Shown here: positions 1-64,000 of the stretch, piece by piece
Layout of the letters: every line of letters starts with the position of its first letter
How positions within the stretch are numbered: position 1 is the stretch's first letter
Source of the DNA: a virus
Virus record (IMG/VR): IMGVR_UViG_3300047198_000026
Span: 1 to 64,000 of that record
Reading direction: 5' to 3' (one strand)
Length of the DNA: 64,000 nt
Notes under the pieces: generated by a model
What the model was told of the DNA's origin: nothing
Seen by the model: only the letters and a program-made list of their open reading frames with translations
Databases searched by the model: none
Position numbers and translations under genes: made by a program

Positions 1-255
1 ATTAAAGATATTAACCCCACCTGGGGCAATTCCTACTACATTTCCTGCAACTCCCGTTGCACTTCCACCTAACCCACCTGCTCCACCAGCACCGCCTGCA
101 CCGCCTGCTCCGCCAGTCGTTCCGCCCGTAATGGTTGCATTGTTTCCTGTATTAACGATACCAGAGTTTGCCCCGCCAATATCAACGTCATTGCTAGCAA
201 ATGCTGGAACCACCATAGCCAAAACTAATAGTAAAGCCAATAGATATTTCTTCAT
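1..255 (-). CDS. Secreted Gly-rich protein (3' end beyond window)
   Basis: Manual translation MKKYLLALLLVLAMVVPAFA-SNDVDIGG...GGAGGAGGAGG; signal-peptide-like N-terminus; AGGAG upstream. Confidence 0.7.
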   Translation of the reverse strand, partial: MKKYLLALLLVLAMVVPAFASNDVDIGGANSGIVNTGNNATITGGTTGGAGGAGGAGGAGGLGGSATGVAGNVVGIAPGGVNIFN

Positions 256-326
256 TGATCATCTCCTTTTGTTATAGGTTAATGTTTATGCAAACGCTTC
301 TGCCGACTGTCTCACCTCCTTCTGTT

Positions 327-402
327 TGGTGGACCGGCTCAGATTTGAACTGAGATCTTTCTGCTTGCAGGGCAGATGCTTTCCCTGTTAAGCTACCAGC
401 CC
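327..402 (-). tRNA. tRNA-Ala(TGC) with encoded CCA
   Basis: Cloverleaf: acceptor GGGCTGG/CCGGTCC with G3.U70, D arm GCTT/AAGC, anticodon stem TCTGC/GCAGA with loop CCTGCAA, T loop TTCAAAT, 3' ACCA. Confidence 0.9.
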
Positions 403-406
403 ATTT

Positions 407-589
407 TTACCTTCTGTGATGATGACCCCTATTGTGATAATGCCAGTAGTAGGGGTAGGGATAATACTCTGGATACCAAAATTGGTCATAGCCAGGGCTG
501 TGCAGAGGTGGGGGGACTACTACAAAATCCCATACACATCCTGCCAGTAACGCCATTAGGACAATGGTCAACAGTAATAGTTTTTTCAC
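407..589 (-). CDS. Small lipoprotein
   Basis: GTG start, KKLLLLTIVLMALLAGC lipobox; Pro/Tyr/His-rich tail. Confidence 0.65.
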   Translation of the reverse strand: MKKLLLLTIVLMALLAGCVWDFVVVPPPLHSPGYDQFWYPEYYPYPYYWHYHNRGHHHRR

Positions 590-813
590 TTTTTCTCCTC
601 TTGAGTGTAACCTTTGGCTGCCATGCACTCTTGAACGAACTGGTTAATGTTAGAAACTTTCTTACTGAAACCTTCCTGCCTACAACTCGTAATCTCCCTT
701 CTTACTTCAGTAAGGCTTGCTTCTTTTCCGTCTTTCATCCAAACGGTTGAAGCAGTTACAAGTCCAGCTATTAACAACCCAATCACCATAGCCAACAGTA
801 ATAGTTTCTTCAT
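586..813 (-). CDS. Small exported protein
   Basis: MKKLLLLAMVIGLLIAG signal-like N-terminus; C...CMAAKGY motif; AGGAGG RBS. Confidence 0.65.
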   Translation of the reverse strand: MKKLLLLAMVIGLLIAGLVTASTVWMKDGKEASLTEVRREITSCRQEGFSKKVSNINQFVQECMAAKGYTQEEKK

Positions 814-1127
814 ACTTCCTCCTTTCTTGTGTTTTCCTTCTTCCTCTCCTTTTTAATCTTTTCAATGGGCATGGGTTTGTTCTTCCAGCCTATATAGTCA
901 TTCCAGCAGGCTTCACAGATGGGTCCTTCTGGAGTAATGGAAAATGCCTTACCTATCTCTTCACCGCCAAGTGCACATTTCACTCTTTTTCCTCTCCTCA
1001 ACCTGTCTCGTCTGATACTTATCCTTACACTCTCGTGAACAGGCCTGATTTTTCATCCAGTATTCTTTTCTGTACTTATATGGCTTACCACAAATTGGGC
1101 AAACTGTGTGCACAATAAAGTGTGTCT

Positions 1128-2138
1128 TCACTCTTCCTCCTCAAACTCTGGGGGAACAACTTGTTCCTCATAGGTATGTTCTACACCCGATCGTCCTTCA
1201 ATAATCTCCCTACTTATTCTGACCCTAATCTTCCAAGGTTTGGGCCAGGTCTCTTGGTGTCCATGCTTGTGAAGATGCTTTGAAAACTCTTTGGCGAACC
1301 TCTGCTTCTCTTGGTCAAGGCTGCTCTGATACTCCCCAACAAACTCAGGGATGATTTCCCAGCCTTTCTTGACATCAGTGGAGTCTGAGACATTAAGACG
1401 TTCCCCTTCCATCTTTTGTTTGATTCGGCCAGTCTGCCTTGGAGACATCTGCATCTTCTTGGCTAAAGATCGAATAGAGTCTGGAAGTTTACGTCCTCTT
1501 CCCCCTGCCCGAGAAACTGTAGCACCTGCCACACTTTCTGTACCTGGGAAGGGATCTAACCTCTCTAACTCCTCAACATACTTCCACCTTTGCTCTCCTG
1601 ACAACTGCCTTCTGGCAAAATTTGCCCTCAAACCCCTTGCCTTCATCATTCCTACGTCTTTCCTTGAGGTTCTGACTCCAGTCACATTGGCCTCTATAAT
1701 GGTAATCCCCAACTCTTTGGCTATCTTGACTCGCGAATATCCATCAATGATGACATAGCCTCCCCCATCTGAGGCATTATTCTCCATGACTGTGATGGGC
1801 AACTCAATCCCATACCTCTTGATGCTGTCCTTTAGGGTCTCATAGTCCTCTGGACATAGGGGATCGAAGTCCCTAATGTCATTAATATTATGGAGATCTT
1901 TATTCACATCCACGTCAATACGCCGATTGTCAGGGGCAAGACCACCCAGTTGCCTTTTGATCTCCATCATCATATCTCTTGCTTCAGCTACCTGACTTGG
2001 GGTGGCTACAATGTGACCATCAATGATTCTCTGATAGATCTCATAGGCCATTGATAAATCTCCAGCCTTAGTGGCCCTTACGGCCTCCTGAAAGAAACTA
2101 TTTACTATCTCCTGTGGCAAAACTCCTCTTCTTCCCAT
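1128..2138 (-). CDS. ParB/Srx N-terminal-domain DNA-binding protein
   Basis: LKDSIKRYGIELPITV...YVIIDGYSRVKIAKELG...NFARRQLS followed by HTH-like SIRSLAKKMQMSPRQ; start set at MGRRG after AGGAGG. Confidence 0.8.
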   Translation of the reverse strand: MGRRGVLPQEIVNSFFQEAVRATKAGDLSMAYEIYQRIIDGHIVATPSQVAEARDMMMEIKRQLGGLAPDNRRIDVDVNKDLHNINDIRDFDPLCPEDYETLKDSIKRYGIELPITVMENNASDGGGYVIIDGYSRVKIAKELGITIIEANVTGVRTSRKDVGMMKARGLRANFARRQLSGEQRWKYVEELERLDPFPGTESVAGATVSRAGGRGRKLPDSIRSLAKKMQMSPRQTGRIKQKMEGERLNVSDSTDVKKGWEIIPEFVGEYQSSLDQEKQRFAKEFSKHLHKHGHQETWPKPWKIRVRISREIIEGRSGVEHTYEEQVVPPEFEEEE

Positions 2139-2385
2139 ATTTACCTCCTTTTTTCCTATATTCTTTGTACTCACAAGTTCGAACCAGATTACAATCCCCA
2201 GTGTCTTTATTCCCATTCAAGGGGGCAATCTCTCTAATAGGAGATTTTCCACATGCTACCCAAATAAATCTACCAGGATCTTCCTTTCTCATCTTTTCAC
2301 AGACGCATCCTCTATTACCGTACCCGTCTGGTGTATCCCATTGGAAGTGGATACACTTTGTATATTGGTTCTCACTTATCTGCAT
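2098..2385 (-). CDS. Small Cys-rich protein, MxxSxN-tagged (MQISEN)
   Basis: ORF track; paralogous with 2376..2609 (C.H...G.RGCV). Confidence 0.65.
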   Translation of the reverse strand: MQISENQYTKCIHFQWDTPDGYGNRGCVCEKMRKEDPGRFIWVACGKSPIREIAPLNGNKDTGDCNLVRTCEYKEYRKKGGKYGKKRSFATGDSK

Positions 2386-2609
2386 GGTTCCTCAAGTTCC
2401 GCATACTTACATGTCTTTAATATTAAACATAGCATTGATTTGTCATGGCCCATCAGTCCGATAACCCCACTTGGAGATTCTATCTCTTCTCGAAAGGTCA
2501 TAGCAGAATCATGACTCTTTCTCAGACGAACACATCCTCTATGACCAGCCTTATCTTGTATAATAAGGTAGTGTTTGCAATTTCTATGTTTATTATAGCT
2601 TATCTGCAT
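2376..2609 (-). CDS. Small Cys-rich protein, MxxSxN-tagged (MQISYN)
   Basis: ORF track; shared N-terminal motif. Confidence 0.65.
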   Translation of the reverse strand: MQISYNKHRNCKHYLIIQDKAGHRGCVRLRKSHDSAMTFREEIESPSGVIGLMGHDKSMLCLILKTCKYAELEEPCR

Positions 2610-2613
2610 AACA

Positions 2614-2847
2614 TCACCGTACTCTTATTAAGTACCTCATGTTAACCTCAAATACCCACGGTTTTCTAAAATCGGGTGGTCCTCCTGTAAGGGTACTGAA
2701 GTTCACCATACATCTCCTATATCTCATCCTCCTAAGTACCAAACCCCTACTCCCTGATCTAGTGAAAGTATATGGTGCACCCCAGGTCACCATTACTTGA
2801 CATCCTTTTACAATTCTGTCACTTTTCCTATTCTTGCTTATCTGCAT
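2614..2847 (-). CDS. Small basic protein, MxxSxN-tagged (MQISKN)
   Basis: Internal ATG of track ORF 2614..2865 with GGAGG upstream. Confidence 0.65.
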   Translation of the reverse strand: MQISKNRKSDRIVKGCQVMVTWGAPYTFTRSGSRGLVLRRMRYRRCMVNFSTLTGGPPDFRKPWVFEVNMRYLIRVR

Positions 2848-3232
2848 GAGGACAGGTTCCTCCATTCCTTGACTTTCCTAAGTTGCAGTTATAACAGAGG
2901 GTTTGAAACTCCTCTGGAAACTTCTCCTTTATGACCCATGTGTACCAATCTTTTATCTTACCTTTAATCTCTCTTCTATGGACATTACCTGCCCCTTCTT
3001 TGTGGTCAAGGGTAAGGAACATTGGCTCATCTTCTCCACAGCATTGACATCGCCATCCGTAATGGTCAAGGACATCAATGGTCTGAGCCCATCGCCATGA
3101 GCCATTGGACAACTTGATAATCTTCTTACAACTTGGGCAGGACTCATAAATATACCCAATAGGAAGTATCCTTTCACAGTGAACACATTGATGTTTGGCT
3201 ATTCTTTCACTCTTGGTTTGTGCTGGTATCAT
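2828..3232 (-). CDS. HNH endonuclease
   Basis: CQCCG...LTLDH...FQTLCYNCN motif. Confidence 0.8.
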   Translation of the reverse strand: MIPAQTKSERIAKHQCVHCERILPIGYIYESCPSCKKIIKLSNGSWRWAQTIDVLDHYGWRCQCCGEDEPMFLTLDHKEGAGNVHRREIKGKIKDWYTWVIKEKFPEEFQTLCYNCNLGKSRNGGTCPHADKQE

Positions 3233-3240
3233 GTTCTCCT

Positions 3241-3489
3241 CTATAAAACTTTATCTTTTGACGATTCCCGTGAGTTCCCCTCTTTATCTAATAGTCCTTC
3301 CTGTTCTATAAAATCCTCTTTCGACGCCTCAACCCAGGAGCAAAAGACTGTATCAGTATGAGCACAGGCCCCAGGGCCACAATCCTTTTCCCTATGATTC
3401 AAAGGATAGTGGGGACACGTCTTCCTCGCACACCCCATAGCTCCCCTACCAATACACTTATATACTAATCTATTCTTCGATAAGTCCAT
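3241..3489 (-). CDS. Small Cys/His protein, MxxSxN-tagged (MDLSKN)
   Basis: ORF track; YxC...CPH motif. Confidence 0.65.
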   Translation of the reverse strand: MDLSKNRLVYKCIGRGAMGCARKTCPHYPLNHREKDCGPGACAHTDTVFCSWVEASKEDFIEQEGLLDKEGNSRESSKDKVL

Positions 3490-3721
3490 ATTTTGTTGGC
3501 CTTTTTTTACTCAGGGCGTACACAAGATCCCAACTGAGACACCACCAACCTGGATAACTTTCAACGGTTTGAACACATCCAGGACACCTACGGCAAAAGT
3601 CATGGCCATACTTCCTCCCTTGTTGCAGTAACTCCACCCGATCTCCATAGTGATATCCATGAACTGAATTCTTCTTTATCCAGTAGCGAACTATCACCTT
3701 TCTGTTCTTACTTATCTGCAT
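3470..3721 (-). CDS. Small protein, MxxSxN-tagged (MQISKN)
   Basis: Internal ATG of track ORF 3470..3880; CRRCPGC motif. Confidence 0.6.
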   Translation of the reverse strand: MQISKNRKVIVRYWIKKNSVHGYHYGDRVELLQQGRKYGHDFCRRCPGCVQTVESYPGWWCLSWDLVYALSKKRPTKYGLIEE

Positions 3722-3923
3722 CTTGACTCCACCTACAATAGTTGTGCTTCCCCAAACCACCTGGACCACTACAGGCCACATGCCATCCTGTATGGCCATG
3801 CTCCCTTGTACATACCCACCCTCCACTATTATGAACAGTCTCATAGCACCGCCTTTTACCATGAGAGCAGAGACTTCCATTGATACATCTTTTTTCTACT
3901 CGTCTATTCTTTGATATTTCCAT
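3708..3923 (-). CDS. CINGSLC-family Cys/His mini-protein (MEISKN)
   Basis: CINGSLC...WVCTREHGHTGWHVAC; one of four paralogs. Confidence 0.7.
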   Translation of the reverse strand: MEISKNRRVEKRCINGSLCSHGKRRCYETVHNSGGWVCTREHGHTGWHVACSGPGGLGKHNYCRWSQDADK

Positions 3924-3932
3924 ACCCACCTG

Positions 3933-3969
3933 CCGTCAGAATGACTTTTTATATACCCCAAAGTACTAT
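3933..3969. promoter_or_regulatory. Intergenic motif, copy 1 (putative leftward promoter/operator)
   Basis: 29/37 ungapped identity to 17026..17062 (CCGTCAG-n-ATG-n4-TTTATATACCC-n6-ACTAT). Confidence 0.55.
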
Positions 3970-4000
3970 TAATAATTGTCAGCCTTTAAGAAGTCAGGGG

Positions 4001-4213
4001 TCAGTTATTAAACCTGTCAGACAAATAATCCTTTAACCACTTCTTTAGAACCTTCCTATTGTAAGCAGTCTTGGGGATCTCAACCTTGTTAGGCTTCTTT
4101 GGTACTGGCTTCCTGACCTCTACCAGATGGCATCTACATCTACAAAGCCCTTTGTCTAGTGACACCTTGTTTCTTTTGAATCCCTTCTCATGTCCACAAT
4201 CTCCACATTTCAT
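4001..4213 (-). CDS. Small basic Cys-containing protein
   Basis: ORF track; CGDC and CRCRCH motifs; GGAGGA RBS. Confidence 0.6.
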   Translation of the reverse strand: MKCGDCGHEKGFKRNKVSLDKGLCRCRCHLVEVRKPVPKKPNKVEIPKTAYNRKVLKKWLKDYLSDRFNN

Positions 4214-4416
4214 TTCTTCTTCCTCCTATTTCGCCACCAATAATAATTATGAGAATCATTACTAACACCACCACAGGCCACATGGGGTCCTAGATGTCCT
4301 CCCTCTCTTGTACATGCCCATCCCCTACATCTAGCAAGGCAATTCCCTGATGTATTATGACAAAGACTGCCATTGATACAGATGGTGTCACGTCTTCTAT
4401 TCTTTGATAACTGCAT
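4210..4416 (-). CDS. CINGSLC-family mini-protein (MQLSKN)
   Basis: CINGSLC...WACTREGGHLGPHVAC. Confidence 0.7.
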   Translation of the reverse strand: MQLSKNRRRDTICINGSLCHNTSGNCLARCRGWACTREGGHLGPHVACGGVSNDSHNYYWWRNRRKKK

Positions 4417-4603
4417 CTTCCTGTCTCCAGCGTGATATATTGTGCTGATGCAAGTATTTCCCACAATAGATATGGTCTCCATCATGGTTAAGTGTCCTGT
4501 CACACCTTCTTCCGTTATGCCTTGATTGACACAGGAATCCATTGAATGTGCAAAGACTTCCGTTAATACATTTAGACCATCTTCTATTCTTTGAGAGTTT
4601 CAT
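4397..4603 (-). CDS. CINGSLC-family mini-protein (MKLSKN)
   Basis: CINGSLC...CDRTLNHDGDHIYC. Confidence 0.7.
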   Translation of the reverse strand: MKLSKNRRWSKCINGSLCTFNGFLCQSRHNGRRCDRTLNHDGDHIYCGKYLHQHNISRWRQEDAVIKE

Positions 4604-4823
4604 CCTTCCTCCAACTTACTAGATTATGGGTGTCGGAGTTGCAGGCAACGTGGACTCCAGTATGTCCTTTGTATCGGGTACAGACCCATGAGGATGGGTT
4701 CTCTGGATGATGCTTTTTAAGACAAGTCTTCTTGAGATATTCCTTGAAGTTAGTATAGATTTTGCAGGTGCATATACTTCCATTAACACATAATTCACGT
4801 CTTCTGTTCTTCGATATCTGCAT
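4584..4823 (-). CDS. CINGSLC-family mini-protein (MQISKN)
   Basis: CVNGSIC...WVCTRYKGHTGVHVAC. Confidence 0.7.
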   Translation of the reverse strand: MQISKNRRRELCVNGSICTCKIYTNFKEYLKKTCLKKHHPENPSSWVCTRYKGHTGVHVACNSDTHNLVSWRKDETLKE

Positions 4824-4980
4824 CCTTAACCTCTATGCAGCGGGCTCCTTTGCCCCTGTCACAAGGCACTAAGCACGCCTCAATGTATCTGTGATGTTTT
4901 ATCCCATGATTACAGTCTTTACAATTGTGCCCCTTTACATTTAAATCACAGATATAAACCTTATTCTTTGAGAGTTGCAT
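4795..4980 (-). CDS. Small Cys/His protein (MQLSKN)
   Basis: YIC...CKDCNH...H...C motif. Confidence 0.65.
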   Translation of the reverse strand: MQLSKNKVYICDLNVKGHNCKDCNHGIKHHRYIEACLVPCDRGKGARCIEVKDADIEEQKT

Positions 4981-6364
4981 TCAGGTTCTCCTTCAGTCTA
5001 TTGATGCCCTCTTTGTCTGATATCCCCTTGGCAATGTCAACCTTCTTCATTAGACTCTCATAGATGTACTCATCGATCGAACTCTTCACAAGCAGGGGAA
5101 TATAAAAACAGGTCTTGGTCTGTCCTATCCTATGGATCCTGTCCTGGCTCTGCAGGAAATCAATGATGCTAAAGTTAAAATCATAATAGATAATATAGTG
5201 GGAGGCCGTTAGTGTCAGAGCATATCCTCCGGTTGACACATTGGAGACCAATGCCCTATACTTGGGCATGGTCTGGAAGAAGGTGACCACCTTCCCCCGA
5301 TCCTTTGTGGTGCTCTCAATAGTCAGATGCCTCATCCGTCTCTTCTTTAGGAGACCAACGATCATACTCAGGTCTTCCTTCCAGCGCGTGTAGATAACCA
5401 CCTTGTCACTTCCCACCTCATCAAGGACTTCATTTAATAAATCTAATTTAGGATTGCTGGTAAATATTGCAGTGTCCTTAGTTGTGTAAAGGAATCCGCT
5501 GGTTATCTGAGACATCTTAGACATCTTGGTCATTGCATTCTTTATATCAATCCTGCCTGCTGGTAGGGTGATATGCTTCAGTAAGTCTTGGGCTATTGGA
5601 GTATACAGACTCTTCTGGTCTGCCTTGAGATCAGTGTATCTTGGGAGCCACACCTTCGAAGGTAGATCAAGGCACTCATCCTTCTTTACTCTTACTGCTA
5701 TTTGATACATCCTTCTTGTCAGTTCATCCTGCATCTCTGGACGAATCCTCCAGTCGGGAAACTTGCCCCCATGATTCTGGAAGTAGTATCCCCTTGCCCT
5801 AAAGAAGTTAGTCCCAAAGATTCGGGAGTCTAATGCTCGGTACAATGTGAAGATACTGGAGGGGTTATTAGATATGGGAGTTCCGGATAAGAATAGAACC
5901 TTGGAGATGCTGTCACAAAGGAGGGTGACCGCTTGAGTTCTTAGGGCTGTATAGGACTTTATGTGTGTCACTTCATCTCCTATCAGAAAGTCAAAGTACT
6001 TGTTCTGTAATGCCATTAGCATCTTGCCTAAGGTGTTCTTTCTACCAGGGATAGAGTCATAGCATAGGATGTAGATGTCTGCCTCCTTCTCCAGCATGTC
6101 CATCTTGTCCTGTAAGGAGCCAGTAAGACTGATGGAGGTTAGATCAGTATGCTTCTCTATCTCCTTCTTCCACACATCTATGACTGATCGTGGACATACC
6201 ACAAGCACCTTGTCAAGGACACCAGCTTGTTTCAGCATAGATATCTTTGCCAAAGCAATCAAGGACTTGCCTGTTCCCTGTTCAGAGAAGTCTGCACTCC
6301 TATTGTACAAGAGGTGGAACTGGAGATTCCTCTTTTGATGTCTATACAGTTTGCTTTTTAGCAT
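4961..6364 (-). CDS. SNF2-like superfamily 2 helicase
   Basis: QGTGKS (motif I), VVCP (Ia), DEVT (II), LSGTP (III), QSQDRIHRIGQ (VI). Confidence 0.9.
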   Translation of the reverse strand: MLKSKLYRHQKRNLQFHLLYNRSADFSEQGTGKSLIALAKISMLKQAGVLDKVLVVCPRSVIDVWKKEIEKHTDLTSISLTGSLQDKMDMLEKEADIYILCYDSIPGRKNTLGKMLMALQNKYFDFLIGDEVTHIKSYTALRTQAVTLLCDSISKVLFLSGTPISNNPSSIFTLYRALDSRIFGTNFFRARGYYFQNHGGKFPDWRIRPEMQDELTRRMYQIAVRVKKDECLDLPSKVWLPRYTDLKADQKSLYTPIAQDLLKHITLPAGRIDIKNAMTKMSKMSQITSGFLYTTKDTAIFTSNPKLDLLNEVLDEVGSDKVVIYTRWKEDLSMIVGLLKKRRMRHLTIESTTKDRGKVVTFFQTMPKYRALVSNVSTGGYALTLTASHYIIYYDFNFSIIDFLQSQDRIHRIGQTKTCFYIPLLVKSSIDEYIYESLMKKVDIAKGISDKEGINRLKENLNATLKE

Positions 6365-6737
6365 ACTCTTCCCTTTGCATTTTGTCCAATGCTTCCCAAT
6401 CCTTTACCAACATCCATTTATCAGTATTGTCAGTAGCAAGCTTCCTTCTTTTGCCAAGGCATTTCCGTTCTTTACGCCAATGCCCAACGGTGAATCTAAA
6501 TCCGTTAGTCGGGCATTCATCCTCCTTACAAGGAGCCCACCAGGTGGTGGGGCTTCTGGTAGTATTCTGTATGTAGTCCTTGCAAGACTCCCATCCGCTG
6601 ACAATTCGGACTCTACGACCCCATGCGTAGACTCGTGCCTTTAAGGCTTTGGCTGGAAGATTCTGTTCAAAGTGAACAAGGACAACTCGTTGTCCTACCT
6701 TAAAAGGAAACTTGTTTTTGTTTTCGCTCATCTGCAT
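6342..6737 (-). CDS. Hypothetical protein (MQMSEN)
   Basis: ORF track; FKVGQRV motif after the tag. Confidence 0.65.
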   Translation of the reverse strand: MQMSENKNKFPFKVGQRVVLVHFEQNLPAKALKARVYAWGRRVRIVSGWESCKDYIQNTTRSPTTWWAPCKEDECPTNGFRFTVGHWRKERKCLGKRRKLATDNTDKWMLVKDWEALDKMQREEYAKKQTV

Positions 6738-7711
6738 TGTTCTATCCTCTTCACATCTATGGCTTCCTTTACTGTCTTGAAGAAATCTCGACCCAACTGT
6801 GTCATCCTATCTTTAAGGAAGGATGTAATCTCTTCTGTCTGTTCTTCCGTTGTGGTATGGGCTGGGCAATTCTGAACAGAAATCTCTACCGCTACCTCCA
6901 TTCCCTTACCTGTGGTTGAGATTGTAGCCGTGGAATTCTTATTCTTTAAGACTTCCCTCAAGAAGAATATATCACAGCCATGCTTTAGCATCTGGTCAAT
7001 GTCCTTCTCAATATAATCAGCTAAAGCAATCTGACCACCAAGAAGAAGGGAATCATTATCATTCTCAAAGCCTGTCCAGAATAGGCAAGGCTCTCTGTAA
7101 CCCCCACCTTTCAGCAAGTCAAGAATTTTATCAGTCTCCTTCTTGATGAAACCAATCTTTCCAGTCCTTTGTAACTCATAGATCGTAGAGATGGCTTGGT
7201 CTAGCAATTGATTTGCCCTGCTTGGATTGTGAACCACATCACATATCCAAAGGATATTAGACTTGAGGTGGTACCACCCAAGGTTCTCTCCCTTCCCATT
7301 AACGAAATTGACACTTGGAATCACATCAAGGGGAAACTTTCTGATCTCATCTTCCACTGGGCTTTCCGTATCGACTGTGGATGTCAAGGGAGAAGTTAAA
7401 CCTGTCTTCAACATTTTGGCTGCCCAAGTATAGGATGGTCGGGGGGCTATCATGGTAACCTCACCCTTCCCTTGGTACTTGTCTGCCCCCACTACCTCAC
7501 ACTTAATGTAGATTGTGTTTGGCTGGATAGGTTGTAAATCCAACGCATCTTCTTTCATCTCATCAAGAGTCAACTCCCGATCATACTTTGTTATTTGACA
7601 CTTAAGATGACTGATGACAGCATTGAATCCACAATGTTGAACCTTTTGAAGGACTGTCTTACACCGATCCTTTGTCAATCCTTCATACTCCAATAAAACT
7701 ATGTTCTTCAT
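6728..7711 (-). CDS. Hypothetical protein
   Basis: Long ORF; start at MKNIV after AGGAG. Confidence 0.7.
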   Translation of the reverse strand: MKNIVLLEYEGLTKDRCKTVLQKVQHCGFNAVISHLKCQITKYDRELTLDEMKEDALDLQPIQPNTIYIKCEVVGADKYQGKGEVTMIAPRPSYTWAAKMLKTGLTSPLTSTVDTESPVEDEIRKFPLDVIPSVNFVNGKGENLGWYHLKSNILWICDVVHNPSRANQLLDQAISTIYELQRTGKIGFIKKETDKILDLLKGGGYREPCLFWTGFENDNDSLLLGGQIALADYIEKDIDQMLKHGCDIFFLREVLKNKNSTATISTTGKGMEVAVEISVQNCPAHTTTEEQTEEITSFLKDRMTQLGRDFFKTVKEAIDVKRIEQCR

Positions 7712-8088
7712 AGTGCTTTCTCCTTTCTTTTTTGGTATCTTCGTTGGTGTCTGTTTAGTTTTGTTGGTACCTCCCAATACTTGGGAGCCTTGGGCTGTTG
7801 AGCTATAGCCTTTAGAAGTTCCACTTCACTCTTTGTGTTAACTTGTATCTTCCTCCAAGAGGCTCTTACTGCCCCTGTCCTTGTTGAGTTCCCTGCTATC
7901 TTTAATCCTGTGGATTTCTCTGTGACAATCCATTCACCTCCTTCTGGATCCTTATGAAGGAAGAAGGAAATCCCATTCCAGTCTTTAAAGGTAAGTCTCT
8001 TCTCAACCTCAACCACTTCCCATTTTGTTTCCCTTCTGGATGTACAAATAACTGCCAGATCTTTTTTCTCATTTTTTGATATGTCCAT
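7708..8088 (-). CDS. Hypothetical protein (MDISKN)
   Basis: ORF track; WIVTEKSTG motif. Confidence 0.65.
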   Translation of the reverse strand: MDISKNEKKDLAVICTSRRETKWEVVEVEKRLTFKDWNGISFFLHKDPEGGEWIVTEKSTGLKIAGNSTRTGAVRASWRKIQVNTKSEVELLKAIAQQPKAPKYWEVPTKLNRHQRRYQKRKEKAL

Positions 8089-8275
8089 TAGCTATCCTTC
8101 TACAGGATTGAGAAGTTATCTTCCGCCGTGTTCCCTTATCCGTTGAGTCGCACCGGTAACTACAATCATGACCGAGTGGGTGTGGCTTTGCATGTGAGCA
8201 GGGGTATCTTCTTCGGTTGTTGTCGCAGCTATTGTGTCTACCACAGATGTATAATTGATTTGGTGACAGTTCCAT
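8069..8275 (-). CDS. Small Cys/His protein (MELSPN)
   Basis: YIC...CSHAKPH...C motif. Confidence 0.65.
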   Translation of the reverse strand: MELSPNQLYICGRHNSCDNNRRRYPCSHAKPHPLGHDCSYRCDSTDKGTRRKITSQSCRRIANGHIKK

Positions 8276-9456
8276 CATCTATCCTTATCGTAGTTCATTA
8301 TAATAACATCCCCAAAGGGTGGCTTGAAGCGTTTATTATTGTAGGTTAATAGCCACAGCACAGGGATATCTGGGTTCTTTGGGAAAGAATCACACTCACC
8401 ATCTGTAAATACAATGATGCAGATGGGTTCAAGTTGTTCCTTTTCCATCTGTTTGAATCCACACCTGAAGTCTGTTCCCCCACCTGCTTCAATCTTCATC
8501 TTGTTGATGTCGGTATCATCCGTTATCTCTTGGAAGGGCATGGCCTTGGTATCAAAGAACGATACCTGTAACTCCATCTTCTCATAGGCTGCCAGTATCC
8601 CCTGAATCTCGCTGACCTCTTCCTTCAGTTCTTCTCTACTAATACTTCCAGAGGCATCAATCAGGTTAACTACCATTCCTATTTCTGGGCTCTTGACTGT
8701 GGGAAGATATACGTTGTGACCCACATACTTAGCATTGGGTAACTCCCAAGTGTAATCACATTTTGAGGTGGTTTCAATGAACTGGGACAAGGCTTCCTTC
8801 CAATTGATTCTTGGCTGATTAAGTTCTTCCAATATCCTTTTCAATCCTGCGGGTAAGTTGCCTTGTCTTCTCATGGCTGCCTGTGCTGCCTTGGCATTCT
8901 CGATCTGTTGGGACTGCTCTCCAGCCTTCATCTCTGCCTCACTTCCATTGGAAGGATAGTCTGATACTTGCCCAACATTTCCACTTCCCTCACCAAAGCT
9001 TTTGATCATGGCTTTATACTTCTGGGCGTTCTTTATTATGTACTCATATATTTTCTCAGCTTCCCAACCAGCAAATCTGTTGTCAAGTAGGACTCCTGGT
9101 GGAAGTTTGAAGCCACAGTCTACTAACATCAGGTTGACTGCATAGTCACAAGCCAGATTCCAAATCAGGAAGTCTCTGTTTCCCCGCCTGAAAGGATGAA
9201 GTAGAACCACATGCATTACTTCATGAACCACTACACCAAGCACTTCCTCTGTATTGACCTTACTCACAAACTCTCTTGACCAAATGATTTCCTTTCCATC
9301 TGTCCCCATCGTGGGGATGGGTAGTTTGTTTTCCTTATCCTCATGGATGTCCAACTGTAATCCTACACTGGCAAAGAAGGTATGGTCAAGAACCAATCTG
9401 GTCTTCGACCATGACATCTTCTCATCAGGAGTTAAACTCACATTTGCTTTTGCCAT
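8275..9456 (-). CDS. Metallopeptidase-like (HExxH) plus VWA-domain protein, DUF2201-like
   Basis: TMGTDG, HEVMH, WNLACDYAVN; C-terminal DASGS MIDAS, GGGTDF, FTDG. Confidence 0.85.
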   Translation of the reverse strand: MAKANVSLTPDEKMSWSKTRLVLDHTFFASVGLQLDIHEDKENKLPIPTMGTDGKEIIWSREFVSKVNTEEVLGVVVHEVMHVVLLHPFRRGNRDFLIWNLACDYAVNLMLVDCGFKLPPGVLLDNRFAGWEAEKIYEYIIKNAQKYKAMIKSFGEGSGNVGQVSDYPSNGSEAEMKAGEQSQQIENAKAAQAAMRRQGNLPAGLKRILEELNQPRINWKEALSQFIETTSKCDYTWELPNAKYVGHNVYLPTVKSPEIGMVVNLIDASGSISREELKEEVSEIQGILAAYEKMELQVSFFDTKAMPFQEITDDTDINKMKIEAGGGTDFRCGFKQMEKEQLEPICIIVFTDGECDSFPKNPDIPVLWLLTYNNKRFKPPFGDVIIMNYDKDR

Positions 9457-9664
9457 GGTTCTGCCTCCTTACTGGCATGCAGTTACAATATAGGGGCTCA
9501 TTCCCCGTGTTAGATCTGTCAGACACATGGGTGCAAGGATACCCTTTACATGGACGATACTTCGGAATGTGTGGTTCTCTATGCTCACAGGCCATTGAAG
9601 GGTATGCCTTCTTACACTCCCTACGAATTTCACACATGTACATTCTATTCTTTGAAATTTCCAT
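9425..9664 (-). CDS. Small Cys/His protein (MEISKN)
   Basis: YMC...CEHREPH...C motif; ATG overlaps the AAA+ stop. Confidence 0.6.
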   Translation of the reverse strand: MEISKNRMYMCEIRRECKKAYPSMACEHREPHIPKYRPCKGYPCTHVSDRSNTGNEPLYCNCMPVRRQNHGKSKCEFNS

Positions 9665-10716
9665 TAGAGTATGGTGTCCTTGTGCTTTGTCTGCCATTCC
9701 AAATAGGACTTGTTCTTCCTAAGGGAATGGTCTTTCAGTAGGCAATCCCTCACGATGATGATGTTGAACTCAGCCTTTGCCTGTCTTATTTGACCCTTGG
9801 CATCCTTATATTCCTTGGTCAATCTCTCAGCATACTCAATGATTGGCTTAAAGGTCTGAGCATCTGCTCTCTCGGCTAAGGCTCCACATAAAGCATATAG
9901 CACACTGGCTTCCGTTGGAATGTCTGCCTTAGTGGGATGGGCAATCACTTCATCTATATCAGGGATAGACTCTTTTAGCTTTAGGAATCCCACGAACTCT
10001 GTTGCAAAGCCAGCCCCAACTGCACCCGTCAACATCTCTAGCCGGCACTCATCCGGATAACCTGATGTCATGATCTCTCCAGCATGAGCGATCGTTCTTG
10101 GACAGGGTGTGTTCTTCATATCCCTACTGGCCTCAAACTGATGAAGAAGCTCAGGCCTCCATCTCACAAAGTTTATGAGATCGAAGGGCATCTTATTCGC
10201 TGCTGCCCAGATTGTCCAGTCTGTCAGGTCAACATCAAAAGGTAGGATGGCAAAGAACCTTGACTTGACTGGCTCTAAGATACCCTGAACACCTGCCTTA
10301 TCCTCCCTTCTGTTGGAGCAGGCCATGAATACAACCTGATCAGATATCTTAAACTCATTCAATGAACGAGCTAAGAGTAACTGCATGGCTGCTGCCTGAA
10401 CTGCTGGGGGAGCCTGACCTAAATCATCCAATAGAAAGACTGTCAATTTTGTGGCCTCAATGATTCGGCTCAGGTTAGAGAAGGGAAGGAACACTGCCTC
10501 TGTTCTTCCGTCCTTCTTTTGAATGACCCAAGGCATACCCTTGTAGTTGGTGGGATCATCAACAACAGGATGACTCACAATCAAGTCTGCCTCTGCTGAT
10601 CGGGAAGCCTGCTTTACTACATCAGTCTTTCCAACGCCAGGTGGACCAGTCAATAGAAGGGCTTGCCGACATTCAATGGCCTTCTGCAAACACTTCAATA
10701 ACAAACTTGGTTTCAT
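9664..10716 (-). CDS. MoxR-like AAA+ ATPase
   Basis: GPPGVGKT Walker A, LLDDL Walker B, SRF arginine finger, TPCPR; next to the VWA gene. Confidence 0.85.
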   Translation of the reverse strand: MKPSLLLKCLQKAIECRQALLLTGPPGVGKTDVVKQASRSAEADLIVSHPVVDDPTNYKGMPWVIQKKDGRTEAVFLPFSNLSRIIEATKLTVFLLDDLGQAPPAVQAAAMQLLLARSLNEFKISDQVVFMACSNRREDKAGVQGILEPVKSRFFAILPFDVDLTDWTIWAAANKMPFDLINFVRWRPELLHQFEASRDMKNTPCPRTIAHAGEIMTSGYPDECRLEMLTGAVGAGFATEFVGFLKLKESIPDIDEVIAHPTKADIPTEASVLYALCGALAERADAQTFKPIIEYAERLTKEYKDAKGQIRQAKAEFNIIIVRDCLLKDHSLRKNKSYLEWQTKHKDTIL

Positions 10717-10988
10717 CGTTTTCTCCTTTCTTTTTTTATGTTATACTTAGATAGAAATTTAGACCTATTAAATTCCAAGGGTTTTCCTTCCTTAAAGGCG
10801 TGGTAACATAGGGTATGGATCTCATCCGCAGCCCCCCAAGGGAGAGATCTCCAGCATTTTCCATGAGCCATGTAGTATGAGTCTTCATGTGTCTTTCCAC
10901 AAACCACACACTCAACGGTTATCATTCTGCCCCCATAGCTCCTGAAGTATATCAAATCCAAGTGGCGTCTATTCTTTGAGAGTTGCAT
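10713..10988 (-). CDS. Small protein (MQLSKN)
   Basis: ORF track; CVVC motif. Confidence 0.6.
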   Translation of the reverse strand: MQLSKNRRHLDLIYFRSYGGRMITVECVVCGKTHEDSYYMAHGKCWRSLPWGAADEIHTLCYHAFKEGKPLEFNRSKFLSKYNIKKERRKR

Positions 10989-11360
10989 CTATAAAATTCC
11001 CCGATACTTGATTGTGATTTGGCCCCTGAATCTTTTTGGTTCTTGCCCCTCGATGTGTAGCCACCTATCAGATGTTCCCTTATGTGCCACCACCTTGATT
11101 CCCAGAGGCAGCCAGTTGTTGAGATGCCATTTGACACTACTCCACTTTGGGGGGCGATGTGTATATCCATATGAACTTTTGTATGGCACACTTTGAGAGG
11201 AATCTACTATTGTAAGTTTCTTTGTCTTATAATTGTACTCCACCACAGCATAACTCTGATGGAATACCTTATAAATTCCTTGAGGCCATATCTCTGAGTG
11301 GGTGGCAAATGAATGGTATCTCCTTTTGGGCTCATCACCCACGTTCTCACTCTTTTCCAT
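10989..11360 (-). CDS. Hypothetical protein (MEKSEN)
   Basis: Internal ATG of track ORF 10989..11429 with GGAGG upstream. Confidence 0.6.
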   Translation of the reverse strand: MEKSENVGDEPKRRYHSFATHSEIWPQGIYKVFHQSYAVVEYNYKTKKLTIVDSSQSVPYKSSYGYTHRPPKWSSVKWHLNNWLPLGIKVVAHKGTSDRWLHIEGQEPKRFRGQITIKYRGIL

Positions 11361-11474
11361 TAGTCTTCCTCCCCATAAGTTTTCCATTGACCAAATCCAC
11401 CATGAGCATAAGGATGCCTCCCAATACAAAGGATGCTACCAATATGACTGCAAGAACGAATGGATGTAATGTTA

Positions 11475-11759
11475 TCATTTTGTTTCTCCTTTCTGTTCTT
11501 CCTCTATATATTTGAAGATTGGCTTGCCATGTAGCCAGCATACTAAGGCGGACTGCCAAGCCCAAATAGCCAATCGATTGTTGTCATTCTGTCTTAACAG
11601 CATCCAGAGGGCTTGCTGTGAACCCAGTGTATTTAGGATTGAGTTAACGGCTATGACGGCTGGAGTTTCCCACTCTGTTGCCCCTTGTATGTATTTTGAC
11701 AGAGACTCTCTGATTCCTTGGGGTATGTCTGTCTTTCTTATCCATTTGTATTGAAACAT
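11475..11759 (-). CDS. Hypothetical protein
   Basis: ORF with AGGAGG RBS. Confidence 0.55.
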   Translation of the reverse strand: MFQYKWIRKTDIPQGIRESLSKYIQGATEWETPAVIAVNSILNTLGSQQALWMLLRQNDNNRLAIWAWQSALVCWLHGKPIFKYIEEEQKGETK

Positions 11760-11991
11760 TGTCCACCTCCTTTGGTAAGATTTCTACCACATGATGCCAT
11801 GTCTTCTTCATTTGAATGGAAAAACGATATTGCTTTAGGAGTTCAAGAATTAAGTCCTTACTAATCTTGACAAGAATTCCGTTCTTTGCTAACCTGTATG
11901 ATGTCAAGTGGATAGCAGTTCCCCATCTATTGGAGAAGACTTCTATCCCATCAATGAGCTTCCCATCAATTATGTTGTAGCTCTTCTCCAT
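11644..11991 (-). CDS. Hypothetical protein (MEKSYN)
   Basis: ORF track; GAGG RBS; 3' end overlaps the next ORF. Confidence 0.55.
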   Translation of the reverse strand: MEKSYNIIDGKLIDGIEVFSNRWGTAIHLTSYRLAKNGILVKISKDLILELLKQYRFSIQMKKTWHHVVEILPKEVDNVSIQMDKKDRHTPRNQRVSVKIHTRGNRVGNSSRHSR

Positions 11992-12184
11992 TGGGTTCCT
12001 CTTTCAAGTCCTTGTCAGTTAGATGTAGGGCATCCATTAGACTCTCTTTGGTGGGAGTCTGTTGGGCAGGAACCACCACAACAGGTTGAGGCTCTGACTT
12101 CACAATAGGTCTGGCCTCTCTAATTCCCTTTCGAATCTTCACTCTCTTTCCAAAATTTGCTGCTGGTTGCATCGTGTCCTCCTT

Positions 12185-12448
12185 TCAATGGGACAGTATG
12201 GAAAAGTGCTGTCCGCACACCCTTCTATAACCTTTCTTCGTTGGTGTCCCAGAGGTTGCTGTCCTTTTACACCTGCCATACTGGCACTTCCTTTCAGGCA
12301 TGTCCTTTGGGTCTGGATAACCTAAGATGATGAAGGCATGTTCAAGAGCACTCAGTCCTCCAGCCGTGATTCTTGGGGGGTTATCCAAAGTGAATGCAAA
12401 CTGGTTTACCATGTCCTCTAAAGCCTCTTTAAATTTATTCTTCTTCAT
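12185..12448 (-). CDS. Hypothetical protein with C-terminal Cys/His motif
   Basis: AGGAGG RBS; CQYGRC...CGQH. Confidence 0.6.
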   Translation of the reverse strand: MKKNKFKEALEDMVNQFAFTLDNPPRITAGGLSALEHAFIILGYPDPKDMPERKCQYGRCKRTATSGTPTKKGYRRVCGQHFSILSH

Positions 12449-12618
12449 AAGTTCCTCCTTCCCATTTAACTATAATTCTGGTGTCAGGACGGTCTTTAAA
12501 GATGAGACTATCCTCCAGAATGTAATGCCATTAGGCCCAAGCTGGAAGACTCCATACCAATCGACATCATATCCAGACTTCCAGGCACACCTAAAGAAGG
12601 TTGGTCCTGTTCTCTTCT

Positions 12619-12924
12619 TCATAAGTTCCTCCTTAGACAATCTATTAAGTCTCTTGTGTTCTCATTGTCAGTGGACAGGAAGGCAGCCTGTAATTCCTTA
12701 CGAACATCATCAATGTTCTTGCTCGCCCTCTGCCTGAATCTGTCAGCCTTACTCATTCTATCCTTACTTAGAAAGAATTCCGTCTCACACTTTGAACTAC
12801 AAAAGCCAAAGACTCTCCTGATAACTGGCAACACCAACTCCTTATCCATGTGGAAAGTCTCTTGTCCATCCACACTCCAAAGAATGCCACCGGTTATCCT
12901 TTTCTTACAGCCCAAGCACTTCAT
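12619..12924 (-). CDS. Zn-finger-like hypothetical protein
   Basis: CLGC...FCSSKC. Confidence 0.6.
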   Translation of the reverse strand: MKCLGCKKRITGGILWSVDGQETFHMDKELVLPVIRRVFGFCSSKCETEFFLSKDRMSKADRFRQRASKNIDDVRKELQAAFLSTDNENTRDLIDCLRRNL

Positions 12925-13250
12925 TTCTTCCTCTTTTTTAAGTCCTTGAATAACTTCTCCCTCTCCTTTAGTACTTGTGAGACTTCTTCTGTGTCAGTTG
13001 TTACTAGCTTATCTAAATTGCTTTCCTTCGTTCCACACAACTCACATTGATACTCATAGATGTCAAAGTTGTCAGAGTCATGGGTCTCAAAGTTTGCTAA
13101 ATCATCATACTTAATCCCTTCCCTTATAGAAGCCACCGTACAAGTCCCAAAGGCCGTCTCACTGTAGTAGGCAACGGCTGTGGTCTCTTTGCCACAATGC
13201 TTACACCAGTACTTACTTCCATCAAATTCCTTGTTCTTTGACGTTTCCAT
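12921..13250 (-). CDS. Zn-ribbon protein (METSKN)
   Basis: CKHC...CELC; AGGAG RBS before the internal ATG. Confidence 0.65.
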   Translation of the reverse strand: METSKNKEFDGSKYWCKHCGKETTAVAYYSETAFGTCTVASIREGIKYDDLANFETHDSDNFDIYEYQCELCGTKESNLDKLVTTDTEEVSQVLKEREKLFKDLKKRKK

Positions 13251-13558
13251 ATCGTCTCCTAAACAGGGATAGGATTCGTTTTGAGTATAATGATAACCTT
13301 TTCTATTATTTCTAACCATAGAAAATGACTGATAGTATATCCAATTAAGATGCCAACAAATATACCAATTAGAAACATTAAGGTTTTCATATTACTCCTC
13401 AATCCTTGTGCCATGAAATCCACGGATAAGTTTCTTCCTTGATACCCGTCTAACCTTTACATTGGTGGGATAGACTATGGGAACAGTCTTAAGCATTCCC
13501 TCTCTCATATAGACTTGAGAGGAGAATCTGGCAAACTTCTTACCAATAATCTTATACA

Positions 13559-13771
13559 TTATAACCGTCTCCTTTCTATCTCATCTTTAAGGGCTAATAA
13601 AAACAATCGTCTATTCCTATAGCAATATCTTCCAAACCACTGAGAGAGTTCAGACACATCGTGGGCGAATCTCCATAAATCCTTGGTGGTGCAGTAGACA
13701 TCTATGGCCTTCTTAGCACTCAATGTGGTCTGTCTCTTGTCCTCTTTAATTAGATTCTTGCTCAGCTTCAT
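13559..13771 (-). CDS. Small protein (MKLSKN)
   Basis: Internal ATG of track ORF 13559..13888. Confidence 0.6.
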   Translation of the reverse strand: MKLSKNLIKEDKRQTTLSAKKAIDVYCTTKDLWRFAHDVSELSQWFGRYCYRNRRLFLLALKDEIERRRL

Positions 13772-13946
13772 TTGATTCCTCTCCACACCATCCACATCCA
13801 TTATGGGGATTGAAAAAGGAGTCATCCCTGCCAACTTTAGGCATCCGCATACAGTTTCTCCGTACTTCGTGTGGCGTCTTATGTCCACATGGCCAAGTGC
13901 ACGAACTATATTTACAGAAATACACTTTATTCTTGCTCAGTTCCAT
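13746..13946 (-). CDS. Small Cys/His protein (MELSKN)
   Basis: YFC...CGHKTPH...C...GCGWC. Confidence 0.65.
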   Translation of the reverse strand: MELSKNKVYFCKYSSCTWPCGHKTPHEVRRNCMRMPKVGRDDSFFNPHNGCGWCGEESNEAEQESN

Positions 13947-14091
13947 CCTCAACCTCTAAGCAGACTCCACATCCCTCTCTCCAAGCTTGACAAACCCTCA
14001 TCACAAAAGTATGGGGCTCCCTATGGGGACACCAAAGGGTGCATATCTTATATCGGGGGCATAGCCATAACCTATTCTTTGATATCTCCAT
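13927..14091 (-). CDS. 54-aa Cys/His protein (MEISKN), below the ORF-track cutoff
   Basis: Manual translation MEISKNRLWLCPRYKICTLWCPHREPH...GCGVC; paralog of 13746..13946. Confidence 0.65.
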   Translation of the reverse strand: MEISKNRLWLCPRYKICTLWCPHREPHTFVMRVCQAWREGCGVCLEVEDGTEQE

Positions 14092-14423
14092 CCTCAACCT
14101 CAACCTTGTCAGTTATCTTTGGACAGTCTGTCAGGTTGTCTTTAACACAGAACTGATTCTCTTCACACTTCCTGCATATCTCTGTGTTCATCTTTCACCT
14201 CCTATGCTTGAGGATCCCCTAAATCTGTTCCCCTCCAGATGAGCCACACAATTATTAATGCTATTGCTATTATCCAGCCTATCATCTCTCACCTTCTATG
14301 CTGTAGTTATCATCCACCAAAATAGAACCTCTTGGTCATCCTTTGGGTTGACTTCAATGTCCATAGGTTGCCTGATACAATACCACTCTTTTTCGTAGTG
14401 TTTTAGGGGTTTCATCTCTCACC

Positions 14424-14612
14424 TCAAAACGCTCCCATTAGACGCATGATGTCAGCCTTGGCCACCTTGTCATTGGGATGGTTAGCCAAGTGCTTCTTCC
14501 ATGCCTTCTCTTTGTTCCTTCTTGTTCGGTCAACCTGCTTCCGATACTTGCCTTCATGATGGACATGCTGGCGTCCCTTGGCATTCTTGCCACCAATCTG
14601 TTGCTTTGCCAT
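14424..14612 (-). CDS. Small basic protein
   Basis: ORF track; Lys/Arg/His-rich. Confidence 0.55.
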   Translation of the reverse strand: MAKQQIGGKNAKGRQHVHHEGKYRKQVDRTRRNKEKAWKKHLANHPNDKVAKADIMRLMGAF

Positions 14613-14806
14613 TATCTTCTCTCCCTTCTATGCCATCTGACATAGTAGCCACACTTAACAAGGAAGTCCACACAGCCAAGTTTCCTGATGCCAAGGCTTC
14701 CACTCTCAATGACCAAGGCTTCTCCCACAGGAGTGATGCCTTCATCCCGCAGGATGTGCAGACATTTGTGCTCAATCTGCTTCATCTCTTCCTTTGATAG
14801 TTCCAT
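14612..14806 (-). CDS. Small protein (MELSKE, near-tag)
   Basis: GAGGA RBS. Confidence 0.6.
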   Translation of the reverse strand: MELSKEEMKQIEHKCLHILRDEGITPVGEALVIESGSLGIRKLGCVDFLVKCGYYVRWHRRERR

Positions 14807-15410
14807 AATGTCCTCCTACTTCCACGCATGACCATTAGGACATACGCAGTATATCCCATTAAGTCCCATCTTGAATTGTCCTATCAGTCCACATATAGGA
14901 CAGAGTATGGTACTGCAGGCTATAACCAATGCCACAATCAAAGCCAACAAATACTTCTTTGTCTTACTCATAATATCACCTCCTTATGCTCCTTGGCTTG
15001 TTTAGTCTTATTCTCCCCAATGCACAGTGGACAGGAATGTAAAGATTAAGTATAGAATGGCGGGTACTCCAACAATTGCAGCCCCTGCTATAAGAACTAT
15101 GATGGGGCTGAAAATATAGTCTAGTATGTAACTCTCTTTCTTCTCAGGTTGTTCTGTTATATCCCCTTCTCTCTTCCCACAGTGAGGACAACAGATATAC
15201 CTTGTGAAATCATGTGTATGTTCCATAGTATCACCTCTCTTAATAAAGATGGGCAGTTTTACATGATGCCCAGCATGGATTAGTATTTTATAGCCACTAA
15301 TCAAATTGCTATATTGTGATGCCAAATCAATGGCATCTTTTCTGCGTTTATCCAATCCGTTCCGATTGGCTTCTACTTAATATTCTTTTAAGGCACTTAC
15401 GAGTATAGGC

Positions 15411-15458
15411 TCACTTACTATCTTTCCCCTCATTGGCCAATGGGCAGATAGTAAGTGA
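15411..15458. repeat. 13-bp perfect inverted repeat (hairpin)
   Basis: TCACTTACTATCT ... AGATAGTAAGTGA. Confidence 0.85.
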
Positions 15459-15479
15459 TTATTAAGAGGTCTAATTGTG

Positions 15480-16040
15480 AAAATATCTCCCCCTACTAAT
15501 TACCCCGCTTTTAGCCTGTGTCAGCGTGTAGTATTACACCTTACCTTGGGCATATCTACGAAAATAATGTTCAGGTTCAATCCCGAATTTCCTCAATCCC
15601 TAATCAGGGTTCAACGCTGTCCATAGTGTTGCCACCTTCACTACCTTTACAGCGATTGTGTTGTTCAGGAGTAATATAGTCGTTCCAGACTATAGAAGGT
15701 TACGCATCTCCTACCTATCCATCCTTTTTGTCTTTCGACAGGAGTTTTCCTCCACGCATTGCCTTGCTTTTGGTCAGGATGGCTTCGGATTCATCGGATT
15801 GGCTTCAAGGGTTTCCTTTAGTCCGCACTACTCATCCTGTCTATTCCATCTTATTTGGTCATACAGTTCTTTAACTGGATACCTTGATATGGACATTCAA
15901 GGACTTTCGTGGATGTCTTTACTCCCTACTCTCTGCCTTTCCATTCGTGTATCCCCAGTAAGTCTATTGAGTTTTAGGGCTTTGAGGCTACCTCTGTCCG
16001 TACACCAGAGACTTCAGCCGACTGGGTTGCGATATTAAGA
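15480..16040 (-). ncRNA. Candidate large structured non-coding RNA (boundaries approximate)
   Basis: About 560 nt with no minus-strand ORF of 60 aa or more, dense in hairpins including GNRA loops (TGTC-GAAA-GACA, GGTG-GCAA-CACT), directly downstream of a tRNA-like element. Confidence 0.55.
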
Positions 16041-16082
16041 TACACTATGTTCTGCTTTAGTCAAAGCATAACTATATCTACA

Positions 16083-16153
16083 TGGTGTCCCAATAGGACT
16101 TGAACCTATAACATCGCCTATCGAGCGATTGCTCTGCATTGAGCTATGGGACA
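16083..16153 (-). tRNA. Atypical tRNA-Ile(GAT)-like element
   Basis: TGTCCCA/TGGGACA acceptor, GCTC/GAGC D stem, ATCGC/GCGAT stem with loop TCGATAG, ATAGG-TTCAAGT-CCTAT, CCA; 3-nt variable region and irregular 3' end. Confidence 0.6.
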
Positions 16154-16168
16154 TTATGTCATATTGTT

Positions 16169-16699
16169 AAGGTCAAGGGATTAATGGACAGGGCAAAAGG
16201 TCATGTTACTATGCTCTCTTCACTTCATTCTGTTTCCTCAGGATGATTGTGCAACGACTCACAAGGTCATCCGCCTTCTTATTACTGGACTCTTTTGCCT
16301 TGATTCCTGCGGGCAAGGTAAACCCGTATTTCTTCAAGCCTTGCTCTGTGAAGAATAACATCGCTCCACCTTTCCATACTCTTACAGTGAAGTCGCCAGA
16401 TTTGGCAAGGTCATCCTGAAATGCTACGGGGTTGCTCACTCCAGTCTTTCTCAAGGCATCGTTAAGACCTGAATATACCGTATGGATACCAGTCTTGTAT
16501 CCCGTAATTCGGTCTTTCTTATCCTTGATAGGCTGTCCCCAGTCTTTCCGCAGGGCTTCGATGACTAACATAATGGGCGTAATCTTGATTACTTTCGTTT
16601 CGTCTAACATAATGGCACATCCTTTCTCCCTATAAGGGAACATTAGTTGTTAGTTGATAGGGATGACCATTTAGCCCTGCCCATTATCCCCTTGACCTT
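16169..16699. repeat. About 36-bp imperfect inverted repeats (16169..16204 and 16663..16699) bracketing one ORF
   Basis: AAGGTCAAGGGATTAATGGACAGGGCAAAAGGTCAT vs reverse complement AAGGTCAAGGGGATAATGGGCAGGGCTAAATGGTCAT. Confidence 0.85.
16209..16610 (-). CDS. Basic hypothetical protein, first gene of the left arm
   Basis: GIHTVYSGLN...KGGAML; start at MLDET after AAGGA. Confidence 0.7.
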   Translation of the reverse strand: MLDETKVIKITPIMLVIEALRKDWGQPIKDKKDRITGYKTGIHTVYSGLNDALRKTGVSNPVAFQDDLAKSGDFTVRVWKGGAMLFFTEQGLKKYGFTLPAGIKAKESSNKKADDLVSRCTIILRKQNEVKRA

Positions 16700-17025
16700 T
16701 TCTGATTTAGAAGCAACTTGTCTGAACTGGTAATGTCTTGATCAATCCAACAAGCTCCTATGTGCCTTACTTTCTGCCAAACTTCACTTTTGACAATGCC
16801 AAAGGGCAAGGTTTAAGGGTTAGTTAAAACATTTCAAGCACTTAGCCCTCCTGCCCGTATGACAATCGCCCATTGGCATGGCATATCGCCCAAGGGGGAG
16901 GGGGGGTCACCATACCAAAGATGTAGATGCCCCTGACCACTAAAAAACCCTCCACGGGGTCTGTGACCAAGGAGAATCTGTAAAATCGGCAAATCCCCAC
17001 CCTATAGCGAATTGACCCCTGCCAA

Positions 17026-17062
17026 CCGTCAGGATGCCAGTTTATATACCCATAGGGACTAT
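17026..17062. promoter_or_regulatory. Intergenic motif, copy 2
   Basis: Matches 3933..3969; lies in the divergence region between the arms. Confidence 0.55.
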
Positions 17063-17086
17063 ATAATAGTATGGAGGACAAATAAC

Positions 17087-17371
17087 ATGGACAAAAATGA
17101 CACAAAGCAGAGGACCCGTTACATAGGCCAAGTGGCCGAATGCATACTCTATGAGGATGCAATTAAGGCAACCAAGTATGTCAGCCCTTCTGAGACCATT
17201 AAGGCAACCCGGAGGGGAAGGAAGGATGGCAGAAGTAAGCACCAAGAGATGATCCTGACAGTTGGACCCCCCAACTATGCCGAAAGGGCGTTCATTAAGA
17301 TTGCCAGAAAGTCAGGAGAACCATTCCCCATTCAGAGGATACAGCTCAAGTGGAAGAAAAAAGACAAATGA
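17087..17371 (+). CDS. Basic hypothetical protein
   Basis: GGAGG RBS; first gene of the right arm. Confidence 0.7.
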   Translation: MDKNDTKQRTRYIGQVAECILYEDAIKATKYVSPSETIKATRRGRKDGRSKHQEMILTVGPPNYAERAFIKIARKSGEPFPIQRIQLKWKKKDK

Positions 17372-17482
17372 ACCCTGACGACCTGACCATTCTCAGTTAC
17401 TGTATCTCAATCTTCAATGCCCAGTATGTCTATGATGACGACATGGTCCAGAAGAGGATTGACGAGCTCAAGGAGTTCATCC

Positions 17483-25764: not shown

Positions 25765-27852
25765 TTGTCAATTGCTCCAATACAAATGGAAGTTCCTCAG
25801 CCCAGGATTTCAGATATAGTTAATCCTCCTACACCTGGGTCAGAGCGTCTTCCCTTTGCTCCTAATTTAGATATTACTAAGGTCCCTCAGTTCTTAATGA
25901 AATTATTACAGCTAGCTGATCCTACTGGAATGATGTTGGGTGGGGCTTCTCAGGGAATGCAAATTGCAAAGGCTCCTGGAGCTGCTGGGGAAGGTATCAA
26001 TTTACTAGATGCTCTTCGTAATAGAATGCCGGTTCTTAGTAAAGGAATGCCAGAGAGTGTTGCTTCTAGGGCTCAGCAGAATCCTTTAAGTCAGGCACTA
26101 TTTCAAAAGCAGTTTGAACCCACAGGGGCTGCTCTACAAAAGCTAACCGGAGTTCAACCTAGTGAAGATTTGGCTCAATCTTTATTTCAACCTACTGCTG
26201 TGCATTCCTCAATAGCATCTCCCCGTGAGGCATCATATGCCCAAGCTCAAAAGGTGGCTAGTGATCTTCAAAAAAGGTACCCTAGAACGATGCAGGATGT
26301 AAAAGCCGAGATTGGACCAGAATCGTGGGCTAGTACTAAACAGAGGACGCAGGGCGTTTTAGGAACACGGGTTTCTGAAAATGATCCCTTTGGTGTTACA
26401 AAGAAGGCGTCTGTCATATTGGAGCCTGAAGGTGGGATCCTTCCCTATTCCATAGAGGGTACTGTGGGACATGAGTATGAGGGTCATCGGGTTATGAATA
26501 TGATATGGGATCAGGAAGCCACAAATGCCAAACTAAAGCCAGTGGAGAAATGGCAATTAAAAGAAGTGATGAAAGCTCAAAAGTCTAATGAAGGGGTGGC
26601 TGAGTGGGTTGCCCAACAGCAGTCAAAAAAGGCTGGGATAGACAGGACTCCTATAATGGGACATGGGGCAAAACAAAATAAAGTTTATACCCAATTGGAA
26701 AAGATGGAACAATATGATAATCCCATAACAACTGCTAGAAATTATATTAAAGGTTTTATCTCCGACTTCAAAGATAATACCCTTCCAACTCTGAAAAAAG
26801 AACCTATTCACCAGATAATGGATAGGCTGGACCCTGTGGCAAAAAATGTAGCCAAGAGTAAGTATACTGATAAGGACATTGGTGGATTGATTGATTCAGA
26901 GATGAAGAAGGTTATTAGTAGAAAGCAGTCTGGGGTTATAAAAAGTTATAAAGGTGGGGGAATGACAGAACGTGATATCCCCAAAGTTCCGAAGGAAGAA
27001 GAGGGGATTCCACGTCCCTCAGGATATGACCCCAAGACAGGAGCCCGATCGTGGGAGTTTAATCAGCCTAAAGACTTAAAGTTTGAGGACAGAACAATCT
27101 ACCAGCAAGAAAGATATTCTCCCAGAATGCAACCTGAAGACGAAATGATTGTGGCTACCCAGGGGGGTAAAGATGTGGGTATGCTCTGGGTGAGAAAAAC
27201 TCCTGGTGGTGGATTTACAGTAAGTAGAGTAGCAGTAGACAAACCCTATCAGCGTCAGGGTATAGCCTCTGACTTAATGAGGGAGGCAGAATCTAAATTT
27301 GGGAAATCGAAAGGAGCCACTACGGCTGAAACTCCAGCAGGTAAGGCTTTTACTGAAGGAAGATCTGCTAAGGCTAAGGTTGAAGGTCATCATACACTAC
27401 CCGTGGGTGGGAAGACTAATATGGATGCCTTAGATTGGCATCTCAGAAATCTCTGGGAGACACCGGGATCTCCTGGTGGATGGCGGACTATTGAGGATGT
27501 TACTCCAGAGTGGCATAAAGAATTAACAAGAAGGCAACGTCTGCTTAAACCACAATCTAGACAATATGGAGGACCTGTTGAAGCAGATCAACCATATGTT
27601 GTTGGTGAGAAGGGTCCAGAGGTCATAGTGCCTGATAAGTCAGGATACGTCATTCCAGAGTGGGCTAAGGGTAAAATTGGTGGTATGGGACAGTTAATGC
27701 CTGGACAGTTTGCCCCTCAAGAAGGATTTATTAAATTATATACTCCAGAGCCAGATGATGTTAACCCAAAGTTAGGATCGCTAACACACTGGGTAGAATC
27801 GATGACGATGCCTTGGGATAAAAGATGTGAATGGCATCCATGGTCATTTTAA
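25765..27852 (+). CDS. Multidomain protein with a GNAT acetyltransferase domain
   Basis: VSRVAVDKPYQRQGIASDLM acetyl-CoA motif A; HEYEGH; C-terminal GGPV...YVVGEKGPEVIVP. Confidence 0.7.
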   Translation: MSIAPIQMEVPQPRISDIVNPPTPGSERLPFAPNLDITKVPQFLMKLLQLADPTGMMLGGASQGMQIAKAPGAAGEGINLLDALRNRMPVLSKGMPESVASRAQQNPLSQALFQKQFEPTGAALQKLTGVQPSEDLAQSLFQPTAVHSSIASPREASYAQAQKVASDLQKRYPRTMQDVKAEIGPESWASTKQRTQGVLGTRVSENDPFGVTKKASVILEPEGGILPYSIEGTVGHEYEGHRVMNMIWDQEATNAKLKPVEKWQLKEVMKAQKSNEGVAEWVAQQQSKKAGIDRTPIMGHGAKQNKVYTQLEKMEQYDNPITTARNYIKGFISDFKDNTLPTLKKEPIHQIMDRLDPVAKNVAKSKYTDKDIGGLIDSEMKKVISRKQSGVIKSYKGGGMTERDIPKVPKEEEGIPRPSGYDPKTGARSWEFNQPKDLKFEDRTIYQQERYSPRMQPEDEMIVATQGGKDVGMLWVRKTPGGGFTVSRVAVDKPYQRQGIASDLMREAESKFGKSKGATTAETPAGKAFTEGRSAKAKVEGHHTLPVGGKTNMDALDWHLRNLWETPGSPGGWRTIEDVTPEWHKELTRRQRLLKPQSRQYGGPVEADQPYVVGEKGPEVIVPDKSGYVIPEWAKGKIGGMGQLMPGQFAPQEGFIKLYTPEPDDVNPKLGSLTHWVESMTMPWDKRCEWHPWSF

Positions 27853-27867
27853 GAGGAGAGAAGACAA

Positions 27868-29739
27868 GTGGCTGATTCAGATTTCAGGAAGAATCCAGTA
27901 GATTCGGTGACCTCTCTGTTTGACATAATCAAACGATGGAGAGATCCATATGAGAGTCGATGGAAGCGGTTTTATAAATTATATAGAAGTTATAGAGACG
28001 TACAGACCACGACACTCAAATCGAATATCTTTGTTCCGTATATATTTTCAATTGTTGAAAGTATCGTGCCAAAAATGCTAGGCACCCTTTTCAACACACG
28101 CCCCATTATCTCCGTTATGCCAAGGGGAGGAGAATATGGCGGGCTGGCCAAATTGCTAGAGAAGGTTTTAGAATATCAGCTTGATGAAGATCAGTTGGAA
28201 CTCTTCTCTAAGATCCTTGAGTTCTTTAAAGAAGCTGTTATCTATGGAACAAGTTTTGCCAAGGTAATTCCTAGGTTTGGTGATGATGATCTTGTGTCCT
28301 TTAATTATATTGACATGGAGCCAGTTGACCTATTTAATATCTATCCAGATTACAGGGCCAAGTCAATTAAGAGAATGAAGTTTATTATCCAGTTGTCATA
28401 TGTAGACTATGACGAGTTGGAAAGTCTGTATACACAGAAGTTCTATAAGAATGTGCCCCAGCTCCTTAATATGTTAGAGAGCATGGCCATTGTAGACGAG
28501 GCCAAAAGGAAAAGGTTAACCAGCGTAGGAATTCTAGATGAGTATGGTTTTGACCCAGACCGTAAAATAATAGAAGTTCTTGAATACTGGGACCGTGATC
28601 AGATCTACACAGTAGGCGCCAGAAGGGTATTGCTGAAGGAAGAAGACAACCCATTAGGCAAGTTATTGCCTTTCATGATGGCAAGATACATACCCGTACA
28701 GCATGAACTCTATGGCATTGGTATCCCAGAGATTTCAGAGAGTCTTCAGGAGGAATTAAACAGTGTTAGGAACCAACGGGCGGATAACGTCAACCTCATT
28801 ATCAATCGTATGTTTATTGCTAACAAGTATGCTGATATTGATTTTGACAGTCTTGTTTCTTACCCGGGCAATGTTATCCTTACCAACGATGTAACAGCAA
28901 TTAAAGATTTGGATACCCGAGATGTTACAAAATCGGCTTACATGGAAGAGGAAATAATCAAGCGCGACATTGACAATGCAACAGGTGAATATGAGTATTC
29001 CAGGGGGGCCACACCTCCAAGGCGTGAGACGGCAACTGGTATCGTCAGGTTGCAGCAGGCCAGTAACATTAGGTTTGATACAGTGGTGAAGTTGGTGGAG
29101 TTTACTATCATTAGGTCTATTGCTAAAGCATTCTTGTGGTTAGACTATCACTTCTTGCCAAGGGAAGATTTCATAAAGATTGTTGGTGAGGGTGACTATC
29201 AAAGGAATCAAGGAGACCTATTCTATTCCCAAGACCTAGATGAGATCTTAAAGATGTTCCACTTCCAGCCAATGGGATCATCCACAACGGCTGTGAAGGA
29301 AGTTAGGATCCAGCAGATTATGCAGGCTTATAAGTTGTTTAATCAGGATCCCTTTGTCAATCAGATTGAACTTCGTAAGTTAGTTATGGATGTTCTTGAT
29401 TTGAAGAATCAATCTAGATTGTTGATTGAAGATCCAGTGAAGTATGCCCAGATGATATTGGCCCAAGCCCAAGAACAGGGCGGAGGCCCCCCTCCAGGGG
29501 GAGGTCCAGGCGGACCACCTCATCCAGGACAACCACAGAAGGGGCCGCAGGGTCCACCTGCCAAGAGGCCACAGGCCAAAGGGCAGTCCCAAGGACCGCC
29601 ATCCCAAATGCCTCCACAAGTTCCTCAACCAGGAAGAGGGACTCAACCATTAGAAAGACAGTTATCTGAAATGCTTAAGATATCCGGTGGCGGAATGAGC
29701 CGTACCGGAGGAATGCCAGCAGCCCAAGTGATGGCTTAA
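27868..29739 (+). CDS. Portal protein
   Basis: 623 aa after TerL; SNIFVPY, YGIGIPE, ETATG motifs; Pro/Gln/Gly tail. Confidence 0.85.
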   Translation: MADSDFRKNPVDSVTSLFDIIKRWRDPYESRWKRFYKLYRSYRDVQTTTLKSNIFVPYIFSIVESIVPKMLGTLFNTRPIISVMPRGGEYGGLAKLLEKVLEYQLDEDQLELFSKILEFFKEAVIYGTSFAKVIPRFGDDDLVSFNYIDMEPVDLFNIYPDYRAKSIKRMKFIIQLSYVDYDELESLYTQKFYKNVPQLLNMLESMAIVDEAKRKRLTSVGILDEYGFDPDRKIIEVLEYWDRDQIYTVGARRVLLKEEDNPLGKLLPFMMARYIPVQHELYGIGIPEISESLQEELNSVRNQRADNVNLIINRMFIANKYADIDFDSLVSYPGNVILTNDVTAIKDLDTRDVTKSAYMEEEIIKRDIDNATGEYEYSRGATPPRRETATGIVRLQQASNIRFDTVVKLVEFTIIRSIAKAFLWLDYHFLPREDFIKIVGEGDYQRNQGDLFYSQDLDEILKMFHFQPMGSSTTAVKEVRIQQIMQAYKLFNQDPFVNQIELRKLVMDVLDLKNQSRLLIEDPVKYAQMILAQAQEQGGGPPPGGGPGGPPHPGQPQKGPQGPPAKRPQAKGQSQGPPSQMPPQVPQPGRGTQPLERQLSEMLKISGGGMSRTGGMPAAQVMA

Positions 29740-29753
29740 ATTGGAGATAAATA

Positions 29754-30074
29754 ATGGGATTAGATAGAAAAGATTTACCAGGTTTTATGGAAGGAAATCC
29801 AACGAAGCCCTTTAATCCAGATAAGGCCAAATTGGATTTGGTAGAAGGCAGTGCGATTCTTGCAATGACCCAATCACCAGGTTGGGCCGTTCTGCGCAAG
29901 AAATTTATAGATCCACACACAAGTGTGGATAGGCTATTGGCGGCTAAACCAGAGACCCTTTTGGAGGAAAGGGCTAAACTAGTTGAACTGCAAAACCTAT
30001 TATCATTTATTGAGCGTGCCATAAATGATGCTCAAAAAGCCTCAAAAGATATTAAAGAGGCCCAAAAAGCATAA
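29754..30074 (+). CDS. Small helical protein after portal
   Basis: ORF track; SPGW motif; position. Confidence 0.65.
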   Translation: MGLDRKDLPGFMEGNPTKPFNPDKAKLDLVEGSAILAMTQSPGWAVLRKKFIDPHTSVDRLLAAKPETLLEERAKLVELQNLLSFIERAINDAQKASKDIKEAQKA

Positions 30075-30087
30075 GGAGGAAAAAATT

Positions 30088-31077
30088 ATGTCAAGTAACA
30101 AAAGGAAAACCTTGGAGGAATTGCAGGAGCGAATCCACCAAGGCCTAGATGTTTCTGATGACGATTTAGCGGTGCTGTTTACAGGTGAAGGGGAACCCCC
30201 AGCCGGAACAGCAGATCCCGCGACAACTGCTCCGCAAGCAGCCGCACCGACGGCCCCAGACCCGAATGCAGCCCCTCCGGCTGAACCGAGTACGGGAGAA
30301 CCCGACCTCTTAGCTGTACTGCCCGACAAGTTTAAGAGTAAAGACGTAAAGGAGTCGATAAGTAAGATGGTTCAGAGTTATTCTGAACTTGAAACCCGAC
30401 TTGCTAAACAGGGCGATGAATTAGCGAAGGCCAGGCAGGCTGCGCAAGAGCCAGCGGCTAGGCCTGCTAGGGTACCAGTGAGGGAGGTTCCTCCACAACC
30501 TTCTGTACCACCGGTGTCCGAAGATGATGAAATGACCTTTCTGGATAAACCAAGATCGGAATCCCGTAAAGAAGCTGCACAAATTGTGTGGCAGGCAATA
30601 CAGGCCTATGATACTTGGAGAACCAGGACGGACTTCATCAACAAGTTTAGAGGTGAGCATCCTGACTTTGACAACTATCGAAATGAGATGGCTGAGATTT
30701 TGGCACAAAGGACTGATCTCAATCAGGACTTTGGGTCTCTCCCAGTTGTCTATCAGATGGCCAAAGATCTCTTTAACAAGAGAGTTCAGTCTGCGATCAC
30801 CCCTACACCGCAGGTCAATGTCGAAGAGCTTGAAGCAAAGCTCCGCGCAAAGCTAGACGCCGAATACCAGGAGAGGGAGAAGAACATGGTTTCTAAAATC
30901 CTTGAAGGTGTTCGAAAACGTCAAGCAGCGGGTGGCATCTCCTCAACTGGAAGTCCGCCTGTGAATCCGGCTGATAGGGCGGGAAACCCTCCGAAACAGA
31001 CCCCACAGACGCCAGAAGAGAAAGAGTTTCAGGACATGCTAAACGCAGGTCCGCGACGTCTTGACGTCGGAGTTTAA
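30088..31077 (+). CDS. Capsid scaffolding protein
   Basis: LPDKFK...SYSELE; acidic/Pro-rich and coiled-coil; immediately before the capsid gene. Confidence 0.75.
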   Translation: MSSNKRKTLEELQERIHQGLDVSDDDLAVLFTGEGEPPAGTADPATTAPQAAAPTAPDPNAAPPAEPSTGEPDLLAVLPDKFKSKDVKESISKMVQSYSELETRLAKQGDELAKARQAAQEPAARPARVPVREVPPQPSVPPVSEDDEMTFLDKPRSESRKEAAQIVWQAIQAYDTWRTRTDFINKFRGEHPDFDNYRNEMAEILAQRTDLNQDFGSLPVVYQMAKDLFNKRVQSAITPTPQVNVEELEAKLRAKLDAEYQEREKNMVSKILEGVRKRQAAGGISSTGSPPVNPADRAGNPPKQTPQTPEEKEFQDMLNAGPRRLDVGV

Positions 31078-31105
31078 ATCCCTACTCGGGAGGTGAAAAT
31101 TATAA

Positions 31106-32323
31106 ATGGCAGATCTAACGATGATCACCAATGCTACCGGTACTCAGAGCATACTGAGTGCACAGAAAGTCATTGACATCGCCGATAAGATTTACCTTTT
31201 GGAGCCCAATGCTGCACCTTTATACGTGCTGGTTAGTAAGCTTAATAAAAAGGTTGCGATCAACACCAAGTATTCTTGGTTAGAGGACGATCTTAATCCA
31301 ACATGGTCAACTTTCGCAGTGTCAGCGGTTTCTTCCGCTACTGCTCTTACTGGTTACAATGATGCAGAATCAGCCTACTTTAATAAGTTTGACCTTATCA
31401 AGATCCCTAGGACGGGTGAGGTTATACTAATTCAAAGTATTTCTGGTTCAGCATTCACGGTACTCAGGGGGTATGGAAAAGACTCTTCTGGAGCATCCGC
31501 ACAGGCGATTTCCACCAGTGATGCGTTCTTCAGAATCGGCACAGCTTTCCAGGAAGGATCACCGTATAGCGATCTAGTGACCAAATCAACTCAAACTGTG
31601 GAAGTAGCCAACTACCTCCAGATCTTCAGAACCTCTGTTGAGATCACGAAGTCTTTAGCTAATACAGAATTGTATGGCGGGGCGGACAGACCTTATCAGA
31701 GAAAGAAGAAAGGTATTGAATTGATGCGAGATCTAGAAAGAGCTTTCCTCTTTGGATATCCAGTTGAGGATAATCGGTCAGCCACCGTTTCTCAGGGACA
31801 TGCCCGGAGAACTACTGGTGGGGTGGACTACTTTGTAGCCACTAACTCTACCAATATGGGTGGGGTTATGACAGAATCCGAATTTGAGACATTCTTGAGG
31901 ACGATCTTCAGGTATGGTAGTACTACCAGATACTTGTTCTGCGCTCCTTTGATTCTCTCTGTAGTGAGTCAGTGGGCACAGGGGAAACTTCAAATGTTCC
32001 CCAAGGACAAGACATATGGTATTGCTATTACACAGTACCTGTCTCCACACGGATCGATTAACTTGGTTAAAGATGTTATTCTGGAACACTTTGCTGCTGG
32101 TTATCCTGCTGCTTGGGGTTCAACATCCTACTATGGCGGTTACGCCTATGCACTTGAACTTGAGAATTTAGCTTATCGTTACCTACAAAATAGGGACGTC
32201 CAGATGGAGACTGACATTCAGCTCCCTGGCGACGATAGTTACAAGGATCAGTACATTTGCGAAGTGGGTCTTGAGTTCCGACAGGAGCGGACCATGGGAA
32301 AAGTCTACGGAGTAACAGGTTAA
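31106..32323 (+). CDS. Major capsid protein (HK97 fold, DUF5309-like)
   Basis: IDIADKIYLLEP..APL, YSWLED, NYLQIF, RDLERAFLFG, RTTGG; strong GGAGGTG RBS. Confidence 0.85.
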   Translation: MADLTMITNATGTQSILSAQKVIDIADKIYLLEPNAAPLYVLVSKLNKKVAINTKYSWLEDDLNPTWSTFAVSAVSSATALTGYNDAESAYFNKFDLIKIPRTGEVILIQSISGSAFTVLRGYGKDSSGASAQAISTSDAFFRIGTAFQEGSPYSDLVTKSTQTVEVANYLQIFRTSVEITKSLANTELYGGADRPYQRKKKGIELMRDLERAFLFGYPVEDNRSATVSQGHARRTTGGVDYFVATNSTNMGGVMTESEFETFLRTIFRYGSTTRYLFCAPLILSVVSQWAQGKLQMFPKDKTYGIAITQYLSPHGSINLVKDVILEHFAAGYPAAWGSTSYYGGYAYALELENLAYRYLQNRDVQMETDIQLPGDDSYKDQYICEVGLEFRQERTMGKVYGVTG

Positions 32324-32379
32324 TCCTATTAACCTTTAACCGTTAACAATTTAACACTTTCAAGCTAGAGGGAGGAACC

Positions 32380-32763
32380 ATGAGGAATAAGGAACTTAAC
32401 CTGGCCTATATTTCTGGGTTATTTGACATGGGAGGATGTGTAAGGATTGAAACCCCTAAGACGGGTTCAAGGTCATCCTTGTATGTCTGGATAACAGCAA
32501 AAGAGTTCAAGCTCGTTGAACAACTTCAAATTATGGCAGGGGCCATAATAGGTCCGAAGTCTGATGGACAATGGAGGGCCAAATGGAGGGATAAGCGAGC
32601 ACTCAATCTTCTTCAAAGTATTCTGCCTCATCTAAGGAGTCAGAAGAGAATTGAAGAGGTAAACATCGGAGTAGAGTTTATGAAGAATAGACTTGAAACA
32701 CCCGATGACAATCAAGATATAATCTATAAGCTGCGGCTGAGACTAACGAAAGCTGCAAAATAA
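32380..32763 (+). CDS. LAGLIDADG homing-endonuclease-like protein (degenerate motif)
   Basis: LAYISGLFDMGGCV...ILPHL. Confidence 0.7.
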   Translation: MRNKELNLAYISGLFDMGGCVRIETPKTGSRSSLYVWITAKEFKLVEQLQIMAGAIIGPKSDGQWRAKWRDKRALNLLQSILPHLRSQKRIEEVNIGVEFMKNRLETPDDNQDIIYKLRLRLTKAAK

Positions 32764-32773
32764 GGAGGACACA

Positions 32774-33316
32774 ATGGATTTTGTATCAAGACGAAGGCAA
32801 TTACGAATTGTTATTAAACCCGCGGATAGGGTAATGGATGAGCAAAGAAGGGTCACCCAAATAAGAGGTGCAACGGCTGAATTTAGTAATAACAAATTTT
32901 CAACCGAAGACCCTTATATCATTGAAAAGCTTTTGACTCACGGGGAATATGGAGCCGAATTTACTTCCGTGCAGGATGGACCTGGCTGGTTGAAAGAGAT
33001 TGAGGCTAATCGTAAGTCAATTGTGGTCGTATCTGGAGCCAGATCAACGACTAATATAGCAGGGGGTCCTAGAGAGGAAGCCCCTTTGCCAACAAGGCCA
33101 ACTGAGGTAGTGGCTACATCTCCTGACCTTCAGACCATTATAAAGGATGAGATCGCCAAGGCTATGGCTCAGATTAGAGAGGAGCTCAAGCCAAAGGAGA
33201 AGAGGGTCTTCAAGTGCAAAAAGTGTGATGAAGTGTTTCCCTCAGGCTATGATGTTGGAGCCCATATGAAAATTGCCCACCCAAAACCCGCCGTCGCTGC
33301 AATACCTAAAGAGTGA
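32774..33316 (+). CDS. Hypothetical protein with C-terminal C2H2 Zn finger
   Basis: FKCKKCDEVF...HMKIAH. Confidence 0.7.
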   Translation: MDFVSRRRQLRIVIKPADRVMDEQRRVTQIRGATAEFSNNKFSTEDPYIIEKLLTHGEYGAEFTSVQDGPGWLKEIEANRKSIVVVSGARSTTNIAGGPREEAPLPTRPTEVVATSPDLQTIIKDEIAKAMAQIREELKPKEKRVFKCKKCDEVFPSGYDVGAHMKIAHPKPAVAAIPKE

Positions 33317-33765
33317 CATATAGAGCCCAATCCAACAGGTTGGGCTCTATCCTATCTAATATGAAAGAGAATAACCATAAAGAAGACAAACTCAGAGCAT
33401 CTAGAGTCTTTAGTAATAGGAATGAGTCAGCTGGGATGTGTCGTCAATGTGGAAAGCATCCTCCAAAAGTTGAACGAAAACTATGTGGGATTTGTATTCA
33501 GGGGGCAGTAGAGAGACACCGTTCAGCTCGTAGAAAGATTAAGCACCTAGCCATTGAATATTTGGGAGGATCCTGTTCTATTTGTGGTTTAAAAGACCCT
33601 GTTGAAGCCATCTATGATTTTCATCATAAAGACCCTAAGGTAAAAGATATTGGAATCTCGGTGATGAGATCGTGGACTTGGGAACGAGTAGTAATCGAAC
33701 TAGATAAGTGTATTTTAGTTTGTTCAAATTGTCATAGAAAAATACATTACACTCAGGAGTTGTGA
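33313..33765 (+). CDS. HNH endonuclease
   Basis: CSICG...YDFHH...KCILVCSNCHRKIH. Confidence 0.85.
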   Translation: MTYRAQSNRLGSILSNMKENNHKEDKLRASRVFSNRNESAGMCRQCGKHPPKVERKLCGICIQGAVERHRSARRKIKHLAIEYLGGSCSICGLKDPVEAIYDFHHKDPKVKDIGISVMRSWTWERVVIELDKCILVCSNCHRKIHYTQEL

Positions 33766-34499
33766 GAAGTATGAATTATGGGGTACTAGTTGACAGAGTA
33801 GCATCTTATCTCGATCGAACCGATCTAGGGGATTCTACTTCTGCGCCCTTATCCTCTACCAAGATTGGTGGATGGATAAACGACACAATTAAAGATATAG
33901 CCCTAAAATATAACTTTAACTATCTCTATGTGGAGGCCACTATCAGCACGTCAGGTGGGACTTCAAACTACGGTTTACCCGATGATTATATGGGGCACTT
34001 GGATATGTTTTTGGGGACTAAGAAACTTGTCCGTATTGATCCCCGAGAGTTTGATTCTCTACATGGAGACAATGTGGCTATAGTGGATAGTGATACAGCC
34101 AATCCCTTATTATATACCACTAGTTCCTTAGAATTGGGTGAGCCAGACTATTATATTGATCGGGGGATGGCGTTTCAACTTTATCCAAAGCCAGACGGTG
34201 TCTACACCATCACTCTGAAATACTATGCCCAGCCTACCGATGTAGGAGTCTCGGCTGATGAAAATTATATTATGAGATTCCATCCGGAAACTGTCATCTT
34301 TGGAGCTGTGATGAGGGGTTCTCTATTTTTAGATGATCAAGCCAAAGTTCAACAGTTTGCTCCTGCCTATGTAGCCTCACTACAGGAGATTGTAAATAAG
34401 GAAAAAGAAAAGAAGAAGCAGGATACCATCGTTCGATTTAAGACAGCTAAGGACTTCTCAATTGAACAAATGAAAAGAATGATGAAGGTAAACAACTAA
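33762..34499 (+). CDS. Head-tail adaptor (tail tubular protein A-like)
   Basis: YGLPDDY, GEPDYY, LYPKPDGVY; position. Confidence 0.7.
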   Translation: MRSMNYGVLVDRVASYLDRTDLGDSTSAPLSSTKIGGWINDTIKDIALKYNFNYLYVEATISTSGGTSNYGLPDDYMGHLDMFLGTKKLVRIDPREFDSLHGDNVAIVDSDTANPLLYTTSSLELGEPDYYIDRGMAFQLYPKPDGVYTITLKYYAQPTDVGVSADENYIMRFHPETVIFGAVMRGSLFLDDQAKVQQFAPAYVASLQEIVNKEKEKKKQDTIVRFKTAKDFSIEQMKRMMKVNN

Positions 34500-34500
34500 A

Positions 34501-34731
34501 ATGACAACTTGGACTAAACTTACTCAACCAGTGACATCTTGGATAAACAAAGTAGTATTTCTAGCAACCGGTAGGGGTCGTTGGTTTCGGGATCCTTGGT
34601 TTGGAAGTTGGTTTAATTCTGGCTTTGAGTGGGGGAAAACTACTCCTCCTAGTGACACGTGGGATGTGACTTCCAGACCTACATCAGTCTGGACAAAGAA
34701 AGTACCACCTAGTTCTACGTGGACAAAATAA
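34501..34731 (+). CDS. Small Trp/Thr-rich virion-associated protein
   Basis: Repeated WTK/TW motifs. Confidence 0.55.
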   Translation: MTTWTKLTQPVTSWINKVVFLATGRGRWFRDPWFGSWFNSGFEWGKTTPPSDTWDVTSRPTSVWTKKVPPSSTWTK

Positions 34732-34748
34732 ATTGAAGGGGACTTAAT

Positions 34749-36749
34749 TTGGGAAATTTTGGTAACTATATTTACCGACCATCATTCGGAGCCTCGGGGA
34801 CATCTGAATACACCAACTTTGATACGGGATTGGCAAATGTAGACACAGAGGTTTCTTCAGGAGCTTATCATCGTCAGTTAACCACTAATGCTCATGGACT
34901 GACCTTTACTGGCCCAGGGGTAGGTGGGGGATTGGATGCTGATAAAGTAGATGGCTATCATGCTGCCTCCTTTTTGTTATCCGGGGGTATTGCAACTAGT
35001 GCTAGTGACTCTGCTAGGCTGGCAGGAGTCCTACCAGCAGGATATCTCTTGTCAGGAGGTACTTCTTTAAGTGCCTCTGACTCAGCCCGACTAGCAGGTA
35101 ACCTTTCGTCTGCTTTCCTTTTGTCAGGGGGGACAGCCTTAAGTGCCACTGACTCTTCTAGACTAGCTGGTAATCTTTCTACAGCTTTCTTAACAGTTGG
35201 TGGGTCAGCAGGTGACTCTGCCTTATTACAGGGAAACTTGGCGTCAGCCTTTCTGGGTGCCTCATCCAATGCTGTCAGTGCTAATGACTCTGCCAGACTG
35301 GCAGGTAACCTTTCGACAGCCTTCTTAGGAGCCAGTTCTAACGCAGTCAGTGCAAATGACTCTGTTAGACTTAATGGTAAACTTGATACGGCTTTCCTAG
35401 CCTATGATGCTAATGCAGTTAGTGCCAATGACTCCTCACGATTAGGGGGTAACCTACCTTCCGTATACACCAGGAAAGACGGCACAGTTGCCTTTACAGA
35501 CACGTTCTCTGGTACTAATGCCTATTTTACGGGAACGTTATCAGCCACTGCCTTATCAGCCGCTAACGTCTATACCACAGGCAACGTTGGCATAGGGACA
35601 GGGAGTCCTGCCCACACTCTAGATGTCAATGGCATTATGTCAGGTAGTACAGTCCTTGCTACTACCTTTTCAGGTACTAATGTCTATGCCACCACAATCA
35701 CGGCTAGTACAATGAGTGCCTCTGACTCTTTCCTCTTACTTGGTAAGACATTGGCAGAGGTAGTGGCCAGTGGGGGTGGTGCTGGAGACATGATGTCTGA
35801 TGGCACAGTTGCCTTCACAGACATGATGTCAGGTACCAGTGCTTACTTCTCTTCTTCCTTGTCTGCTTCGAAGTTTAGTGGGACGTCAACCAGTGCTGAC
35901 GATTCTACCTTACTATTTGGTAAGACATTGGCACAAGTAGTGGCCAGTGGGGGTGGGGGTTCAGGAGATGTTAAGTCTGATGGTACTGTTGCCTTTACTG
36001 ACATGCTGTCAGGTACTAGTGCCTACTTCTCGTCTTCAGTATCAGCTTCCAAGTTTAGTGGGACATCAACCAGTGCTGACGATTCCACCTTATTATTTGG
36101 AAAAACCTTGGCAGAGGTAGTGGCCAGTGGGGGTGGAGGAGCTGGAGATGTTAAGTCTGATGGTACTGTTGCCTTTACTGACATGCTGTCAGGTACCAGT
36201 GCTTACTTTTCGTCAACCATATCGGCAGCAGGGTTCTCTGGAACAGCAGCCAGTGCTTCTGACTCAGCCATGTTACAGGGGAATCTTGCGTCAGCATTCT
36301 TAGGAGCCAGTTCTACGGCTTTATCCGCCAATGATTCCACCCTATTATTTGGTAAAACATTGGCACAGGTAGTAGCCAGTGGTGCTGCATGTATAGTTTG
36401 GAGCGTCCCAGGAACTTTAGTTGCAAATGCAACAGTTTCAGTATGTTCTCAATTTTATATACCATTTGATTGTACTGCGGTAGGCGTGAATTTAATTGTT
36501 ACAACTACTCCAGGAACTAATGCAGACATAATAGATATCCATTATGGAGCAGCAGGAGGGATTGGAACAACTATTTTTAGTACGAAACCACAGATTAATG
36601 CTGGTGCATATACTGGTGGGGGTGCGGCAGCGTTTTCGGAAACGGCCCTTGCTGCAGGCAACATGTTAACAATGTTTATTGACCAAATCGGAGCAGCTGG
36701 AAATGAAGGAAAATTCCTTACTGTAGAGCTGAAAGTGAGCGTGCCATAA
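34749..36749 (+). CDS. Tail fibre/spike protein with internal repeats
   Basis: GLDADKVDG, GNVGIGT..P..TLDVNG; DSARLAG repeats and three about 60-aa repeats. Confidence 0.8.
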   Translation: MGNFGNYIYRPSFGASGTSEYTNFDTGLANVDTEVSSGAYHRQLTTNAHGLTFTGPGVGGGLDADKVDGYHAASFLLSGGIATSASDSARLAGVLPAGYLLSGGTSLSASDSARLAGNLSSAFLLSGGTALSATDSSRLAGNLSTAFLTVGGSAGDSALLQGNLASAFLGASSNAVSANDSARLAGNLSTAFLGASSNAVSANDSVRLNGKLDTAFLAYDANAVSANDSSRLGGNLPSVYTRKDGTVAFTDTFSGTNAYFTGTLSATALSAANVYTTGNVGIGTGSPAHTLDVNGIMSGSTVLATTFSGTNVYATTITASTMSASDSFLLLGKTLAEVVASGGGAGDMMSDGTVAFTDMMSGTSAYFSSSLSASKFSGTSTSADDSTLLFGKTLAQVVASGGGGSGDVKSDGTVAFTDMLSGTSAYFSSSVSASKFSGTSTSADDSTLLFGKTLAEVVASGGGGAGDVKSDGTVAFTDMLSGTSAYFSSTISAAGFSGTAASASDSAMLQGNLASAFLGASSTALSANDSTLLFGKTLAQVVASGAACIVWSVPGTLVANATVSVCSQFYIPFDCTAVGVNLIVTTTPGTNADIIDIHYGAAGGIGTTIFSTKPQINAGAYTGGGAAAFSETALAAGNMLTMFIDQIGAAGNEGKFLTVELKVSVP

Positions 36750-37042
36750 TGGGAATGCCAAGTTGTATATGCGACATGGCTGTAAATACTTGTTCATGTA
36801 ATGTGGCTGTATATGATTGTTCATGTAATCAGACTACATACGGCTCATGTATTTGTTATTCAACATGTGCAAGTGCATATCACACCTGCTACAAGGATTT
36901 CGAATGTGGTTGTTTTTGGTTTTGGTATAGTTGTAGTGTATGCTACAATACAGTTTATGGTTGTAGTGTATGCTACAATACAGTTTATGGTTGTAATTGT
37001 TATAATCTAAAATATGCTCCAGATGTTTGGTTGTTTTATTAG
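36749..37042 (+). CDS. Cys/Tyr-rich repeat peptide, putative radical-SAM substrate
   Basis: 18 Cys in 97 aa in CxC/CxxC-x4-Y units; TAATG overlap with the fibre gene. Confidence 0.75.
   Translation: MGMPSCICDMAVNTCSCNVAVYDCSCNQTTYGSCICYSTCASAYHTCYKDFECGCFWFWYSCSVCYNTVYGCSVCYNTVYGCNCYNLKYAPDVWLFY
36931..36990 (+). repeat. Perfect 30-bp tandem duplication (CSVCYNTVYG twice)
   Basis: TTGTAGTGTATGCTACAATACAGTTTATGG twice. Confidence 0.95.
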
Positions 37043-37051
37043 GAGATAAAT

Positions 37052-37720
37052 ATGTTGCAGGAAATTGAAATCAAAAGAATGTTACCAATGGGCGGAATTA
37101 CAATCGAGAATTTTGTTTACAAAGATGTAGCCGATACATCCGAAGAGACGAGGGCTGCATTTCAGAAAGAGGTGGGACAATGGAAAGAAGATAACAAAGA
37201 ATTATTAAATAAAGCTAGGGAGACTATGCAAACATATGCGACACCTCCACTTTTATGGGCAGCTGCTGTTTACATATTTTTAAGAGAAGAACTTGTCGGC
37301 ATAATATTTTTTGATAAATGGGAAACTCATTTGGAAAATGAGATAACAATGAAATTCCATCCGTCAATTAAATTTAGAGCAACCTTTGATTATGCGTTGT
37401 CTGAAGCTTTATTTAGAGATTACATTTTTGAAAATAATTTAATGAATACTATTTATGCTATCCTTCCGTTATGGAGAAAGGGGAATTCTTTTGAATTTCC
37501 ATGTGCTAAGTCTACAGCACCCTGGACAACTGGTAATCCCTATGATTATTCAACCACTAAAATACTTTCAGAAGATATTAAAAATAACGGAATCATGATT
37601 GAAATACATCAGTCTAAGAAGGATTGGTTTCCTGGAAAGTTTGCACAATTAACCAGGAAAACTTGGCAAATTCCGACAAGCGAGCATACAATCGAATTAC
37701 CAAAGGAGGTAAAGAAATGA
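37052..37720 (+). CDS. rSAM partner protein 1 (possible GNAT-like fold)
   Basis: Paralog of 42158..42874; ATGA-coupled to rSAM A1. Confidence 0.65.
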   Translation: MLQEIEIKRMLPMGGITIENFVYKDVADTSEETRAAFQKEVGQWKEDNKELLNKARETMQTYATPPLLWAAAVYIFLREELVGIIFFDKWETHLENEITMKFHPSIKFRATFDYALSEALFRDYIFENNLMNTIYAILPLWRKGNSFEFPCAKSTAPWTTGNPYDYSTTKILSEDIKNNGIMIEIHQSKKDWFPGKFAQLTRKTWQIPTSEHTIELPKEVKK

Positions 37721-38787
37721 GCAGTTATGCATTGATCTGTCACATTTTTATGACCTATGGATGTAACCGTAATTGTGAAGGGTGTTATACTAATCTGCAG
37801 GCAGATAGAAATTTGAAAATGTCAATAAAGACAGCTGATGATGTGGCGAAATGGCTCGTAAACTTAGCCAAAGTAGAGGAAGCAGAATTGTTTTCATTTC
37901 CGATACTTGGTGGGGAACCTTTAATGAATGCTGATGTGCTGTTTCATCTGATAGCGACTTTGCAAAGAGATTTACCAAAACATCTGAAAAATGTCCGAGC
38001 AAGGACAGGGGCGTCGGGAGTCAATGTAAAGAATGAGGATCGTCTCTTTATTCTATTTACTAACGGAGATTATTTGACGGAAGAAAATCTTAGAAGAATA
38101 GAAGCCCATAGATTGTTGGCCTACATTAATCCTACAGATGATAATCTCATCAGTGTGGAAGAGAAGGTTAAGAAATTGAAAGCAGTATGCGGGCATTGCA
38201 ATTTAGCAATTACACTGAATAAAAAGAATATGCCAAGGCTACCAGAGTTGGTTGATATTGCTATTAGAAATGGTGGAGTAACACGGATCAGTCGGATGTA
38301 TGATGGTGGTAGAGACCCAAATTACGTAAAGGAATATGGAAGACAGATGCACAAGGTATTTGATATGCTATTAGCTGCTCCAGTTCCCATGCATCCAAAT
38401 TGGATAGTTGAGAGCACCTGGGTGACCTGGGACAAACCATCAAATCCAAATGGTTGCGGAAAATGGTCTATTCATATGGGCCCAGACGGAGTAATCCGAA
38501 GTTGTAATGCTGATTACAGTACTAAGATTGGTTCAATCTACACTCATTCCAGATTGTCTGATTTTAAGTTTACTCATAGATGGAGTGCAAAGAATTTACC
38601 TGAGTGTCAAGGCTGTGAATTTATAACCTTTTGTCAAGGTGGTTGTCCTTATAGTCGTAAGTTGACTTACGGAACTTACGACAAGAGAACTCCATTTTGT
38701 GAGGAGCTGAAAACTCTTTACCCAAGGGTGCTTGAATTGGCTAAAAAATGGAAAGAATACCAAGAACGTATAATGAAAGGAGAATAA
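37717..38787 (+). CDS. Radical SAM/SPASM protein, class A copy 1
   Basis: CNRNCEGC, GGEP, TNG; SPASM CG...G.IRSC...CQGC...CQGGCP...C. Confidence 0.92.
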   Translation: MSSYALICHIFMTYGCNRNCEGCYTNLQADRNLKMSIKTADDVAKWLVNLAKVEEAELFSFPILGGEPLMNADVLFHLIATLQRDLPKHLKNVRARTGASGVNVKNEDRLFILFTNGDYLTEENLRRIEAHRLLAYINPTDDNLISVEEKVKKLKAVCGHCNLAITLNKKNMPRLPELVDIAIRNGGVTRISRMYDGGRDPNYVKEYGRQMHKVFDMLLAAPVPMHPNWIVESTWVTWDKPSNPNGCGKWSIHMGPDGVIRSCNADYSTKIGSIYTHSRLSDFKFTHRWSAKNLPECQGCEFITFCQGGCPYSRKLTYGTYDKRTPFCEELKTLYPRVLELAKKWKEYQERIMKGE

Positions 38788-38789
38788 AT

Positions 38790-39965
38790 ATGTTAGTTTC
38801 CAATGCGTCATTAAACTTGACTCAAGAATGTAATTTAAGATGTGAATATTGTTTTACGTATGGGCACACATCTAAACGGATGAGTTGGGCTGTCGCAAAA
38901 AAGAGCGTAGATTTTCTTTTCAATAATGCTAAACGTACAAAAGAAAATAAAATGGTTAGAATAGATTTTTGGGGAGGGGAGCCACTATTAGAATGGAATT
39001 TGTTGAAGAAGATAACTTTGTATGCAGAAAGTGTATCGAAAAGAACCACCATTCCTGTGCATTTTGGTGGAACGACCAATGGTACACTCCTAACTGAAGA
39101 GAAATTTACATTTTTGGGAAAACATGGTATTAAGTTTTTGGTATCTCTTGATGGCACGGCAGAAAGTCACAATAAATATAGGGTATTTAGATCTGGTAGG
39201 GGGTCTCACGCTCTAATAGTAAAAAATATGAAGAAGGTTTTGAAGAAATGGCCTGATTATGCTGTAAGATTATCCCCTTATCCAGAAAGTATTAAACGAT
39301 TTTATAACGACATTAAATTCTTAATAGATCTGGGTTTTAGGAATGTAATGTATAGTCCTGTATTTGAGGCAAACTGGAAAGAGAAAGATTGGAATAAATG
39401 GGAAGATGAAGGTTATAAAGTAGTGGATTTATTATCCGAAAAGAAGAGAGAAGGGATCAATATTTTTATTCATCAGTTTGATGAATTTTGTGGTCAGGAG
39501 TTGGATCAAAAATACCCTTGTGGAGCGGGGAGGCATTATATTGGGATTGACATAGATGGAGGAATATATCCTTGTCATCGATTTTGTAAATTTGATGGAA
39601 AATCTTGGAAAGAAAAGGAAACTTGTATCGGTCATGTAGACTTGGGTATCATTAATCTTGAATTTATAGATAGGTTTATTAATTTTAAAACCTGTGAAGG
39701 ATGCGAGTTTGCTAACACTACTCCTTGCTGTGGTGGTTGCCCAGCGACTAATTATGATCTCACAGGAGATATAAATACACCCACAGATAAGAATTGTAGA
39801 TGGATTAAGGTACAAACCAAAATTTCCAGATACATGATGGAGAAAGAAAATCTGAAAAGAACAACCCCACAAGCGGTTATGGATTTATTAAGACGGCTTG
39901 AAATGCGGGTGGAGCAAATAGAAAAATATATCGAGGATAAAAACAATTTATCCACGGTTACTTGA
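38790..39965 (+). CDS. Radical SAM/SPASM protein, class B copy 1
   Basis: CNLRCEYC, FWGGEPLL, TTNGTLL, VSLDG, PCGAG...IYPCH...CEGC...CCGGCP. Confidence 0.93.
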   Translation: MLVSNASLNLTQECNLRCEYCFTYGHTSKRMSWAVAKKSVDFLFNNAKRTKENKMVRIDFWGGEPLLEWNLLKKITLYAESVSKRTTIPVHFGGTTNGTLLTEEKFTFLGKHGIKFLVSLDGTAESHNKYRVFRSGRGSHALIVKNMKKVLKKWPDYAVRLSPYPESIKRFYNDIKFLIDLGFRNVMYSPVFEANWKEKDWNKWEDEGYKVVDLLSEKKREGINIFIHQFDEFCGQELDQKYPCGAGRHYIGIDIDGGIYPCHRFCKFDGKSWKEKETCIGHVDLGIINLEFIDRFINFKTCEGCEFANTTPCCGGCPATNYDLTGDINTPTDKNCRWIKVQTKISRYMMEKENLKRTTPQAVMDLLRRLEMRVEQIEKYIEDKNNLSTVT

Positions 39966-40008
39966 GCTTGCTGAAAAGTGGAAGAGATATCAGGAGCATA
40001 TGTTGTAA
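39937..40008 (+). pseudogene. Relic 3' end of another class A rSAM gene
   Basis: The +1 frame reads IKTIYPRLLELAEKWKRYQEHML*, matching LKTLYPRVLELAKKWKEYQERIM of 37717..38787. Confidence 0.8.
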
Positions 40009-40079
40009 GGAGTCATGAAACGGTAGAATTTATTCCTCCAGATGGGAGCTTTTTCAATTATTTTAATTAGAGAGGGAAT

Positions 40080-41330
40080 ATGACTGAATTTCCAATTACC
40101 AGATGTAGTATTAATTTGACTAGGGCCTGCAATCTTAAGTGTGCCTTTTGCTTTACCTACGGATGCCGTCCTGGCAGAATGGGATGGGAAACGGCCAAGA
40201 GATCGGTCGACTTCCTATTTCACAATGCCGAGAAGGCCACCATCCAAGAAGGAAAGACTGTTGAGATAGGATTTTGGGGAGGGGAGCCACTATTAGAATG
40301 GGAATTATTGAAGAGGATAACCCTGTATGCGAAGAAGACGAAACCCCCATCAGTGAATCTGATGTTTGGTGGAACGACCAATGGTACACTCCTGACCCCT
40401 GACAAATTTGCCTTCCTGGATGAACACAAGATATTCTTTATGGTCAGTATAGACGGGCAAGAGAAGAGCCACAACCTATACCGTAAGTTCCATGATGGAA
40501 GGGGTTCACATTCAGTGGTAATGAAGAACCTGGAGTCCATCCTAAAGAAATGGCCTTTCTATAGAGCCCGGTTGTCTCCCAGTGTGGAAACAGTCCCTGA
40601 CTTCTTTGAGAATATGAAATACCTCTTTGACTTTGGATTCGAATATGTTATGTTCTCTCCTGTCTATGAAGGCAATTGGACTCCTGAGGTGTGGAAGACA
40701 TATGAGGACCAATGTAAGTTGGTAGTGGATTACATGGTGTCAGAGAAGGCCAAGGGAAGGAATTTGAAAGTAGAACACTTCGAATCCTATAAGGGTTCTG
40801 ACAATTCTAAATGGCCATGTGGGGCTGGAAGGTTCTATGCGGGAATAGACATTGATGGGGCCATCTATCCTTGCCACAGATTTAACAAGTTTAATGACAT
40901 GCGACCATGGACTGAAAAGGAAGTTTGTATTGGACATGTGGATGTTGGAATCACCAAACCAGACTTTAGAAAGTTATTCACCACAGACTGGAAGCCTGAA
41001 TGTGGAGAGTGTCCAAGACTTAAGGACACACCTTGTCATGGGGGATGTTACGCAGTGAACTTCGACTTTACAGGAAAGATTAATACACCCCATCTAGGAC
41101 TTTGTTCCTATGTTGAGATGCAAAGAAATGTCTCAAAATACTTGGAAGAGAAACTTCCTTCCCCACCCCAACAGGGAACAAGGGGTTGTATTTGTTATAA
41201 TATGTGTTACGCTGAGGGAACAGACCAAGAGATTACTCATAGGGACAAATCGAATGATATGACGTGCGTGTGCTATAACGCCCAATATAATGGGCCTTTG
41301 GATGAGAAAATTGCTAGGAGGCTTATATAA
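40080..41330 (+). CDS. Radical SAM/SPASM protein, class B copy 2, with Cys-rich C-terminal extension
   Basis: CNLKCAFC, FWGGEPLL, PCGAG, IYPCH, CGEC...CHGGC; tail CICYNMCY...CVCYNAQY. Confidence 0.93.
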   Translation: MTEFPITRCSINLTRACNLKCAFCFTYGCRPGRMGWETAKRSVDFLFHNAEKATIQEGKTVEIGFWGGEPLLEWELLKRITLYAKKTKPPSVNLMFGGTTNGTLLTPDKFAFLDEHKIFFMVSIDGQEKSHNLYRKFHDGRGSHSVVMKNLESILKKWPFYRARLSPSVETVPDFFENMKYLFDFGFEYVMFSPVYEGNWTPEVWKTYEDQCKLVVDYMVSEKAKGRNLKVEHFESYKGSDNSKWPCGAGRFYAGIDIDGAIYPCHRFNKFNDMRPWTEKEVCIGHVDVGITKPDFRKLFTTDWKPECGECPRLKDTPCHGGCYAVNFDFTGKINTPHLGLCSYVEMQRNVSKYLEEKLPSPPQQGTRGCICYNMCYAEGTDQEITHRDKSNDMTCVCYNAQYNGPLDEKIARRLI

Positions 41331-42137
41331 GTGATAGCCATTCTTATTCAAAAAGAGCCCTATCCTATCCATGAGGGCCATAAGGCCGTAATCAACTATG
41401 CCCGGTCTTTGGGTGATCCGATAGTTATTATGCCCCCTCACGCAGGTATGTGGCATAAATACCTAAAAGGGGGAATAGAGGAAGTAGGAGAAGAGAATAT
41501 TGATGTTAGGATAAACTCTATAAAAGAATTAGGTATTCCAGTTGAGCGAATGCGCCCTGTCTCGGTTCACAAGGATATAAGACAAAAGGCATTAGATTTT
41601 GCCTCTGCCTTTATGGAACCTTATAAAGACACATTAATTTTAGACAGGTATATTCAAGTGGCAACCTTGCTTGTGGCAGGGACACACCTAAGACGTAAGA
41701 TATGGAAAGACCAGATGTTGAAGTCCAAAATCCCCATTGAAGCCGCGGCTAGGGGTCCGTCAGTGATATCCTTCTTTCTTGCCCAAGTAAATCCCAAGTT
41801 GGGTAGGCCCCCTTGTTATGTGTACCCTAAAATAGTTAAAGACCCTCGTACAGGAATTCAATTCCAGAGTTCTATAAATCAGATTTTGGGTTCACACAGG
41901 CCAGCCTTAGAAAGACTTCCCATGGTGCTTGGAGAATTTAAGGATAGGTTGAAAGTGGGAAGAAATTTAGAATTAGAGAAGGAGATTAATGGATCTTACT
42001 ACTATACTCCCTGGAAAATCCAGGAGATTGCTGTGTTTGAAGGGGGTATGGTTCCTGGAAGATTAGAAGTTGTATCCTTTAGGTTTCCCTGTTTAAGAGG
42101 GAGTATACTAATTGAGGTAACTGAGTATTATCAGTAA
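41331..42137 (+). CDS. HxGH nucleotidyltransferase-superfamily protein, pantothenate-synthetase-like
   Basis: IHEGH near the N-terminus; IVKDPRTGIQFQSS resembles PanC IVRExDGLAxSSRN. Confidence 0.55.
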   Translation: MIAILIQKEPYPIHEGHKAVINYARSLGDPIVIMPPHAGMWHKYLKGGIEEVGEENIDVRINSIKELGIPVERMRPVSVHKDIRQKALDFASAFMEPYKDTLILDRYIQVATLLVAGTHLRRKIWKDQMLKSKIPIEAAARGPSVISFFLAQVNPKLGRPPCYVYPKIVKDPRTGIQFQSSINQILGSHRPALERLPMVLGEFKDRLKVGRNLELEKEINGSYYYTPWKIQEIAVFEGGMVPGRLEVVSFRFPCLRGSILIEVTEYYQ

Positions 42138-42157
42138 CAGGATGGAGGAACTAAGAG

Positions 42158-42874
42158 ATGTTTCAGTTAAAGGGTTGTTCAAGGTTAATACCTAGGGGAG
42201 GAGTTGTCATTCGTGGGATGTCCTATATAGACGTCAATGATGTCCTTCTTGAAGACAGGATGGCAACTAAGAAGTTTTTCGCTGAAGATTATGAGTACGG
42301 TGAGGCCGTTAGGAGAGGGTTAGCTCATTATAGAACTATGGAAATAGGTAGGCAATTTATTGTTTACGTTTATAAAAATCTGGACCTTCTAGGATGCCTC
42401 CTAAGTTTTGAACTACTTAATAACATGGATGGATATGGTAAGGGAGACTTTAATCATTCCCAATTAATCTATCCTAAATACAGGCATACCCAATTTTCTA
42501 GGTACTCATCACTAAACTTTAGGCACATGATGTTCCGGTCTGGAGTAGCCAATAAAATATATGTCTATGCTCCCTCTTCTAGATCAAAATCGCATTCCTT
42601 TCTAGATGCGATGGATGTGTCTAAAATGCCTTGTGCATCAGGATTACCATTTGAATTTATTGATATCCGATTTTCGGAGCACATCTCAGTTTCAAAAAGA
42701 TTACATCTTGAGGGAGTCCCTTTTCTTATTCTGGAATTTGATGGTGAGAAATATAGGAAGCTGACTTTAGATGATTTTGCAGAGAGTGTCCCCAATAAGG
42801 GTAAGGAACTTGTAGCCCAGTGGTTATCTGAGGCCGACCATGCGTCTGAATTGGTCAGAGGAGAGGTAAAATGA
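42158..42874 (+). CDS. rSAM partner protein 2 (possible GNAT-like fold)
   Basis: Paralog of 37052..37720; IYPKYRHT resembles GNAT motif A; ATGA-coupled to rSAM A2. Confidence 0.65.
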   Translation: MFQLKGCSRLIPRGGVVIRGMSYIDVNDVLLEDRMATKKFFAEDYEYGEAVRRGLAHYRTMEIGRQFIVYVYKNLDLLGCLLSFELLNNMDGYGKGDFNHSQLIYPKYRHTQFSRYSSLNFRHMMFRSGVANKIYVYAPSSRSKSHSFLDAMDVSKMPCASGLPFEFIDIRFSEHISVSKRLHLEGVPFLILEFDGEKYRKLTLDDFAESVPNKGKELVAQWLSEADHASELVRGEVK

Positions 42875-43905
42875 TGCCTGCGTTGATGCTATATATAAAT
42901 ATCTCTAATGCTTGTAATCGGCAGTGTGATCATTGCTATTCCTCCAATACTGGTGAGAAGATGAGTAAAGAAACAGTTGGGGAAGTGGTTAAGTGGGCTA
43001 AAGGTATTTGCGAGGAGGAGAAAGTTAAATATCTCAAATTAATTTTCTTAGGAGGGGAACCTCTAAATAATATAGATAACCTTTTGCTGATGGTTGACTT
43101 ATTCAATAAGCACCTTCCTCAGCTTCAAGATCCTTTTTGGGATACTAAGTATATGTTGTCCACGAATGGTGATTTGATCACTGATTCTATTCTAAGAGAA
43201 CTGAAGAGCAGGAGAATTTGGGTATCGCTGAATCCGTCAAACAGTAGTATGGGAGACCTTGAAGATAAGATATTAAAGGTTAAAGAAGTGAATGGAGGGT
43301 GTGCATTACTTACGGTGTTAAACGACGCGAATTTGCCAAGAGCCGTGGATCTGGCTAAATTGGCAGTTAGGCATGCCTGTTTTATTAGAATGAATAGGAT
43401 GTTTCAAGGGTCATCAGATCCAGAATACATTAGAGAGTACGGTAGTCAATTGGGCAAAATGATGGACATCTTCCTTGCTGCCAAGAGGGTAGCCTGGCCT
43501 AACTGGATGGTAGATTCTACTATGCCTGTAAGGTTTGCTGACATTTATTCCCAGACAACCAGAAATTGTTATTCTTGTGGTGAGTGGCTCTTTACCATCG
43601 ATTGGGATGGGATGATAAGAAGTTGTAACGCTGATCCTGATACGGTTATTGGGTATATTAGAACTCACAAGCATAGGAAGGATTTTAAATTCCCCCATAG
43701 GTGGAGTGCTGCAAATCTTCCAGAGTGTCAAGGCTGTAAGTGGATTGTTTTGTGTCAGGGTGGATGCCCTTACTGTAGAAAAGTAGCGTATGGTACGTAC
43801 GACAAGAAAACTCCATTTTGTGAGGTGCACAGGGATATCTGGCCTAAACTTATGGAACTTACGGAGAGATGGAAATTAAGTCATAGTGGGTTGTTTACAC
43901 GATGA
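42871..43905 (+). CDS. Radical SAM/SPASM protein, class A copy 2
   Basis: CNRQCDHC, GGEP; HRWSA.NLPECQGC...CQGGCPY shared with A1. Confidence 0.92.
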   Translation: MMPALMLYINISNACNRQCDHCYSSNTGEKMSKETVGEVVKWAKGICEEEKVKYLKLIFLGGEPLNNIDNLLLMVDLFNKHLPQLQDPFWDTKYMLSTNGDLITDSILRELKSRRIWVSLNPSNSSMGDLEDKILKVKEVNGGCALLTVLNDANLPRAVDLAKLAVRHACFIRMNRMFQGSSDPEYIREYGSQLGKMMDIFLAAKRVAWPNWMVDSTMPVRFADIYSQTTRNCYSCGEWLFTIDWDGMIRSCNADPDTVIGYIRTHKHRKDFKFPHRWSAANLPECQGCKWIVLCQGGCPYCRKVAYGTYDKKTPFCEVHRDIWPKLMELTERWKLSHSGLFTR

Positions 43906-43915
43906 GAGGAAAAAT

Positions 43916-44335
43916 ATGGACAATAAATATGTAGCAGGCTTGTTTGATGGAGAAGGGTACATAACAATATCTAGGTATAAAAGACCAGAAACCGGTACCA
44001 TGCACTATAGTCCTCAAATTGGAATATCAATGTGTTGGAAACCAACTCTAGAAGAGATGAAAGAACAGTTTGGTGGGTCTCTTCGTAAGCACAAGTTGTT
44101 GAAAGGGAAGACGATCTGGAGATGGGTAATCTATAATGGACAGGCCAAGAACTTTTTAGAAGTCATCCTACCTGAACTAAGGGAAAAGAGGTCTCAGGCA
44201 GTTCTAATTATGGATTATTATATAAATCTTGAATCTAGGGGTAAGTCTAAAATTCGGTTATCCGAGTCTGAAGTTGGAACTAGAGAGAAGTACTATCGCG
44301 ATCTCAAAGGTCTAAAGAAAATGGAGTGGGTGTAA
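43916..44335 (+). CDS. LAGLIDADG homing endonuclease (free-standing)
   Basis: YVAGLFDGEGYI...FGG...WRW...ILPELREKRSQA. Confidence 0.85.
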   Translation: MDNKYVAGLFDGEGYITISRYKRPETGTMHYSPQIGISMCWKPTLEEMKEQFGGSLRKHKLLKGKTIWRWVIYNGQAKNFLEVILPELREKRSQAVLIMDYYINLESRGKSKIRLSESEVGTREKYYRDLKGLKKMEWV

Positions 44336-45057
44336 TGTCCTGGCAGAAGGCATGGCCAAAGGTCTGGGCAGCGGCTGCCACATGTGCTGTTGATGTAGTT
44401 AGTGGAAGCACAGAGCAGATACGGGCCAACTGGAAAGCAATAGAAGACTGGACTAAGAAGGGTCACTATAATATGGACAACGTGACCAGCGCTGGAGCCC
44501 ACGTATTGGGACAAGTAGGAACTCTGGCAGTGTCCTCTACCTCTCAAATTGCTACCATATCAGCCCCGGGAACGGGAGCATGGGCTTGGGATACAACGAA
44601 AGGGGAATTACAGATTCTAACGTCAGGAGGAGTTTGGGAAAGTGCCACCGCTTCAGCCTTCTCAAGAGTGAGAAAAGTCCATACGGGGATTTCAATACCA
44701 GATTCAATTTGGACATCAGTACCTTGGTATGACTCTACTGCTCAAAGAACCTACGACGGACTATCCGAATTTGGAAGTTATACAGTATTTACTGCAATTA
44801 ACGCTGGTTACTATTTAGTTCGAGCATCTGCCCACTGGGCTGCTGCTACAACCGATTACCAAAAAGCTATTGGGATTTTTAATGGTGCCTATGCTACTGC
44901 AATAGGAAGACGGTTTAGTAGGTGGAAGAGGACCACTTCGGTAGTTGATGTTGTTCAGATGGCTGTAGGTGACCAACTCTCAATAAAGTGTTGGCAAAAT
45001 AGTGGGGTAGCCTCTAGTATTGATGAGGCTAAATTGAGCATCACGAGGTTGAGTTAA
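44335..45057 (+). CDS. Virion appendage protein with C1q-like C-terminal domain (paralog 1)
   Basis: ANWKAIEDW...H...H; FTAINAGYYLV...VQMAVGDQLSI. Confidence 0.65.
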   Translation: MSWQKAWPKVWAAAATCAVDVVSGSTEQIRANWKAIEDWTKKGHYNMDNVTSAGAHVLGQVGTLAVSSTSQIATISAPGTGAWAWDTTKGELQILTSGGVWESATASAFSRVRKVHTGISIPDSIWTSVPWYDSTAQRTYDGLSEFGSYTVFTAINAGYYLVRASAHWAAATTDYQKAIGIFNGAYATAIGRRFSRWKRTTSVVDVVQMAVGDQLSIKCWQNSGVASSIDEAKLSITRLS

Positions 45058-45058
45058 A

Positions 45059-45775
45059 ATGAGCTGGGACGCAAGTGTACCTATTAGTGGAACACGAATT
45101 GTTGATATCCCTACTGTACATGGAGCTAATTGGACTGCCATTTCAGACACTTGGGGATTGGAGCATCAAGTATGGTCAGTGGTTGCATCAGGACGACATA
45201 AGCCAGGAATATCTGGGTTAGTTGGTTCTATAGCATCTTCGGCATTACCCCTAACTGCTGAGGAAGGATGTGTGGTTCTTGATGATGCCTCCTCTGGAGT
45301 GGGATGGGTTTATTCTGGGGGCAAATGGCAAATGCCCTCCTCAGGATTTGCCACCGTTCGTGTACATGTTTATAGAGGAACTAACCAGACCATATCCGCG
45401 GGAACTACTGCCACAGTGGGATTTTCCACCTCAGGAGTGGACAGTATGGCATCATTTAATACTACAACGTTTACCTTTACATCTCCCGCAGACGGCTACT
45501 ATCTAGTGAATCCCGTAATCAGTCTCACTCCAGATGTGGCAAACAAAGCAGTTTACCTTCAGGTTCAACATCTGGATTCTCTAGGTACTATTCGGTATAC
45601 AGTAACAGAGAGCAAAGGGACTTTGTCCACAGATGAATTCAGCATGGAGGTTTCACCCGTTCTTTATCTATCAGCAGGAGATTTGATTAAGATAACATTC
45701 TATCATAATTCAACGTCAATGGCCATTCAGGGAGGAGCAGAACGCACCTTCCTTGATATTTACCGTATGTCATAA
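45059..45775 (+). CDS. Virion appendage protein with C1q-like domain (paralog 2)
   Basis: ANWTAISDTW..EH...SGRH; FTSPADGYYLV...LYLSAGDLIKI. Confidence 0.7.
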   Translation: MSWDASVPISGTRIVDIPTVHGANWTAISDTWGLEHQVWSVVASGRHKPGISGLVGSIASSALPLTAEEGCVVLDDASSGVGWVYSGGKWQMPSSGFATVRVHVYRGTNQTISAGTTATVGFSTSGVDSMASFNTTTFTFTSPADGYYLVNPVISLTPDVANKAVYLQVQHLDSLGTIRYTVTESKGTLSTDEFSMEVSPVLYLSAGDLIKITFYHNSTSMAIQGGAERTFLDIYRMS

Positions 45776-45784
45776 GGAGTGTAA

Positions 45785-47650
45785 ATGTCCTTATTTAGAA
45801 CAGGATATCCGTCATCTATCCACAAAATATATGAAATTCCTGGTGTAACCCAAGAAAACTTTGATGCTATAGAAGACTGGTCTGGTATTGAGCATTCAAG
45901 TTTGACCTCTGCTTCTTCTGGGCAACATGTGGCTGGGGGAGCAGGAGTCGTTTATGTGGGTAAAACACTGGACATTTCTGAATTATCTCCGGCCTCTGGG
46001 GCTATGGTTAGGAATCGTCAGACGGGTACCTTTGGGAAATACGACGGATTAGACTTCTATGGGATATGGGCAAATAAGTACTCTCGGGCTCGGGCCACCT
46101 TGTCAGGGGCGGTATTTCCCCTAACGGCAGACTGGCAAGGTAGGTTTGACTGTAACCAGATTTTGTGGGACTCCTTACATGAATTTCACATTGATCCAGC
46201 GGACGCATTATCTGGATCATTTACTCCCTGTGCCGATGGGTTCTATCATGTTATTGCTAGTTTTGCCATCTCAGCAGCTAATACACAAGTAACAACTAAC
46301 ACATCACGACCCTCTGGAAATGGAACTGTACAGTGGATTCCCAGTGGATATGGGGTAGGTTATAATTATAAGAACGTGTGGGAATATCCTAGTGTTAGCG
46401 ACGAAATGCACTATTTTAATGAGTCAGCAACATCTGGAGTATATGATTCCTTTAATCTATCTCCCGCAGCCACTGGAGGACCTGCAGGATCTTCTTCTGT
46501 TGTTATAGGAGCAACTTGGAGAGTTCGGCTTCGGAATGGAAGTTGTGCTTGTAATAATACGTGTTACCATGATATTACCACCTGCACTTGTAATAATTCC
46601 TGCTATGAAGATACGGCCTGCACCTCCTGTGATATGACATGTTACCAACAGGGAAGTTGCACATGTAATAACTCGTGCTATGGTCAGGCTGGATGTACCT
46701 GTAATAACACCTGTTATAGCCAAACGTGCACGACCTGTAATGCCACCTGTTATAGTCAAACGTGCACATGTAATTATACCTTATATGGACCTCATTGTAA
46801 CACATGCTACATTACGTGCTATTGGTTTGCTTGGTGCAAAGGTGATCAGAGCTGCACCTGTAATAATACCTGTTATGGGGGATTCACCTGCACCTGTAAT
46901 AATTCATGCTATGGACAATCCTGTACCTGTAATAGCACTTGTTATCAACAGCAATGTGCCTCTTGTTATAATACTTGTTATGGGTATAGTGGATCTTGCA
47001 CCTGTAATAGTTCGTGTTATGGACAAGGCTCTTGCACTTGTAATAATTCTTGCTATGGTGATACCCCTTGTTCCTGTGATGTAACCACCTACGGGTATTC
47101 TCATTCGTGTGAATGTGATGCGTCTCAGTATCTAGGAGTTTTCCAAATTGCTCCTGAGATATATGATTCCGCTTTAGGTTGGGCAAGGGGGACACTAACA
47201 TCCATAGCTGGAACAGCATATGGAGAATATACATATGTATGGGACACTGACCCTTTTAGAACCGCCGACTGGACAGCTGAGACTGCCTCAGGAATTACAA
47301 GTATAGCATATCGCCTGTTTACTCCCTACACGGCTGCCTGTGGAGTGTCGGCTGATGTGAGCCAATTTTATTTAAGCCAATCTTGGTTTCCTGTAAGACC
47401 CGTGTTGCGTTTGCAGATAGTAACGAATGAAGCAAATGCGTCCTCTTCGGTGGTGGCCCAGACTCAAGAGACCATTGCAGAAGCAGGGGCAGAAAGTTAT
47501 CAAACTGTCTCTCTATCCACTATAGTTCCTCTCAAAGGCGGAGACAGGCTTAGTTTTAAGGTTAGGAAAACCCGAATTGATGATATGAGTACAAATAATT
47601 ATGCCTATTCCTTTGTGAGTGTGCATCGGTTAGGGGGTCAGTGGATTTAA
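45785..47650 (+). CDS. Virion appendage protein with C1q-like domain interrupted by a Cys-rich repeat insert (paralog 3)
   Basis: ENFDAIEDW..IEH...SGQH; FTPCADGFYHV...[insert]...VPLKGGDRLSF. Confidence 0.75.
   Translation: MSLFRTGYPSSIHKIYEIPGVTQENFDAIEDWSGIEHSSLTSASSGQHVAGGAGVVYVGKTLDISELSPASGAMVRNRQTGTFGKYDGLDFYGIWANKYSRARATLSGAVFPLTADWQGRFDCNQILWDSLHEFHIDPADALSGSFTPCADGFYHVIASFAISAANTQVTTNTSRPSGNGTVQWIPSGYGVGYNYKNVWEYPSVSDEMHYFNESATSGVYDSFNLSPAATGGPAGSSSVVIGATWRVRLRNGSCACNNTCYHDITTCTCNNSCYEDTACTSCDMTCYQQGSCTCNNSCYGQAGCTCNNTCYSQTCTTCNATCYSQTCTCNYTLYGPHCNTCYITCYWFAWCKGDQSCTCNNTCYGGFTCTCNNSCYGQSCTCNSTCYQQQCASCYNTCYGYSGSCTCNSSCYGQGSCTCNNSCYGDTPCSCDVTTYGYSHSCECDASQYLGVFQIAPEIYDSALGWARGTLTSIAGTAYGEYTYVWDTDPFRTADWTAETASGITSIAYRLFTPYTAACGVSADVSQFYLSQSWFPVRPVLRLQIVTNEANASSSVVAQTQETIAEAGAESYQTVSLSTIVPLKGGDRLSFKVRKTRIDDMSTNNYAYSFVSVHRLGGQWI
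46544..47131 (+). repeat. 16 degenerate C-x(1,2)-C-x3-[C/x]-Y repeats (46 Cys in 196 aa)
   Basis: Manual count; consensus CTCNNSCY. Confidence 0.95.
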
Positions 47651-49293
47651 TGACTACTTCTAATATTCTAAGTCAATTAGGACAAGTTCTCTCCCAAGCA
47701 GGGGCTTCACAGAATGCCCCCTTAATTATAGACAAATTTAATATAGGGTTGGTGGATGAGGAAGTCCTTTCGAAGTACCAATACAGTCCACAGGCCTGTG
47801 TTGATTGTCAGGATGTAGAGTTATTTCCTAGGGGTACTCTTAGTAGAAGGAAGGGTTTTGATAAATTAAATTCAGCTCCTTGGTATAATGCACCCATCAA
47901 TAAAATATTTCAATGGCAGACTATAGATGGAGTAAGCCTATTCCTTGCCTTTTGTCCAGCATCAGGGTCCACTAGCGCGGATATCGGCTCAATTACGATT
48001 ACAGGCTCTTTTGTCCTTACTCCGATATTATCTGTGTCTTCTGCGTCTGCAAGTTGGGATCCAGAATGGACGGATGTAATTTCAGTAACAGCCTATTCGG
48101 GCTCTGCTGTATTTGTTTATCCAAATACTGAGGTGCCATACGCTTGGAGTGGGCAGGCTGGTTCATTGGTTGAATCCTTATCGGCCTCTTCTCCAAGTGG
48201 AGCAAAATATTGTGCGAGTTATGGAAATCACCTTTTATTAGCTAATGTTTTAGATGTTAACGGAACTCGTCGGGGATCTAGAGTGGTGTGGTGTTATCCG
48301 GGCAATCCCGGTTATTGGCCTGCTACCTACTATCTAGATTTTGATGCCGATGATGGAGACGAGATAACCTCAATTTCATCTTTGGGTAACTTGGTAGTCG
48401 TACAGAAAGAGACAAAGACTTTTGTAATGCACTACACTGGTGATGTGGACATATTTAAAGGGGAAAGGATATCAACATCTACTGGGTGTGTGGCCCATAA
48501 TTCTGCAAGAGAATTTAAAGGGGTATTATACTTCTTGGCAGTGGACGGAGTTTATAAATTTGATGGTGTTTCCCCTCCAGTAGAATTGTCAGGAAACATT
48601 AGAAACCACTTTAAGCAGTTGAACAATCAATACCGGCATATGAGCCAGACGACTGTTTTTCCTGATAAGGACCAGGTTTGGGTGTCTGTTCCCTATGGAT
48701 CCTCTATATTTCTAAATAGGATCTACGTTCTAGATTTTGTACAATCGGCCTGGACTAAGTTTAACATCTCCTGTGCATCCTTGAGCCTTATTCGATATGG
48801 AGCCAACTTGGCTTATGAAAACTTTCCCTTGGATTATGGAAACTATGACTTAAAGATAGGAGACGCATATGGGGCTCGATCGGAGATCATTGTTACTGGA
48901 ACCTATGACGGATTTATCAATAGGTATGGATTATTTAATACGGATAATGGAGTCCCTGTCATAGCCTATTGGACTAGCTGCTGGCTAGATTTTGGGATGC
49001 CCAACTACAATAAGAGAGTTGTCAGGGGGACTGTCTGGTTAGAGAAGGAAGGAGATTATGACCTATCTGTTTTTGTCTTTGCTGACTGGGACGATGTCAC
49101 TCCTATTAAGACATTTACTGTATCTCTGTCAAGTACTGTTCCAACTATCGAGAAAAGACTTGACTTCACTAGGAACTTACGATCCTTTCAATTTACTGTC
49201 ACTACTTCTGGGGCTACGGCCTCTGGATCTCCTTTTAGGATTCATAAGATGGCTTGGGATTGGGTACCCAAGGGGAGGACTCAGGTCAAATGA
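47641..49293 (+). CDS. Tail nozzle / DNA-stabilisation protein (tubular protein B or P22 gp10-like)
   Basis: 550 aa beta-rich; GTLSRRKG, GCVAHNS, LYFLAVDGVY; precedes the ejection proteins. Confidence 0.75.
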   Translation: MDLMTTSNILSQLGQVLSQAGASQNAPLIIDKFNIGLVDEEVLSKYQYSPQACVDCQDVELFPRGTLSRRKGFDKLNSAPWYNAPINKIFQWQTIDGVSLFLAFCPASGSTSADIGSITITGSFVLTPILSVSSASASWDPEWTDVISVTAYSGSAVFVYPNTEVPYAWSGQAGSLVESLSASSPSGAKYCASYGNHLLLANVLDVNGTRRGSRVVWCYPGNPGYWPATYYLDFDADDGDEITSISSLGNLVVVQKETKTFVMHYTGDVDIFKGERISTSTGCVAHNSAREFKGVLYFLAVDGVYKFDGVSPPVELSGNIRNHFKQLNNQYRHMSQTTVFPDKDQVWVSVPYGSSIFLNRIYVLDFVQSAWTKFNISCASLSLIRYGANLAYENFPLDYGNYDLKIGDAYGARSEIIVTGTYDGFINRYGLFNTDNGVPVIAYWTSCWLDFGMPNYNKRVVRGTVWLEKEGDYDLSVFVFADWDDVTPIKTFTVSLSSTVPTIEKRLDFTRNLRSFQFTVTTSGATASGSPFRIHKMAWDWVPKGRTQVK

Positions 49294-49493
49294 AAGTGGC
49301 AATACGAAGAGTGTCTGAGTGGGCCTCAGGGAATCTTGACAACCTGAACAGTATTCTTCTTGAGCATGAGCATGCTATTAACGCGAATACATTTGGAACC
49401 TATGTATCCTGTGCCGGAGCATCTGGTGTGTCTATCGGGTACATTGCTATAAAAGACGATACAGGCACAACTAGGTTTATACCAGTATGGTAA
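49290..49493 (+). CDS. Small tail-associated protein
   Basis: ATGA overlap; GYIAIK...RFIPVW. Confidence 0.55.
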   Translation: MKVAIRRVSEWASGNLDNLNSILLEHEHAINANTFGTYVSCAGASGVSIGYIAIKDDTGTTRFIPVW

Positions 49494-49513
49494 GTAATAA
49501 AATTTAAAAAAGG

Positions 49514-50713
49514 GTGATTAAAATGGGAGATTATGATATGGGATCTTGGGATGTGGGTATTGATTATCAACCTCAATATGATTGGAGTCAATACGCTTTC
49601 GATCCATATGCTGGATACGGATATGATACAGGAGAGGCTGCTCCAATAGACTGGAGCCAGTATATGAATCAGCCTACAGACACTTCCTCGATGGAAAACT
49701 ACATTGGTGATTATACCGGAGGAGGAGGAACTCCCATTCCAGGTTATGTTTCTACCCAAGGGATTGGTGGGGGTGGAGGAGTGTATGGTGCTGCTGATGC
49801 TGCGGGTGGAGGAATTGGTCAGTATGCCAATTTAGCAACAACCATAGCCGGAATTTTGGCCAAACTAAAGGGTGGAACTGGCACAAAAAGCACCGGCACT
49901 AACCAAGCTGCCGGTGCTATTCAATACCCTCCCCAGAAGGCTGCCGGATTGCAAGGAGCCCAGCAGGCCATTAGTAATTTGAGGATTCCAGGAGTTAATC
50001 AGGTCGATTTGGCCTCTTTGCTTGGACTAGGTCAAAAGAACCTTACCACTATGCAGCAGCAAGTTATTGATCCAACGACATATTTAGCCCAACATGGAGC
50101 CCAGTTTGTTGACCCAACCCAGTATCAAAATATGGTTAATATGGCTAACAAGATGTATGGCCCTGATTACTTGAGACAACAGATTGCTCCTTTAATGAGT
50201 AATGCTGGAATTACAGGTGGGGCAGACTTAAGTAGAGTGGTTGATCAATCATCCAATATAAATCAAATGAGAAACCAGGCCATTATGACTGCCTTACAAA
50301 ATCAAGCAGGGGCAACAACTCAACAGAATATTCTTAACCAGTCAGCAAAAACAGGAGCCATGGGAGCCCTTCCTGGATTCCTTGGACAACAGGCTGGTTT
50401 AGTTTCAGACCCATATAGCCAAGCTTTAAATATGTCAACTGCTGGGGGACAAATGACCTTGGCTGACTTTTTAGCCTTGGCCAATGCGTCATCCCCAACG
50501 GGCAGTACCCAAGCCGGAACTCAAACTCAGGCATATGGTCAACAGAATCTTCTCCAACAGTTAGGACAACTTCTGTCTTCAACAGGGGCAGCAGGTTCAG
50601 TTCAGCAACAGGGACAGTGGAATCCAGTAACGGGACAATACCAATATCCCCCACAGCAACAGCAGACTAGTGTAATTAGTTCACTGCTTAGCGCACTTGG
50701 ACTAGGGGGCTAA
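49514..50713 (+). CDS. Putative internal virion/ejection protein
   Basis: Gly/Gln/Ala-rich, Cys-free; position after nozzle. Confidence 0.6.
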   Translation: MIKMGDYDMGSWDVGIDYQPQYDWSQYAFDPYAGYGYDTGEAAPIDWSQYMNQPTDTSSMENYIGDYTGGGGTPIPGYVSTQGIGGGGGVYGAADAAGGGIGQYANLATTIAGILAKLKGGTGTKSTGTNQAAGAIQYPPQKAAGLQGAQQAISNLRIPGVNQVDLASLLGLGQKNLTTMQQQVIDPTTYLAQHGAQFVDPTQYQNMVNMANKMYGPDYLRQQIAPLMSNAGITGGADLSRVVDQSSNINQMRNQAIMTALQNQAGATTQQNILNQSAKTGAMGALPGFLGQQAGLVSDPYSQALNMSTAGGQMTLADFLALANASSPTGSTQAGTQTQAYGQQNLLQQLGQLLSSTGAAGSVQQQGQWNPVTGQYQYPPQQQQTSVISSLLSALGLGG

Positions 50714-50734
50714 TTAAATAGAAGAGGTGTAATT

Positions 50735-52426
50735 ATGGCAAATACAGTACCAACAACTGGAGATAATATGTATGGATGGCCTGGAGTAGGTCAATCAAAC
50801 ACTCCTTTATTACAAGAAATGCTATGGAATGCCATCAAGGGTTCCCTATCAGAAATGGGGAAACCCCCACAGGGAGGGGCTTATACTTTACCAGGTCCTC
50901 CTACTCCTCCGGTGGCTCCAGTAGCGCCAGTAGCTCCTACTCCGATAGCTCCTCCTGTTATAAAACAACAGGTGAGAACTCCGGCTCAGAAGACAGCAGC
51001 AGCTGCTCTTGCGGCCCCAGGGGGAGTTCCCTCTACACCTGATAAGCTACCGCCTGCCACTGAAGTACCAAAACCTGCTCCAGCGCCTGAGATTCCCTAT
51101 GGAGGATTGCCTGGTGAACTTCCACCCGAACCAGATGTGGCCGGTAGAATAACCAAGGCCTATGAACAGGCCTATCCAGAGAACCTTGAAGACGTCTTGC
51201 CCAGACAGTCGAGGCCAGCAGGTGGAATGGGAGATTGGCTTACTAATATGTCTATGGCTGCAGCCGGTCAGGATCCCGTAGCCTATAGGCGTCAGCAACA
51301 GTCAGAGGATGAGGCCAAATGGACTCAGGCAGTTAATTACAAATTGCAAAGGTCCAAGGGGCAATATGACTTGGAAATGAAGAAAGCCGATATGGATATG
51401 CAAAAATATGAGAGGACGAAGCAGGATGCTCTGGCCTTATTGACCCAGCAGTATAATGCTGATCCCGAGAGGGCTATGAAAAGTGAGAAGTGGGTTAGCG
51501 ACTTCTCCAGAATACACATGCCCGGGGCCACTCCTGAACAGATTAAAGACTATGTTAATACCAGAAAGGACCCCAAGACGGGTCAATTAGTTGGTCCTAG
51601 AAATGCTTCTGAGAAATGGGCCGATGATACCTTTGGAAAGTATGTTGCCATGAAGAGCATGTTCCCAGATATGGATGATGGGTCAGTTAAAGCCTTGGCT
51701 GCTGGAATACAGGGATATAATGCTATGGAGCAAGAGTATCAGAAAAGGCGTAAGGAATTAATGAAGCAGACAGATAGTGCTTCTAAGAAAAAGAAGCTTG
51801 ATCAGCTTGATGAGGATTATAGTGACTATGTGGAGGCCACGAAGGGATTACGGAATAAAGACCTTTTGGCAATGCAGAAACTTGCTGCACAATCTCAGGC
51901 CAGTTTTTATAGGGCCCAAAAGGACCTAGCTGATGCCCAACTCAAGCAGTGGAAAGCCCCCCCTGTGAGTGCCCAGATTTTAGCCTTGGCAGATCCCTCA
52001 ATCAAGGATCCTACTATGGGGGCTATGACAGCTCAAACATACATGAAGGGGGCTCAAACAGCTATTCCAAAGGTGTATAAAGCTACAGTTGGAAAACTGA
52101 ATTTAAATAAGGAAATTTTTACCCCTACTGAACATGAATCCCTATACACTATGGGAAAAGGGTCGCGTATGTGGTTGATTCAAGGAATGATGACAGCCGC
52201 GATTCCTCCAGCTGAGAAACAGAAACTTTGGAAGCAGCTTGGATGGCCGGCCAACGATTTCGAATACTATAAATTATCTCAAAAGGATAAAAATCTTTAT
52301 TTGGCTGAGTCTCAATATGCCTATCAATTATTGCAGGAGGCTGATGCCAAGCCTGATGAGGTAATCAGGGGTATTATCAATTATGGACAGGTACTCCGAG
52401 GGGGTGCGCCCCTCCCAACAAAATAA
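50735..52426 (+). CDS. Putative internal virion/ejection protein
   Basis: Pro-rich N-terminus then helical; position. Confidence 0.6.
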   Translation: MANTVPTTGDNMYGWPGVGQSNTPLLQEMLWNAIKGSLSEMGKPPQGGAYTLPGPPTPPVAPVAPVAPTPIAPPVIKQQVRTPAQKTAAAALAAPGGVPSTPDKLPPATEVPKPAPAPEIPYGGLPGELPPEPDVAGRITKAYEQAYPENLEDVLPRQSRPAGGMGDWLTNMSMAAAGQDPVAYRRQQQSEDEAKWTQAVNYKLQRSKGQYDLEMKKADMDMQKYERTKQDALALLTQQYNADPERAMKSEKWVSDFSRIHMPGATPEQIKDYVNTRKDPKTGQLVGPRNASEKWADDTFGKYVAMKSMFPDMDDGSVKALAAGIQGYNAMEQEYQKRRKELMKQTDSASKKKKLDQLDEDYSDYVEATKGLRNKDLLAMQKLAAQSQASFYRAQKDLADAQLKQWKAPPVSAQILALADPSIKDPTMGAMTAQTYMKGAQTAIPKVYKATVGKLNLNKEIFTPTEHESLYTMGKGSRMWLIQGMMTAAIPPAEKQKLWKQLGWPANDFEYYKLSQKDKNLYLAESQYAYQLLQEADAKPDEVIRGIINYGQVLRGGAPLPTK

Positions 52427-52435
52427 GGGGTTAAT

Positions 52436-55400
52436 ATGTTATCTATAAATTCCTTTGATCAGGCCAGTGTTGCAGAACCCTCCTCAAGATGGGGAGCCCA
52501 AGGTCCTGCTATTCAAGCAGTAGAGCCTGGTTATGCTGAATACGGCTGGGCTAAGATGCGAGAGACTCTTTCAAAGAGATTGGGTACCTTAGACTACTAT
52601 GCAGACAAGATTTCTTCAGGTCTGGGTATCTCTAAACCCGAAGTCTTTGAGAGATGGTCACAAAGCCTTAAACCAGAGGATATGAAGCTTGATACCCAAT
52701 CCTTCGTCAAGAAGCTGATTGGGGCTGCCGCAGGGGCAGCAGTCGATTTACCTGTATACGCAGGGGCATCTGCCCTAGGATCTCTTGCCCTAGGACCAAT
52801 TGCTGGCCCAGCAGCTGCCTTTGGAGCCATTGGGGCAGCCGAAGGGGCGCCAGAAGGTGGTCTAAAAGGAGCACTGACACAGGGAGCCTTGGGTGCTGGA
52901 ACCGGTGCAGGCTTTGGATTAATGGGAAAGCTTGGACTTGGGCGCCTTGGTAGGTCTTTAGGAACAGGAAGTCTATTTGCTGGTGGTGATATAGCTGGTA
53001 AGGCTGTAACAGGACAACCACAAAGTTTTGAAGATGTTGCTCAGTCTGGAATATTAGGACTTGGAATGGGGGCTATGGGAAGGGGTAAACCTCGAGAAGT
53101 AGCACGCCCAGGAGAGGCACTACCCAGACCTGGTCCTGGAATACCCGATGAGAGGGCTGGTACGGCTCCTGGTATGGGACTTCTTCCAGAAGAAGCCCCT
53201 AGAGGATTAGGTCCTCGAGCAGGAGCCCCGGGAACTCCTAACCTTTTGGATATTCTTGGGAGATCTCAGCAAGAAGCTCCTATTGACCTTCAAACAGCTA
53301 TGGGTCTTCGACCAGGAACCGCAGATATCCTTGGACTTACAGGGCAAGGACAAGTTCCATCTGTCATTCCTAAGGGTATGAAATATGATAAAGGTACTAT
53401 AATTAAAGAAGCAAAACTTCGTAATCGGGCTACTTCAGACCAAGTAAAGGATTTAGTTCGCTTTGGGGTAGAGGAAGAGGATGCAAAAACACTCACCACA
53501 AGGGAAGCTGCCCAAATTATTAAGTCATCCAGGAAGAGCTCAATTATGAAGACAGCCAAAGGCCTGGATGTGTTTGACAAAATGGCAGAAGAACCTAAGA
53601 CAGAAGGAAGATGGGAAAAGCCGTCTGCCTATGGATTTGACGCTGATACTGCTATCAAAGAGGGAATGGACAAAAGAGTAGATGGAGATACCCTTTGGGC
53701 CAGAAGTCAATGGACAAAATGGCAAAGACTGGATAACAGGTTTGAGGCAATAAAGAATAAGAAAAGAGTATCCGACCGGATGGAGAAGGCAGACCTTGTC
53801 ACAAAGATGTCTGAAATCAAACATCAATTGGAAGGTTATGCTGGATTTGAAAAGGAGGCAGAGGGATTTTCTGGGGAGACCAGACTGATGAAGAAGGAAG
53901 TTACTAAGTTACTTAGTGAGGTTGAGAAGGAACTTAGACCCCAAGGTCCAAAGATTTTAGCCCCTATCAGAAAGGCAATACTCGATCGTGGTTTCACAGA
54001 AGAGGATGTGGCCTTAGCAAAGAGAACAGCCCGAGATAAGATTATCCAGAACAAAGGTGTGACCAACCTTACCCATCGCATTTCGCCAGAGGGCAAACTT
54101 GAGGCCCTCTCAGCAGAAGAAAGAGGGAAGATTACCAGCGTTGAGGCCCCTAAAGAACCTCCGGCAAAGGTCTTTGAGAGACTACCGGGAGAATCTGACA
54201 AAGATGCTGCTGCCAGATTTGAAAAGGAATTTGGGGCAGAGGTAGTAGAAAAAGAGCCCAGAGAACCAACTGTCGTGTCAGAGGAAGTTCCTGTACCCAG
54301 TACTGAATTAGATGCAGAGAAGGTATTACTAGAGTCTGTGAAACGCCGAGCAATGTATGATAAGTTACCCAAAAGGACCAAACAACAGTTTGACGCTTTA
54401 CTCTTACAGAATGCCAAGAAGATTGAACCCACAATAACAAAAGTAGGTCAGGCTTGGGAACTGGCTGATAAGTTATCTGAGTCTAAGGGAAGGGCCTTCG
54501 AAGGAGAAGTTACTGAGAAGACAGTGGCTGCGGAAGCTGGAAAGGCTAGGAAGGAACCTAAAATTGTAGAGCCAGATGAGGAACAGACGAAAGTTGGGAT
54601 GGCCAGGACGGCCATAGAACGTAATGTGGCCGAAAGAGAGAGTATTGAATATGCTCAAAAGCCAAGACAAACCCGTAAGGAAAGTCAGGACACTATTGCC
54701 TCAAGAGGGCGTTCGGCTGCTGACCCCATTGAAGCCACCACGGACCTTACTCCAAAGACCCATACTGGTGAGTGGTTAAAGAGATGGACCGATTGGTATT
54801 ACAGGACTTTTAGGAATGAAGACCCAGATCAACTTAGGGAAAGATTTAATATCGCTTATAGAACACAATTAGAAACTAGGATGCCTGCTATGATGGCATA
54901 TCCAGGAGGTCCTGGAAAGTTGATTCCCTTGAGCGATTTTATGGGTCAGATGATGAATTCACAGGATCCAAATCTTAAGATGATTGGAGAGATGGGAGCC
55001 CGGAAGCATGTTATGGCCAAGGACAATCTGGTCAAAGACCAAGAAACCGTGGTCACAATGGAGGCCATCAAGAAAAGGGCTTTGGGAAGAATGACTCAGG
55101 AAGAGTGGACAAAGAAATTATGGGATTTGGAAAAGACCTTTAAGACGGATGATCCTGATGTTGGCGCTTGGAGAGATGTTGTAAAAGCCAGAGAGGAGTA
55201 CTATGCAGAATTAAGGGGGATGAAAGCCAGGGGTATTTACCGTCTGGACTACATCATCCCACACAAAATTGACATGTCGGAGGCTTACTTAAGATTCAGG
55301 CAGTCTGTATTAGGGGCAAAGGAATATGAAAAACTTCCTAAGGACGTAAAAGAGTTTGCCAGTGAGCAGGAGATTGGCTTAGTTAAGAGTATTATGCAGA

Positions 55401-57316
55401 CCAAGAAAGAGTACAAATTCCTAACTGATTCAGAAAAGACACTTCTTAATCAGAATATATTTAGGAAGGCAGGCTTCTGGACTTATGATATGACTCCTAA
55501 GGATATTAAGCAGTTCTTTCCCAAAAAGGTTTTTATAGGCCATGAAATTGAGAGGAAGCCCGGGGTTAAGATGCCCCTGATCGATCCTGAGGAAGCCGTA
55601 AAACAATACTTGACCACAATGAGGTATAAGTCTGCTAATGACTGGTTTTTGAAGAATATCCATGATGTTTACGACAATATGCCTGAGAAGAGTGTGCCAG
55701 GTACGCCAGGATGGCAGGCTGACCAATATGTAAACTCTATGCTTTATGGTAGAGATATGTTTGAGTCTACTGCCAAGAGAATGCTGGAACCAGTAAATAG
55801 ACTATTAGGAACCCACCTAGGAGATACAAATCTTATTCAGAAGTCGATATCTTTTACCCGAGGTAGAGTGGTGGCAGGTGTCTTAGGACCTCAGTCAGCT
55901 ATGAACCACGTTATCAACTTAATGAATACTTGGGCTGAGTTTGGAACAGGCCCTGTGGTGAAAGCTCTTAAGATGAAGATTACTGGTGAATGGAAGAGTA
56001 TTCCTGGTATGACTGAAGCGTGGGATCTTGGAAAGATTGGTGGAGGGTTCTTAGAGCAGGAAGGCTTAAGATTAGATCAGGTTAAAGTTCGTATGCCCGA
56101 TGGGTCAATTGTCAGTGGGAAAGATCTTGGATTAGGTAGGGGAAATGTAACCAGAGCCCTTGACACTATGACCAATTTGGCCCTAAGCCCATTGCATGCC
56201 ATTGTAAACTTCAATAGAGGAGTGGCCTTCTTGGCCTCTTTAGAATCTCAGGCTAAAGCAGGAGTACCTTTTAGAGAAGGGTTGCGTTATGGATTGGCAG
56301 ACAATGTAAGATTAACCCCTGATAGGGAAGTTCCATTTAATGTATACAGGGCCTGGATGGATGTTGGCAAAACTCAATTCCACTTTGGAAAGGATTTTCA
56401 GGCCCCTATCTATAATAACAACCTGGCCAGAATGAGCACGTTCTTCTGGACGTATCCAACCAGGATGGCCCAGTTCTTTTCAAGAGGAATTAGAGAGGCA
56501 GGTTTAATGGGAGACGAGGCCAAATTCTTTAGGTATGTAACCCAATTAGGAATGCAATTATCTTTACTACCATTAGCCATGGGGGCAGCTGGAATGACAG
56601 TAGGACACGTTCTAGGACCAGCTGGAATAGTTCCCTTCAAGCTTGTATCTTATCCCTGGGAAGTCTTAAAGAATGTGTACAATACAACTATGGGTAATGC
56701 TACAGATAAAAGGAAAGCCTGGGATGATCTAAAGGATGAGGCAATGATCTTTGCTATTCCTGGATATGCGGGATGGTTTAAGAGAGCCCAGAGAGCCATT
56801 GATTCGGCCACTGCAGGAGTAAAAGAAACCAAAGGTGGATTTGCAGTTGAGGAAACCAATGGTTGGAGGGAGTTTATGGGATTTCTTGGTCTTCCCTCAA
56901 CAAGGGGAGCAAAGGCCTATGAATTGACAAAACAGATGAGAATCGATTCCGAAGAGTATCAAGTGCAGAAGTCTAAGTTTACTGAACAGGGAATCCAAGC
57001 GATTAATGCAGGTAGTACTGAGAAATTTATGAAGGCTGTTAAGGATGGACAGGATGCGGGGATAGATATTAGCCCCAAGTCCATTATGCAGGCAAAGACT
57101 GACAGGATGAAGTACTCCTACCTAGAAAAGACTATTCAGAGATTGCCCAAGAAACTCCGTCCGATGTACATGGAAAAACTGAAGGCCTTGCAGGCAGAAG
57201 AGCCGGCCTTGGCCATTAGCCCGAGGGCCAAGATGATAGCTGGCAGTAGGCCATTATGGAGCCATGCTCCTATTGAAAATACGATGAATATTCTAGACCA
57301 AATGGGGAATGATTAA
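52436..57316 (+). CDS. Large internal virion/DNA-ejection protein
   Basis: 1626 aa; Gly/Ala hydrophobic N-terminal region and helical C-terminus as in podovirus large ejection proteins. Confidence 0.7.
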   Translation: MLSINSFDQASVAEPSSRWGAQGPAIQAVEPGYAEYGWAKMRETLSKRLGTLDYYADKISSGLGISKPEVFERWSQSLKPEDMKLDTQSFVKKLIGAAAGAAVDLPVYAGASALGSLALGPIAGPAAAFGAIGAAEGAPEGGLKGALTQGALGAGTGAGFGLMGKLGLGRLGRSLGTGSLFAGGDIAGKAVTGQPQSFEDVAQSGILGLGMGAMGRGKPREVARPGEALPRPGPGIPDERAGTAPGMGLLPEEAPRGLGPRAGAPGTPNLLDILGRSQQEAPIDLQTAMGLRPGTADILGLTGQGQVPSVIPKGMKYDKGTIIKEAKLRNRATSDQVKDLVRFGVEEEDAKTLTTREAAQIIKSSRKSSIMKTAKGLDVFDKMAEEPKTEGRWEKPSAYGFDADTAIKEGMDKRVDGDTLWARSQWTKWQRLDNRFEAIKNKKRVSDRMEKADLVTKMSEIKHQLEGYAGFEKEAEGFSGETRLMKKEVTKLLSEVEKELRPQGPKILAPIRKAILDRGFTEEDVALAKRTARDKIIQNKGVTNLTHRISPEGKLEALSAEERGKITSVEAPKEPPAKVFERLPGESDKDAAARFEKEFGAEVVEKEPREPTVVSEEVPVPSTELDAEKVLLESVKRRAMYDKLPKRTKQQFDALLLQNAKKIEPTITKVGQAWELADKLSESKGRAFEGEVTEKTVAAEAGKARKEPKIVEPDEEQTKVGMARTAIERNVAERESIEYAQKPRQTRKESQDTIASRGRSAADPIEATTDLTPKTHTGEWLKRWTDWYYRTFRNEDPDQLRERFNIAYRTQLETRMPAMMAYPGGPGKLIPLSDFMGQMMNSQDPNLKMIGEMGARKHVMAKDNLVKDQETVVTMEAIKKRALGRMTQEEWTKKLWDLEKTFKTDDPDVGAWRDVVKAREEYYAELRGMKARGIYRLDYIIPHKIDMSEAYLRFRQSVLGAKEYEKLPKDVKEFASEQEIGLVKSIMQTKKEYKFLTDSEKTLLNQNIFRKAGFWTYDMTPKDIKQFFPKKVFIGHEIERKPGVKMPLIDPEEAVKQYLTTMRYKSANDWFLKNIHDVYDNMPEKSVPGTPGWQADQYVNSMLYGRDMFESTAKRMLEPVNRLLGTHLGDTNLIQKSISFTRGRVVAGVLGPQSAMNHVINLMNTWAEFGTGPVVKALKMKITGEWKSIPGMTEAWDLGKIGGGFLEQEGLRLDQVKVRMPDGSIVSGKDLGLGRGNVTRALDTMTNLALSPLHAIVNFNRGVAFLASLESQAKAGVPFREGLRYGLADNVRLTPDREVPFNVYRAWMDVGKTQFHFGKDFQAPIYNNNLARMSTFFWTYPTRMAQFFSRGIREAGLMGDEAKFFRYVTQLGMQLSLLPLAMGAAGMTVGHVLGPAGIVPFKLVSYPWEVLKNVYNTTMGNATDKRKAWDDLKDEAMIFAIPGYAGWFKRAQRAIDSATAGVKETKGGFAVEETNGWREFMGFLGLPSTRGAKAYELTKQMRIDSEEYQVQKSKFTEQGIQAINAGSTEKFMKAVKDGQDAGIDISPKSIMQAKTDRMKYSYLEKTIQRLPKKLRPMYMEKLKALQAEEPALAISPRAKMIAGSRPLWSHAPIENTMNILDQMGND

Positions 57317-57318
57317 TA

Positions 57319-58959
57319 GTGGCCTATAGTGGAAATACCCTTTCCGATTGGCTGAGTAAACCCACCGGACCAACGGCAGAGGAGTATATTGGTATGAATT
57401 TGAATCCGAATACCTTTACTCCCTTGTATCCAAGTTCTGGGGGCAATCTGAACTCACTTATACAGAATCCAGCTGGCCTTTCTCCATTGAATCAGAATAC
57501 CCAAACGACACAGGGGTATAATCCTCAACCAACCAGCATGTCTCAGAATACATTGACTCCCTCTAAAACTCCCACTCCTACTAGTCAATCTGGGGGAGGA
57601 ACTGATTGGACATCTATTCTAGGAGCTCTTGGAGGGGTAGGTGGCCAAGCTCTTTTAAACACATATGGAGGAGATCTAAGAAATCTATTGGGGTTGAGTA
57701 ACACTTTAGACATGAGCCAGTACTCAGGGGGTAATTTTGGTTCACCCCTTGCTGGTGGACAGTTGGGTAGTGTTGGAGGTATGGATGTTGGAAGTATAGC
57801 AGGCCTCCTAAAGGGGGTTCTAGGTGGTGTTTTGGGTGGCGGGGGTCCAGACGCCTTTCCAACAGGCCAATTGTTAAGTGCCATTCTACCAAGCCCCATG
57901 AGCCTCTTTAATATTGTTCCAACGGGCCAGGGAAGTCCAAGCGACGCACCTTCTTGGTTTAACTATACAATAGGTGCAATACCATTCATAGGTGATATTT
58001 TAGGTAATCTAATATTTGGAGGAGCAGAACCTGATCCATTGCCACAAGACGTACAATCAAGTTTAAGTATGGATGCTGTACGCCAGAGAATTCAAGAACA
58101 ACTTGTGTCAAAGTATGGAAGCACAATACAATTTAGCCCTGAGGAGATCTCTCAATACTATCTTACCCCAGAAGGGGGAGGAAGAAATGCAGGATGGACA
58201 TGGGCAGATGTTGCTAATCCACTTTTGACTTCTCCTGCTGGTGCTATTAGTAATTGGGATATGAGAAAATTACCTGCGACATATACTCAAGCCCAAATGG
58301 ATCTTGCTTCATATAGTCCACCGTTTTATGACTCAGAATATGGATGGGGGACTGCTGGAGGAAAAGGTTGGCTTCCGGAAATACAGAATATGATAGATCA
58401 AAAATTGGCAGAAGCTGGTGGAATCCCTAAATATCTTGACCAAGTAACAGGTAAAGAAGATTATAATGCAGCTATCCAAGCGGAGGCGGCTAAATATGGA
58501 GTAGATTTAACTAAACCCCTTACATCCCCAACCATGTCCTATGCTCCAGATCCCTTTTCTGGATCTTCTATGGAGGTACCTGGAGAAGTGTATACCCCAG
58601 AAGTACAAAAACTATTGGATGCTGTCTTTGGACAATATTCTAATTACTATAAACCTCCTGGAGCTCTCCCATATGAGACCTCTAGGGATGATGCCACGGG
58701 GTGGGATTGGGTTGGAGATATTGTAGGAGGTCCATCCTATCAAGATCCTAATGTACCATGGTGGCAGAATCCTCCTATAACTCCATTTATGACAATGACA
58801 GGGCAAGATTATAAACTGGATCCCACAGAGCTAAATGCTACATCGGTTGGAGGATACTGGTCATTTATGACTCCGCAAGAGAAGGCTTGGTATGTCAATC
58901 AATACCTGCCTATAATGCAGGCCAAAGCTCTAGGACCAGATTATGGAAACGCACAATAA
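57319..58959 (+). CDS. Putative virion protein (Gly/Pro/Ser/Thr-rich)
   Basis: Long ORF contiguous with the ejection module. Confidence 0.55.
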   Translation: MAYSGNTLSDWLSKPTGPTAEEYIGMNLNPNTFTPLYPSSGGNLNSLIQNPAGLSPLNQNTQTTQGYNPQPTSMSQNTLTPSKTPTPTSQSGGGTDWTSILGALGGVGGQALLNTYGGDLRNLLGLSNTLDMSQYSGGNFGSPLAGGQLGSVGGMDVGSIAGLLKGVLGGVLGGGGPDAFPTGQLLSAILPSPMSLFNIVPTGQGSPSDAPSWFNYTIGAIPFIGDILGNLIFGGAEPDPLPQDVQSSLSMDAVRQRIQEQLVSKYGSTIQFSPEEISQYYLTPEGGGRNAGWTWADVANPLLTSPAGAISNWDMRKLPATYTQAQMDLASYSPPFYDSEYGWGTAGGKGWLPEIQNMIDQKLAEAGGIPKYLDQVTGKEDYNAAIQAEAAKYGVDLTKPLTSPTMSYAPDPFSGSSMEVPGEVYTPEVQKLLDAVFGQYSNYYKPPGALPYETSRDDATGWDWVGDIVGGPSYQDPNVPWWQNPPITPFMTMTGQDYKLDPTELNATSVGGYWSFMTPQEKAWYVNQYLPIMQAKALGPDYGNAQ

Positions 58960-58970
58960 GGAGAAAGAAC

Positions 58971-59279
58971 ATGCCAACTTGGCTATGGATTATAATTGTT
59001 AATGGGGTTATCTTGGCCTTAATTGGCTATATCTGGAATAATATGGAGGGCAGAGTGAAGACTATGGAACGAGATGAGAAGGCGTATACAGACAAACTAA
59101 TTGACCATCCCCTTCTAACCGCAGATATACATGAGAAAATCTGTGATAAAAGAACAGAGGCTATCAAAATGATTGTGGAAGACTCAGAAAAGAGGACGGG
59201 TCTCTTAATAGAGAATGCTATTCTTAGAGCCTTTAAGAATGGGAAGAATGGAAAGAAAAGTAGGAAAGTGAAAAGGTGA
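58971..59279 (+). CDS. Single-TM protein, possible lysis-module component
   Basis: AGGAG RBS; N-terminal TM, coiled coil, basic C-terminus. Confidence 0.5.
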   Translation: MPTWLWIIIVNGVILALIGYIWNNMEGRVKTMERDEKAYTDKLIDHPLLTADIHEKICDKRTEAIKMIVEDSEKRTGLLIENAILRAFKNGKNGKKSRKVKR

Positions 59280-59836
59280 CAGCTGGTAGGAAAACGAGGA
59301 GTTTAAAAAAGCCGGGATTAAAGTACCCCAGGTCGAGAAATTCACGAATTTTCAAACTGTAGCCGAGTAAATAAAGGAGGGCACCCCCATATGACCGATA
59401 TGAAACTTACCGAAGAGGAGACAAAGATAACTCAAAAAGCCTTTGGAGTTTCCTTGGCCAATGAACGATTCAATAGATATGAACTCTATAGGGGGAAAGA
59501 AAACTTTAATGAGGCCGGATCCAAGAAGCGATTTGATATATTGAAAACGGTTATCAAAGACCTAAAAAACTACTGTGTAAACTGTGGGAGTGACAATTGA
59601 TCACGATTTTAAGGAGGAGGAAGAAATGAGCGTATTAGAAGAGAAGATTAAGAGGATGAATGCCCTAGTGGAGTCTGATGCCAAAAAGATATTGGCAGAA
59701 TTGCAATCACCTGATGTTGAGACAGCACCAGATCACGAGGCCACAGATCGCGAGGGAAGCAAAGAGGCCCTCTTGAATACTGCCCACGGGGCAGGGGAAA
59801 GATAAACAAAAAACTGTTGGTTAAGGAGGTAGAAAT

Positions 59837-60193
59837 TTGATATGCCCTAACCTACACCGCCAAAGATGCGCGATTGAGTTTTTGACTGCTTTAAATTTAG
59901 ACAATTTTGACTATGCCAAAGAGGTTTTGGAAAACTTTCTATATGACCTTTCGGGGTCATTGGGAATGACAATTTTTATGGGACCCTTCGTAGGAAATGA
60001 TGAAGATGAGGCTACAGGAGAAACAGGACCCTCGGCTTTTATCGGATGGACTACCAGCGGGTGCCAAGTACATGTTTGGCCTAGGTCAAAGTTCATTTCG
60101 ATTGACGTTTATTCCTGCAAACCTTACTCTGTATCTACAATCCTAGACTCTATAGACCAATGGCTTCAACCAACCCAACTGGAGGTCCTCTAA
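59837..60193 (+). CDS. speD: S-adenosylmethionine decarboxylase-like proenzyme
   Basis: GPSAFIGWTTSGCQVHVWP...SIDVYSCK aligns with SpeD G.S....ESH..HTWPE....D.F.C. Confidence 0.75.
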   Translation: MICPNLHRQRCAIEFLTALNLDNFDYAKEVLENFLYDLSGSLGMTIFMGPFVGNDEDEATGETGPSAFIGWTTSGCQVHVWPRSKFISIDVYSCKPYSVSTILDSIDQWLQPTQLEVL

Positions 60194-60594
60194 TGAAAAA
60201 GTTATTCTCAATTCTATTGGCGATTTTCATCCTAGCCTTGGCTCCTTTGGCCATGGCTGCTCCCTCAAAGTCTTTTACACAAGCCAAGGAGATAGCCCTA
60301 AAAGGACAAAAAGACATCCAAGGAGACTTTTCAGTTACCACTAAGGTAACCAAGGATGGCAAAATGTATACCTTTTATATCGCCTATTTACCAATTGATA
60401 AGTTGATTGGGGGCATGGTTTCTAGTGGAAATAGGAAGTTGGCCGTGGTTTACAACGAAGAGGCGGACAAATACTTTGCGGCTTTATTTGAGAATATGGA
60501 AATTATGGATCAGCAGGAATTAACAGCTGACCAAGCAGATAAATTTATGGAGGAAATTCTGAAGAATATTCAGAAAAGCGGGATACCTGTATGA
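60193..60594 (+). CDS. Exported protein
   Basis: Signal peptide MKKLFSILLAIFILALAPLAMA; KSFTQAK. Confidence 0.7.
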   Translation: MKKLFSILLAIFILALAPLAMAAPSKSFTQAKEIALKGQKDIQGDFSVTTKVTKDGKMYTFYIAYLPIDKLIGGMVSSGNRKLAVVYNEEADKYFAALFENMEIMDQQELTADQADKFMEEILKNIQKSGIPV

Positions 60595-61130
60595 AAAAAC
60601 TTTATATGCTACTGACCCTAATTATGGCCTTTTTCCTCCTGACCCCTATAGCAATTGCCCAAGGGCCAATTAAGTCATTTGACCAGGCTAAGGATTCGTG
60701 TATAAGGGAAGGGGTAGAGGCTGTTGAAGTAATTCAAACCCGGGATCCTGGTGGAAACATAGTTACACTGTCATTTCCCTATAAGGTTATTAAGAAAGCT
60801 GGAATAGGAGTATGGGGATTTTGGACCTTTTACACCTTAAAATACTATCCCTCAGTAGATTCAGTTGTAATCCTAATTTATAAACCTGAGTTTGGGTCTG
60901 TTATCATTCTTCGACGGGATTACGGTTTATACTGGGGTATTTTAGAACAGGAGCATGGCTTGATTGTTTGGGAGTTATATGACCTCTCTAAAGAAGCTTC
61001 TGATGGAATGGTTTGTGTGCTTCTAAAACCCATGGATAGGCTTGTAAACAATCCAAATTGGGAGTTTACTCCCACAGAAGAAATGAGACCAGATCTTTGT
61101 TGGAAAGTAGAAGGAAAAATAAAAAAATAA
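60591..61130 (+). CDS. Exported protein, possible distant paralog of the previous gene
   Basis: Signal peptide; KSFDQAK. Confidence 0.65.
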   Translation: MKKLYMLLTLIMAFFLLTPIAIAQGPIKSFDQAKDSCIREGVEAVEVIQTRDPGGNIVTLSFPYKVIKKAGIGVWGFWTFYTLKYYPSVDSVVILIYKPEFGSVIILRRDYGLYWGILEQEHGLIVWELYDLSKEASDGMVCVLLKPMDRLVNNPNWEFTPTEEMRPDLCWKVEGKIKK

Positions 61131-61144
61131 GGGGGTGAAATAAT

Positions 61145-62551
61145 ATGACTAGAAGAATCGTAGAAAGATTAATTGTTGGTGATACTGAACCGGCAAGTGG
61201 ACAGTTACATGTAAGTCCAACTACTCCTGATAGCAGAGGATTGGTTTTAACGGGAACCCGAAAGGGAACTCAGACAGCCAACGTATTTGAGTGGTATGAT
61301 ACGTCGGATGCTTTAAAGGGCTATGTGAACGCAGCAGGTATGTTATCGGCTGCAGTCTTTGAAGTGTCAATTTTGACGTCGGCTGCCACACTATCAGCTA
61401 CCTCTGTATATGCTGGAGACATGAATACGTCAACCTTTTCAGGGGGTACTTGTAGAACTACAAACTTGTCAGCTACAACCCTGTCAGCAGGTAGTATCTA
61501 TGCAGGCGCCATGAATACGTCAACCTTGTCAGCTACAACGGCATCAGCTACAACCCAATATGCTACTACTATGTCAGCTAATTCGCTGTATGTAGGAACA
61601 TGGTGGAACGTAGTGACCTTGTCAGCTACAACCCTGTCAGCAACTAATGCCTATGCAGGTGCAATGTATACGTCAACCTTCTCAGGTACAAGTGTGTCTG
61701 GGGATAGGATGTTTAGTCCTAGCATGTCAGGTGGATCTATATATGCAGGTGCAATGTATACAGGAACCCTGTCAGGTGTTAGCGTGTCAGCTACAACCCT
61801 GTCAGCAGGAAACGCTTATGCAGGATCCATGTCTACATCAGTCTTGTCAGCTACCACAGGGTCAGCAGACTCTATGTATGTTGGCGAACTGTACACTAAA
61901 AACTTGTCAGCATCAGGTATCATCAAAGCAGCATCCTTGTCTGCTACCAGTATGACAGCTACAACCATATCAGCTACCAATTTGACGACAACTGGGTTGT
62001 CAGCTATCGGTACATTCTATACGGCCACAATGTCGGCTGTAGGAGTGTCAGCTGGCAGTATGACAGCTAGTACTATCCAAGTGGCAAACTTGGTGGGTAC
62101 AGTCAAGTTGTCTGCAACAGCTATAGATGTTGCCAAGGCAGGCGGAAGAACGGAAGTCTCTATCGATACTATCGGCACAACGGATGCCACTAAAACTACA
62201 CTTGGAAGTTGGGCCTTCGCTGCTGGTGAAACGCAAGTGTTTGATAGTATGGTCTTAGCTAGATGTACTGTAGGAGATGTAGGTTCTGCAGGTGCTTGGA
62301 ACTTCAAAGCAGCCTTTACAACTGATGCAGTTACCTTAAGTGCCGTCTTACTAACCGGAAACACGTTTAGTGGAGGCGCAGTCGGAGTAGAAGCAATTGG
62401 GTCTACTGTTTTAACCTGGAGTCCCAGTCTAGGAGTAAAAGCTCCTCCTGGAGCAGGTGCAGGAAACACAGTTCTACTTACCGTAATAGGCTCTGCAGGA
62501 GATACAATTTCCTGGACAGCCCACACGACCAGATTTGTATTAGCAACATAA
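61145..62551 (+). CDS. Ser/Thr/Ala-rich fibre-like virion protein
   Basis: Many LSAT/SA repeats with roughly 5-residue periodicity. Confidence 0.65.
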   Translation: MTRRIVERLIVGDTEPASGQLHVSPTTPDSRGLVLTGTRKGTQTANVFEWYDTSDALKGYVNAAGMLSAAVFEVSILTSAATLSATSVYAGDMNTSTFSGGTCRTTNLSATTLSAGSIYAGAMNTSTLSATTASATTQYATTMSANSLYVGTWWNVVTLSATTLSATNAYAGAMYTSTFSGTSVSGDRMFSPSMSGGSIYAGAMYTGTLSGVSVSATTLSAGNAYAGSMSTSVLSATTGSADSMYVGELYTKNLSASGIIKAASLSATSMTATTISATNLTTTGLSAIGTFYTATMSAVGVSAGSMTASTIQVANLVGTVKLSATAIDVAKAGGRTEVSIDTIGTTDATKTTLGSWAFAAGETQVFDSMVLARCTVGDVGSAGAWNFKAAFTTDAVTLSAVLLTGNTFSGGAVGVEAIGSTVLTWSPSLGVKAPPGAGAGNTVLLTVIGSAGDTISWTAHTTRFVLAT

Positions 62552-62579
62552 GATAGCCAGATGACCTCTGGCTATCTTA
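62549..62579 (+). other. 13-bp stem-loop at the end of the fibre gene
   Basis: TAAGATAGCCAGA-TGACC-TCTGGCTATCTTA; no U-tract. Confidence 0.7.
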
Positions 62580-62642
62580 CTCTCATATGAGACAAAATAC
62601 CTACACTTATTGATAAGTGCAGGACTATGGAGGTGATGAATT

Positions 62643-63029
62643 ATGGGAACCGGAACGTATACATCAATGGGAAGTGGTGGTGGCATTCGCCCCATGAGGA
62701 TGATAGGAGGCTACGATCTTAAGATCGCAATAGGTAGTTTTACCTTTTCAAGCACCTATGCCTCAGGGGGAGAATCACTACCAGCAACCAGCATGGGATT
62801 ACAGAAGGTGATGTCCTGTGTCTTCTCTCCCTCTCTTTCAGCTGTTCATGCGTTGAACGCAAACAAGGCCCTTTTCGCTTGTTATGACTACACAAATGAA
62901 AAGGTTATAGCCTTAGGAGCGTCAGCACAGGCAGCAGCCGATGGGTCGGGAGCTGGTGGAATGTCCGAAGTGGCCGTTCCAACAGACCTTTCAGGCTTTA
63001 CCGTTAGGTTCATAGCCATCGGTTATTAA
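62643..63029 (+). CDS. Putative capsid decoration/structural protein
   Basis: Y.SGGE...YD...EV..TDLS...RFIAIGY pattern; GGAGGTG RBS. Confidence 0.5.
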   Translation: MGTGTYTSMGSGGGIRPMRMIGGYDLKIAIGSFTFSSTYASGGESLPATSMGLQKVMSCVFSPSLSAVHALNANKALFACYDYTNEKVIALGASAQAAADGSGAGGMSEVAVPTDLSGFTVRFIAIGY

Positions 63030-63157
63030 CCCGCCGTCAGCCTAGAACATTTTAGGCACATCTTGGCATTAATCTACAACAAGTGCCAAAACCCACAAAA
63101 ACACAGACGCCACCTTGGGCGCCAGTCCGAGGTGGCAAATGTGTATAGGAGTGTGGT

Positions 63158-64000: not shown

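Follow-up and report, generated by a model that had tools for sequence, protein, structure and literature searches.

To our knowledge, large structured RNAs of bacteria and phages are rare and comprise rRNA, group II introns, GOLLD, ROOL, OLE and a few others. GOLLD is a large non-coding RNA of phages and prophages that often lies beside tRNA genes, with which it is possibly co-transcribed, and ROOL, which has a mean length of ~580 nt, occurs close to tRNA islands in phage and prophage genomes and has no known function; both RNAs form protein-free cages (PMC5737381; bioRxiv 10.1101/2024.12.08.627333). The locus described here is an untranslated gap in the gene-dense left arm of a sediment phage (Table 1). 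Like GOLLD, the candidate RNA in this gap is phage-borne (the genome encodes a terminase, a portal and a major head protein), is several hundred nucleotides long and lies directly 3′ of a tRNA gene, and it is similar to ROOL in both size and context. GOLLD members, however, are often >800 nt with a conserved 3′ domain, and nothing comparable was seen in the candidate. A search of the whole 102.6-kb phage genome with the GOLLD model (RF02032; gathering threshold 150 bits) scored 10 candidates and gave no match at E ≤ 10. The same genome was also empty at E ≤ 10 for the ROOL model (RF03087; gathering threshold 99.1 bits), as were the control genomes, which left this search with no positive control. 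With both models tested in this way, the candidate is a member of neither family. The best matches of the group II intron model RF01998 (D1D4-1) in the genome lay outside the locus, at E values of at least 0.88. Analysis of the whole window against Rfam 15 at gathering thresholds matched the tRNA alone, and a cmscan of 15000..16500 at E ≤ 10 with permissive filters again returned the tRNA and no match in the gap. An earlier note on this DNA could assign the element to no family and thought that it may be new, which agrees with the lack of a match between the gap and any Rfam 15 family, GOLLD, ROOL and group II introns included.

The window, which is the whole stretch of DNA that was analysed, consists of the first 64 kb of a linear IMG/VR virus record of 102.6 kb. 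It encodes a terminase, a major head protein, a helicase and an HNH endonuclease. The frame at 27868..29739 showed 65-71% alignment with the matching frame of relatives and retrieved annotated phage portal proteins, and this portal was <25% identical to the portal of any GenBank phage. Searches with the terminase as well as the portal led to the clade of the window phage. Alignment of the portal recovered 25 relatives from IMG/VR, three of which (designated G005, G006 and G007; the window phage is G000) were complete or nearly so at 106-113 kb. The portals of G005 and G006 were 73-74% identical to that of the window phage. Given the size of these relatives, the 102.6-kb record is probably near complete, despite a CheckV estimate of 50%, and the window phage is an uncultured freshwater-sediment phage of ~103 kb. 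It was present in 11 DNA sequencing runs from freshwater sediment, and none of the listed runs containing it was an RNA sequencing run. The pieces of the phage were identical to the record in the four sediment runs that were compared, with no microdiversity, which shows that the gap is not an assembly artefact. Genes run leftward from ~16,650 and rightward from ~17,400, and the GC skew switches sign near 17000.

Table 1. Coordinates of the features discussed in the text; positions are those of the window, except for the last two rows, in which they are preceded by a locus label.
Feature	Position	Strand	Description
Untranslated gap / candidate RNA	15227..16083	minus	857 nt; most structured part ~15400..16040
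First gene past the gap	15008..15226	minus	72 aa; CxxC and hydrophobic tail
~65-nt segment	15246..15310	minus	Upstream of the ribosome-binding site of the 72-aa gene; hairpins 15278..15302 and 15251..15271
Hairpin GAUGCCA/UGGCAUC	15318..15337	minus	Pairing probability 0.95 to 0.99
Hairpin CCAAUC/GAUUGG	15352..15369	minus	Pairing probability 0.95 to 0.99
Perfect 13-bp hairpin	15411..15423/15446..15458	minus	22-nt loop; 3′ side of candidate
Predicted central multi-helix domain	15741..15925	minus	185 nt; pairing probabilities 0.73 to 0.99 (single sequence)
ORF judged spurious	15658..16038	plus	126 aa; GTG start; longest ORF in gap
Sigma-70-like promoter match	16037..16064	minus	TTGACT, 16-nt spacer, TATCTT; 9/12 matches; past the tRNA
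tRNA-Ile, anticodon GAU	16084..16153	minus	ARAGORN; directly 5′ of gap
First early gene (synteny anchor)	16209..16610	minus	133 aa; motif GIHTVYSGLN
30-nt inverted repeats	16169..16198 and 16670..16699	minus	87% complementary; bracket the first early gene
Structured element of G005	L039:~960-1460	early-gene strand	Conserved; ~400-500 nt
Structured element of G006	L049:~15830-16290	early-gene strand	Conserved; ~400-500 nt

The gap is flanked on the minus strand by the tRNA-Ile(GAU) gene at its 5′ side and by the 72-aa gene at its 3′ side. Its bounds were set on the basis that the latter gene begins at the ATG at 15226, which has a strong ribosome-binding site (AGAGAGGTGAT), and not at an upstream TTG. 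Within it, 15356..16034 has no minus-strand ORF of at least 35 aa, and apart from the tRNA-Ala spot this is true of no other left-arm stretch of 200 nt or longer. The ORF-poor gap that had been reported in this arm is therefore present, and at 857 nt it is wider than first stated. All of TAA, TAG and TGA occur in each of the three minus frames, with 13 to 28 stops per frame, and the longest stop-free segments are ~40 aa. No ORF of at least 10 aa led by a ribosome-binding site was found on the minus strand of the gap, barring one 19-aa frame that starts with TTG. The gap is non-coding on the gene strand: a recoded genetic code was ruled out by the three types of stop codon in every frame, and hidden small genes by the lack of small ORFs led by a ribosome-binding site. 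The GC content of the gap (41.5%) is near that of the window itself, and a search for internal repeats, iterons and mobile-element ends saw none. The product of the 72-aa gene had no match in Pfam and was not conserved in the relatives.

The neighbour that had been described as a tRNA-like gene proved to be a genuine tRNA-Ile(GAU). In addition to the ARAGORN call, it matched Rfam RF00005 at full length (model positions 1-71) with 49.6 bits. A degenerate tRNA array at the locus was ruled out, as a single tRNA was found even at E ≤ 10. Each of the stems listed in the earlier note was recovered from the minus-strand sequence, as was the 13-bp hairpin, which is perfect. The stems CUCUG/CAGAG, AUAGUC/GACUAU, CGCUGU/ACAGCG, CCCU/AGGG and GUGUA/UACAC had a base-pair probability of at least 0.7; the same calculation showed CCUUGA/UCAAGG and GGAG-GAAAA-CUCC to be rivalled by long-range pairings. 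Many helices of the gap had a predicted pairing probability of at least 0.8 in the single-sequence ensemble. In the central domain, GGAGU/ACUCC, UCCACG/CGUGGA and CCUUG/CAAGG are predicted to surround two sub-hairpin arms. The stem of the 13-bp hairpin is AU-rich and is followed by GCCUAUACUCG, which is not a U tract; the hairpin, which the terminator scan also did not list, is therefore no intrinsic terminator, and a role in processing or stability is possible instead. The hairpins at 15352..15369 and 15318..15337 had terminator-like scores on the plus strand. Sigma-70-like sites were no more numerous in the region than in shuffled sequence, and the site immediately past the tRNA, which is a consensus match only, may provide an independent start for a transcript of the gap.

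Comparison with shuffled sequences revealed a modest excess of folding in the gap. The minimum free energy (MFE) of 15400..16083 (684 nt, minus strand) had a z of -2.69 against 20 shuffles. For the 641-nt core (15400..16040, minus strand) z was -1.67, and 4 of 60 shuffles folded equally well. The antisense strand of this core folded better than the proposed strand (z = -3.3). In 200-nt windows over 15201..15900, z was negative throughout (-1.3 to -3.1), and coding windows elsewhere in the left arm also reached values of -2 to -3.4. The earlier note had held that a folding energy no better than that of shuffles would speak against its proposal, and in this respect the gap is borderline (z of -1.7 to -2.7). 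The sequence of the gap had no relative among 50,697 GenBank phages (blastn, ‘distant’ setting), in exact-motif scans of IMG/VR or in a blastn search of the complete relatives.

The gene that precedes the tRNA provides an anchor for comparison with the relatives. Its homologs are the first early gene in G005, G006 and G007, and the proteins have the motif G-[IL]-H-T-V-[FY]-S-G-L-N in common. The window protein showed 24-28% identity to those of G005 and G006, which were 55% identical to each other. The domain family comprised 381 representatives in a HMMER search, some of them fused to kinases or pentapeptide repeats, and included one protein (P0009), encoded on a 47.7-kb JGI contig, that was 50% identical to the first early protein of the window. 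The DNA encoding P0009 was not found in scans of metagenome and genome contigs or by tblastn against GenBank phages. Scans of viral contigs recovered only G005 and G006; the first early protein of the window (133 aa; 144-aa form in the word-indexed search) had no match in a word-indexed search or an IMG/VR scan, and the ATPase of the window had no relative in IMG/VR. An AlphaFold model of the first early protein (pLDDT 81.6) was nearest to the winged-helix domains of MarR/Crp-type regulators, with modest scores (Z 5.7, Foldseek probability 0.85), and on the basis of this model the protein is winged-helix-like and probably nucleic-acid-binding.

The first early gene is bracketed by inverted repeats of 30 nt in the window phage, 32 nt in G005 and 39 nt in G006. 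The repeats are unrelated in sequence between the genomes, and the conservation of the bracket in spite of this is as expected of an RNA stem. After the bracketed gene there is an untranslated stretch of 857 nt in the window phage, 688 nt in G005 and ~1060 nt in G006. The gap of G007, which is the same as that of a further relative (G004) at this locus, is just 285 nt, in which a terminator-like hairpin and, after it, a promoter-like site can be discerned by eye; a large RNA is therefore dispensable in the clade. None of the genes downstream of the gap is common to the window phage and G005/G006.

An alignment of the untranslated stretches of G005 and G006 over ~650 nt showed blocks of identity between variable helices, with frame-breaking indels and a mean column identity of 65%. 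There was no conserved reading frame in the aligned element. RNAalifold analysis of the two sequences revealed 84 consensus pairs, 29 of which were changed on both sides, and a long-range helix that closes ~390-465 nt of the element. In the 5′ domain (consensus GGGCAGAG-hairpin-CUAUA...UAUAGGUUUCAU) 31 of 31 pairs were formed in both phages, with 11 double changes; none of 500 shuffles was as good, and sliding the partners by 1-3 columns gave 0 to 1. The 3′ domain (consensus GACRGG-AAAAACUAA-hairpin-CAACGAG...AUGUCGGCCYGUC) had 22 pairs and eight double changes, and in one of its hairpins all four pairs were swapped around a 12-nt loop that was nearly fixed. Over both modelled domains, 53 of 53 pairs are formed in G005 as well as in G006, 19 of them through two-sided changes. 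The G-U pairs of the element agree with the early-gene strand, and variation that keeps base pairs, G-U pairs included, indicates that selection acts on RNA rather than on DNA. The z of the MFE was -3.1 in G005 and -2.8 in G006. The element had no match in Rfam or among GenBank phages. The element is a real structured RNA, whose structure is derived from, and supported by, the two sequences of G005 and G006 only.

The gap of the window corresponds to this element in position, as it is on the early-gene strand and directly follows the first early gene with its bracketing inverted repeats. The two are found in the same clade, slot and strand, are of similar length and match no Rfam family, but in G005 and G006, unlike the window, the bracketed gene and the element are not separated by a tRNA. 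A search of G000 by nhmmer with the G005/G006 alignment gave no match in the gap, and the best match was elsewhere in the genome (E 7.9). Covariance models of the 3′ and 5′ domains, used on 2.6 kb with filters off, gave only E 0.83 and E 1.7. The former was the best value of model R1, and the latter was the gap match of model R2, which was outscored by a match inside a coding gene. The weak, non-significant alignments of the models inside the gap were on the right strand and in the order seen in the relatives. They involved a GAAUGG...GCAGAG block near 15935 and a four-pair hairpin, CGCU-GACACAGGCUAAA-AGCG, at 15506..15526, the loop of which resembles the G005/G006 loop GAU(U/A)(G/C)AGACUAA. 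When a 35-position model of this hairpin (R3, built from G005 and G006 only) was run unfiltered on the whole window, the gap hairpin was not among the 14 best matches. Additionally, the window phage kept 32% of the pairs of the relatives in three-way MAFFT alignments, which is equal to the slid controls. The hairpin and GGCAGAG resemblance was noticed post hoc and failed both the ranking and the structure-projection tests, and it was kept as a lead only. As the neighbouring protein is 24-28% identical, a true homolog of the RNA could escape all of these similarity tests; alternatively, the slot may have been refilled with unrelated sequence.

The proposal of a large ornate non-coding RNA thus stands in part. 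It agrees with a gap that is non-coding, that lies directly 3′ of a tRNA, that belongs to no curated family and that occupies the slot in which relatives carry a conserved element; against it, the folding is not clearly beyond that of shuffles, no sequence relatives were found and the gap has no detectable similarity to the RNA of the relatives. The gap is non-coding, adjoins a tRNA and is syntenic with the structured element of the relatives, and from its sequence we infer how it might be transcribed, processed and folded and what it might do. The reading that we favour, tentatively, is that the gap encodes a discrete folded early RNA, a diverged or replaced local counterpart of the new large RNA of the relatives. 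A new large phage RNA is a reasonable reading here because the relatives have a conserved, untranslated element in the same slot. A serious rival, if somewhat less probable, is that the gap is a long spacer or leader in which separate regulatory pieces are combined with unconstrained filler and no single ornate RNA is present. These pieces would comprise a second promoter past the tRNA, hairpins for processing or stability and, for the 72-aa gene, a promoter or 5′ UTR; the filler would stem from gene turnover in an early region that evolves fast. Such a spacer would accommodate several features, namely the promoter-like site (16064..16037), a cluster of four or five strong, independent hairpins in the last 250 nt and the 65-nt piece at 15246..15310, a separate module common to another phage, and it has a parallel in the 285-nt gap of G007 with what appear by eye to be a terminator-like hairpin and a promoter-like site. 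It is also consistent with gene-strand folding that is not clearly beyond shuffles and is equalled by the antisense strand, and with the lack of detectable similarity to the RNA of the relatives. However, an untranslated stretch of ~860 nt is an exception in this arm, whose genes otherwise follow one another without long gaps, a structured element can be demonstrated in the same slot of two relatives, and 0.6 kb of neutral filler is rare in phage genomes.

An origin of the gap in one or more early genes that decayed or were recently disrupted, or in a decayed mobile insertion beside the tRNA, is improbable. Insertion and recombination often take place at tRNA genes, the early regions of the clade turn over fast (the downstream genes differ between G000 and G005/G006) and the stop-free segments of the gap reach ~40 aa at most. 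Yet there is no long open stretch in any frame, with 13 to 28 stops in each; blastn-level similarity to phage DNA, translated similarity to the loci of the relatives and the repeats or inverted ends of mobile elements are all absent; and the identity of the sequence across four sediment runs leaves no place for an assembly artefact. It is very unlikely that the gap acts at the DNA level, for example as an origin of replication, a packaging site or a site for the winged-helix-like protein. It is indeed no more than ~1 kb from the point at which the two transcription arms diverge, where the GC skew changes sign near 17000, and the product of the adjacent first gene is winged-helix-like and probably nucleic-acid-binding. 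Against this, iterons, direct-repeat arrays and AT-rich blocks are absent from the gap (GC 41.5%), and the variation in the relatives preserves base pairs, including G-U. Least credible of all, in our view, is that the plus-strand ORF at 15658..16038 represents a genuine gene whose transcription opposes that of the early arm. No ORF in the gap is longer, and good folding of the plus strand may reflect some constraint on that strand, but the ORF has a GTG start with no ribosome-binding site and its product is rich in Leu, Ser, Phe and Pro, as is typical of the antisense of a purine-rich strand. Its codon score (-0.07) is beneath those of all 22 sense ORFs of at least 80 aa in the arm, in which antisense ORFs of similar size are common. 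Furthermore, it had no match in a PHROG search and no homolog in a collection of 5.8 billion protein clusters, in which it was not itself a called protein, and it is uncalled in the source records. Translation of this ORF, which the earlier note had named as evidence that would count against an RNA, is unlikely in view of its start, its codon score and its lack of homologs.

If the gap does encode a discrete folded early RNA, this RNA would be ~600 nt long and would form an untranslated part of the leftward early transcript. Early promoters in the divergent region (~16700..17300) would drive a single precursor containing, in order, the stem-bracketed first early gene, tRNA-Ile, the large RNA and the small early genes. 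The 5′ end of the RNA could be set by host processing of the tRNA 3′ end, with or without a contribution from the promoter-like site at 16064..16037, and the 13-bp hairpin and the next two hairpins (a cluster at 15318..15458) might protect or define its 3′ end. In bacterial rRNA operons, with their spacer tRNAs and bracketing stems, and at the RNase III sites of T7 early mRNA, a precursor is cut into separate stable RNAs, the enzymes being those of tRNA processing and, at long stems, RNase III. The locus resembles these systems in its serial order, with a bracketing stem of 30 bp, then a tRNA and then what would be a long untranslated RNA. It differs from rRNA operons in that the bracketed unit of the window is an mRNA and not an rRNA, and its processing is a proposal made from the DNA letters. 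Once released, the RNA would work in trans at an early stage of infection and serve as a scaffold or decoy, either free of protein or binding it, a role modelled on proposals for GOLLD and ROOL, for which it is likewise unproven.

A broader proposal, which we advance with greater reserve, is that phages of this uncultured freshwater-sediment clade (~103-113 kb) open their early operon with a stem-enclosed winged-helix-like gene, followed by a 400-650-nt RNA of a new family. The copy in the window would then have diverged beyond recognition, or would be an unrelated replacement that is fused to a tRNA as in GOLLD. If true, GOLLD and ROOL would be joined by a third kind of large ornate phage RNA, and its synthesis as the first RNA in infection would suggest a role in host takeover and not in late functions. 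The new family would be an independent case of a large phage RNA that comes with a clue to its timing, as it lies at the start of the early operon and would be among the first transcripts, and the conserved protein encoded next to it is a possible partner. The value of the window itself is limited to a candidate and the definition of the locus, and the solid evidence comes from the two relatives.

The 65-nt segment at the 3′ end of the gap (15246..15310) was also found in a different phage from the same sediments, where it was ~92% identical (four differences) and had unrelated flanks. The loose ends of the contig pieces that share the segment were unlike each other at 15246 and 15310. This segment is likely to be a promoter or 5′-UTR element of the 72-aa gene and to lie outside the large RNA.

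The first early gene of the window encodes a protein that belongs to a domain family with the core motif GIHTV[YF]SGLN. This family has 381 representatives, is unnamed and has no model in Pfam. Proteins of the family have one copy of the domain, tandem copies of it, or the domain in fusion with a Ser/Thr kinase or a pentapeptide-repeat protein. For the first early protein a winged-helix-like fold was predicted, with modest scores.

In three related phages (the window, G005 and G006) the first early gene has inverted repeats of 30–39 nt on both sides. Comparison of the repeat arms between the three genomes revealed no sequence in common and, as the arms differ in this way, it appears from the sequences to be the long RNA stem enclosing the gene that is conserved. 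This stem could be an RNase III-type site for excision or stabilisation of the mRNA of the first early gene. A 19-nt inverted pair was found in the related phage G007, where it surrounds the second gene and not the first.

Analysis of G005 and G006 also revealed a conserved untranslated element 3′ of the first early gene, in which compensatory pair changes were numerous, as counted between these two sequences only. The element had no match in Rfam and is, from two sequences only, a candidate for a new large phage RNA when taken by itself. In G006, but not in G005, the structured element is separated from the following clear gene by an additional ~400 nt, which contain a possible 48-aa GTG ORF and long hairpins. 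A second stretch of G005, which adjoins the portal gene, was without an ORF of at least 45 aa according to a crude greedy ORF map only.

Coordinates of the features in the window and in related phages (L039 and L043, stretches of G005; L049, stretch of G006)
Feature	Location	Description
First early gene	window 16209-16610 (-)	
Inverted repeat pair	window 16169-16198 and 16670-16699	encloses first early gene
Inverted repeat pair	L039 387-418 and 828-859	encloses first early gene, G005
Inverted repeat pair	L049 15208-15246 and 15677-15715	encloses first early gene, G006
Conserved untranslated element	L039:960-1460; L049:15830-16290	~400-500 nt
Extra stretch, G006	L049:16290-16693	
Stretch without ORF of at least 45 aa (crude ORF map), G005	92711-93535 (L043:12711-13535)	825 nt
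Shared segment	window 15246-15310	65 nt
Terminator-like hairpins	window 15318-15337 and 15352-15369	

The segment directly upstream of the 72-aa gene in the window showed ~92% identity to contig pieces of a different phage from the same sediment runs, the flanks of which were unrelated to the window at either side. This segment folds into two hairpins and may be a promoter or operator module common to both phages. Two further hairpins scored as intrinsic-terminator-like on the plus strand only, because it is there that T runs follow them. This direction is opposite to that of the early genes, and the hairpins might act as stops for antisense read-through from further left.

CheckV estimated the whole record (G000) to be 50% complete. 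Contrary to this, the 102.6-kb record is probably nearly complete, as complete relatives with end repeats are 106–113 kb and its gene arms seemingly wrap around the record ends.

Follow-up and report, generated by a model that had tools for sequence, protein, structure and literature searches.

The nearest experimental precedent for the locus described here is the CrpC/CrpA pair of Methanococcus voltae. CrpC, a SPASM enzyme of the TIGR04463 family, introduces ranthionine thioethers into CrpA, a 28.8 kDa protein with ten 17-residue Cys repeats that is encoded beside CrpC, with no protease or exporter (Dieter et al. 2026; PMC13692751). The same source cites QhpD, a SPASM enzyme forming several Cys-Asp/Glu thioethers in QhpC, a subunit that remains in a larger assembly, quinohaemoprotein amine dehydrogenase (PMC13692751); NxxcB makes a beta-thioether from Cys to the upstream Asn in NxxC, Asp being tolerated (PMC9389541). 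By sequence, the best relatives of the B enzymes considered below are the CteB/SCIFF and PapB/freyrasin maturases. Covalent cross-links that toughen a virus particle occur in the HK97-type capsid chainmail, where isopeptide bonds form autocatalytically in the capsid; in the present locus, by contrast, the linking would be done by dedicated radical enzymes, and on proteins of the tail or of receptor binding. Our literature search did not find a phage system of such kind, in agreement with the sequence-only reading, which knew of none described.

The locus lies in a window of 64,000 nt (the whole stretch of viral DNA that was analysed), part of a 102.6-kb record. Every gene of the order proposed from the letters was found, at the positions proposed and on the + strand (Table 1).

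Table 1. Features of the locus, with window coordinates and the evidence used for each assignment
Feature	Position	Strand	Evidence
Tail-fibre-like protein, 666 aa, internal repeats	34749..36749	+	ORF
Stand-alone Cys-repeat protein, 97 aa	36749..37042	+	ORF, motif count
Partner1, divergent paralogue of GNAT-fold partner2	37052..37720	+	identity, family alignment
Radical SAM/SPASM enzyme A1, short form, no RRE	37717..38787	+	Radical_SAM, Fer4_12, TIGR04085
Radical SAM/SPASM enzyme B1, CteB/PapB-like, no RRE	38748..39965	+	profiles, motifs
Fossil of A-type enzyme C-terminus, different frame	39937..40008	+	translation match to A1 end
Radical SAM/SPASM enzyme B2, two substrate-like tail units	40080..41330	+	PapB profile, B1 identity
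HxGH (HIGH-motif) nucleotidyltransferase-like protein	41331..42137	+	HEGH, weak profile matches
Partner2, GNAT-fold protein	42158..42874	+	AF2 model, Foldseek
Radical SAM/SPASM enzyme A2	42871..43905	+	SPASM profile, motifs
LAGLIDADG homing endonuclease	43886..44335	+	PF00961
TNF/C1q-like tail protein without Cys repeats, paralogue a	44326-45057	+	phrog_13989, BclA_C, alignment
TNF/C1q-like tail protein without Cys repeats, paralogue b	45059-45775	+	phrog_13989, BclA_C, alignment
Third tail paralogue, 621 aa, Cys-unit insert	45785..47650	+	alignment, motif count
Virion structural protein closing conserved block	47641..49293	+	phrog_3287

From the observed gene content, motifs, folds and co-occurrence we infer the pairing of enzymes with substrates, a ladder architecture and thioether chemistry, which together would make up a phage-encoded maturation system for tail proteins: B enzymes would produce a thioether-stapled Cys ladder and A enzymes would add a second chemistry. 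We give this reading a probability of roughly 0.6. As enzymes of a peptide-cross-linking radical-SAM kind adjoin Cys-repeat tail proteins in this uncultured phage and its relatives, it is very probable that these viruses use enzymes to staple a portion of the apparatus with which they bind the host. Of the earlier interpretation, the enzyme-repeat link, the tail proteins and the two enzyme sets have been retained, while the view of the B2 tail and the labels ‘partner’ and ‘ligase’ had to be refined.

The four enzymes form two paralogous pairs, A1/A2 (40% identity) and B1/B2 (51% identity), and the partner genes are paralogous as well (26% identity, E 2e-12), partner1 aligning with the partner family. 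The CX3CX2C motif and SPASM cysteines attributed to all four enzymes were confirmed, the latter as a seven-Cys pattern (C-x(10-13)-G-x4-C, C-x2-C-x(5-8)-C-x3-C and one more Cys). The proposal of two enzyme sets, each with its own substrate type, is supported by other loci. In L008 we again find peptide - unknown ORF - A - B, the peptide being a stand-alone repeat protein ending in KYAP. L006, L012 and L013 have kept the arrangement B - HxGH - partner - A - paralogue a - paralogue b - Cys paralogue - structural protein, and in them the third paralogue carries the repeat insert as in the window. Set 1 (peptide - partner1 - A1 - B1) would serve the 97-aa repeat protein that is encoded by itself next to the fibre gene, and set 2 (B2 - HxGH - partner2 - A2) the insert in the 621-aa tail protein. 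The fibre gene, whose stop (36749) overlaps the start of the peptide gene, had no match in Pfam and PHROG searches and has 45-51% local identity to fibre genes upstream of the cassette in L006 and L114. At the other end, the structural protein (phrog_3287, E 3.4e-31) is syntenic in L006, L007, L012 and L013. The proposed homing endonuclease was identified as LAGLIDADG_1 (PF00961; E 1.1e-4, 23.5 bits, just over the cut-off, 23.1); it is missing at the corresponding site in L006, L012 and L013 and is a mobile insert outside the chemistry.

The repeat unit, C-[ST]-C-[ND]-x-[TSA]-C-[YH]-G-[YQ], occurs in tandem with a length of 11-12 residues. In the logo of 575 units from 54 proteins, position 4 is Asn/Asp in 83%, position 7 Cys in 78% and position 8 Tyr/His in 80%. 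The 97-aa peptide has 18 Cys, 6 units and the C-terminus KYAPDVWLFY, and within its gene 30 bp are perfectly duplicated in tandem (36930/36960); the KYAP-type C-terminal motif class adjoins B enzymes in L008, L014, L035, L093, L098 and L104. The 16 repeats counted earlier in the 621-aa protein are exactly 16 units, 8 + 8 around WFAWCKGDQS, and 46 of its 49 Cys fall within residues 250-450 (DNA 46541-47131). This hairpin of units lies in a nested insert; orthologues have 27 (L006), 87 (L012) and 27 (L013) Cys at the same site, and in relatives the unit counts on the two sides of a conserved turn (CK[GST]D..C) are 4/4, 3/3, 6/6, 11/10 and 2/3, compared with 8/8 in the window. The single repeat grammar proposed for peptide, virion insert and B2 tail was recovered in all three, and in the whole record two or more repeat-type units occur in these genes only; a loose pattern matched three further times, in each case at motifs for Fe-S clusters in B1 and A2.

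Alignment confirmed the supposed relatedness of the three downstream tail proteins as paralogues. Their ‘C1q-like’ label is weakly founded: the BclA_C match is sub-threshold (E 0.005), and the local TNF/TL1A fold matches (E ~7e-3) come from the jelly-roll part of a model of the 621-aa protein with mean pLDDT 58, in which the repeat region has short strands. Paralogues a and b match the virion structural protein phrog_13989 (E 1.3e-8) and, more weakly, tail-fibre and minor-tail PHROGs. Across loci the unit is found in three types of scaffold: the TNF/C1q-like tail family, J-like central tail fibres and stand-alone repeat proteins; this argues for a portable module travelling with its enzyme. 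In the J-like fibres the units form either a short insert of 2+2 or a series at the N-terminus, with B adjoining in most. They were typed on L044 and L009 (PF13550, E 1.9e-12 for both; phrog_31, E 1e-49 and 4e-40, respectively), with which L010, L019, L045 and L048 have a conserved C-terminal region in common. The earlier assignment of the Cys-rich proteins to the virion or tail agrees with the presence of units inside tail-protein and J-like fibre scaffolds; homology and gene position support Cys-repeat proteins as tail components.

It could be supposed that the small repeat proteins are released RiPP-like precursors (a bacteriocin or host-directed factor) and that their location in a tail module is incidental. 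The enzymes are of a RiPP-maturase kind, and many stand-alone proteins of 85-330 aa are almost entirely repeat. We consider this very improbable, however, as there is no leader, RRE, peptidase or transporter, the enzymes begin at the radical SAM core in profile alignments, and a PqqD/RRE search of the whole 102.6-kb record was empty, in line with what had been stated about stand-alone genes of this type. Furthermore, units are embedded in J-like tail fibres and TNF-like tail proteins, the genes are flanked by the fibre gene on one side and by virion structural genes on the other, and repeat proteins can reach a very large size (up to 1065 aa).

The co-occurrence of enzymes and repeats was surveyed in a sample of 85 non-redundant loci with a B-type enzyme, taken from viral and metagenome contigs; where the flank was usable, a same-strand repeat-unit protein adjoins B in most. 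Among 80 non-redundant loci counted with a B homologue of at least 30% identity, a same-strand repeat ORF was present in 45, and in 30 it was at most 700 nt from B (upstream in 27 of the 30). Considering non-identical ORFs of at least 80 aa in the fetched loci, repeat ORFs were 54 of 881 on the + strand versus 0 of 503 on the opposite strand. A good flank with no repeat protein was seen in L007, L005/L033 and L016, and in L109 for the A/GNAT/HxGH set; several loci scored as having none despite a good flank hold a J-like fibre with Cys units. Dozens of related wild phages encode such enzymes beside Cys-repeat tail proteins. The enzyme family is largely restricted to phages and nearly absent from cellular genomes, with only 6 matches, all on MAG contigs, across one genome per species for 185,579 species.

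The best NCBIfam models for the B enzymes were those of PapB, SCIFF, CcpM and CXXX-repeat maturases. Scores were 251.8 bits (B1) and 232.6 bits (B2) on the PapB profile (curated cut-off 340), 154 and 138 bits on the QhpD model TIGR03906 (cut-off 453), and 67.6 bits for B1 on the CrpC model TIGR04463 (cut-off 525). As the B scores, those for the CteB/SCIFF and PapB/freyrasin maturases included, are under all curated family cut-offs, B enzymes may catalyse a reaction unlike the one known from their closest relatives. The B family profile matched CteB (5wgg) with E 3.5e-52, aligning from CteB residue 96. Like CteB and PapB, the B enzymes have a three-cluster architecture, with a full set of auxiliary-cluster cysteines, and Cys-rich putative substrates with repeated motifs; unlike them, they have no N-terminal RRE, their putative substrates are leaderless proteins of up to ~1000 aa, and they carry substrate-like units and a tail predicted to be coiled-coil-like. 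With CrpC/CrpA the locus shares the adjacency of a radical SAM/SPASM enzyme gene and a Cys-repeat protein gene. It differs in lacking the RRE of CrpC and the leader-like N-terminus of CrpA, in its unit (CxC[ND]xxC[YH]GY rather than C-X-X-Q/D), in having phage tail proteins as likely targets and in encoding, besides B, another type of enzyme (A) accompanied by GNAT and HxGH genes. QhpD uses an RRE and a leader, makes three links, not tens, and acts in a cellular enzyme, not in a virion. With NxxcB/NxxcA, a streptococcal RaS-RiPP pair, there is motif resemblance only ([ND]-x-x-C) and no specific kinship was seen; NxxcB makes one link in a short quorum-regulated peptide, unlike what would happen in the phage repeat proteins.

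The C-terminal tail of B2 contains CICYNMCY and CVCYNAQY (DNA 41187-41288), and the tail of B1 is devoid of Cys units. The substrate-like tail described earlier for B2 is present but not peculiar to it: at least one unit was found in 81 of 97 family members (84%), and 58 have two units 25-26 residues apart. Such a two-unit tail would be a one-rung copy of the ladder, possibly serving substrate docking or as a built-in mimic in the active site.

In the mechanism we propose, units would form two equal arms about the conserved turn, giving a long two-armed ladder that projects from the tail protein; with the model at pLDDT 58, this architecture is drawn solely from the symmetry of the sequence. 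B enzymes would bind the thiol of a unit Cys at an auxiliary Fe-S cluster and abstract hydrogen from a neighbouring side chain, forming a thioether (ranthionine) link, for which the conserved Asn/Asp of [ND]-x-x-C is the most plausible acceptor, as in NxxcB and PapB. Unit-by-unit linking would covalently staple the ladder in the cytoplasm, where disulfides are unreliable. Against the thioether reading, disulfides or metals could hold the Cys repeats together once the cell has lysed.

The A enzymes match the SPASM model TIGR04085 above its cut-off of 27 (A1 41.6 bits, A2 35.3 bits), and A1 matches Radical_SAM and Fer4_12 as well. The A2 profile hit CteB (E 3e-15) and anSME (E 1e-10) in PDB. The A enzymes would perform a second chemistry on the same repeats, with A/GNAT often accompanied by the HxGH nucleotidyltransferase. 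In a complete 37.7-kb phage we found only a repeat protein (48 Cys), GNAT and A, with B absent; a repeat protein can thus have A + GNAT as its only companions, and in at least this one complete genome they would suffice. Such observations bear on the view that the Cys repeats are indeed the enzymes' target, with a main reaction other than thioether formation: anSME-like formylglycine, cyclophane- or dynobactin-like Tyr C-C or C-O cross-links, epimerisation, or acyl modification by A + GNAT, the ladder itself being held by disulfides or metal ions. CxC-rich repeats resemble those of disulfide-ladder or metal-binding proteins, the A enzymes have near-equal low scores on DynA, PapB, YhhB and anSME models, and Tyr/His at position 8 and the following Gly-Tyr are conserved equally to Asn/Asp. 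On the other hand, the B enzymes are nearest to thioether formers by the CteB and PapB matches given above, and three conserved Cys per unit exceed the need of a Tyr-centred reaction. Also, CrpC makes thioethers on a Cys-repeat protein (PMC13692751). We regard a mainly non-thioether reaction as rather unlikely.

The product earlier called only ‘partner’ is, judging by its model, a GNAT-fold protein. The AF2 model of partner2 (pLDDT 83.6, pTM 0.84) gave leading Foldseek matches that were all GNAT acetyltransferases, with VIA Z 12.1 and rmsd 3.2 Å over 162 residues; the matches are generic across GNATs, with PseH among the tied best. On inspection, the usual Q/R-x-x-G-x-G/A acyl-CoA loop was absent, with PKYRxTKYSRY instead. 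The family has only 62 representatives in 1.84 billion proteins. The stop of partner2 overlaps the start of A2 (42871), and partner and A are translationally coupled in all of the loci seen.

The ‘HxGH ligase’ does have its motif (HEGH, residues 14-17) as well as a conserved C-terminal extension, but for ‘ligase’ there are weak matches to HIGH-motif nucleotidyltransferases only: TIGR00125 (E 0.0024, below cut-off) and, in PDB, phosphopantetheine adenylyltransferase 3do8 (E 8.5e-4) and PanC (E 0.3). An atlas lead (score 0.87) points to viral clusters of the CTP_transf_like / Citrate_ly_lig type. The gene has orthologues after B in L006, L010, L012, L013, L035, L044-48, L051, L074 and L084. Given that these leading families are cytidylyltransferase-like, that PseH is a sugar N-acetyltransferase, and that at 64-80 kb of the record there are genes for glycosyltransferases, for a PseC-like aminotransferase and an acetyltransferase, and further radical SAM genes, one could suggest that HxGH and GNAT stand outside the radical chemistry and, alongside this large downstream glycan-biosynthesis island, decorate a tail protein with a nucleotide-activated sugar or polyol. 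The partner-A coupling, the generic character of the fold matches and the 37.7-kb phage, where the partner occurs with only the repeat protein and A, speak against this, and we hold it to be quite improbable.

The likely start of B1 is the ATG at 38790, directly after the A1 stop. Just upstream of B2, the fossil (39937..40008) has the translation KTIYPRLLELAEKWKRYQEHML (stop), which resembles the end of A1, KTLYPRVLELAKKWKEYQERIMKGE (stop).

The radical SAM block is embedded among the structural genes of a tailed phage, as genes for the large subunit of the terminase, a portal or adaptor protein and the major head protein are located on its 5′ side and more virion structural genes on its 3′ side; the 102.6-kb record, whose first 64 kb form the window, is ∼50% complete by CheckV. 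All the genes named earlier from the sequence alone (hereafter, the sequence-only reading) were found, on the plus strand. The four radical SAM/SPASM enzymes make two paralogous pairs (A1 and A2, 40% identity; B1 and B2, 51% identity), and the partner1 and partner2 products are paralogues as well (E-value 2e-12).

Features of the radical SAM block and of neighbouring parts of the window
Feature	Positions	Strand	Remark
Two small genes	32774-33765		between head and tail genes
97-aa peptide	36749-37042	+	candidate substrate, set 1
Tandem duplication	36930-36989		perfect, 30 bp, in the 97-aa peptide gene
partner1	37052-37720	+	set 1
A1	37717-38787	+	radical SAM/SPASM, set 1
B1	38748-39965	+	radical SAM/SPASM, set 1
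A-type radical SAM C-terminus remnant ('fossil')	39937-40008		other frame, across B1 end, just upstream of B2
B2	40080-41330	+	radical SAM/SPASM, set 2
HxGH gene	41331-42137	+	set 2
partner2	42158-42874	+	set 2
A2	42871-43905	+	radical SAM/SPASM, set 2
LAGLIDADG gene	43886-44335	+	between A2 and tail paralogues
621-aa protein	45785-47650	+	last tail paralogue
196-aa Cys insert	46541-47131		candidate substrate, in 621-aa protein

Gene order in related loci bears on the proposal of two enzyme sets for two substrates. Three syntenic phages (L006, L012 and L013; head, portal and adaptor genes 45–65% identical) share the order B, HxGH gene, partner, A, paralogue a, paralogue b, Cys paralogue and structural protein, while locus L008 has a repeat peptide, a 206-aa ORF with no detectable kinship to the partner family, an A-like gene, B and three paralogues, resembling set 1. 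The window therefore combines both sets, an L008-like set 1 and a set 2 of the L006/L012/L013 type. The A-type remnant and the lower G+C at 36–40 kb (0.37–0.39 versus ∼0.44) suggest that set 1 was acquired by recombination, either as a cassette replacement or as an insertion.

The peptide, the virion insert and the B2 tail were said to share one repeat grammar, and no other gene in the whole record carries two or more repeat-type units. In the 621-aa protein, residues 250–450 hold 46 of the 49 Cys, and the 16 units counted earlier are indeed there, eight on each side of WFAWCKGDQS. A logo built from 575 units of 54 non-identical proteins reads C1-[ST]2-C3-[ND]4 (83%)-x5-[TSA]6-C7 (78%)-[YH]8 (80%)-G9-[YQ]10, with a period of 11–12 residues. 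Stand-alone repeat proteins have units from residue 3–6 on, with no leader, and end in KYAPxVWxF (as in the window's peptide), SWIGWE or RWFGDD, or YxYPW. The numbers of units before and after the turn CK[GST]D..C are 4/4, 3/3, 6/6, 11/10 and 2/3 in relatives and 8/8 in the window; such equal or near-equal numbers indicate that the two arms may pair, which would fit an insert whose chain has to come back to the host domain. The nested position of the insert is constant in L006, L012 and L013, with a size ranging from 27 to 87 Cys among these orthologues, suggesting a tunable appendage length. The perfect duplication in the 97-aa gene encodes two identical units, and the repeat number appears to be still changing.

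For the 621-aa protein, AF2 gave a model of mean pLDDT 58, with short strands through the repeats (pLDDT 65–77). A Foldseek search with this model gave no match at E-value ≤0.001, so the repeat region has no recognised fold as far as a low-confidence model can tell. The description of the tail proteins as 'C1q-like' held in part: the paralogues exist, and the label itself leans on a sub-threshold BclA_C match (E-value 0.0049) and on TL1A/TNF Foldseek matches of the jelly-roll part that are local (E-value about 7e-3, probability 1.0) and come from the same model of mean pLDDT 58.

All four enzymes belong to the radical SAM superfamily (PF04055, 33.8–59.1 bits versus a cut-off of 29.5). The cysteine motifs reported earlier are present in 4 of 4: CX3CX2C at residues 15–28, and the seven-Cys SPASM pattern C-x(10-13)-G-x4-C, C-x2-C-x(5-8)-C-x3-C plus one further Cys; A1 and A2 also score above the cut-off of the SPASM model TIGR04085. 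For B1 and B2 the best models are PapB, SCIFF, CcpM, CXXX-repeat, nif11 and QhpD maturases, with every score below the curated cut-off. The PapB model (NF047865, cut-off 340 bits) gives 251.8 for B1, 232.6 for B2 and 44–61 for A1 and A2. The SCIFF maturase/CteB family (TIGR03974) requires at least 425 bits and an N-terminal RRE, and B1 and B2 reach 183 and 143 bits. Scores for the CXXX-repeat maturase (TIGR04115, cut-off 350 bits) are 175 and 152, respectively, the target unit here being CxC[ND]xxC[YH] rather than the plain CXXX repeat of TIGR04115 targets. Those for CrpC (TIGR04463, cut-off 525 bits) are 67.6 for B1, 34.7 for A1 and 43.8 for A2. A profile of 26 B-family members matched CteB with E-value 3.5e-52; the alignment runs through the CteB SPASM domain and begins at CteB residue 96, hence the RRE is missing. 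All A and B enzymes begin at the radical SAM core.

A RiPP cluster in the usual sense (leader/follower peptide, RRE/PqqD, protease and/or exporter) is not what we see. In line with the sequence-only reading, PF05402 (PqqD) matched nothing in the 102.6-kb record, and no peptidase or transporter was found in the block. A role outside protein maturation, viperin-like or in nucleotide chemistry, was set aside, as viperin models scored far below peptide maturases and the repeat proteins tightly co-occur with the enzymes.

The B family comprises ∼90 database clusters at >40% identity, nearly all metagenomic. A scan of viral contigs with B1 as a single protein gave no match, but alignment-based scans did, retrieving 19 viral, 79 metagenome and 6 genome loci. 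In the GenBank phage collection we saw distant B relatives only (≤32% identity). Among prokaryote genomes (one per species, 185,579 species) there were six matches, all on MAG contigs; by this distribution, the B family is an essentially viral one.

The association of SPASM enzymes with Cys-repeat genes was borne out in 45 of 80 non-redundant loci (B homologue with at least 30% identity), where a same-strand Cys-repeat ORF is present; in 30 of these it lies within 700 nt of B, in most cases directly 5′ of the gene. Of 503 opposite-strand ORFs, none qualified as a repeat ORF. Many of the loci scored 'none' are short contigs; L007, L005/L033 and L016, with good flanks and no repeat protein, are true exceptions to the association. 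In six loci (L009, L010, L019, L044, L045 and L048) a short four-unit insert or an N-terminal run of units occurs in a J-like central tail fibre, and in most of them the units adjoin B. L044 and L009 served to identify the scaffold (PF13550, E-value 1.9e-12 for both; phrog_31, E-values 1e-49 for L044 and 4e-40 for L009); the other four were assigned to it by their common C-terminal region.

We surveyed 97 B-family proteins whose tails are 45 residues or longer. At least one unit was present in the tails of 81; the B2 tail (residues 370–403) is thus a family feature, equal to one rung of the proposed ladder. Two tail units 25–26 residues apart, with the consensus C-[IV]-C-[YN]-N-[ML]-C-Y and C-x-C-[YN]-x-[TA]-x-Y, were seen in 58 of the 97. 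In many members a predicted helical segment (type ITPQQVMDLL..L..RV) follows the units; the B1 tail has kept this segment and is without units. We infer a docking or substrate-mimic role for the tail.

For the partner, a model of good quality (pLDDT 83.6, pTM 0.84) has the GNAT fold: the leading Foldseek matches are GNATs (E-values 9e-6 and below), and VIA gives Z 12.1 and rmsd 3.2 Å over 162 residues. Neither partner1 nor partner2 has a Pfam match, one relative hits Acetyltransf_3 only, below cut-off (E-value 0.009), and the family profile has no match among PDB sequences. At the position of the acyl-CoA loop Q/R-x-x-G-x-G/A the family consensus reads PKYRxTKYSRY. An exhaustive search of 1.84 billion proteins found 62 representatives of the family (a word-index search gave 2). 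In the loci seen, the partner is always directly 5′ of A, and the partner2 stop overlaps the A2 start; a prediction of the A2–partner2 complex, run without controls, scored 0.01, a value that weighs neither for nor against contact. A complete 37.7-kb phage (L114) has the order fibre, 48-Cys repeat protein, partner and A, with no B anywhere. Given this B-free genome, A and its GNAT partner probably constitute an independent team for the same type of substrate, the repeat proteins. Another record (L109; 101.8 kb, 53% complete) has HxGH gene, partner, A and A′, with no repeat protein in the sequenced part.

In the HxGH protein HEGH is invariant. Its matches are weak: TIGR00125 (E-value 0.0024, below cut-off), the PPAT 3do8 (8.5e-4), PanC (0.3) and an atlas lead with score 0.87 to cytidylyltransferase-like families. 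The N-terminal part of P0124, a 614-aa fused relative of the partner, is without HxGH.

Enzymatic maturation of a Cys ladder on tail proteins is the explanation best supported by the sequence comparisons. For B the likeliest reaction would be thioether formation, which would join a Cys of the unit to a side chain close to it. PapB uses Asp or Glu as acceptors. NxxcB cross-links an NxxC motif and tolerates Asp (PMC9389541), an arrangement that [ND]-x-x-C of the unit matches; a passage of PMC13692751 cites QhpD as using Asp or Glu acceptors. The SPASM enzyme CrpC forms ranthionine thioethers on a whole repeat protein (PMC13692751). The enzymes, A in particular, may instead perform a reaction other than thioether formation. 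A1 and A2 are shorter SPASM enzymes whose DynA, PapB, YhhB and anSME model scores are low and nearly tied; against the PDB they match CteB (E-value 3e-15) and anSME (1e-10).

The most far-reaching mechanism considered, for tailed phages of anoxic sediments, is tentative, with a probability of roughly 0.3. The substrate would be a two-armed ladder rod on the tail proteins with up to ∼150 Cys, whose rungs would be covalent links made by the radical SAM enzymes. B, whose tail would copy a single rung of the ladder, would use it to dock on or prime the substrate, the tail replacing the RRE. A second chemistry, an acyl- or nucleotide-dependent radical modification, may be added by A with the GNAT-fold protein and the putative HIGH-motif nucleotidyltransferase. 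By analogy, this team could be likened to Elp3, which is radical SAM plus GNAT, and to citrate lyase ligase, which is GNAT plus nucleotidyltransferase and carries out thiol acylation.

Thioether cross-links made by enzymes are known from small peptides and, as of 2026, from one archaeal protein (PMC13692751); full-text searches aimed at phage systems turned up no account of phage structural proteins being matured by radical SAM enzymes. In kind, the system would be protein-level ranthionine-type maturation, already known as such, with a virion as its target. New here are the findings that the enzyme tail is family-wide, that the partner has a GNAT fold, that one complete genome lacks B, that a J-like fibre can be the scaffold, that the arms are symmetrical and that the family is nearly absent from cellular genomes. 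If true, the host-recognition apparatus would be covalently stapled by enzymes, as a conserved portable module on tail/receptor-binding proteins, which would explain the stability of the appendage in reducing habitats, where disulfides are unreliable. The two-armed rod, if real, would represent a new principle of virion maturation, and RiPP-type enzymes would gain a new mode of recognition. RiPP enzymology would have an example from nature in which very long repeat substrates are recognised without an RRE, by enzymes with a substrate-like tail. The 97-aa protein and the 196-aa insert, with four enzymes, offer small defined test substrates.

Some other features of these genomes were observed. 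Many B-family genes (L014, L017, L061, L063, L089, L097 and L099) are 550–950 aa long owing to large internal insertions, and the B-family protein P0029 has the intein Pfam domain PF14890; inteins seem to be frequent in the maturase gene. The gene for the major head protein is divided or lengthened around LAGLIDADG-like ORFs in L013 (3343–6551) and L012 (4587–7131), as if by introns or inteins. The L006 orthologue of the 621-aa protein (16147–18168) has an extra insertion of ∼200 residues, absent from other orthologues, which by eye looks carbohydrate-binding, of discoidin type, and, if so, would fit a receptor-binding role. The more distant viral locus L023 has three to four radical SAM genes and, after them, a 291-aa protein (13421–14296) with 59 Cys and a different, very regular repeat, CTCNCNY, suggesting that related enzymes may serve further repeat grammars.

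Of the two small genes between head and tail genes of the window, the first encodes a C2H2 zinc finger (PF13912, E-value 1.4e-5) and the second a Cys/His-rich C-terminal part, HNH-like by eye. Beyond the window, at 64–80 kb of the record (L127), there is a ∼16-kb sugar/glycan biosynthesis island with GT4 and rhamnosyl-type glycosyltransferases, a PseC-like aminotransferase (E-value 3e-84), a hexapeptide acetyltransferase, an ATP-grasp protein and a methyltransferase. It also has three radical SAM genes, of which two are of the B12-binding type; with the four cassette enzymes, this brings the number of such genes in the record to seven.

What the first reader, a model, noticed from the sequence alone, without database searches (positions are those of the whole stretch)
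36749..37042. Leaderless Cys/Tyr repeat peptide coupled to the tail fibre
Seen: 18 Cys in 97 aa starting at residue 6, so no normal RiPP leader. Units include CSCNVAVY, CSCNQTTY, CSVCYNTVY twice (perfect 30-bp duplication) and CNCYNLKY, around an aromatic FWFWY patch that parallels YWFAW in the 45785 insert. Inference: a stand-alone fibre-tip adhesin whose length is still changing by unit duplication.
Basis: partly seen in the sequence, partly recalled or inferred. Interest (0 to 1): 0.8.

Follow-up and report, generated by a model that had tools for sequence, protein, structure and literature searches.

The report
Enzyme-stapled cysteine hairpin beside fibre knob
An uncultured sediment phage encodes, directly after its tail-fibre gene, a tiny protein that is one-fifth cysteine; it probably folds back on itself, is cross-linked by four neighbouring iron-sulfur enzymes and rides on the fibre's end knob, but no experiment has tested any of this.

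Summary
Window 36749-37042(+) is a 97-aa ORF with 18 Cys and 13 Tyr. Its ATG overlaps the fibre gene's stop codon (TAATG), and it contains an exact 30-bp tandem duplication.

It is a real gene. I found five relatives of 59-204 aa. All share the ends MGMPxCxCD and KYAPDVW[LF][FL]Y, and they differ only in the number of CxC[N/D]xxxY units. Unit counts are equal on each side of a Lys-containing midpoint: 2+2, 3+3, 4+4, 8+8. That pattern points to a fold-back, two-armed ladder.

In all four loci with context, the gene follows the same ~115-aa fibre knob domain, while the fibre shafts differ. In three of the four, radical SAM/SPASM genes follow it. The same ladder occurs as an insert in tail proteins (P0005 here, and a J-like central fibre in L007).

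My best reading is a leaderless substrate of the adjacent enzymes that docks on the knob through its conserved ends.

Length change by unit duplication is supported. One independent sediment sample carries a one-copy allele, and two others carry the two-copy form.

This scan has already reported radical-SAM/cysteine-ladder tail modules on this genome and on other phage DNA. I found no paper describing them.

The parts
34749..36749 (+). Tail-fibre gene (666 aa). The shaft consists of SASDSARLAGNL-type repeats. The C-terminal knob domain lies at about 36351-36746.
   Evidence: Translation is. The knob is 56%, 54% and 30% identical to L004, L005 and L003. The AF2 model is a beta-sandwich (pLDDT 61). 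Its best PDB match is the tail fibres of Agrobacterium phage 7-7-1 (E 7e-4), and 62 BFVD matches are mostly tail-fibre or minor tail proteins.
36749..37042 (+). Cys/Tyr ladder peptide, 97 aa, with 8 units arranged 4+4.
36749..36775 (+). Conserved N-terminal end, MGMPSCICD.
   Evidence: Conserved in 5 of 6 family members.
36777..36829 (+). Older tandem duplication in the N arm (units 2 and 3, CSCNVAVYD and CSCNQTTYGS).
   Evidence: TRF: period 27, 2.0 copies, 88%.
36887..36904 (+). Proposed turn or midpoint, CYKDFE, followed by CGCFWFWY.
   Evidence: A Lys-containing midpoint separates equal numbers of units in nearly all ladder proteins parsed. This is an inference.
36930..36989 (+). Exact 30-bp tandem duplication in the C arm (units 6 and 7, CSVCYNTVYG twice). 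Its copy number is polymorphic in nature.
   Evidence: In run X3 one contig crosses the site with 30 bases left out; X2 and X4 hold a 60-bp piece at 36930-36989.
37016..37039 (+). Conserved C-terminal tail, APDVWLFY (with the preceding KY). I propose it as the docking or recognition element.
   Evidence: KYAPDVW is invariant in all 6 members. The tail is absent from ladder forms that are inserted in larger proteins.
37052..37720 (+). Partner protein 1 (222 aa), with no known family. It is a paralogue of 42158-42874.
   Evidence: BLASTP E 2e-12 against P0007. A homologue stands between the ladder gene and the rSAM in L005. There are no Pfam, PHROG, NCBIfam or PDB hits.
37624..38787 (+). Radical SAM/SPASM enzyme A1. 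The real start is probably the ATG at 37717, which overlaps the partner gene's stop.
   Evidence: Pfam Radical_SAM and Fer4_12, plus the SPASM domain TIGR04085. CxxxCxxC lies at residue 47.
38748..39965 (+). Radical SAM/SPASM enzyme B1, of the PapB-like thioether-forming type.
   Evidence: NF047865 at 251.8 bits, E 1e-74, below the cut-off of 340.
40080..41330 (+). Radical SAM/SPASM enzyme B2 (PapB-like). Its own C-terminal tail carries two ladder-like units.
   Evidence: NF047865 at 232.6 bits. CICYNMCY and CVCYNAQY sit at residues 370 and 396.
41331..42137 (+). 268-aa protein conserved within the cassette. It has only a weak nucleotidyltransferase-like hit.
   Evidence: Homologues lie next to the partner and rSAM A genes in L006 and L007. 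TIGR00125 scores E 0.0024, below its cut-off.
42158..42874 (+). Partner protein 2 (238 aa).
42871..43905 (+). Radical SAM/SPASM enzyme A2.
   Evidence: It is 43-59% identical to the rSAM of L005, L006 and L007.
45785..47650 (+). 621-aa tail-region protein carrying an 8+8-unit ladder insert at residues 254-449. It is the second likely client of the enzymes.
   Evidence: It matches the L005 stand-alone ladder at E 1e-31.

Best explanation
The ORF encodes a short member (97 aa, 4+4 units) of a rare phage protein family, the stand-alone cysteine ladders.

Shown:
- It is a conserved gene with fixed ends (MGMPxCxCD and KYAPDVW[LF][FL]Y).
- The number of CxC[N/D]xxxY units varies between members.
- It always lies directly after the gene or domain for one particular fibre knob.
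- Leader-independent radical SAM/SPASM enzymes are usually encoded next to it.

Inferred:
- The chain folds back at a Lys-containing turn, so that the two arms pair rung by rung. This would explain why the unit numbers on each side are equal.
- The PapB-like enzymes B1 and B2, and the A-type enzymes with their partner proteins, staple the ladder with Cys-derived cross-links. These are most likely thioethers to Asn/Asp or neighbouring residues.
- The short conserved ends, which only the stand-alone forms possess, dock the stapled hairpin on the fibre knob. It would then project from the fibre end as a rigid appendage.
- Translational coupling (TAATG) would keep its amount tied to that of the fibre.
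- Adding or losing a 9- or 10-residue rung changes its length. Both arms of this gene carry a tandem duplication, and one of them is polymorphic in nature.
For: - Gene reality and family: five homologues with conserved ends (alignments). SD-like sequences precede the gene in L003 and L005, and the same TAATG overlap occurs in L004.
- Link to the knob: 4 of 4 loci with context (window, L003, L004, L005). In them the knob is fused to three unrelated shafts or stands alone as a 148-aa protein. The knob model resembles distal domains of phage tail fibres.
- Link to the enzymes: four rSAM/SPASM genes with CxxxCxxC lie downstream here. An rSAM follows directly in L003, and a partner plus rSAM follows in L005.
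- The wider ladder family also sits by an rSAM in L013 and L007.
- B1 and B2 align to SCIFF, CcpM and QhpD-type maturase models only from model position ~76-94 onward. They therefore lack the N-terminal region of those models, which fits a substrate without a leader.
- The same unit occurs as inserts in tail proteins: P0005 and a central-fibre J-like protein (phrog_31, E 5e-35).
- Equal-arm rule: 2+2, 3+3, 3+3, 4+4, 4+4, 8+8, 8+8, 7+7, 5+5, 6+6.
- Duplications lie in both arms, and the copy number is polymorphic.
- Precedent: rSAM/SPASM enzymes install thioethers on Cys-repeat proteins (CrpC/CrpA, PMC13692751) and on Asn acceptors (NxxcB, PMC9389541).
Against: - There are no data on translation, modification or virion content, and no RNA-holding run is listed.
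- AF2 gives no usable model of the peptide (pLDDT 31.8), so the fold-back rests on unit counts alone.
- The X3 allele would be 4+3, which does not fit a strict equal-arm rule.
- In L004 the next gene is an MFS-like membrane protein, not an rSAM. That would suit export of a free peptide, although the contig ends there and the hit is below Pfam's cut-off.
- Most units of this peptide lack the third Cys (position 7) that is typical of the longer ladders.
- Every enzyme match is below its family's curated cut-off, so the chemistry cannot be named.
- The context sample is small: four loci.
Confidence: 0.5

Rival explanations
1. It is a free RiPP-type product. The peptide is cross-linked by the rSAM enzymes and released by lysis or a transporter as a bioactive or signalling molecule. 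Its position after the fibre gene would only reflect late-operon expression.
For: It is small, lies next to PapB-like rSAM/SPASM genes, and is followed in L004 by an MFS-like gene. The conserved C-terminal tail could be a follower-type recognition sequence.
Against: - There is no leader.
- No RRE-bearing N-terminus aligns in B1 or B2.
- No peptidase or ABC exporter appears among the neighbours.
- The same ladder is built into tail proteins.
- Linkage to one fibre knob domain holds in 4 of 4 loci.
- The 204-aa member in L005 is too long for a typical RiPP.
Confidence: 0.17
2. It is a non-virion helper: an assembly factor for the fibre knob (a chaperone-like template), or a decoy or primer substrate that regulates the rSAM enzymes. 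It would be discarded before the particle is complete.
For: Genes directly downstream of fibre genes are often fibre assembly proteins (established knowledge of Tfa and gp38-type genes). It is translationally coupled to the fibre. B2 carries ladder-like units in its own tail, which hints at enzyme-substrate mimicry.
Against: Known fibre chaperones are not Cys ladders, and no PHROG or Pfam family matches. A variable unit number (4 to 16) is not obviously useful for a chaperone. The inserted forms are permanent parts of tail proteins.
Confidence: 0.12
3. It is a metal- or iron-sulfur-binding small protein (metallothionein-like) that buffers or supplies iron-sulfur clusters for the four rSAM enzymes. 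In that case it is not their substrate.
For: It is 18.6% Cys, arranged in CxC and CxxC pairs. Four enzymes with three expected clusters each are encoded next to it.
Against: There is no match to any metal-binding family. The conserved Asn/Asp and Tyr positions and the equal-arm architecture are shared with inserts in structural proteins. Linkage is to the knob gene rather than to the number of enzymes: L005 has a 204-aa ladder but only one rSAM.
Confidence: 0.06
4. It is a spurious ORF or an untranslated repeat.
For: There is no expression data. The SD upstream of the window copy is weak.
Against: The frame, the ends and in-frame length changes are conserved across six sequences from different samples. 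The natural indel is 30 bp, so it stays in frame. SD-like sites precede the gene in L003 and L005.
Confidence: 0.03

Closest known systems
CrpA/CrpC of Methanococcus voltae (TIGR04463-type rSAM/SPASM enzyme acting on a Cys-repeat protein; PMC13692751)
   Same: A SPASM radical SAM enzyme installs thioether (ranthionine) links on a repetitive Cys-rich protein, not on a short leader-core peptide. The substrate gene lies next to the enzyme gene.
   Different: - CrpA has a 47-residue N-terminal leader-like region and CrpC has an RRE. Here there is no leader and no RRE region aligns.
- The repeat differs: a 17-residue CxxQ/D unit there, a 9-12-residue CxC[N/D]xxxY unit here.
- TIGR04463 scores only 35-68 bits against a cut-off of 525.
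- The context there is cellular, not a phage tail operon.
PapB/PapA (freyrasin) and other ranthipeptide or SCIFF systems (CteB/CteA, NxxcB/NxxcA)
   Same: The best family match for B1 and B2 is PapB (252 and 233 bits). The substrates are Cys-rich with Asp/Asn near Cys. NxxcB links Cys to an Asn beta-carbon in NxxC, a spacing that is present in the CxCNxxC units of the long ladders.
   Different: - Scores are below the equivalog cut-off of 340.
- The precursor has no leader.
- The cluster contains no protease or exporter.
- There are four enzymes plus two unknown partner proteins.
- Most units of this peptide lack the Cys of NxxC.
CXXX-repeat peptide maturase system (NCBIfam TIGR04115/TIGR04119)
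   Same: An rSAM maturase is paired with a short-period Cys repeat target. B1 and B2 hit TIGR04115 at 175 and 152 bits, and B2 hits TIGR04119.
   Different: The hits are below the cut-offs of 350 and 150. The repeat here is CxC[N/D]xxxY with a two-armed layout, not CXXX.
Accessory proteins encoded downstream of phage fibre genes (T2-type gp38 adhesin, Tfa-type assembly proteins)
   Same: The gene sits immediately after the fibre gene, and the module travels with the fibre's distal domain while the shafts are exchanged.
   Different: There is no sequence or family similarity. Those proteins are not Cys-rich and are not enzyme-modified. Binding to the fibre is not shown here.

Membership tests
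Ranthipeptide/sactipeptide-type RiPP precursor | N-terminal leader (or a defined follower) that is recognised and later removed | tested here: not met
   The first Cys is at residue 6 in every family member. Only an 8-residue conserved C-terminal tail exists.
Ranthipeptide/sactipeptide-type RiPP precursor | Adjacent rSAM/SPASM maturase | tested here: met
   Four rSAM/SPASM genes lie within 7 kb downstream on the same strand. The same holds in L003 and L005.
Ranthipeptide/sactipeptide-type RiPP precursor | RRE domain in the maturase or in a separate protein | tested here: inconclusive
   B1 and B2 align to RRE-bearing maturase models only from model position ~76-94 onward. The partner proteins match nothing known.
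Ranthipeptide/sactipeptide-type RiPP precursor | Leader peptidase and/or exporter in the cluster | tested here: not met
   None appears among the ORFs of 30-59 kb that I scanned. L004 has only an MFS-like gene below Pfam's cut-off.
Ranthipeptide/sactipeptide-type RiPP precursor | Cys-to-carbon thioether links in the product | not testable with these tools
   This needs mass spectrometry of co-expressed peptide.
PapB family ranthipeptide maturase (NF047865), for B1 and B2 | Score above the curated equivalog cut-off (340 bits) | tested here: not met
   251.8 and 232.6 bits.
TIGR04463 (CrpC-type) maturase | Score above the curated cut-off (525 bits) | tested here: not met
   The hits score 35, 67.6 and 43.8 bits for A1, B1 and A2.
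Stand-alone cysteine-ladder family defined here (MGMP...KYAPDVW) | Conserved N end, conserved C tail, and CxC[N/D]xxxY units in equal numbers around a Lys-containing midpoint | tested here: met
Stand-alone cysteine-ladder family defined here (MGMP...KYAPDVW) | Gene directly downstream of the ...LTVELKV knob domain | tested here: met
   Seen in the window, L003, L004 and L005.
Fibre-tip adhesin (gp38-like) | Presence in the virion, bound to the fibre tip; receptor binding | not testable with these tools
   No multimer prediction is available. The phage is uncultured and has no proteome.
Fibre-tip adhesin (gp38-like) | Sequence or profile similarity to known adhesin or chaperone families | tested here: not met
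   There are no PHROG, Pfam, NCBIfam, PDB or Atlas hits.
Metallothionein-like metal binder | Match to a metallothionein or metal-binding family | tested here: not met

The most novel reading that the evidence does not exclude
Phages make a detachable, enzyme-stapled 'cysteine hairpin' that plugs into a tail-fibre knob through an 8-residue tail. It would be a new class of fibre accessory, whose reach is tuned by adding rungs to both arms. In this gene the two duplicated rungs would face each other in the fold-back. The natural 4+3 allele could be the intermediate, caught before the second, compensating duplication.
Probability: 0.3. Interest if true: 0.85.

Novelty: new variant of a known kind. 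Interest (0 to 1): 0.62.

Why it matters
If this is true, radical SAM peptide chemistry, known from antibiotics and cofactors, is also used by viruses to harden a host-recognition appendage. A 97-residue, leaderless, naturally length-variable substrate with its enzymes in one operon would be a compact test system. It could show how SPASM enzymes recognise substrates without a leader. It could also show whether thioether stapling gives phage fibres stability in anoxic sediments. The stand-alone form is far easier to express and to analyse by mass spectrometry than the 621-aa tail protein that carries the same ladder.

Tried and rejected
- blastn of the region against GenBank phages found no match.
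- Word-based homologue search of partner protein P0003 found none.
- IMG/VR scans with rSAM B1, with the two-sequence peptide alignment, and with the C-terminal and N-terminal DNA motifs found nothing beyond the L005 record.
- GTDB genome scans with the peptide and knob alignments found no relatives, so there is no prophage and no host clue.
- L002 is a chance hit: an archaeal LamG-type protein that happens to contain KYAPDVWFF.
- AF2 of the peptide is unusable (pLDDT 31.8), so I ran no fold search on it.
- The ESM Atlas gave no usable hit.
- PDB profile searches for the peptide and the partner found nothing.
- No RNA-holding run is listed for this stretch.
- I considered a programmed frameshift fusing fibre and peptide and rejected it. 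There is no slippery site at CCATAATGG, and L003 and L005 have separate genes with their own SD-like sites.
- I considered FWFWY as the hairpin midpoint and rejected it in favour of CYKDFE, because only the latter gives equal arms as in the relatives.
- Literature searches for phage rSAM cross-linking of virion proteins found no paper.
Full report
**Observation**

Window 36749-37042(+) translates to a 97-residue protein with 18 Cys and 13 Tyr. The first Cys is at residue 6.

The 30-bp duplication is exact. 36930-36959 equals 36960-36989, and the identity runs on to 36995. TRF also reports an older period-27 duplication at 36777-36829 with 88% matches.

The ATG shares a base with the TAA stop of the 666-aa ORF 34749-36749. 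In six-frame scans of the whole 102.6-kb virus record, only this ORF and ORF 45785-47650 reach 9 or more Cys in 40 residues.

**It is a real gene in a rare family**

- A word-based search of 5.8 billion proteins found one relative, P0004 (59 aa).
- A full HMMER search of 1.84 billion representatives added only P0008 (79 aa).
- A metagenome scan for the back-translated C-terminal motif gave L003 (108 aa) and L004 (79 aa), plus one chance hit, L002.
- A scan with the fibre-knob alignment gave L005, which holds a 204-aa member.

All six share MGMPxCxCD at the start (L003 is diverged). KYAPDVW, followed by [LF][FL]Y, is invariant at the end. They differ only in the number of internal units. SD-like sequences precede the gene in L003 and L005. 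L004 has the same TAATG overlap as the window.

In IMG/VR the family occurs only in this record and in the L005 record. It is absent from 185,579 species genomes.

**Context**

The window is the late region of an uncultured phage from freshwater sediment. It has an SU10-type capsid protein and adaptor.

The ORF upstream of the peptide is a fibre, with a repeat shaft and a ~115-aa C-terminal domain. The AF2 model of that domain has moderate confidence (pLDDT 61) and is a beta-sandwich. Its best PDB match is the tail fibres of Agrobacterium phage 7-7-1, and it has 62 viral matches, mostly tail-fibre or minor tail proteins.

The same domain precedes the ladder gene in every locus with context:

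| Locus | Form of the knob |
|---|---|
| Window | Fused to the SASDSARLAGNL-repeat shaft |
| L004 | Fused to a collagen-like shaft |
| L003 | Fused to a third type of shaft |
| L005 | Separate 148-aa protein |

The knob and the ladder therefore travel as one module while the shafts are exchanged.

Downstream in the window, in order, lie:

- an unknown partner protein;
- rSAM/SPASM A1;
- two PapB-like rSAM/SPASM enzymes, B1 and B2 (252 and 233 bits, below the cut-off of 340);
- a conserved 268-aa protein;
- a second partner protein;
- rSAM/SPASM A2.

All four enzymes have CxxxCxxC and Cys-rich C-terminal regions. In L003 a B-type rSAM follows the ladder gene directly. In L005 a partner and an A-type rSAM follow it, and no other rSAM is found in that 37.7-kb record, which CheckV rates complete. 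In L004 the next gene is an MFS-like membrane protein and the contig ends there.

**The ladder is a wider phage module**

The unit CxC[N/D]xx(C)Y occurs in several settings:

- 16 times as an insert in the 621-aa tail-region protein P0005 of this window;
- four times in a 636-aa central-fibre J-like protein of L007/L008, whose record also holds B-type and A-type rSAMs and a partner;
- in at least 18 further proteins of 165-341 aa with other end domains.

One of those proteins, P0009, lies by a B-type rSAM in a 69-kb viral contig. B2 itself ends with two ladder-like units.

**Architecture**

I parsed the units in 16 proteins. Nearly all have equal numbers on each side of a longer, Lys-containing central unit:

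| Protein | Units |
|---|---|
| P0004 | 2+2 |
| L007 insert | 2+2 |
| P0008 | 3+3 |
| L004 | 3+3 |
| L003 | 4+4 |
| P0011 | 4+4 |
| P0020 | 4+4 |
| P0016 | 5+5 |
| P0013 | 6+6 |
| P0009 | 7+7 |
| L005 | 8+8 |
| P0005 | 8+8 |

The exceptions are P0010 (8+4, probably truncated) and P0017, which is irregular; P0012 fits the rule as 5 units, a midpoint and 5 units.

The window peptide is 4+4 if the turn is CYKDFE. This is the main argument for a fold-back, two-armed structure. AF2 itself gave no usable model.

In such a fold, units 2 and 3 would face units 7 and 6. Those are exactly the two tandem duplications in the gene: an older one in the N arm and a perfect one in the C arm.

**Length polymorphism**

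I laid Logan contigs from four independent sediment metagenomes on the region. In X3, one contig (350 bp, depth 24.5, no other differences) crosses the site with 30 bases left out, which is one copy of CSVCYNTVYG. X2 and X4 instead hold a separate 60-bp piece at 36930-36989, as expected for the two-copy form in a k=31 graph.

This supports ongoing change by unit duplication or loss. The caveat is that contigs, not reads, were available. The X3 allele would be 4+3, which I cannot reconcile with a strict equal-arm rule. X2 and X5 also show 36883 C>A (His45Gln).

**Mechanism**

- Shown: the gene family, its fixed ends, its linkage to the knob, and its adjacency to rSAM/SPASM genes.
- Inferred from established rSAM/SPASM chemistry: the enzymes cross-link the ladder's cysteines. 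The precedents are PapB, CteB and NxxcB (PMC9389541) and CrpC acting on the repeat protein CrpA (PMC13692751).
- B1 and B2 align to RRE-bearing maturase models only from position ~76-94 onward. That fits a substrate without a leader. The partner proteins may supply recognition instead.
- Inferred from comparison: the conserved ends exist only in the stand-alone forms that accompany the knob, and the inserted forms are anchored by their host domains. The ends therefore most likely dock the hairpin on the knob.
- Whether it acts as an adhesin, a spacer or a stabiliser cannot be said.

**Rivals**

| Reading | Weight | Main points |
|---|---|---|
| Free RiPP-type product | 0.17 | Favoured by size and by the MFS-like gene of L004. 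Disfavoured by the lack of leader, protease or exporter, by the knob linkage and by the structural inserts. |
| Non-virion helper or decoy | 0.12 | See Rival explanations. |
| Metal or iron-sulfur binder | 0.06 | See Rival explanations. |
| Spurious ORF | 0.03 | See Rival explanations. |

**Comparison and novelty**

It works like ranthipeptide or CrpA-type maturation, but it fails the membership tests for those families: there is no leader, every enzyme scores below its cut-off, and the repeat differs. I found no paper on rSAM modification of phage virion proteins.

Earlier notes of this scan describe the same cassette on this genome, and analogous cysteine-ladder tail modules in other phages. 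The general idea is therefore not new to the scan. What this report adds:

- the definition of the stand-alone subfamily;
- its obligatory pairing with one knob domain;
- the equal-arm rule extended across the family;
- duplications in both arms of this gene;
- a natural copy-number polymorphism.

Noticed in passing
window 36749-39965: The block from the peptide through partner1, A1 and B1 has 34-39% G+C, against 43.6% for the window and 42-48% for the flanking fibre and B2. This suggests the block arrived separately.
   Followed up: partly
window 43886-44335: A homing-endonuclease-like gene (LAGLIDADG_1, E 1e-4; phrog_5046 'HNH endonuclease', E 9e-26) sits between rSAM A2 and the tail-protein paralogues.
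   Followed up: no
window 41187-41288 (B2 residues 370-403): rSAM B2 ends with two ladder-like units, CICYNMCY and CVCYNAQY, after its SPASM domain. This could be self-modification or substrate mimicry.
   Followed up: partly
L004:2-598 (-): An MFS-like membrane protein (Pfam MFS_1, E 8e-6, below the cut-off) lies 41 nt downstream of the 79-aa ladder gene. The contig ends there, so it is unclear whether the gene is phage or host.
   Followed up: partly
L013:7627-11881: This is a different ladder architecture: a MAQQ[ST]WTDP... N-terminal domain, a 7+7 ladder and a YEYPWT end (P0009). It lies 2 kb from a 479-aa B-type rSAM, next to ORFs that look like terminase and portal genes, in a 69-kb viral contig.
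   Followed up: partly
L002:1-483 and 543-2369: Tandem archaeal-looking LamG-type proteins end in a motif such as YKYAPDVWFFDYRN, which resembles the peptide's tail. I judge this to be chance, because there are no cysteine units.
   Followed up: partly
window 36883: C>A (His45Gln in the peptide, just before the proposed turn) appears in contigs of two independent sediment runs, X2 and X5.
   Followed up: no
window 36000-36140: Contigs from several runs diverge or break within the fibre shaft repeats, with loose ends at 36085 and 36121. This suggests strain variation or recombination in the shaft upstream of the conserved knob.
   Followed up: no
L006 (G002, 101.8 kb): This is the closest relative of the A2/partner2/268-aa cassette (59% identity) and has two A-type rSAMs. 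No cysteine ladder is found anywhere in the held record, which is about 53% complete.
   Followed up: partly

Follow-up and report, generated by a model that had tools for sequence, protein, structure and literature searches.

A conserved C-terminal module resembling virion repeat units on a phage-encoded radical SAM/SPASM enzyme that lacks a leader-reading domain

The window analyzed here covers the opening 64 kb of an IMG/VR virus record that is 102,592 bases long and has a CheckV completeness of approximately 50%. A virion module was predicted at 33.7–49.3 kb, in which the products p245, t243 and p550 were identified as virion structural proteins by PHROGs. Four radical SAM/SPASM genes of two kinds (A1, A2, B1 and B2) lie inside this module (Table 1). 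The window also encodes a 97-aa peptide rich in Cys and Tyr and a 621-aa virion protein (gene at 45785–47650) with a Cys-repeat insert. Relatives of the 97-aa peptide with the ending K-Y-A-P-x-x-W-[LM]-F were found at loci L011 and L015, and homologues of the 621-aa protein occupy the same gene-order position at loci L004, L006 and L007. The order at the latter three loci (p245, (fibre), tailed B, a 268-aa protein, X, A, t243, t238, Cys-repeat protein, p550) matches the right half of the cassette in the window. No close relative was found among cultured phages; the best matches, with 24–30% identity, are from unannotated gut phage contigs.

Table 1. Positions in the window of the radical SAM/SPASM genes, the parts of B2 and the accompanying Cys-rich sequences.
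Feature	Position	Strand	Remarks
97-aa Cys/Tyr peptide	36749-37042	+	head-2-type units CSCNVAVY, CSCNQTTY, CNCYNLKY, CSVCYNTVY (x2)
A1, radical SAM/SPASM gene	37624-38787		
B1, paralogue of B2	38748-39965	+	without cysteine tail; C-terminal helix kept
B2, radical SAM/SPASM enzyme	40080-41330	+	416 aa; no N-terminal RRE
B2, radical SAM cluster motif CxxxCxxC	40128-40151	+	C17, C21, C24; read from sequence
B2, SPASM cysteines	40818-41105	+	C247, C265, (C283), C308, C311, C319, C323, C342
B2, linker	41154-41186	+	residues 359-369; Pro/Gly/Gln-rich, hypervariable; pLDDT ~60
B2, tail head 1, CICYNMCY	41187-41210	+	residues 370-377; family consensus C-[IV]-C-[YNH]-N-M-C-Y
B2, conserved spacer	41211-41264	+	A-E-G-T-x-x-E-I-x-x-x-D...; predicted beta-hairpin
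B2, tail head 2, CVCYNAQY	41265-41288	+	residues 396-403; family consensus C-x-C-[YN]-N-[TA]-x-Y-[TS]-G
B2, module end	41289-41327	+	N-G-P-L-D-x-x-I-A-R-R-L-I
A2, radical SAM/SPASM gene	42871-43905		
Cys-repeat insert of the 621-aa virion protein	46544-47131	+	head-1-type units C-[ST]-C-N-x-x-C-Y

B2 belongs to the radical SAM superfamily (PF04055; 59.1 bits against a cut-off of 29.5), and its CxxxCxxC cluster motif is kept in every homologue covering that region. The SPASM domain was recognized by a C-terminal arrangement of seven cysteines, C..G-x4-C, a gap, CxxC-x5-7-C-x3-C, a gap and a last C, together with the SPASM fold; B2 has both, and the seven canonical cysteines C247, C265, C308, C311, C319, C323 and C342 are conserved. 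An eighth cysteine in this region, C283, is kept in 102 of 117 homologues (87%). The nearest families of B2, namely PapB, SCIFF, CcpM, the CXXX-repeat family and QhpD, are all thioether-forming maturases. The best NCBIfam match is the PapB family (NF047865, an equivalog model; residues 9–337), with 232.6 bits against a cut-off of 340, and the B1 score of 251.8 bits is also under this cut-off. Scores against the SCIFF maturase TIGR03974 (142.6 bits, cut-off 425) and QhpD TIGR03906 (137.7 bits, cut-off 453) are lower still. B2 is a member of none of the nearest NCBIfam families, since all of its scores fall under the curated cut-offs. B1 and B2 share 51% identity over 355 residues.

In the AlphaFold2 (AF2) model of B2, residues 1–360 have a pLDDT above 95. 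The best fold match is the thermocellin thioether synthase CteB (5WHY/5WGG; TM 0.74, 24% identity), followed by anSME, with approximately 365–390 columns aligned. CteB is also the best sequence match of B2 among solved structures (E 4e-29), and the two enzymes share the radical SAM barrel and the SPASM domain. As a rule, a leader peptide together with an RRE domain guides radical SAM/SPASM maturases, and CteB, unlike B2, has an N-terminal RRE of approximately 95 residues. Residues 10–343 of B2 align to residues 100–436 of CteB and the B2 cluster motif already starts at residue 17; an N-terminal RRE, the PqqD-like leader reader, is therefore absent from B2. At the other end, CteB has only about 17 residues past the last SPASM cysteine, compared to 74 residues in B2, and it has neither a Cys-rich tail nor a counterpart of C283. 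Thus, B2 is a phage-encoded, RRE-less radical SAM/SPASM enzyme of the CteB/PapB-like branch. Judging from its nearest families and nearest fold, B2 probably forms thioethers.

The last SPASM cysteine of B2 is C342 and all Pfam and NCBIfam models stop by residue 359, which places both tail motifs C-terminal to the SPASM domain. An earlier note on this DNA had read CICYNMCY and CVCYNAQY after the SPASM domain of B2 and had found B1 to be without them. Both motifs are exactly as quoted, and the last cysteine of B1 is C350, its C-terminus being cysteine-free and helical. The first motif starts 28 residues past C342. The final 45–47 residues or so of B2 are a conserved module on a hypervariable tether, made of two 8-residue heads with the pattern C-x-C-[Y/N]-N-x-x-Y and a hairpin-like spacer. 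Across homologues the module reads head 1, [LA]-E-G-T-x-x-E-[IV]-x-x-x-D, head 2, then x-x-D-x-x-x-A-R. The E, G, T, E and D residues of the spacer are invariant (alignment A3), as are C396, C398, Y403 and G405 of head 2 (alignment A1). The coiled-coil helix that follows the tail in most homologues is absent from B2. Production of a separate tail peptide from an internal start is unlikely, as the sole Shine-Dalgarno-like stretch (41179–41184) and the in-frame ATG at 41202 are 17 nt apart.

In the full AF2 model, residues 371–390 have a pLDDT of 74 and form two strands (375–377 and 385–387) as a hairpin, and the second head has a pLDDT of 53–62. Modeled alone with an alignment of 18 rows, the tail has a pLDDT of 47 and no secondary structure. 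The tail module is thus not predicted to be an autonomous domain, though the higher pLDDT in the full model may reflect only its deeper alignment (117 rows vs 18). Core residues that track the presence of the tail (355, 345, 348, 233, 114, 320, 324 and others) are scattered and confounded by phylogeny.

In the window, 113 ORFs reach 100 aa or more (24,307 residues). Just three of their products contain the pattern CxCxxxx[Y/F], namely the 97-aa peptide (4 matches), B2 (2) and the 621-aa protein (12), and it is absent from the remaining 22,931 residues of the window ORFs. Two or more matches were obtained in 0.33% of 200,000 shuffles of B2. That the tail motif is more than chance is settled by its conservation in dozens of homologues. 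A total of 534 homologues of B2, all of metagenomic origin, were retrieved at E <1e-10. At least one head is present in 90 of the best 120 of these 534 (both heads in 54, only the second in 32, only the first in 4), and 30 have none. In each of 53 homologues out of 53, the start of head 2 is 25 or 26 residues from that of head 1. Counted from the equivalent of C342, the first tail cysteine follows after 27–31 residues in approximately 70% of members, whether one- or two-headed. Among 34 two-head homologues, the tail has a mean pairwise identity of 0.54 (0.42 when the pattern-defining positions are excluded) and the core one of 0.49, compared to 0.13 in the linker, taken as the 12 residues preceding the tail.

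A tree based on the core only was built with FastTree and rooted at its midpoint, so that the polarity of gain and loss is inferred. The deepest branches include two-headed members, at least 8 to 11 loss events of the tail are required, and B1 (P0098) falls in a tail-less clade. With the polarity given by this rooting, the tail is probably an old and widely kept module that was lost in B1-like enzymes. The earlier note had presented the motifs as a substrate-like feature of the B2 tail; the substrate-type character stands, and the feature turns out to be a widely kept module instead of a peculiarity of B2.

A profile of the tail alone was searched against 1.84 billion representative proteins and gave 27 matches. 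Of these, 26 are radical SAM C-termini, several with inteins, or contig-edge fragments of such proteins, and the other is a spurious match to a 1,728-aa low-complexity protein with no CxC. No free-standing form of the whole module was found among these proteins, the short matches being fragments of radical SAM genes. The module has no match in Pfam or the ESM Atlas. In 185,579 species genomes there is one real match, on a 9.8-kb MAG contig where a Cys-repeat gene lies immediately upstream. What the tail has in common with free-standing proteins is limited to the 8-residue head.

The substrate genes lie directly 3' of the enzyme gene at L020, L154 and L156, and the reading frames overlap at L154. 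Because of this arrangement, a simple fusion origin can be offered, in which substrate units fused onto the enzyme would have given rise to the module. The same gene order would also fit a tail that is nothing more than a functionless relic of fusion with the downstream gene. We consider such a relic very improbable: lineages with cores only 35–60% identical conserve the tail to the same degree as the core, while the adjoining linker is free to vary, and the deepest-branching members carry the tail. The two heads might also have arisen by tandem duplication of a 26-residue unit. This was rejected, since positions 9–20 of the two halves match no better than shuffled columns (3,175 of 20,000 score as high); only the 8-residue heads are alike between the two halves.

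The head pattern is that of units repeated from 4 to more than 40 times in the accompanying Cys-rich virion proteins and small peptides. The sequences that the earlier note had quoted as look-alikes are all present, CICYSTC (36848–36868) and CNCYNLKY (36992–37015) in the 97-aa peptide and CASCYNTCY (46955–46981) in the 621-aa protein. Based on 89 units, the consensus of the repeats is C-[ST]-C-N-[NAS]-[TAS]-C-Y-G, with N in 71% at position 4 (D 15%, Y 10%) and C in 76% at position 7. In the tail, positions 4 and 5 are alike in both heads, Y or N followed by N, although the search pattern left them free. First heads keep the Asn at position 5 in 98% of cases and second heads in 76%, whereas the repeats conserve position 4. 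Position 2 is I or V in head 1 of the tail and S or T in the repeats. The tail heads thus resemble the minor "CYN" units (CASCYNTCY, CNCYNLKY and CTCYNTCY) and not the main type, CxCNNxCY. In the distant lineages L013, L016, L018 and L094, position 8 is mostly N or D in the repeats, whereas the tails retain Tyr, indicating that a constraint separate from that on the neighbouring repeats acts on the tail, which is no copy of them. The proposed match between tail and repeats extends to a shared head unit and not to the spelling of the local substrate.

To survey the company of the tail, viral, MAG and metagenome loci were pooled, near-duplicates were removed and a flank of at least 6 kb was required. 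An automated count found a Cys-repeat protein at 22 of 27 loci with tailed enzymes. Such a protein is also present on inspection at L018 and L145, where its CxxC-type units were missed by the pattern, and it lies 23 kb away in the same record at L012. For the L100 lineage, a viral record with the same tail DNA has repeats at a distance of 25 kb. Altogether, 26 of the 27 tailed loci have a Cys-repeat protein in the same or a near-identical record, and the remaining locus, L014, is a contig-end fragment beginning 800 nt before the gene. The tail had been regarded as the strongest link between the enzymes and the repeats in the window, and this link extends to essentially every testable related phage locus. 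A generic Fe-S site, occurring in homologues that lack such substrates, had been named as the finding that would speak against it; the tailed homologues do not show this pattern. Repeats were found nearby at 4 of 8 tail-less loci. Tail-less enzymes beside repeat proteins include B1 and those at L011, L015 and L120. The first 17 viral loci had suggested that tails go with large virion inserts and tail-less enzymes with small upstream peptides. This rule was rejected, because in the metagenome scan many two-head enzymes directly follow small repeat proteins (L097, L103, L105, L109, L140, L143 and L152).

The tail cysteines might instead be ligands of zinc or of an additional, fourth Fe-S cluster. 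Such a site could be a structural knob or could relay electrons to the auxiliary clusters, and the likeness between tail and repeats would then mean that both bind metal. The commonest tail form has five conserved cysteines (CxCxxxC plus CxC), spacings that recall metallothionein-type motifs, and a module that is unfolded alone in AF2 could be cofactor-dependent. Intermolecular electron transfer has also been proposed for PapB (PMC10470005). The number of tail cysteines, however, is 2, 3 or 5 and the number of heads one to three among sub-clades: some tails are reduced to a single CxC head with two cysteines, others to a C-M-P-Y remnant and one CxC head with three cysteines, and a few homologues are three-headed. 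The tailed members accordingly do not share one fixed set of three to four or more ligand cysteines, as an additional Fe-S or zinc site would have. The invariant Tyr, Asn and Gly residues are not ligands, and the module is accompanied by radical SAM substrates of the same pattern. We regard a metal site as unlikely, above all because the cysteine number varies. Of the mechanisms offered in the earlier note, namely self-modification, an autoinhibitory mimic of the substrate, and docking or metal sharing, a fixed metal site is the only one that loses likelihood here. A substrate-type unit fits better than a fixed metal site, considering the core-level conservation, the free linker, the occurrence on this enzyme only, the variable heads and cysteines, the invariant Tyr, Asn and Gly, and the constant company of repeats.

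We tentatively favor the reading that the tail is a tethered substrate-type unit that may engage the substrate site of its own enzyme, where it would be either self-cross-linked or held as a pseudosubstrate. The tail would fold back into the substrate site of its own enzyme or that of a partner subunit. Precedents make such a mechanism plausible. In PapB and Tte1186, a substrate cysteine binds an auxiliary cluster (PMC10177961), and the SPASM enzyme CrpC cross-links a whole protein, CrpA, with repeated cysteine motifs (PMC13692751). The CrpC/CrpA pair of Methanococcus voltae resembles the B2 system in that a SPASM enzyme places ranthionine cross-links on an adjacent large cysteine-repeat protein (PMC13692751). 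CrpC differs from B2 in having an RRE, in belonging to family TIGR04463 and in being archaeal, not viral; CrpA has an N-terminal leader-like region, and a copy of the motif on the CrpC enzyme is not reported. PapB, the maturase of the ranthipeptide freyrasin, forms several Cys-X3-Asp thioethers in a repetitive core, with which the Cys-X3-Asn spacing in the tail heads and the "CYN" repeats can be compared. Unlike B2, PapB is leader-guided and has no substrate-like tail, and its demonstrated acceptor is Asp or Glu, not Asn.

Several observations stand against the favored reading. The tail does not co-vary with the repeats at L013, L016, L018 and L094. The tail Asn is at position 5 and that of the repeats at position 4, and position 2 of head 1 is I/V as against S/T. 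The losses, at least eight, and the tail-less enzymes beside repeats show that the tail is dispensable. An open iron site on auxiliary cluster I, to which a tail thiolate could bind, cannot be assumed either, since C283 is an extra cysteine relative to CteB and is retained by most of the family (87%).

A tethered substrate-type unit might act in two ways. In one, the enzyme would cross-link its tail once, a self-modification as in borosin- or BURP-type fused-core enzymes. Borosin N-methyltransferases of the OphMA type and BURP-domain peptide cyclases carry and modify their own substrate sequence, and split versions of them exist. Their chemistry and fold are unrelated to those of B2. They also act solely or mainly on the fused core, which is then released as product, whereas large separate candidate substrates exist for B2. 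The CxC[Y/N]NxxY heads do put a substrate-type sequence into the enzyme polypeptide, as in a fused-core enzyme, and the tail profile recovered no counterpart of the split form, in which the module would be a free-standing precursor. It is conceivable, though we would not expect it, that B2-type enzymes are self-modifying, the tail being cross-linked in cis or across an oligomer and then serving as a primer or handle for the leaderless virion repeats.

In the other, a pseudosubstrate tail would fill the site until it is displaced by a real repeat. Kinase pseudosubstrates, such as those of PKC and of the PKA regulatory subunit, are likewise substrate-like stretches tethered on a flexible linker. 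They belong to a different enzyme class and lack the reactive residue, whereas the B2 tail keeps its Cys and Asn. The resemblance to substrate and the flexible tether are both seen in B2, with the Cys and Asn retained and the Asn shifted by one position relative to the repeats. To our knowledge, no pseudosubstrate gate has been described in radical SAM maturases.

Alternatively, the tail may stay outside the active site as a docking adaptor, packing unit-to-unit with the repeats, replacing recognition by RRE and leader, and holding the enzyme on its long substrate. This would suit an enzyme that has no RRE and whose substrates, either inserts of large virion proteins or small repeat proteins, come without a leader. 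The head unit is common to tail and repeats, which occur at nearly all testable tailed loci but at only half of the tail-less ones, and the coiled-coil helix after the tail in many homologues could match oligomeric fibres. On the other hand, the tail-less enzymes that adjoin repeat proteins, B1 among them, presumably work without a tail. The tail also does not co-vary with the spelling of the repeats, and no support was seen for pairing of repeat units with one another. A docking role is therefore possible but rather doubtful.

Neither a comparable phage radical SAM system nor a radical SAM maturase bearing a substrate-like tail came up in literature searches; the closest concepts are the fused-core RiPP enzymes and the kinase pseudosubstrates. 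The RRE-less, leaderless phage enzymes described here appear to act on repeats within structural proteins, and in most of them the repeat unit has a conserved, tethered counterpart. A tail that serves as self-substrate or gate would represent a new regulatory or recognition device for radical SAM/SPASM enzymes. It would also offer a simple experimental handle, as the enzyme would bring its own minimal substrate. Self-modification, if true, would make these enzymes the first members of the radical SAM superfamily with a fused-core arrangement and would open a new RiPP-type route around leader and RRE. The tail profile is in any case a specific marker for the phage system with Cys-repeat virion proteins, which accompany it at all but one of the 27 loci.

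The public gene call for the tailed radical SAM/SPASM enzyme B2 (P0001, 383 aa) begins at Met34, and the same start is used in the ESM Atlas record. A start at Met34 would remove the CxxxCxxC cluster motif from B2. It is the ATG at 40080 that yields a complete B2 enzyme.

A 268-aa gene lies directly after B2, with relatives in four other loci (L004, L006, L007, and L009). In every close relative, the tailed B gene is abutted or overlapped by this gene. The 268-aa protein matches only the nucleotidyltransferase HxGH domain, and that weakly (TIGR00125, E 0.0024); it has no relative of solved structure. L012-L014 and L018, which are distant lineages with two-head tails, have no homologue of this gene within 10 kb. 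The distance between the Cys-repeat genes and the tailed enzyme gene is 23-25 kb in two lineages, thus the system is not always a single cassette.

Cys-repeat proteins, the likely substrates, also occur in distant lineages (L013, L016, L018, L094, and L145). Their repeat units are of the C-x-C-[ND]-G-x-C-[ND]-x-D or C-x-x-C-N-x-T-C type, and all of these proteins share the terminal sequence A-Y-[RQE]-Y-P-W-[TSA]. A different sequence, K-Y-A-P-x-x-W-[LM]-F, lies at the C-terminus, or close to it, in the small peptides found in the window, L011, and L015.

Coordinates of the features described here
Feature	Record	Position
B2 from the ATG at 40080 to Met34	window	40080-40181
268-aa gene	window	41331-42137
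Cys-repeat genes 23-25 kb from the tailed enzyme gene	G001:C1	56575-57054
	G006:C1	26884-29782
Distant-lineage Cys-repeat proteins	L013	7168-8025
	L016	4611-8922
	L018	207-1067
	L094	1-483
	L145	2274-3389
Tail-less B-type gene and 621-aa homologue	L005	9989-12206
Cys units across two tail-protein ORFs	L008	1458-3440
B-type homologue with intein	L015	1449-3119
Free-standing LAGLIDADG gene	window	43886-44335
Two tailed B-type genes	L016	9920-15128

Among tail-less B-type enzymes, P0104, P0105, P0110, and P0111 form one clade whose SPASM motif has lost its CxxC-x7-C segment, of which only the remnant 'GCPAxNFD' is left; the domain may be reduced and twitch-like. In L005, the gene after a tail-less B-type gene encodes a homologue of the 621-aa virion protein with only three cysteines and no repeat insert, and no Cys repeats were found anywhere in this 15.9-kb fragment. 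The B gene of L008, a complete phage of 42 kb, is tail-less; in this phage a few Cys units span the junction between two neighbouring tail-protein ORFs; the first ORF ends C-terminally in …CSCYGQYGRTACQTCDVAHY, and more Cys units open the second. The pair may be a single gene broken by a frameshift or sequencing error.

Inteins with HNH or LAGLIDADG endonucleases interrupt many B-type homologues (P0052, P0096, P0115, P0127, P0129, P0137, and loci L015, L129, L141, L167, and L174). LAGLIDADG genes are also free-standing at varying cassette positions, for example in the window and in L004-L007. Tailed B-type genes come in pairs in some phages (L016, L127, and L136), and one of the two tails in L016 ends with an extra Cys/Lys-rich stretch (…ECKGECCKCKK).
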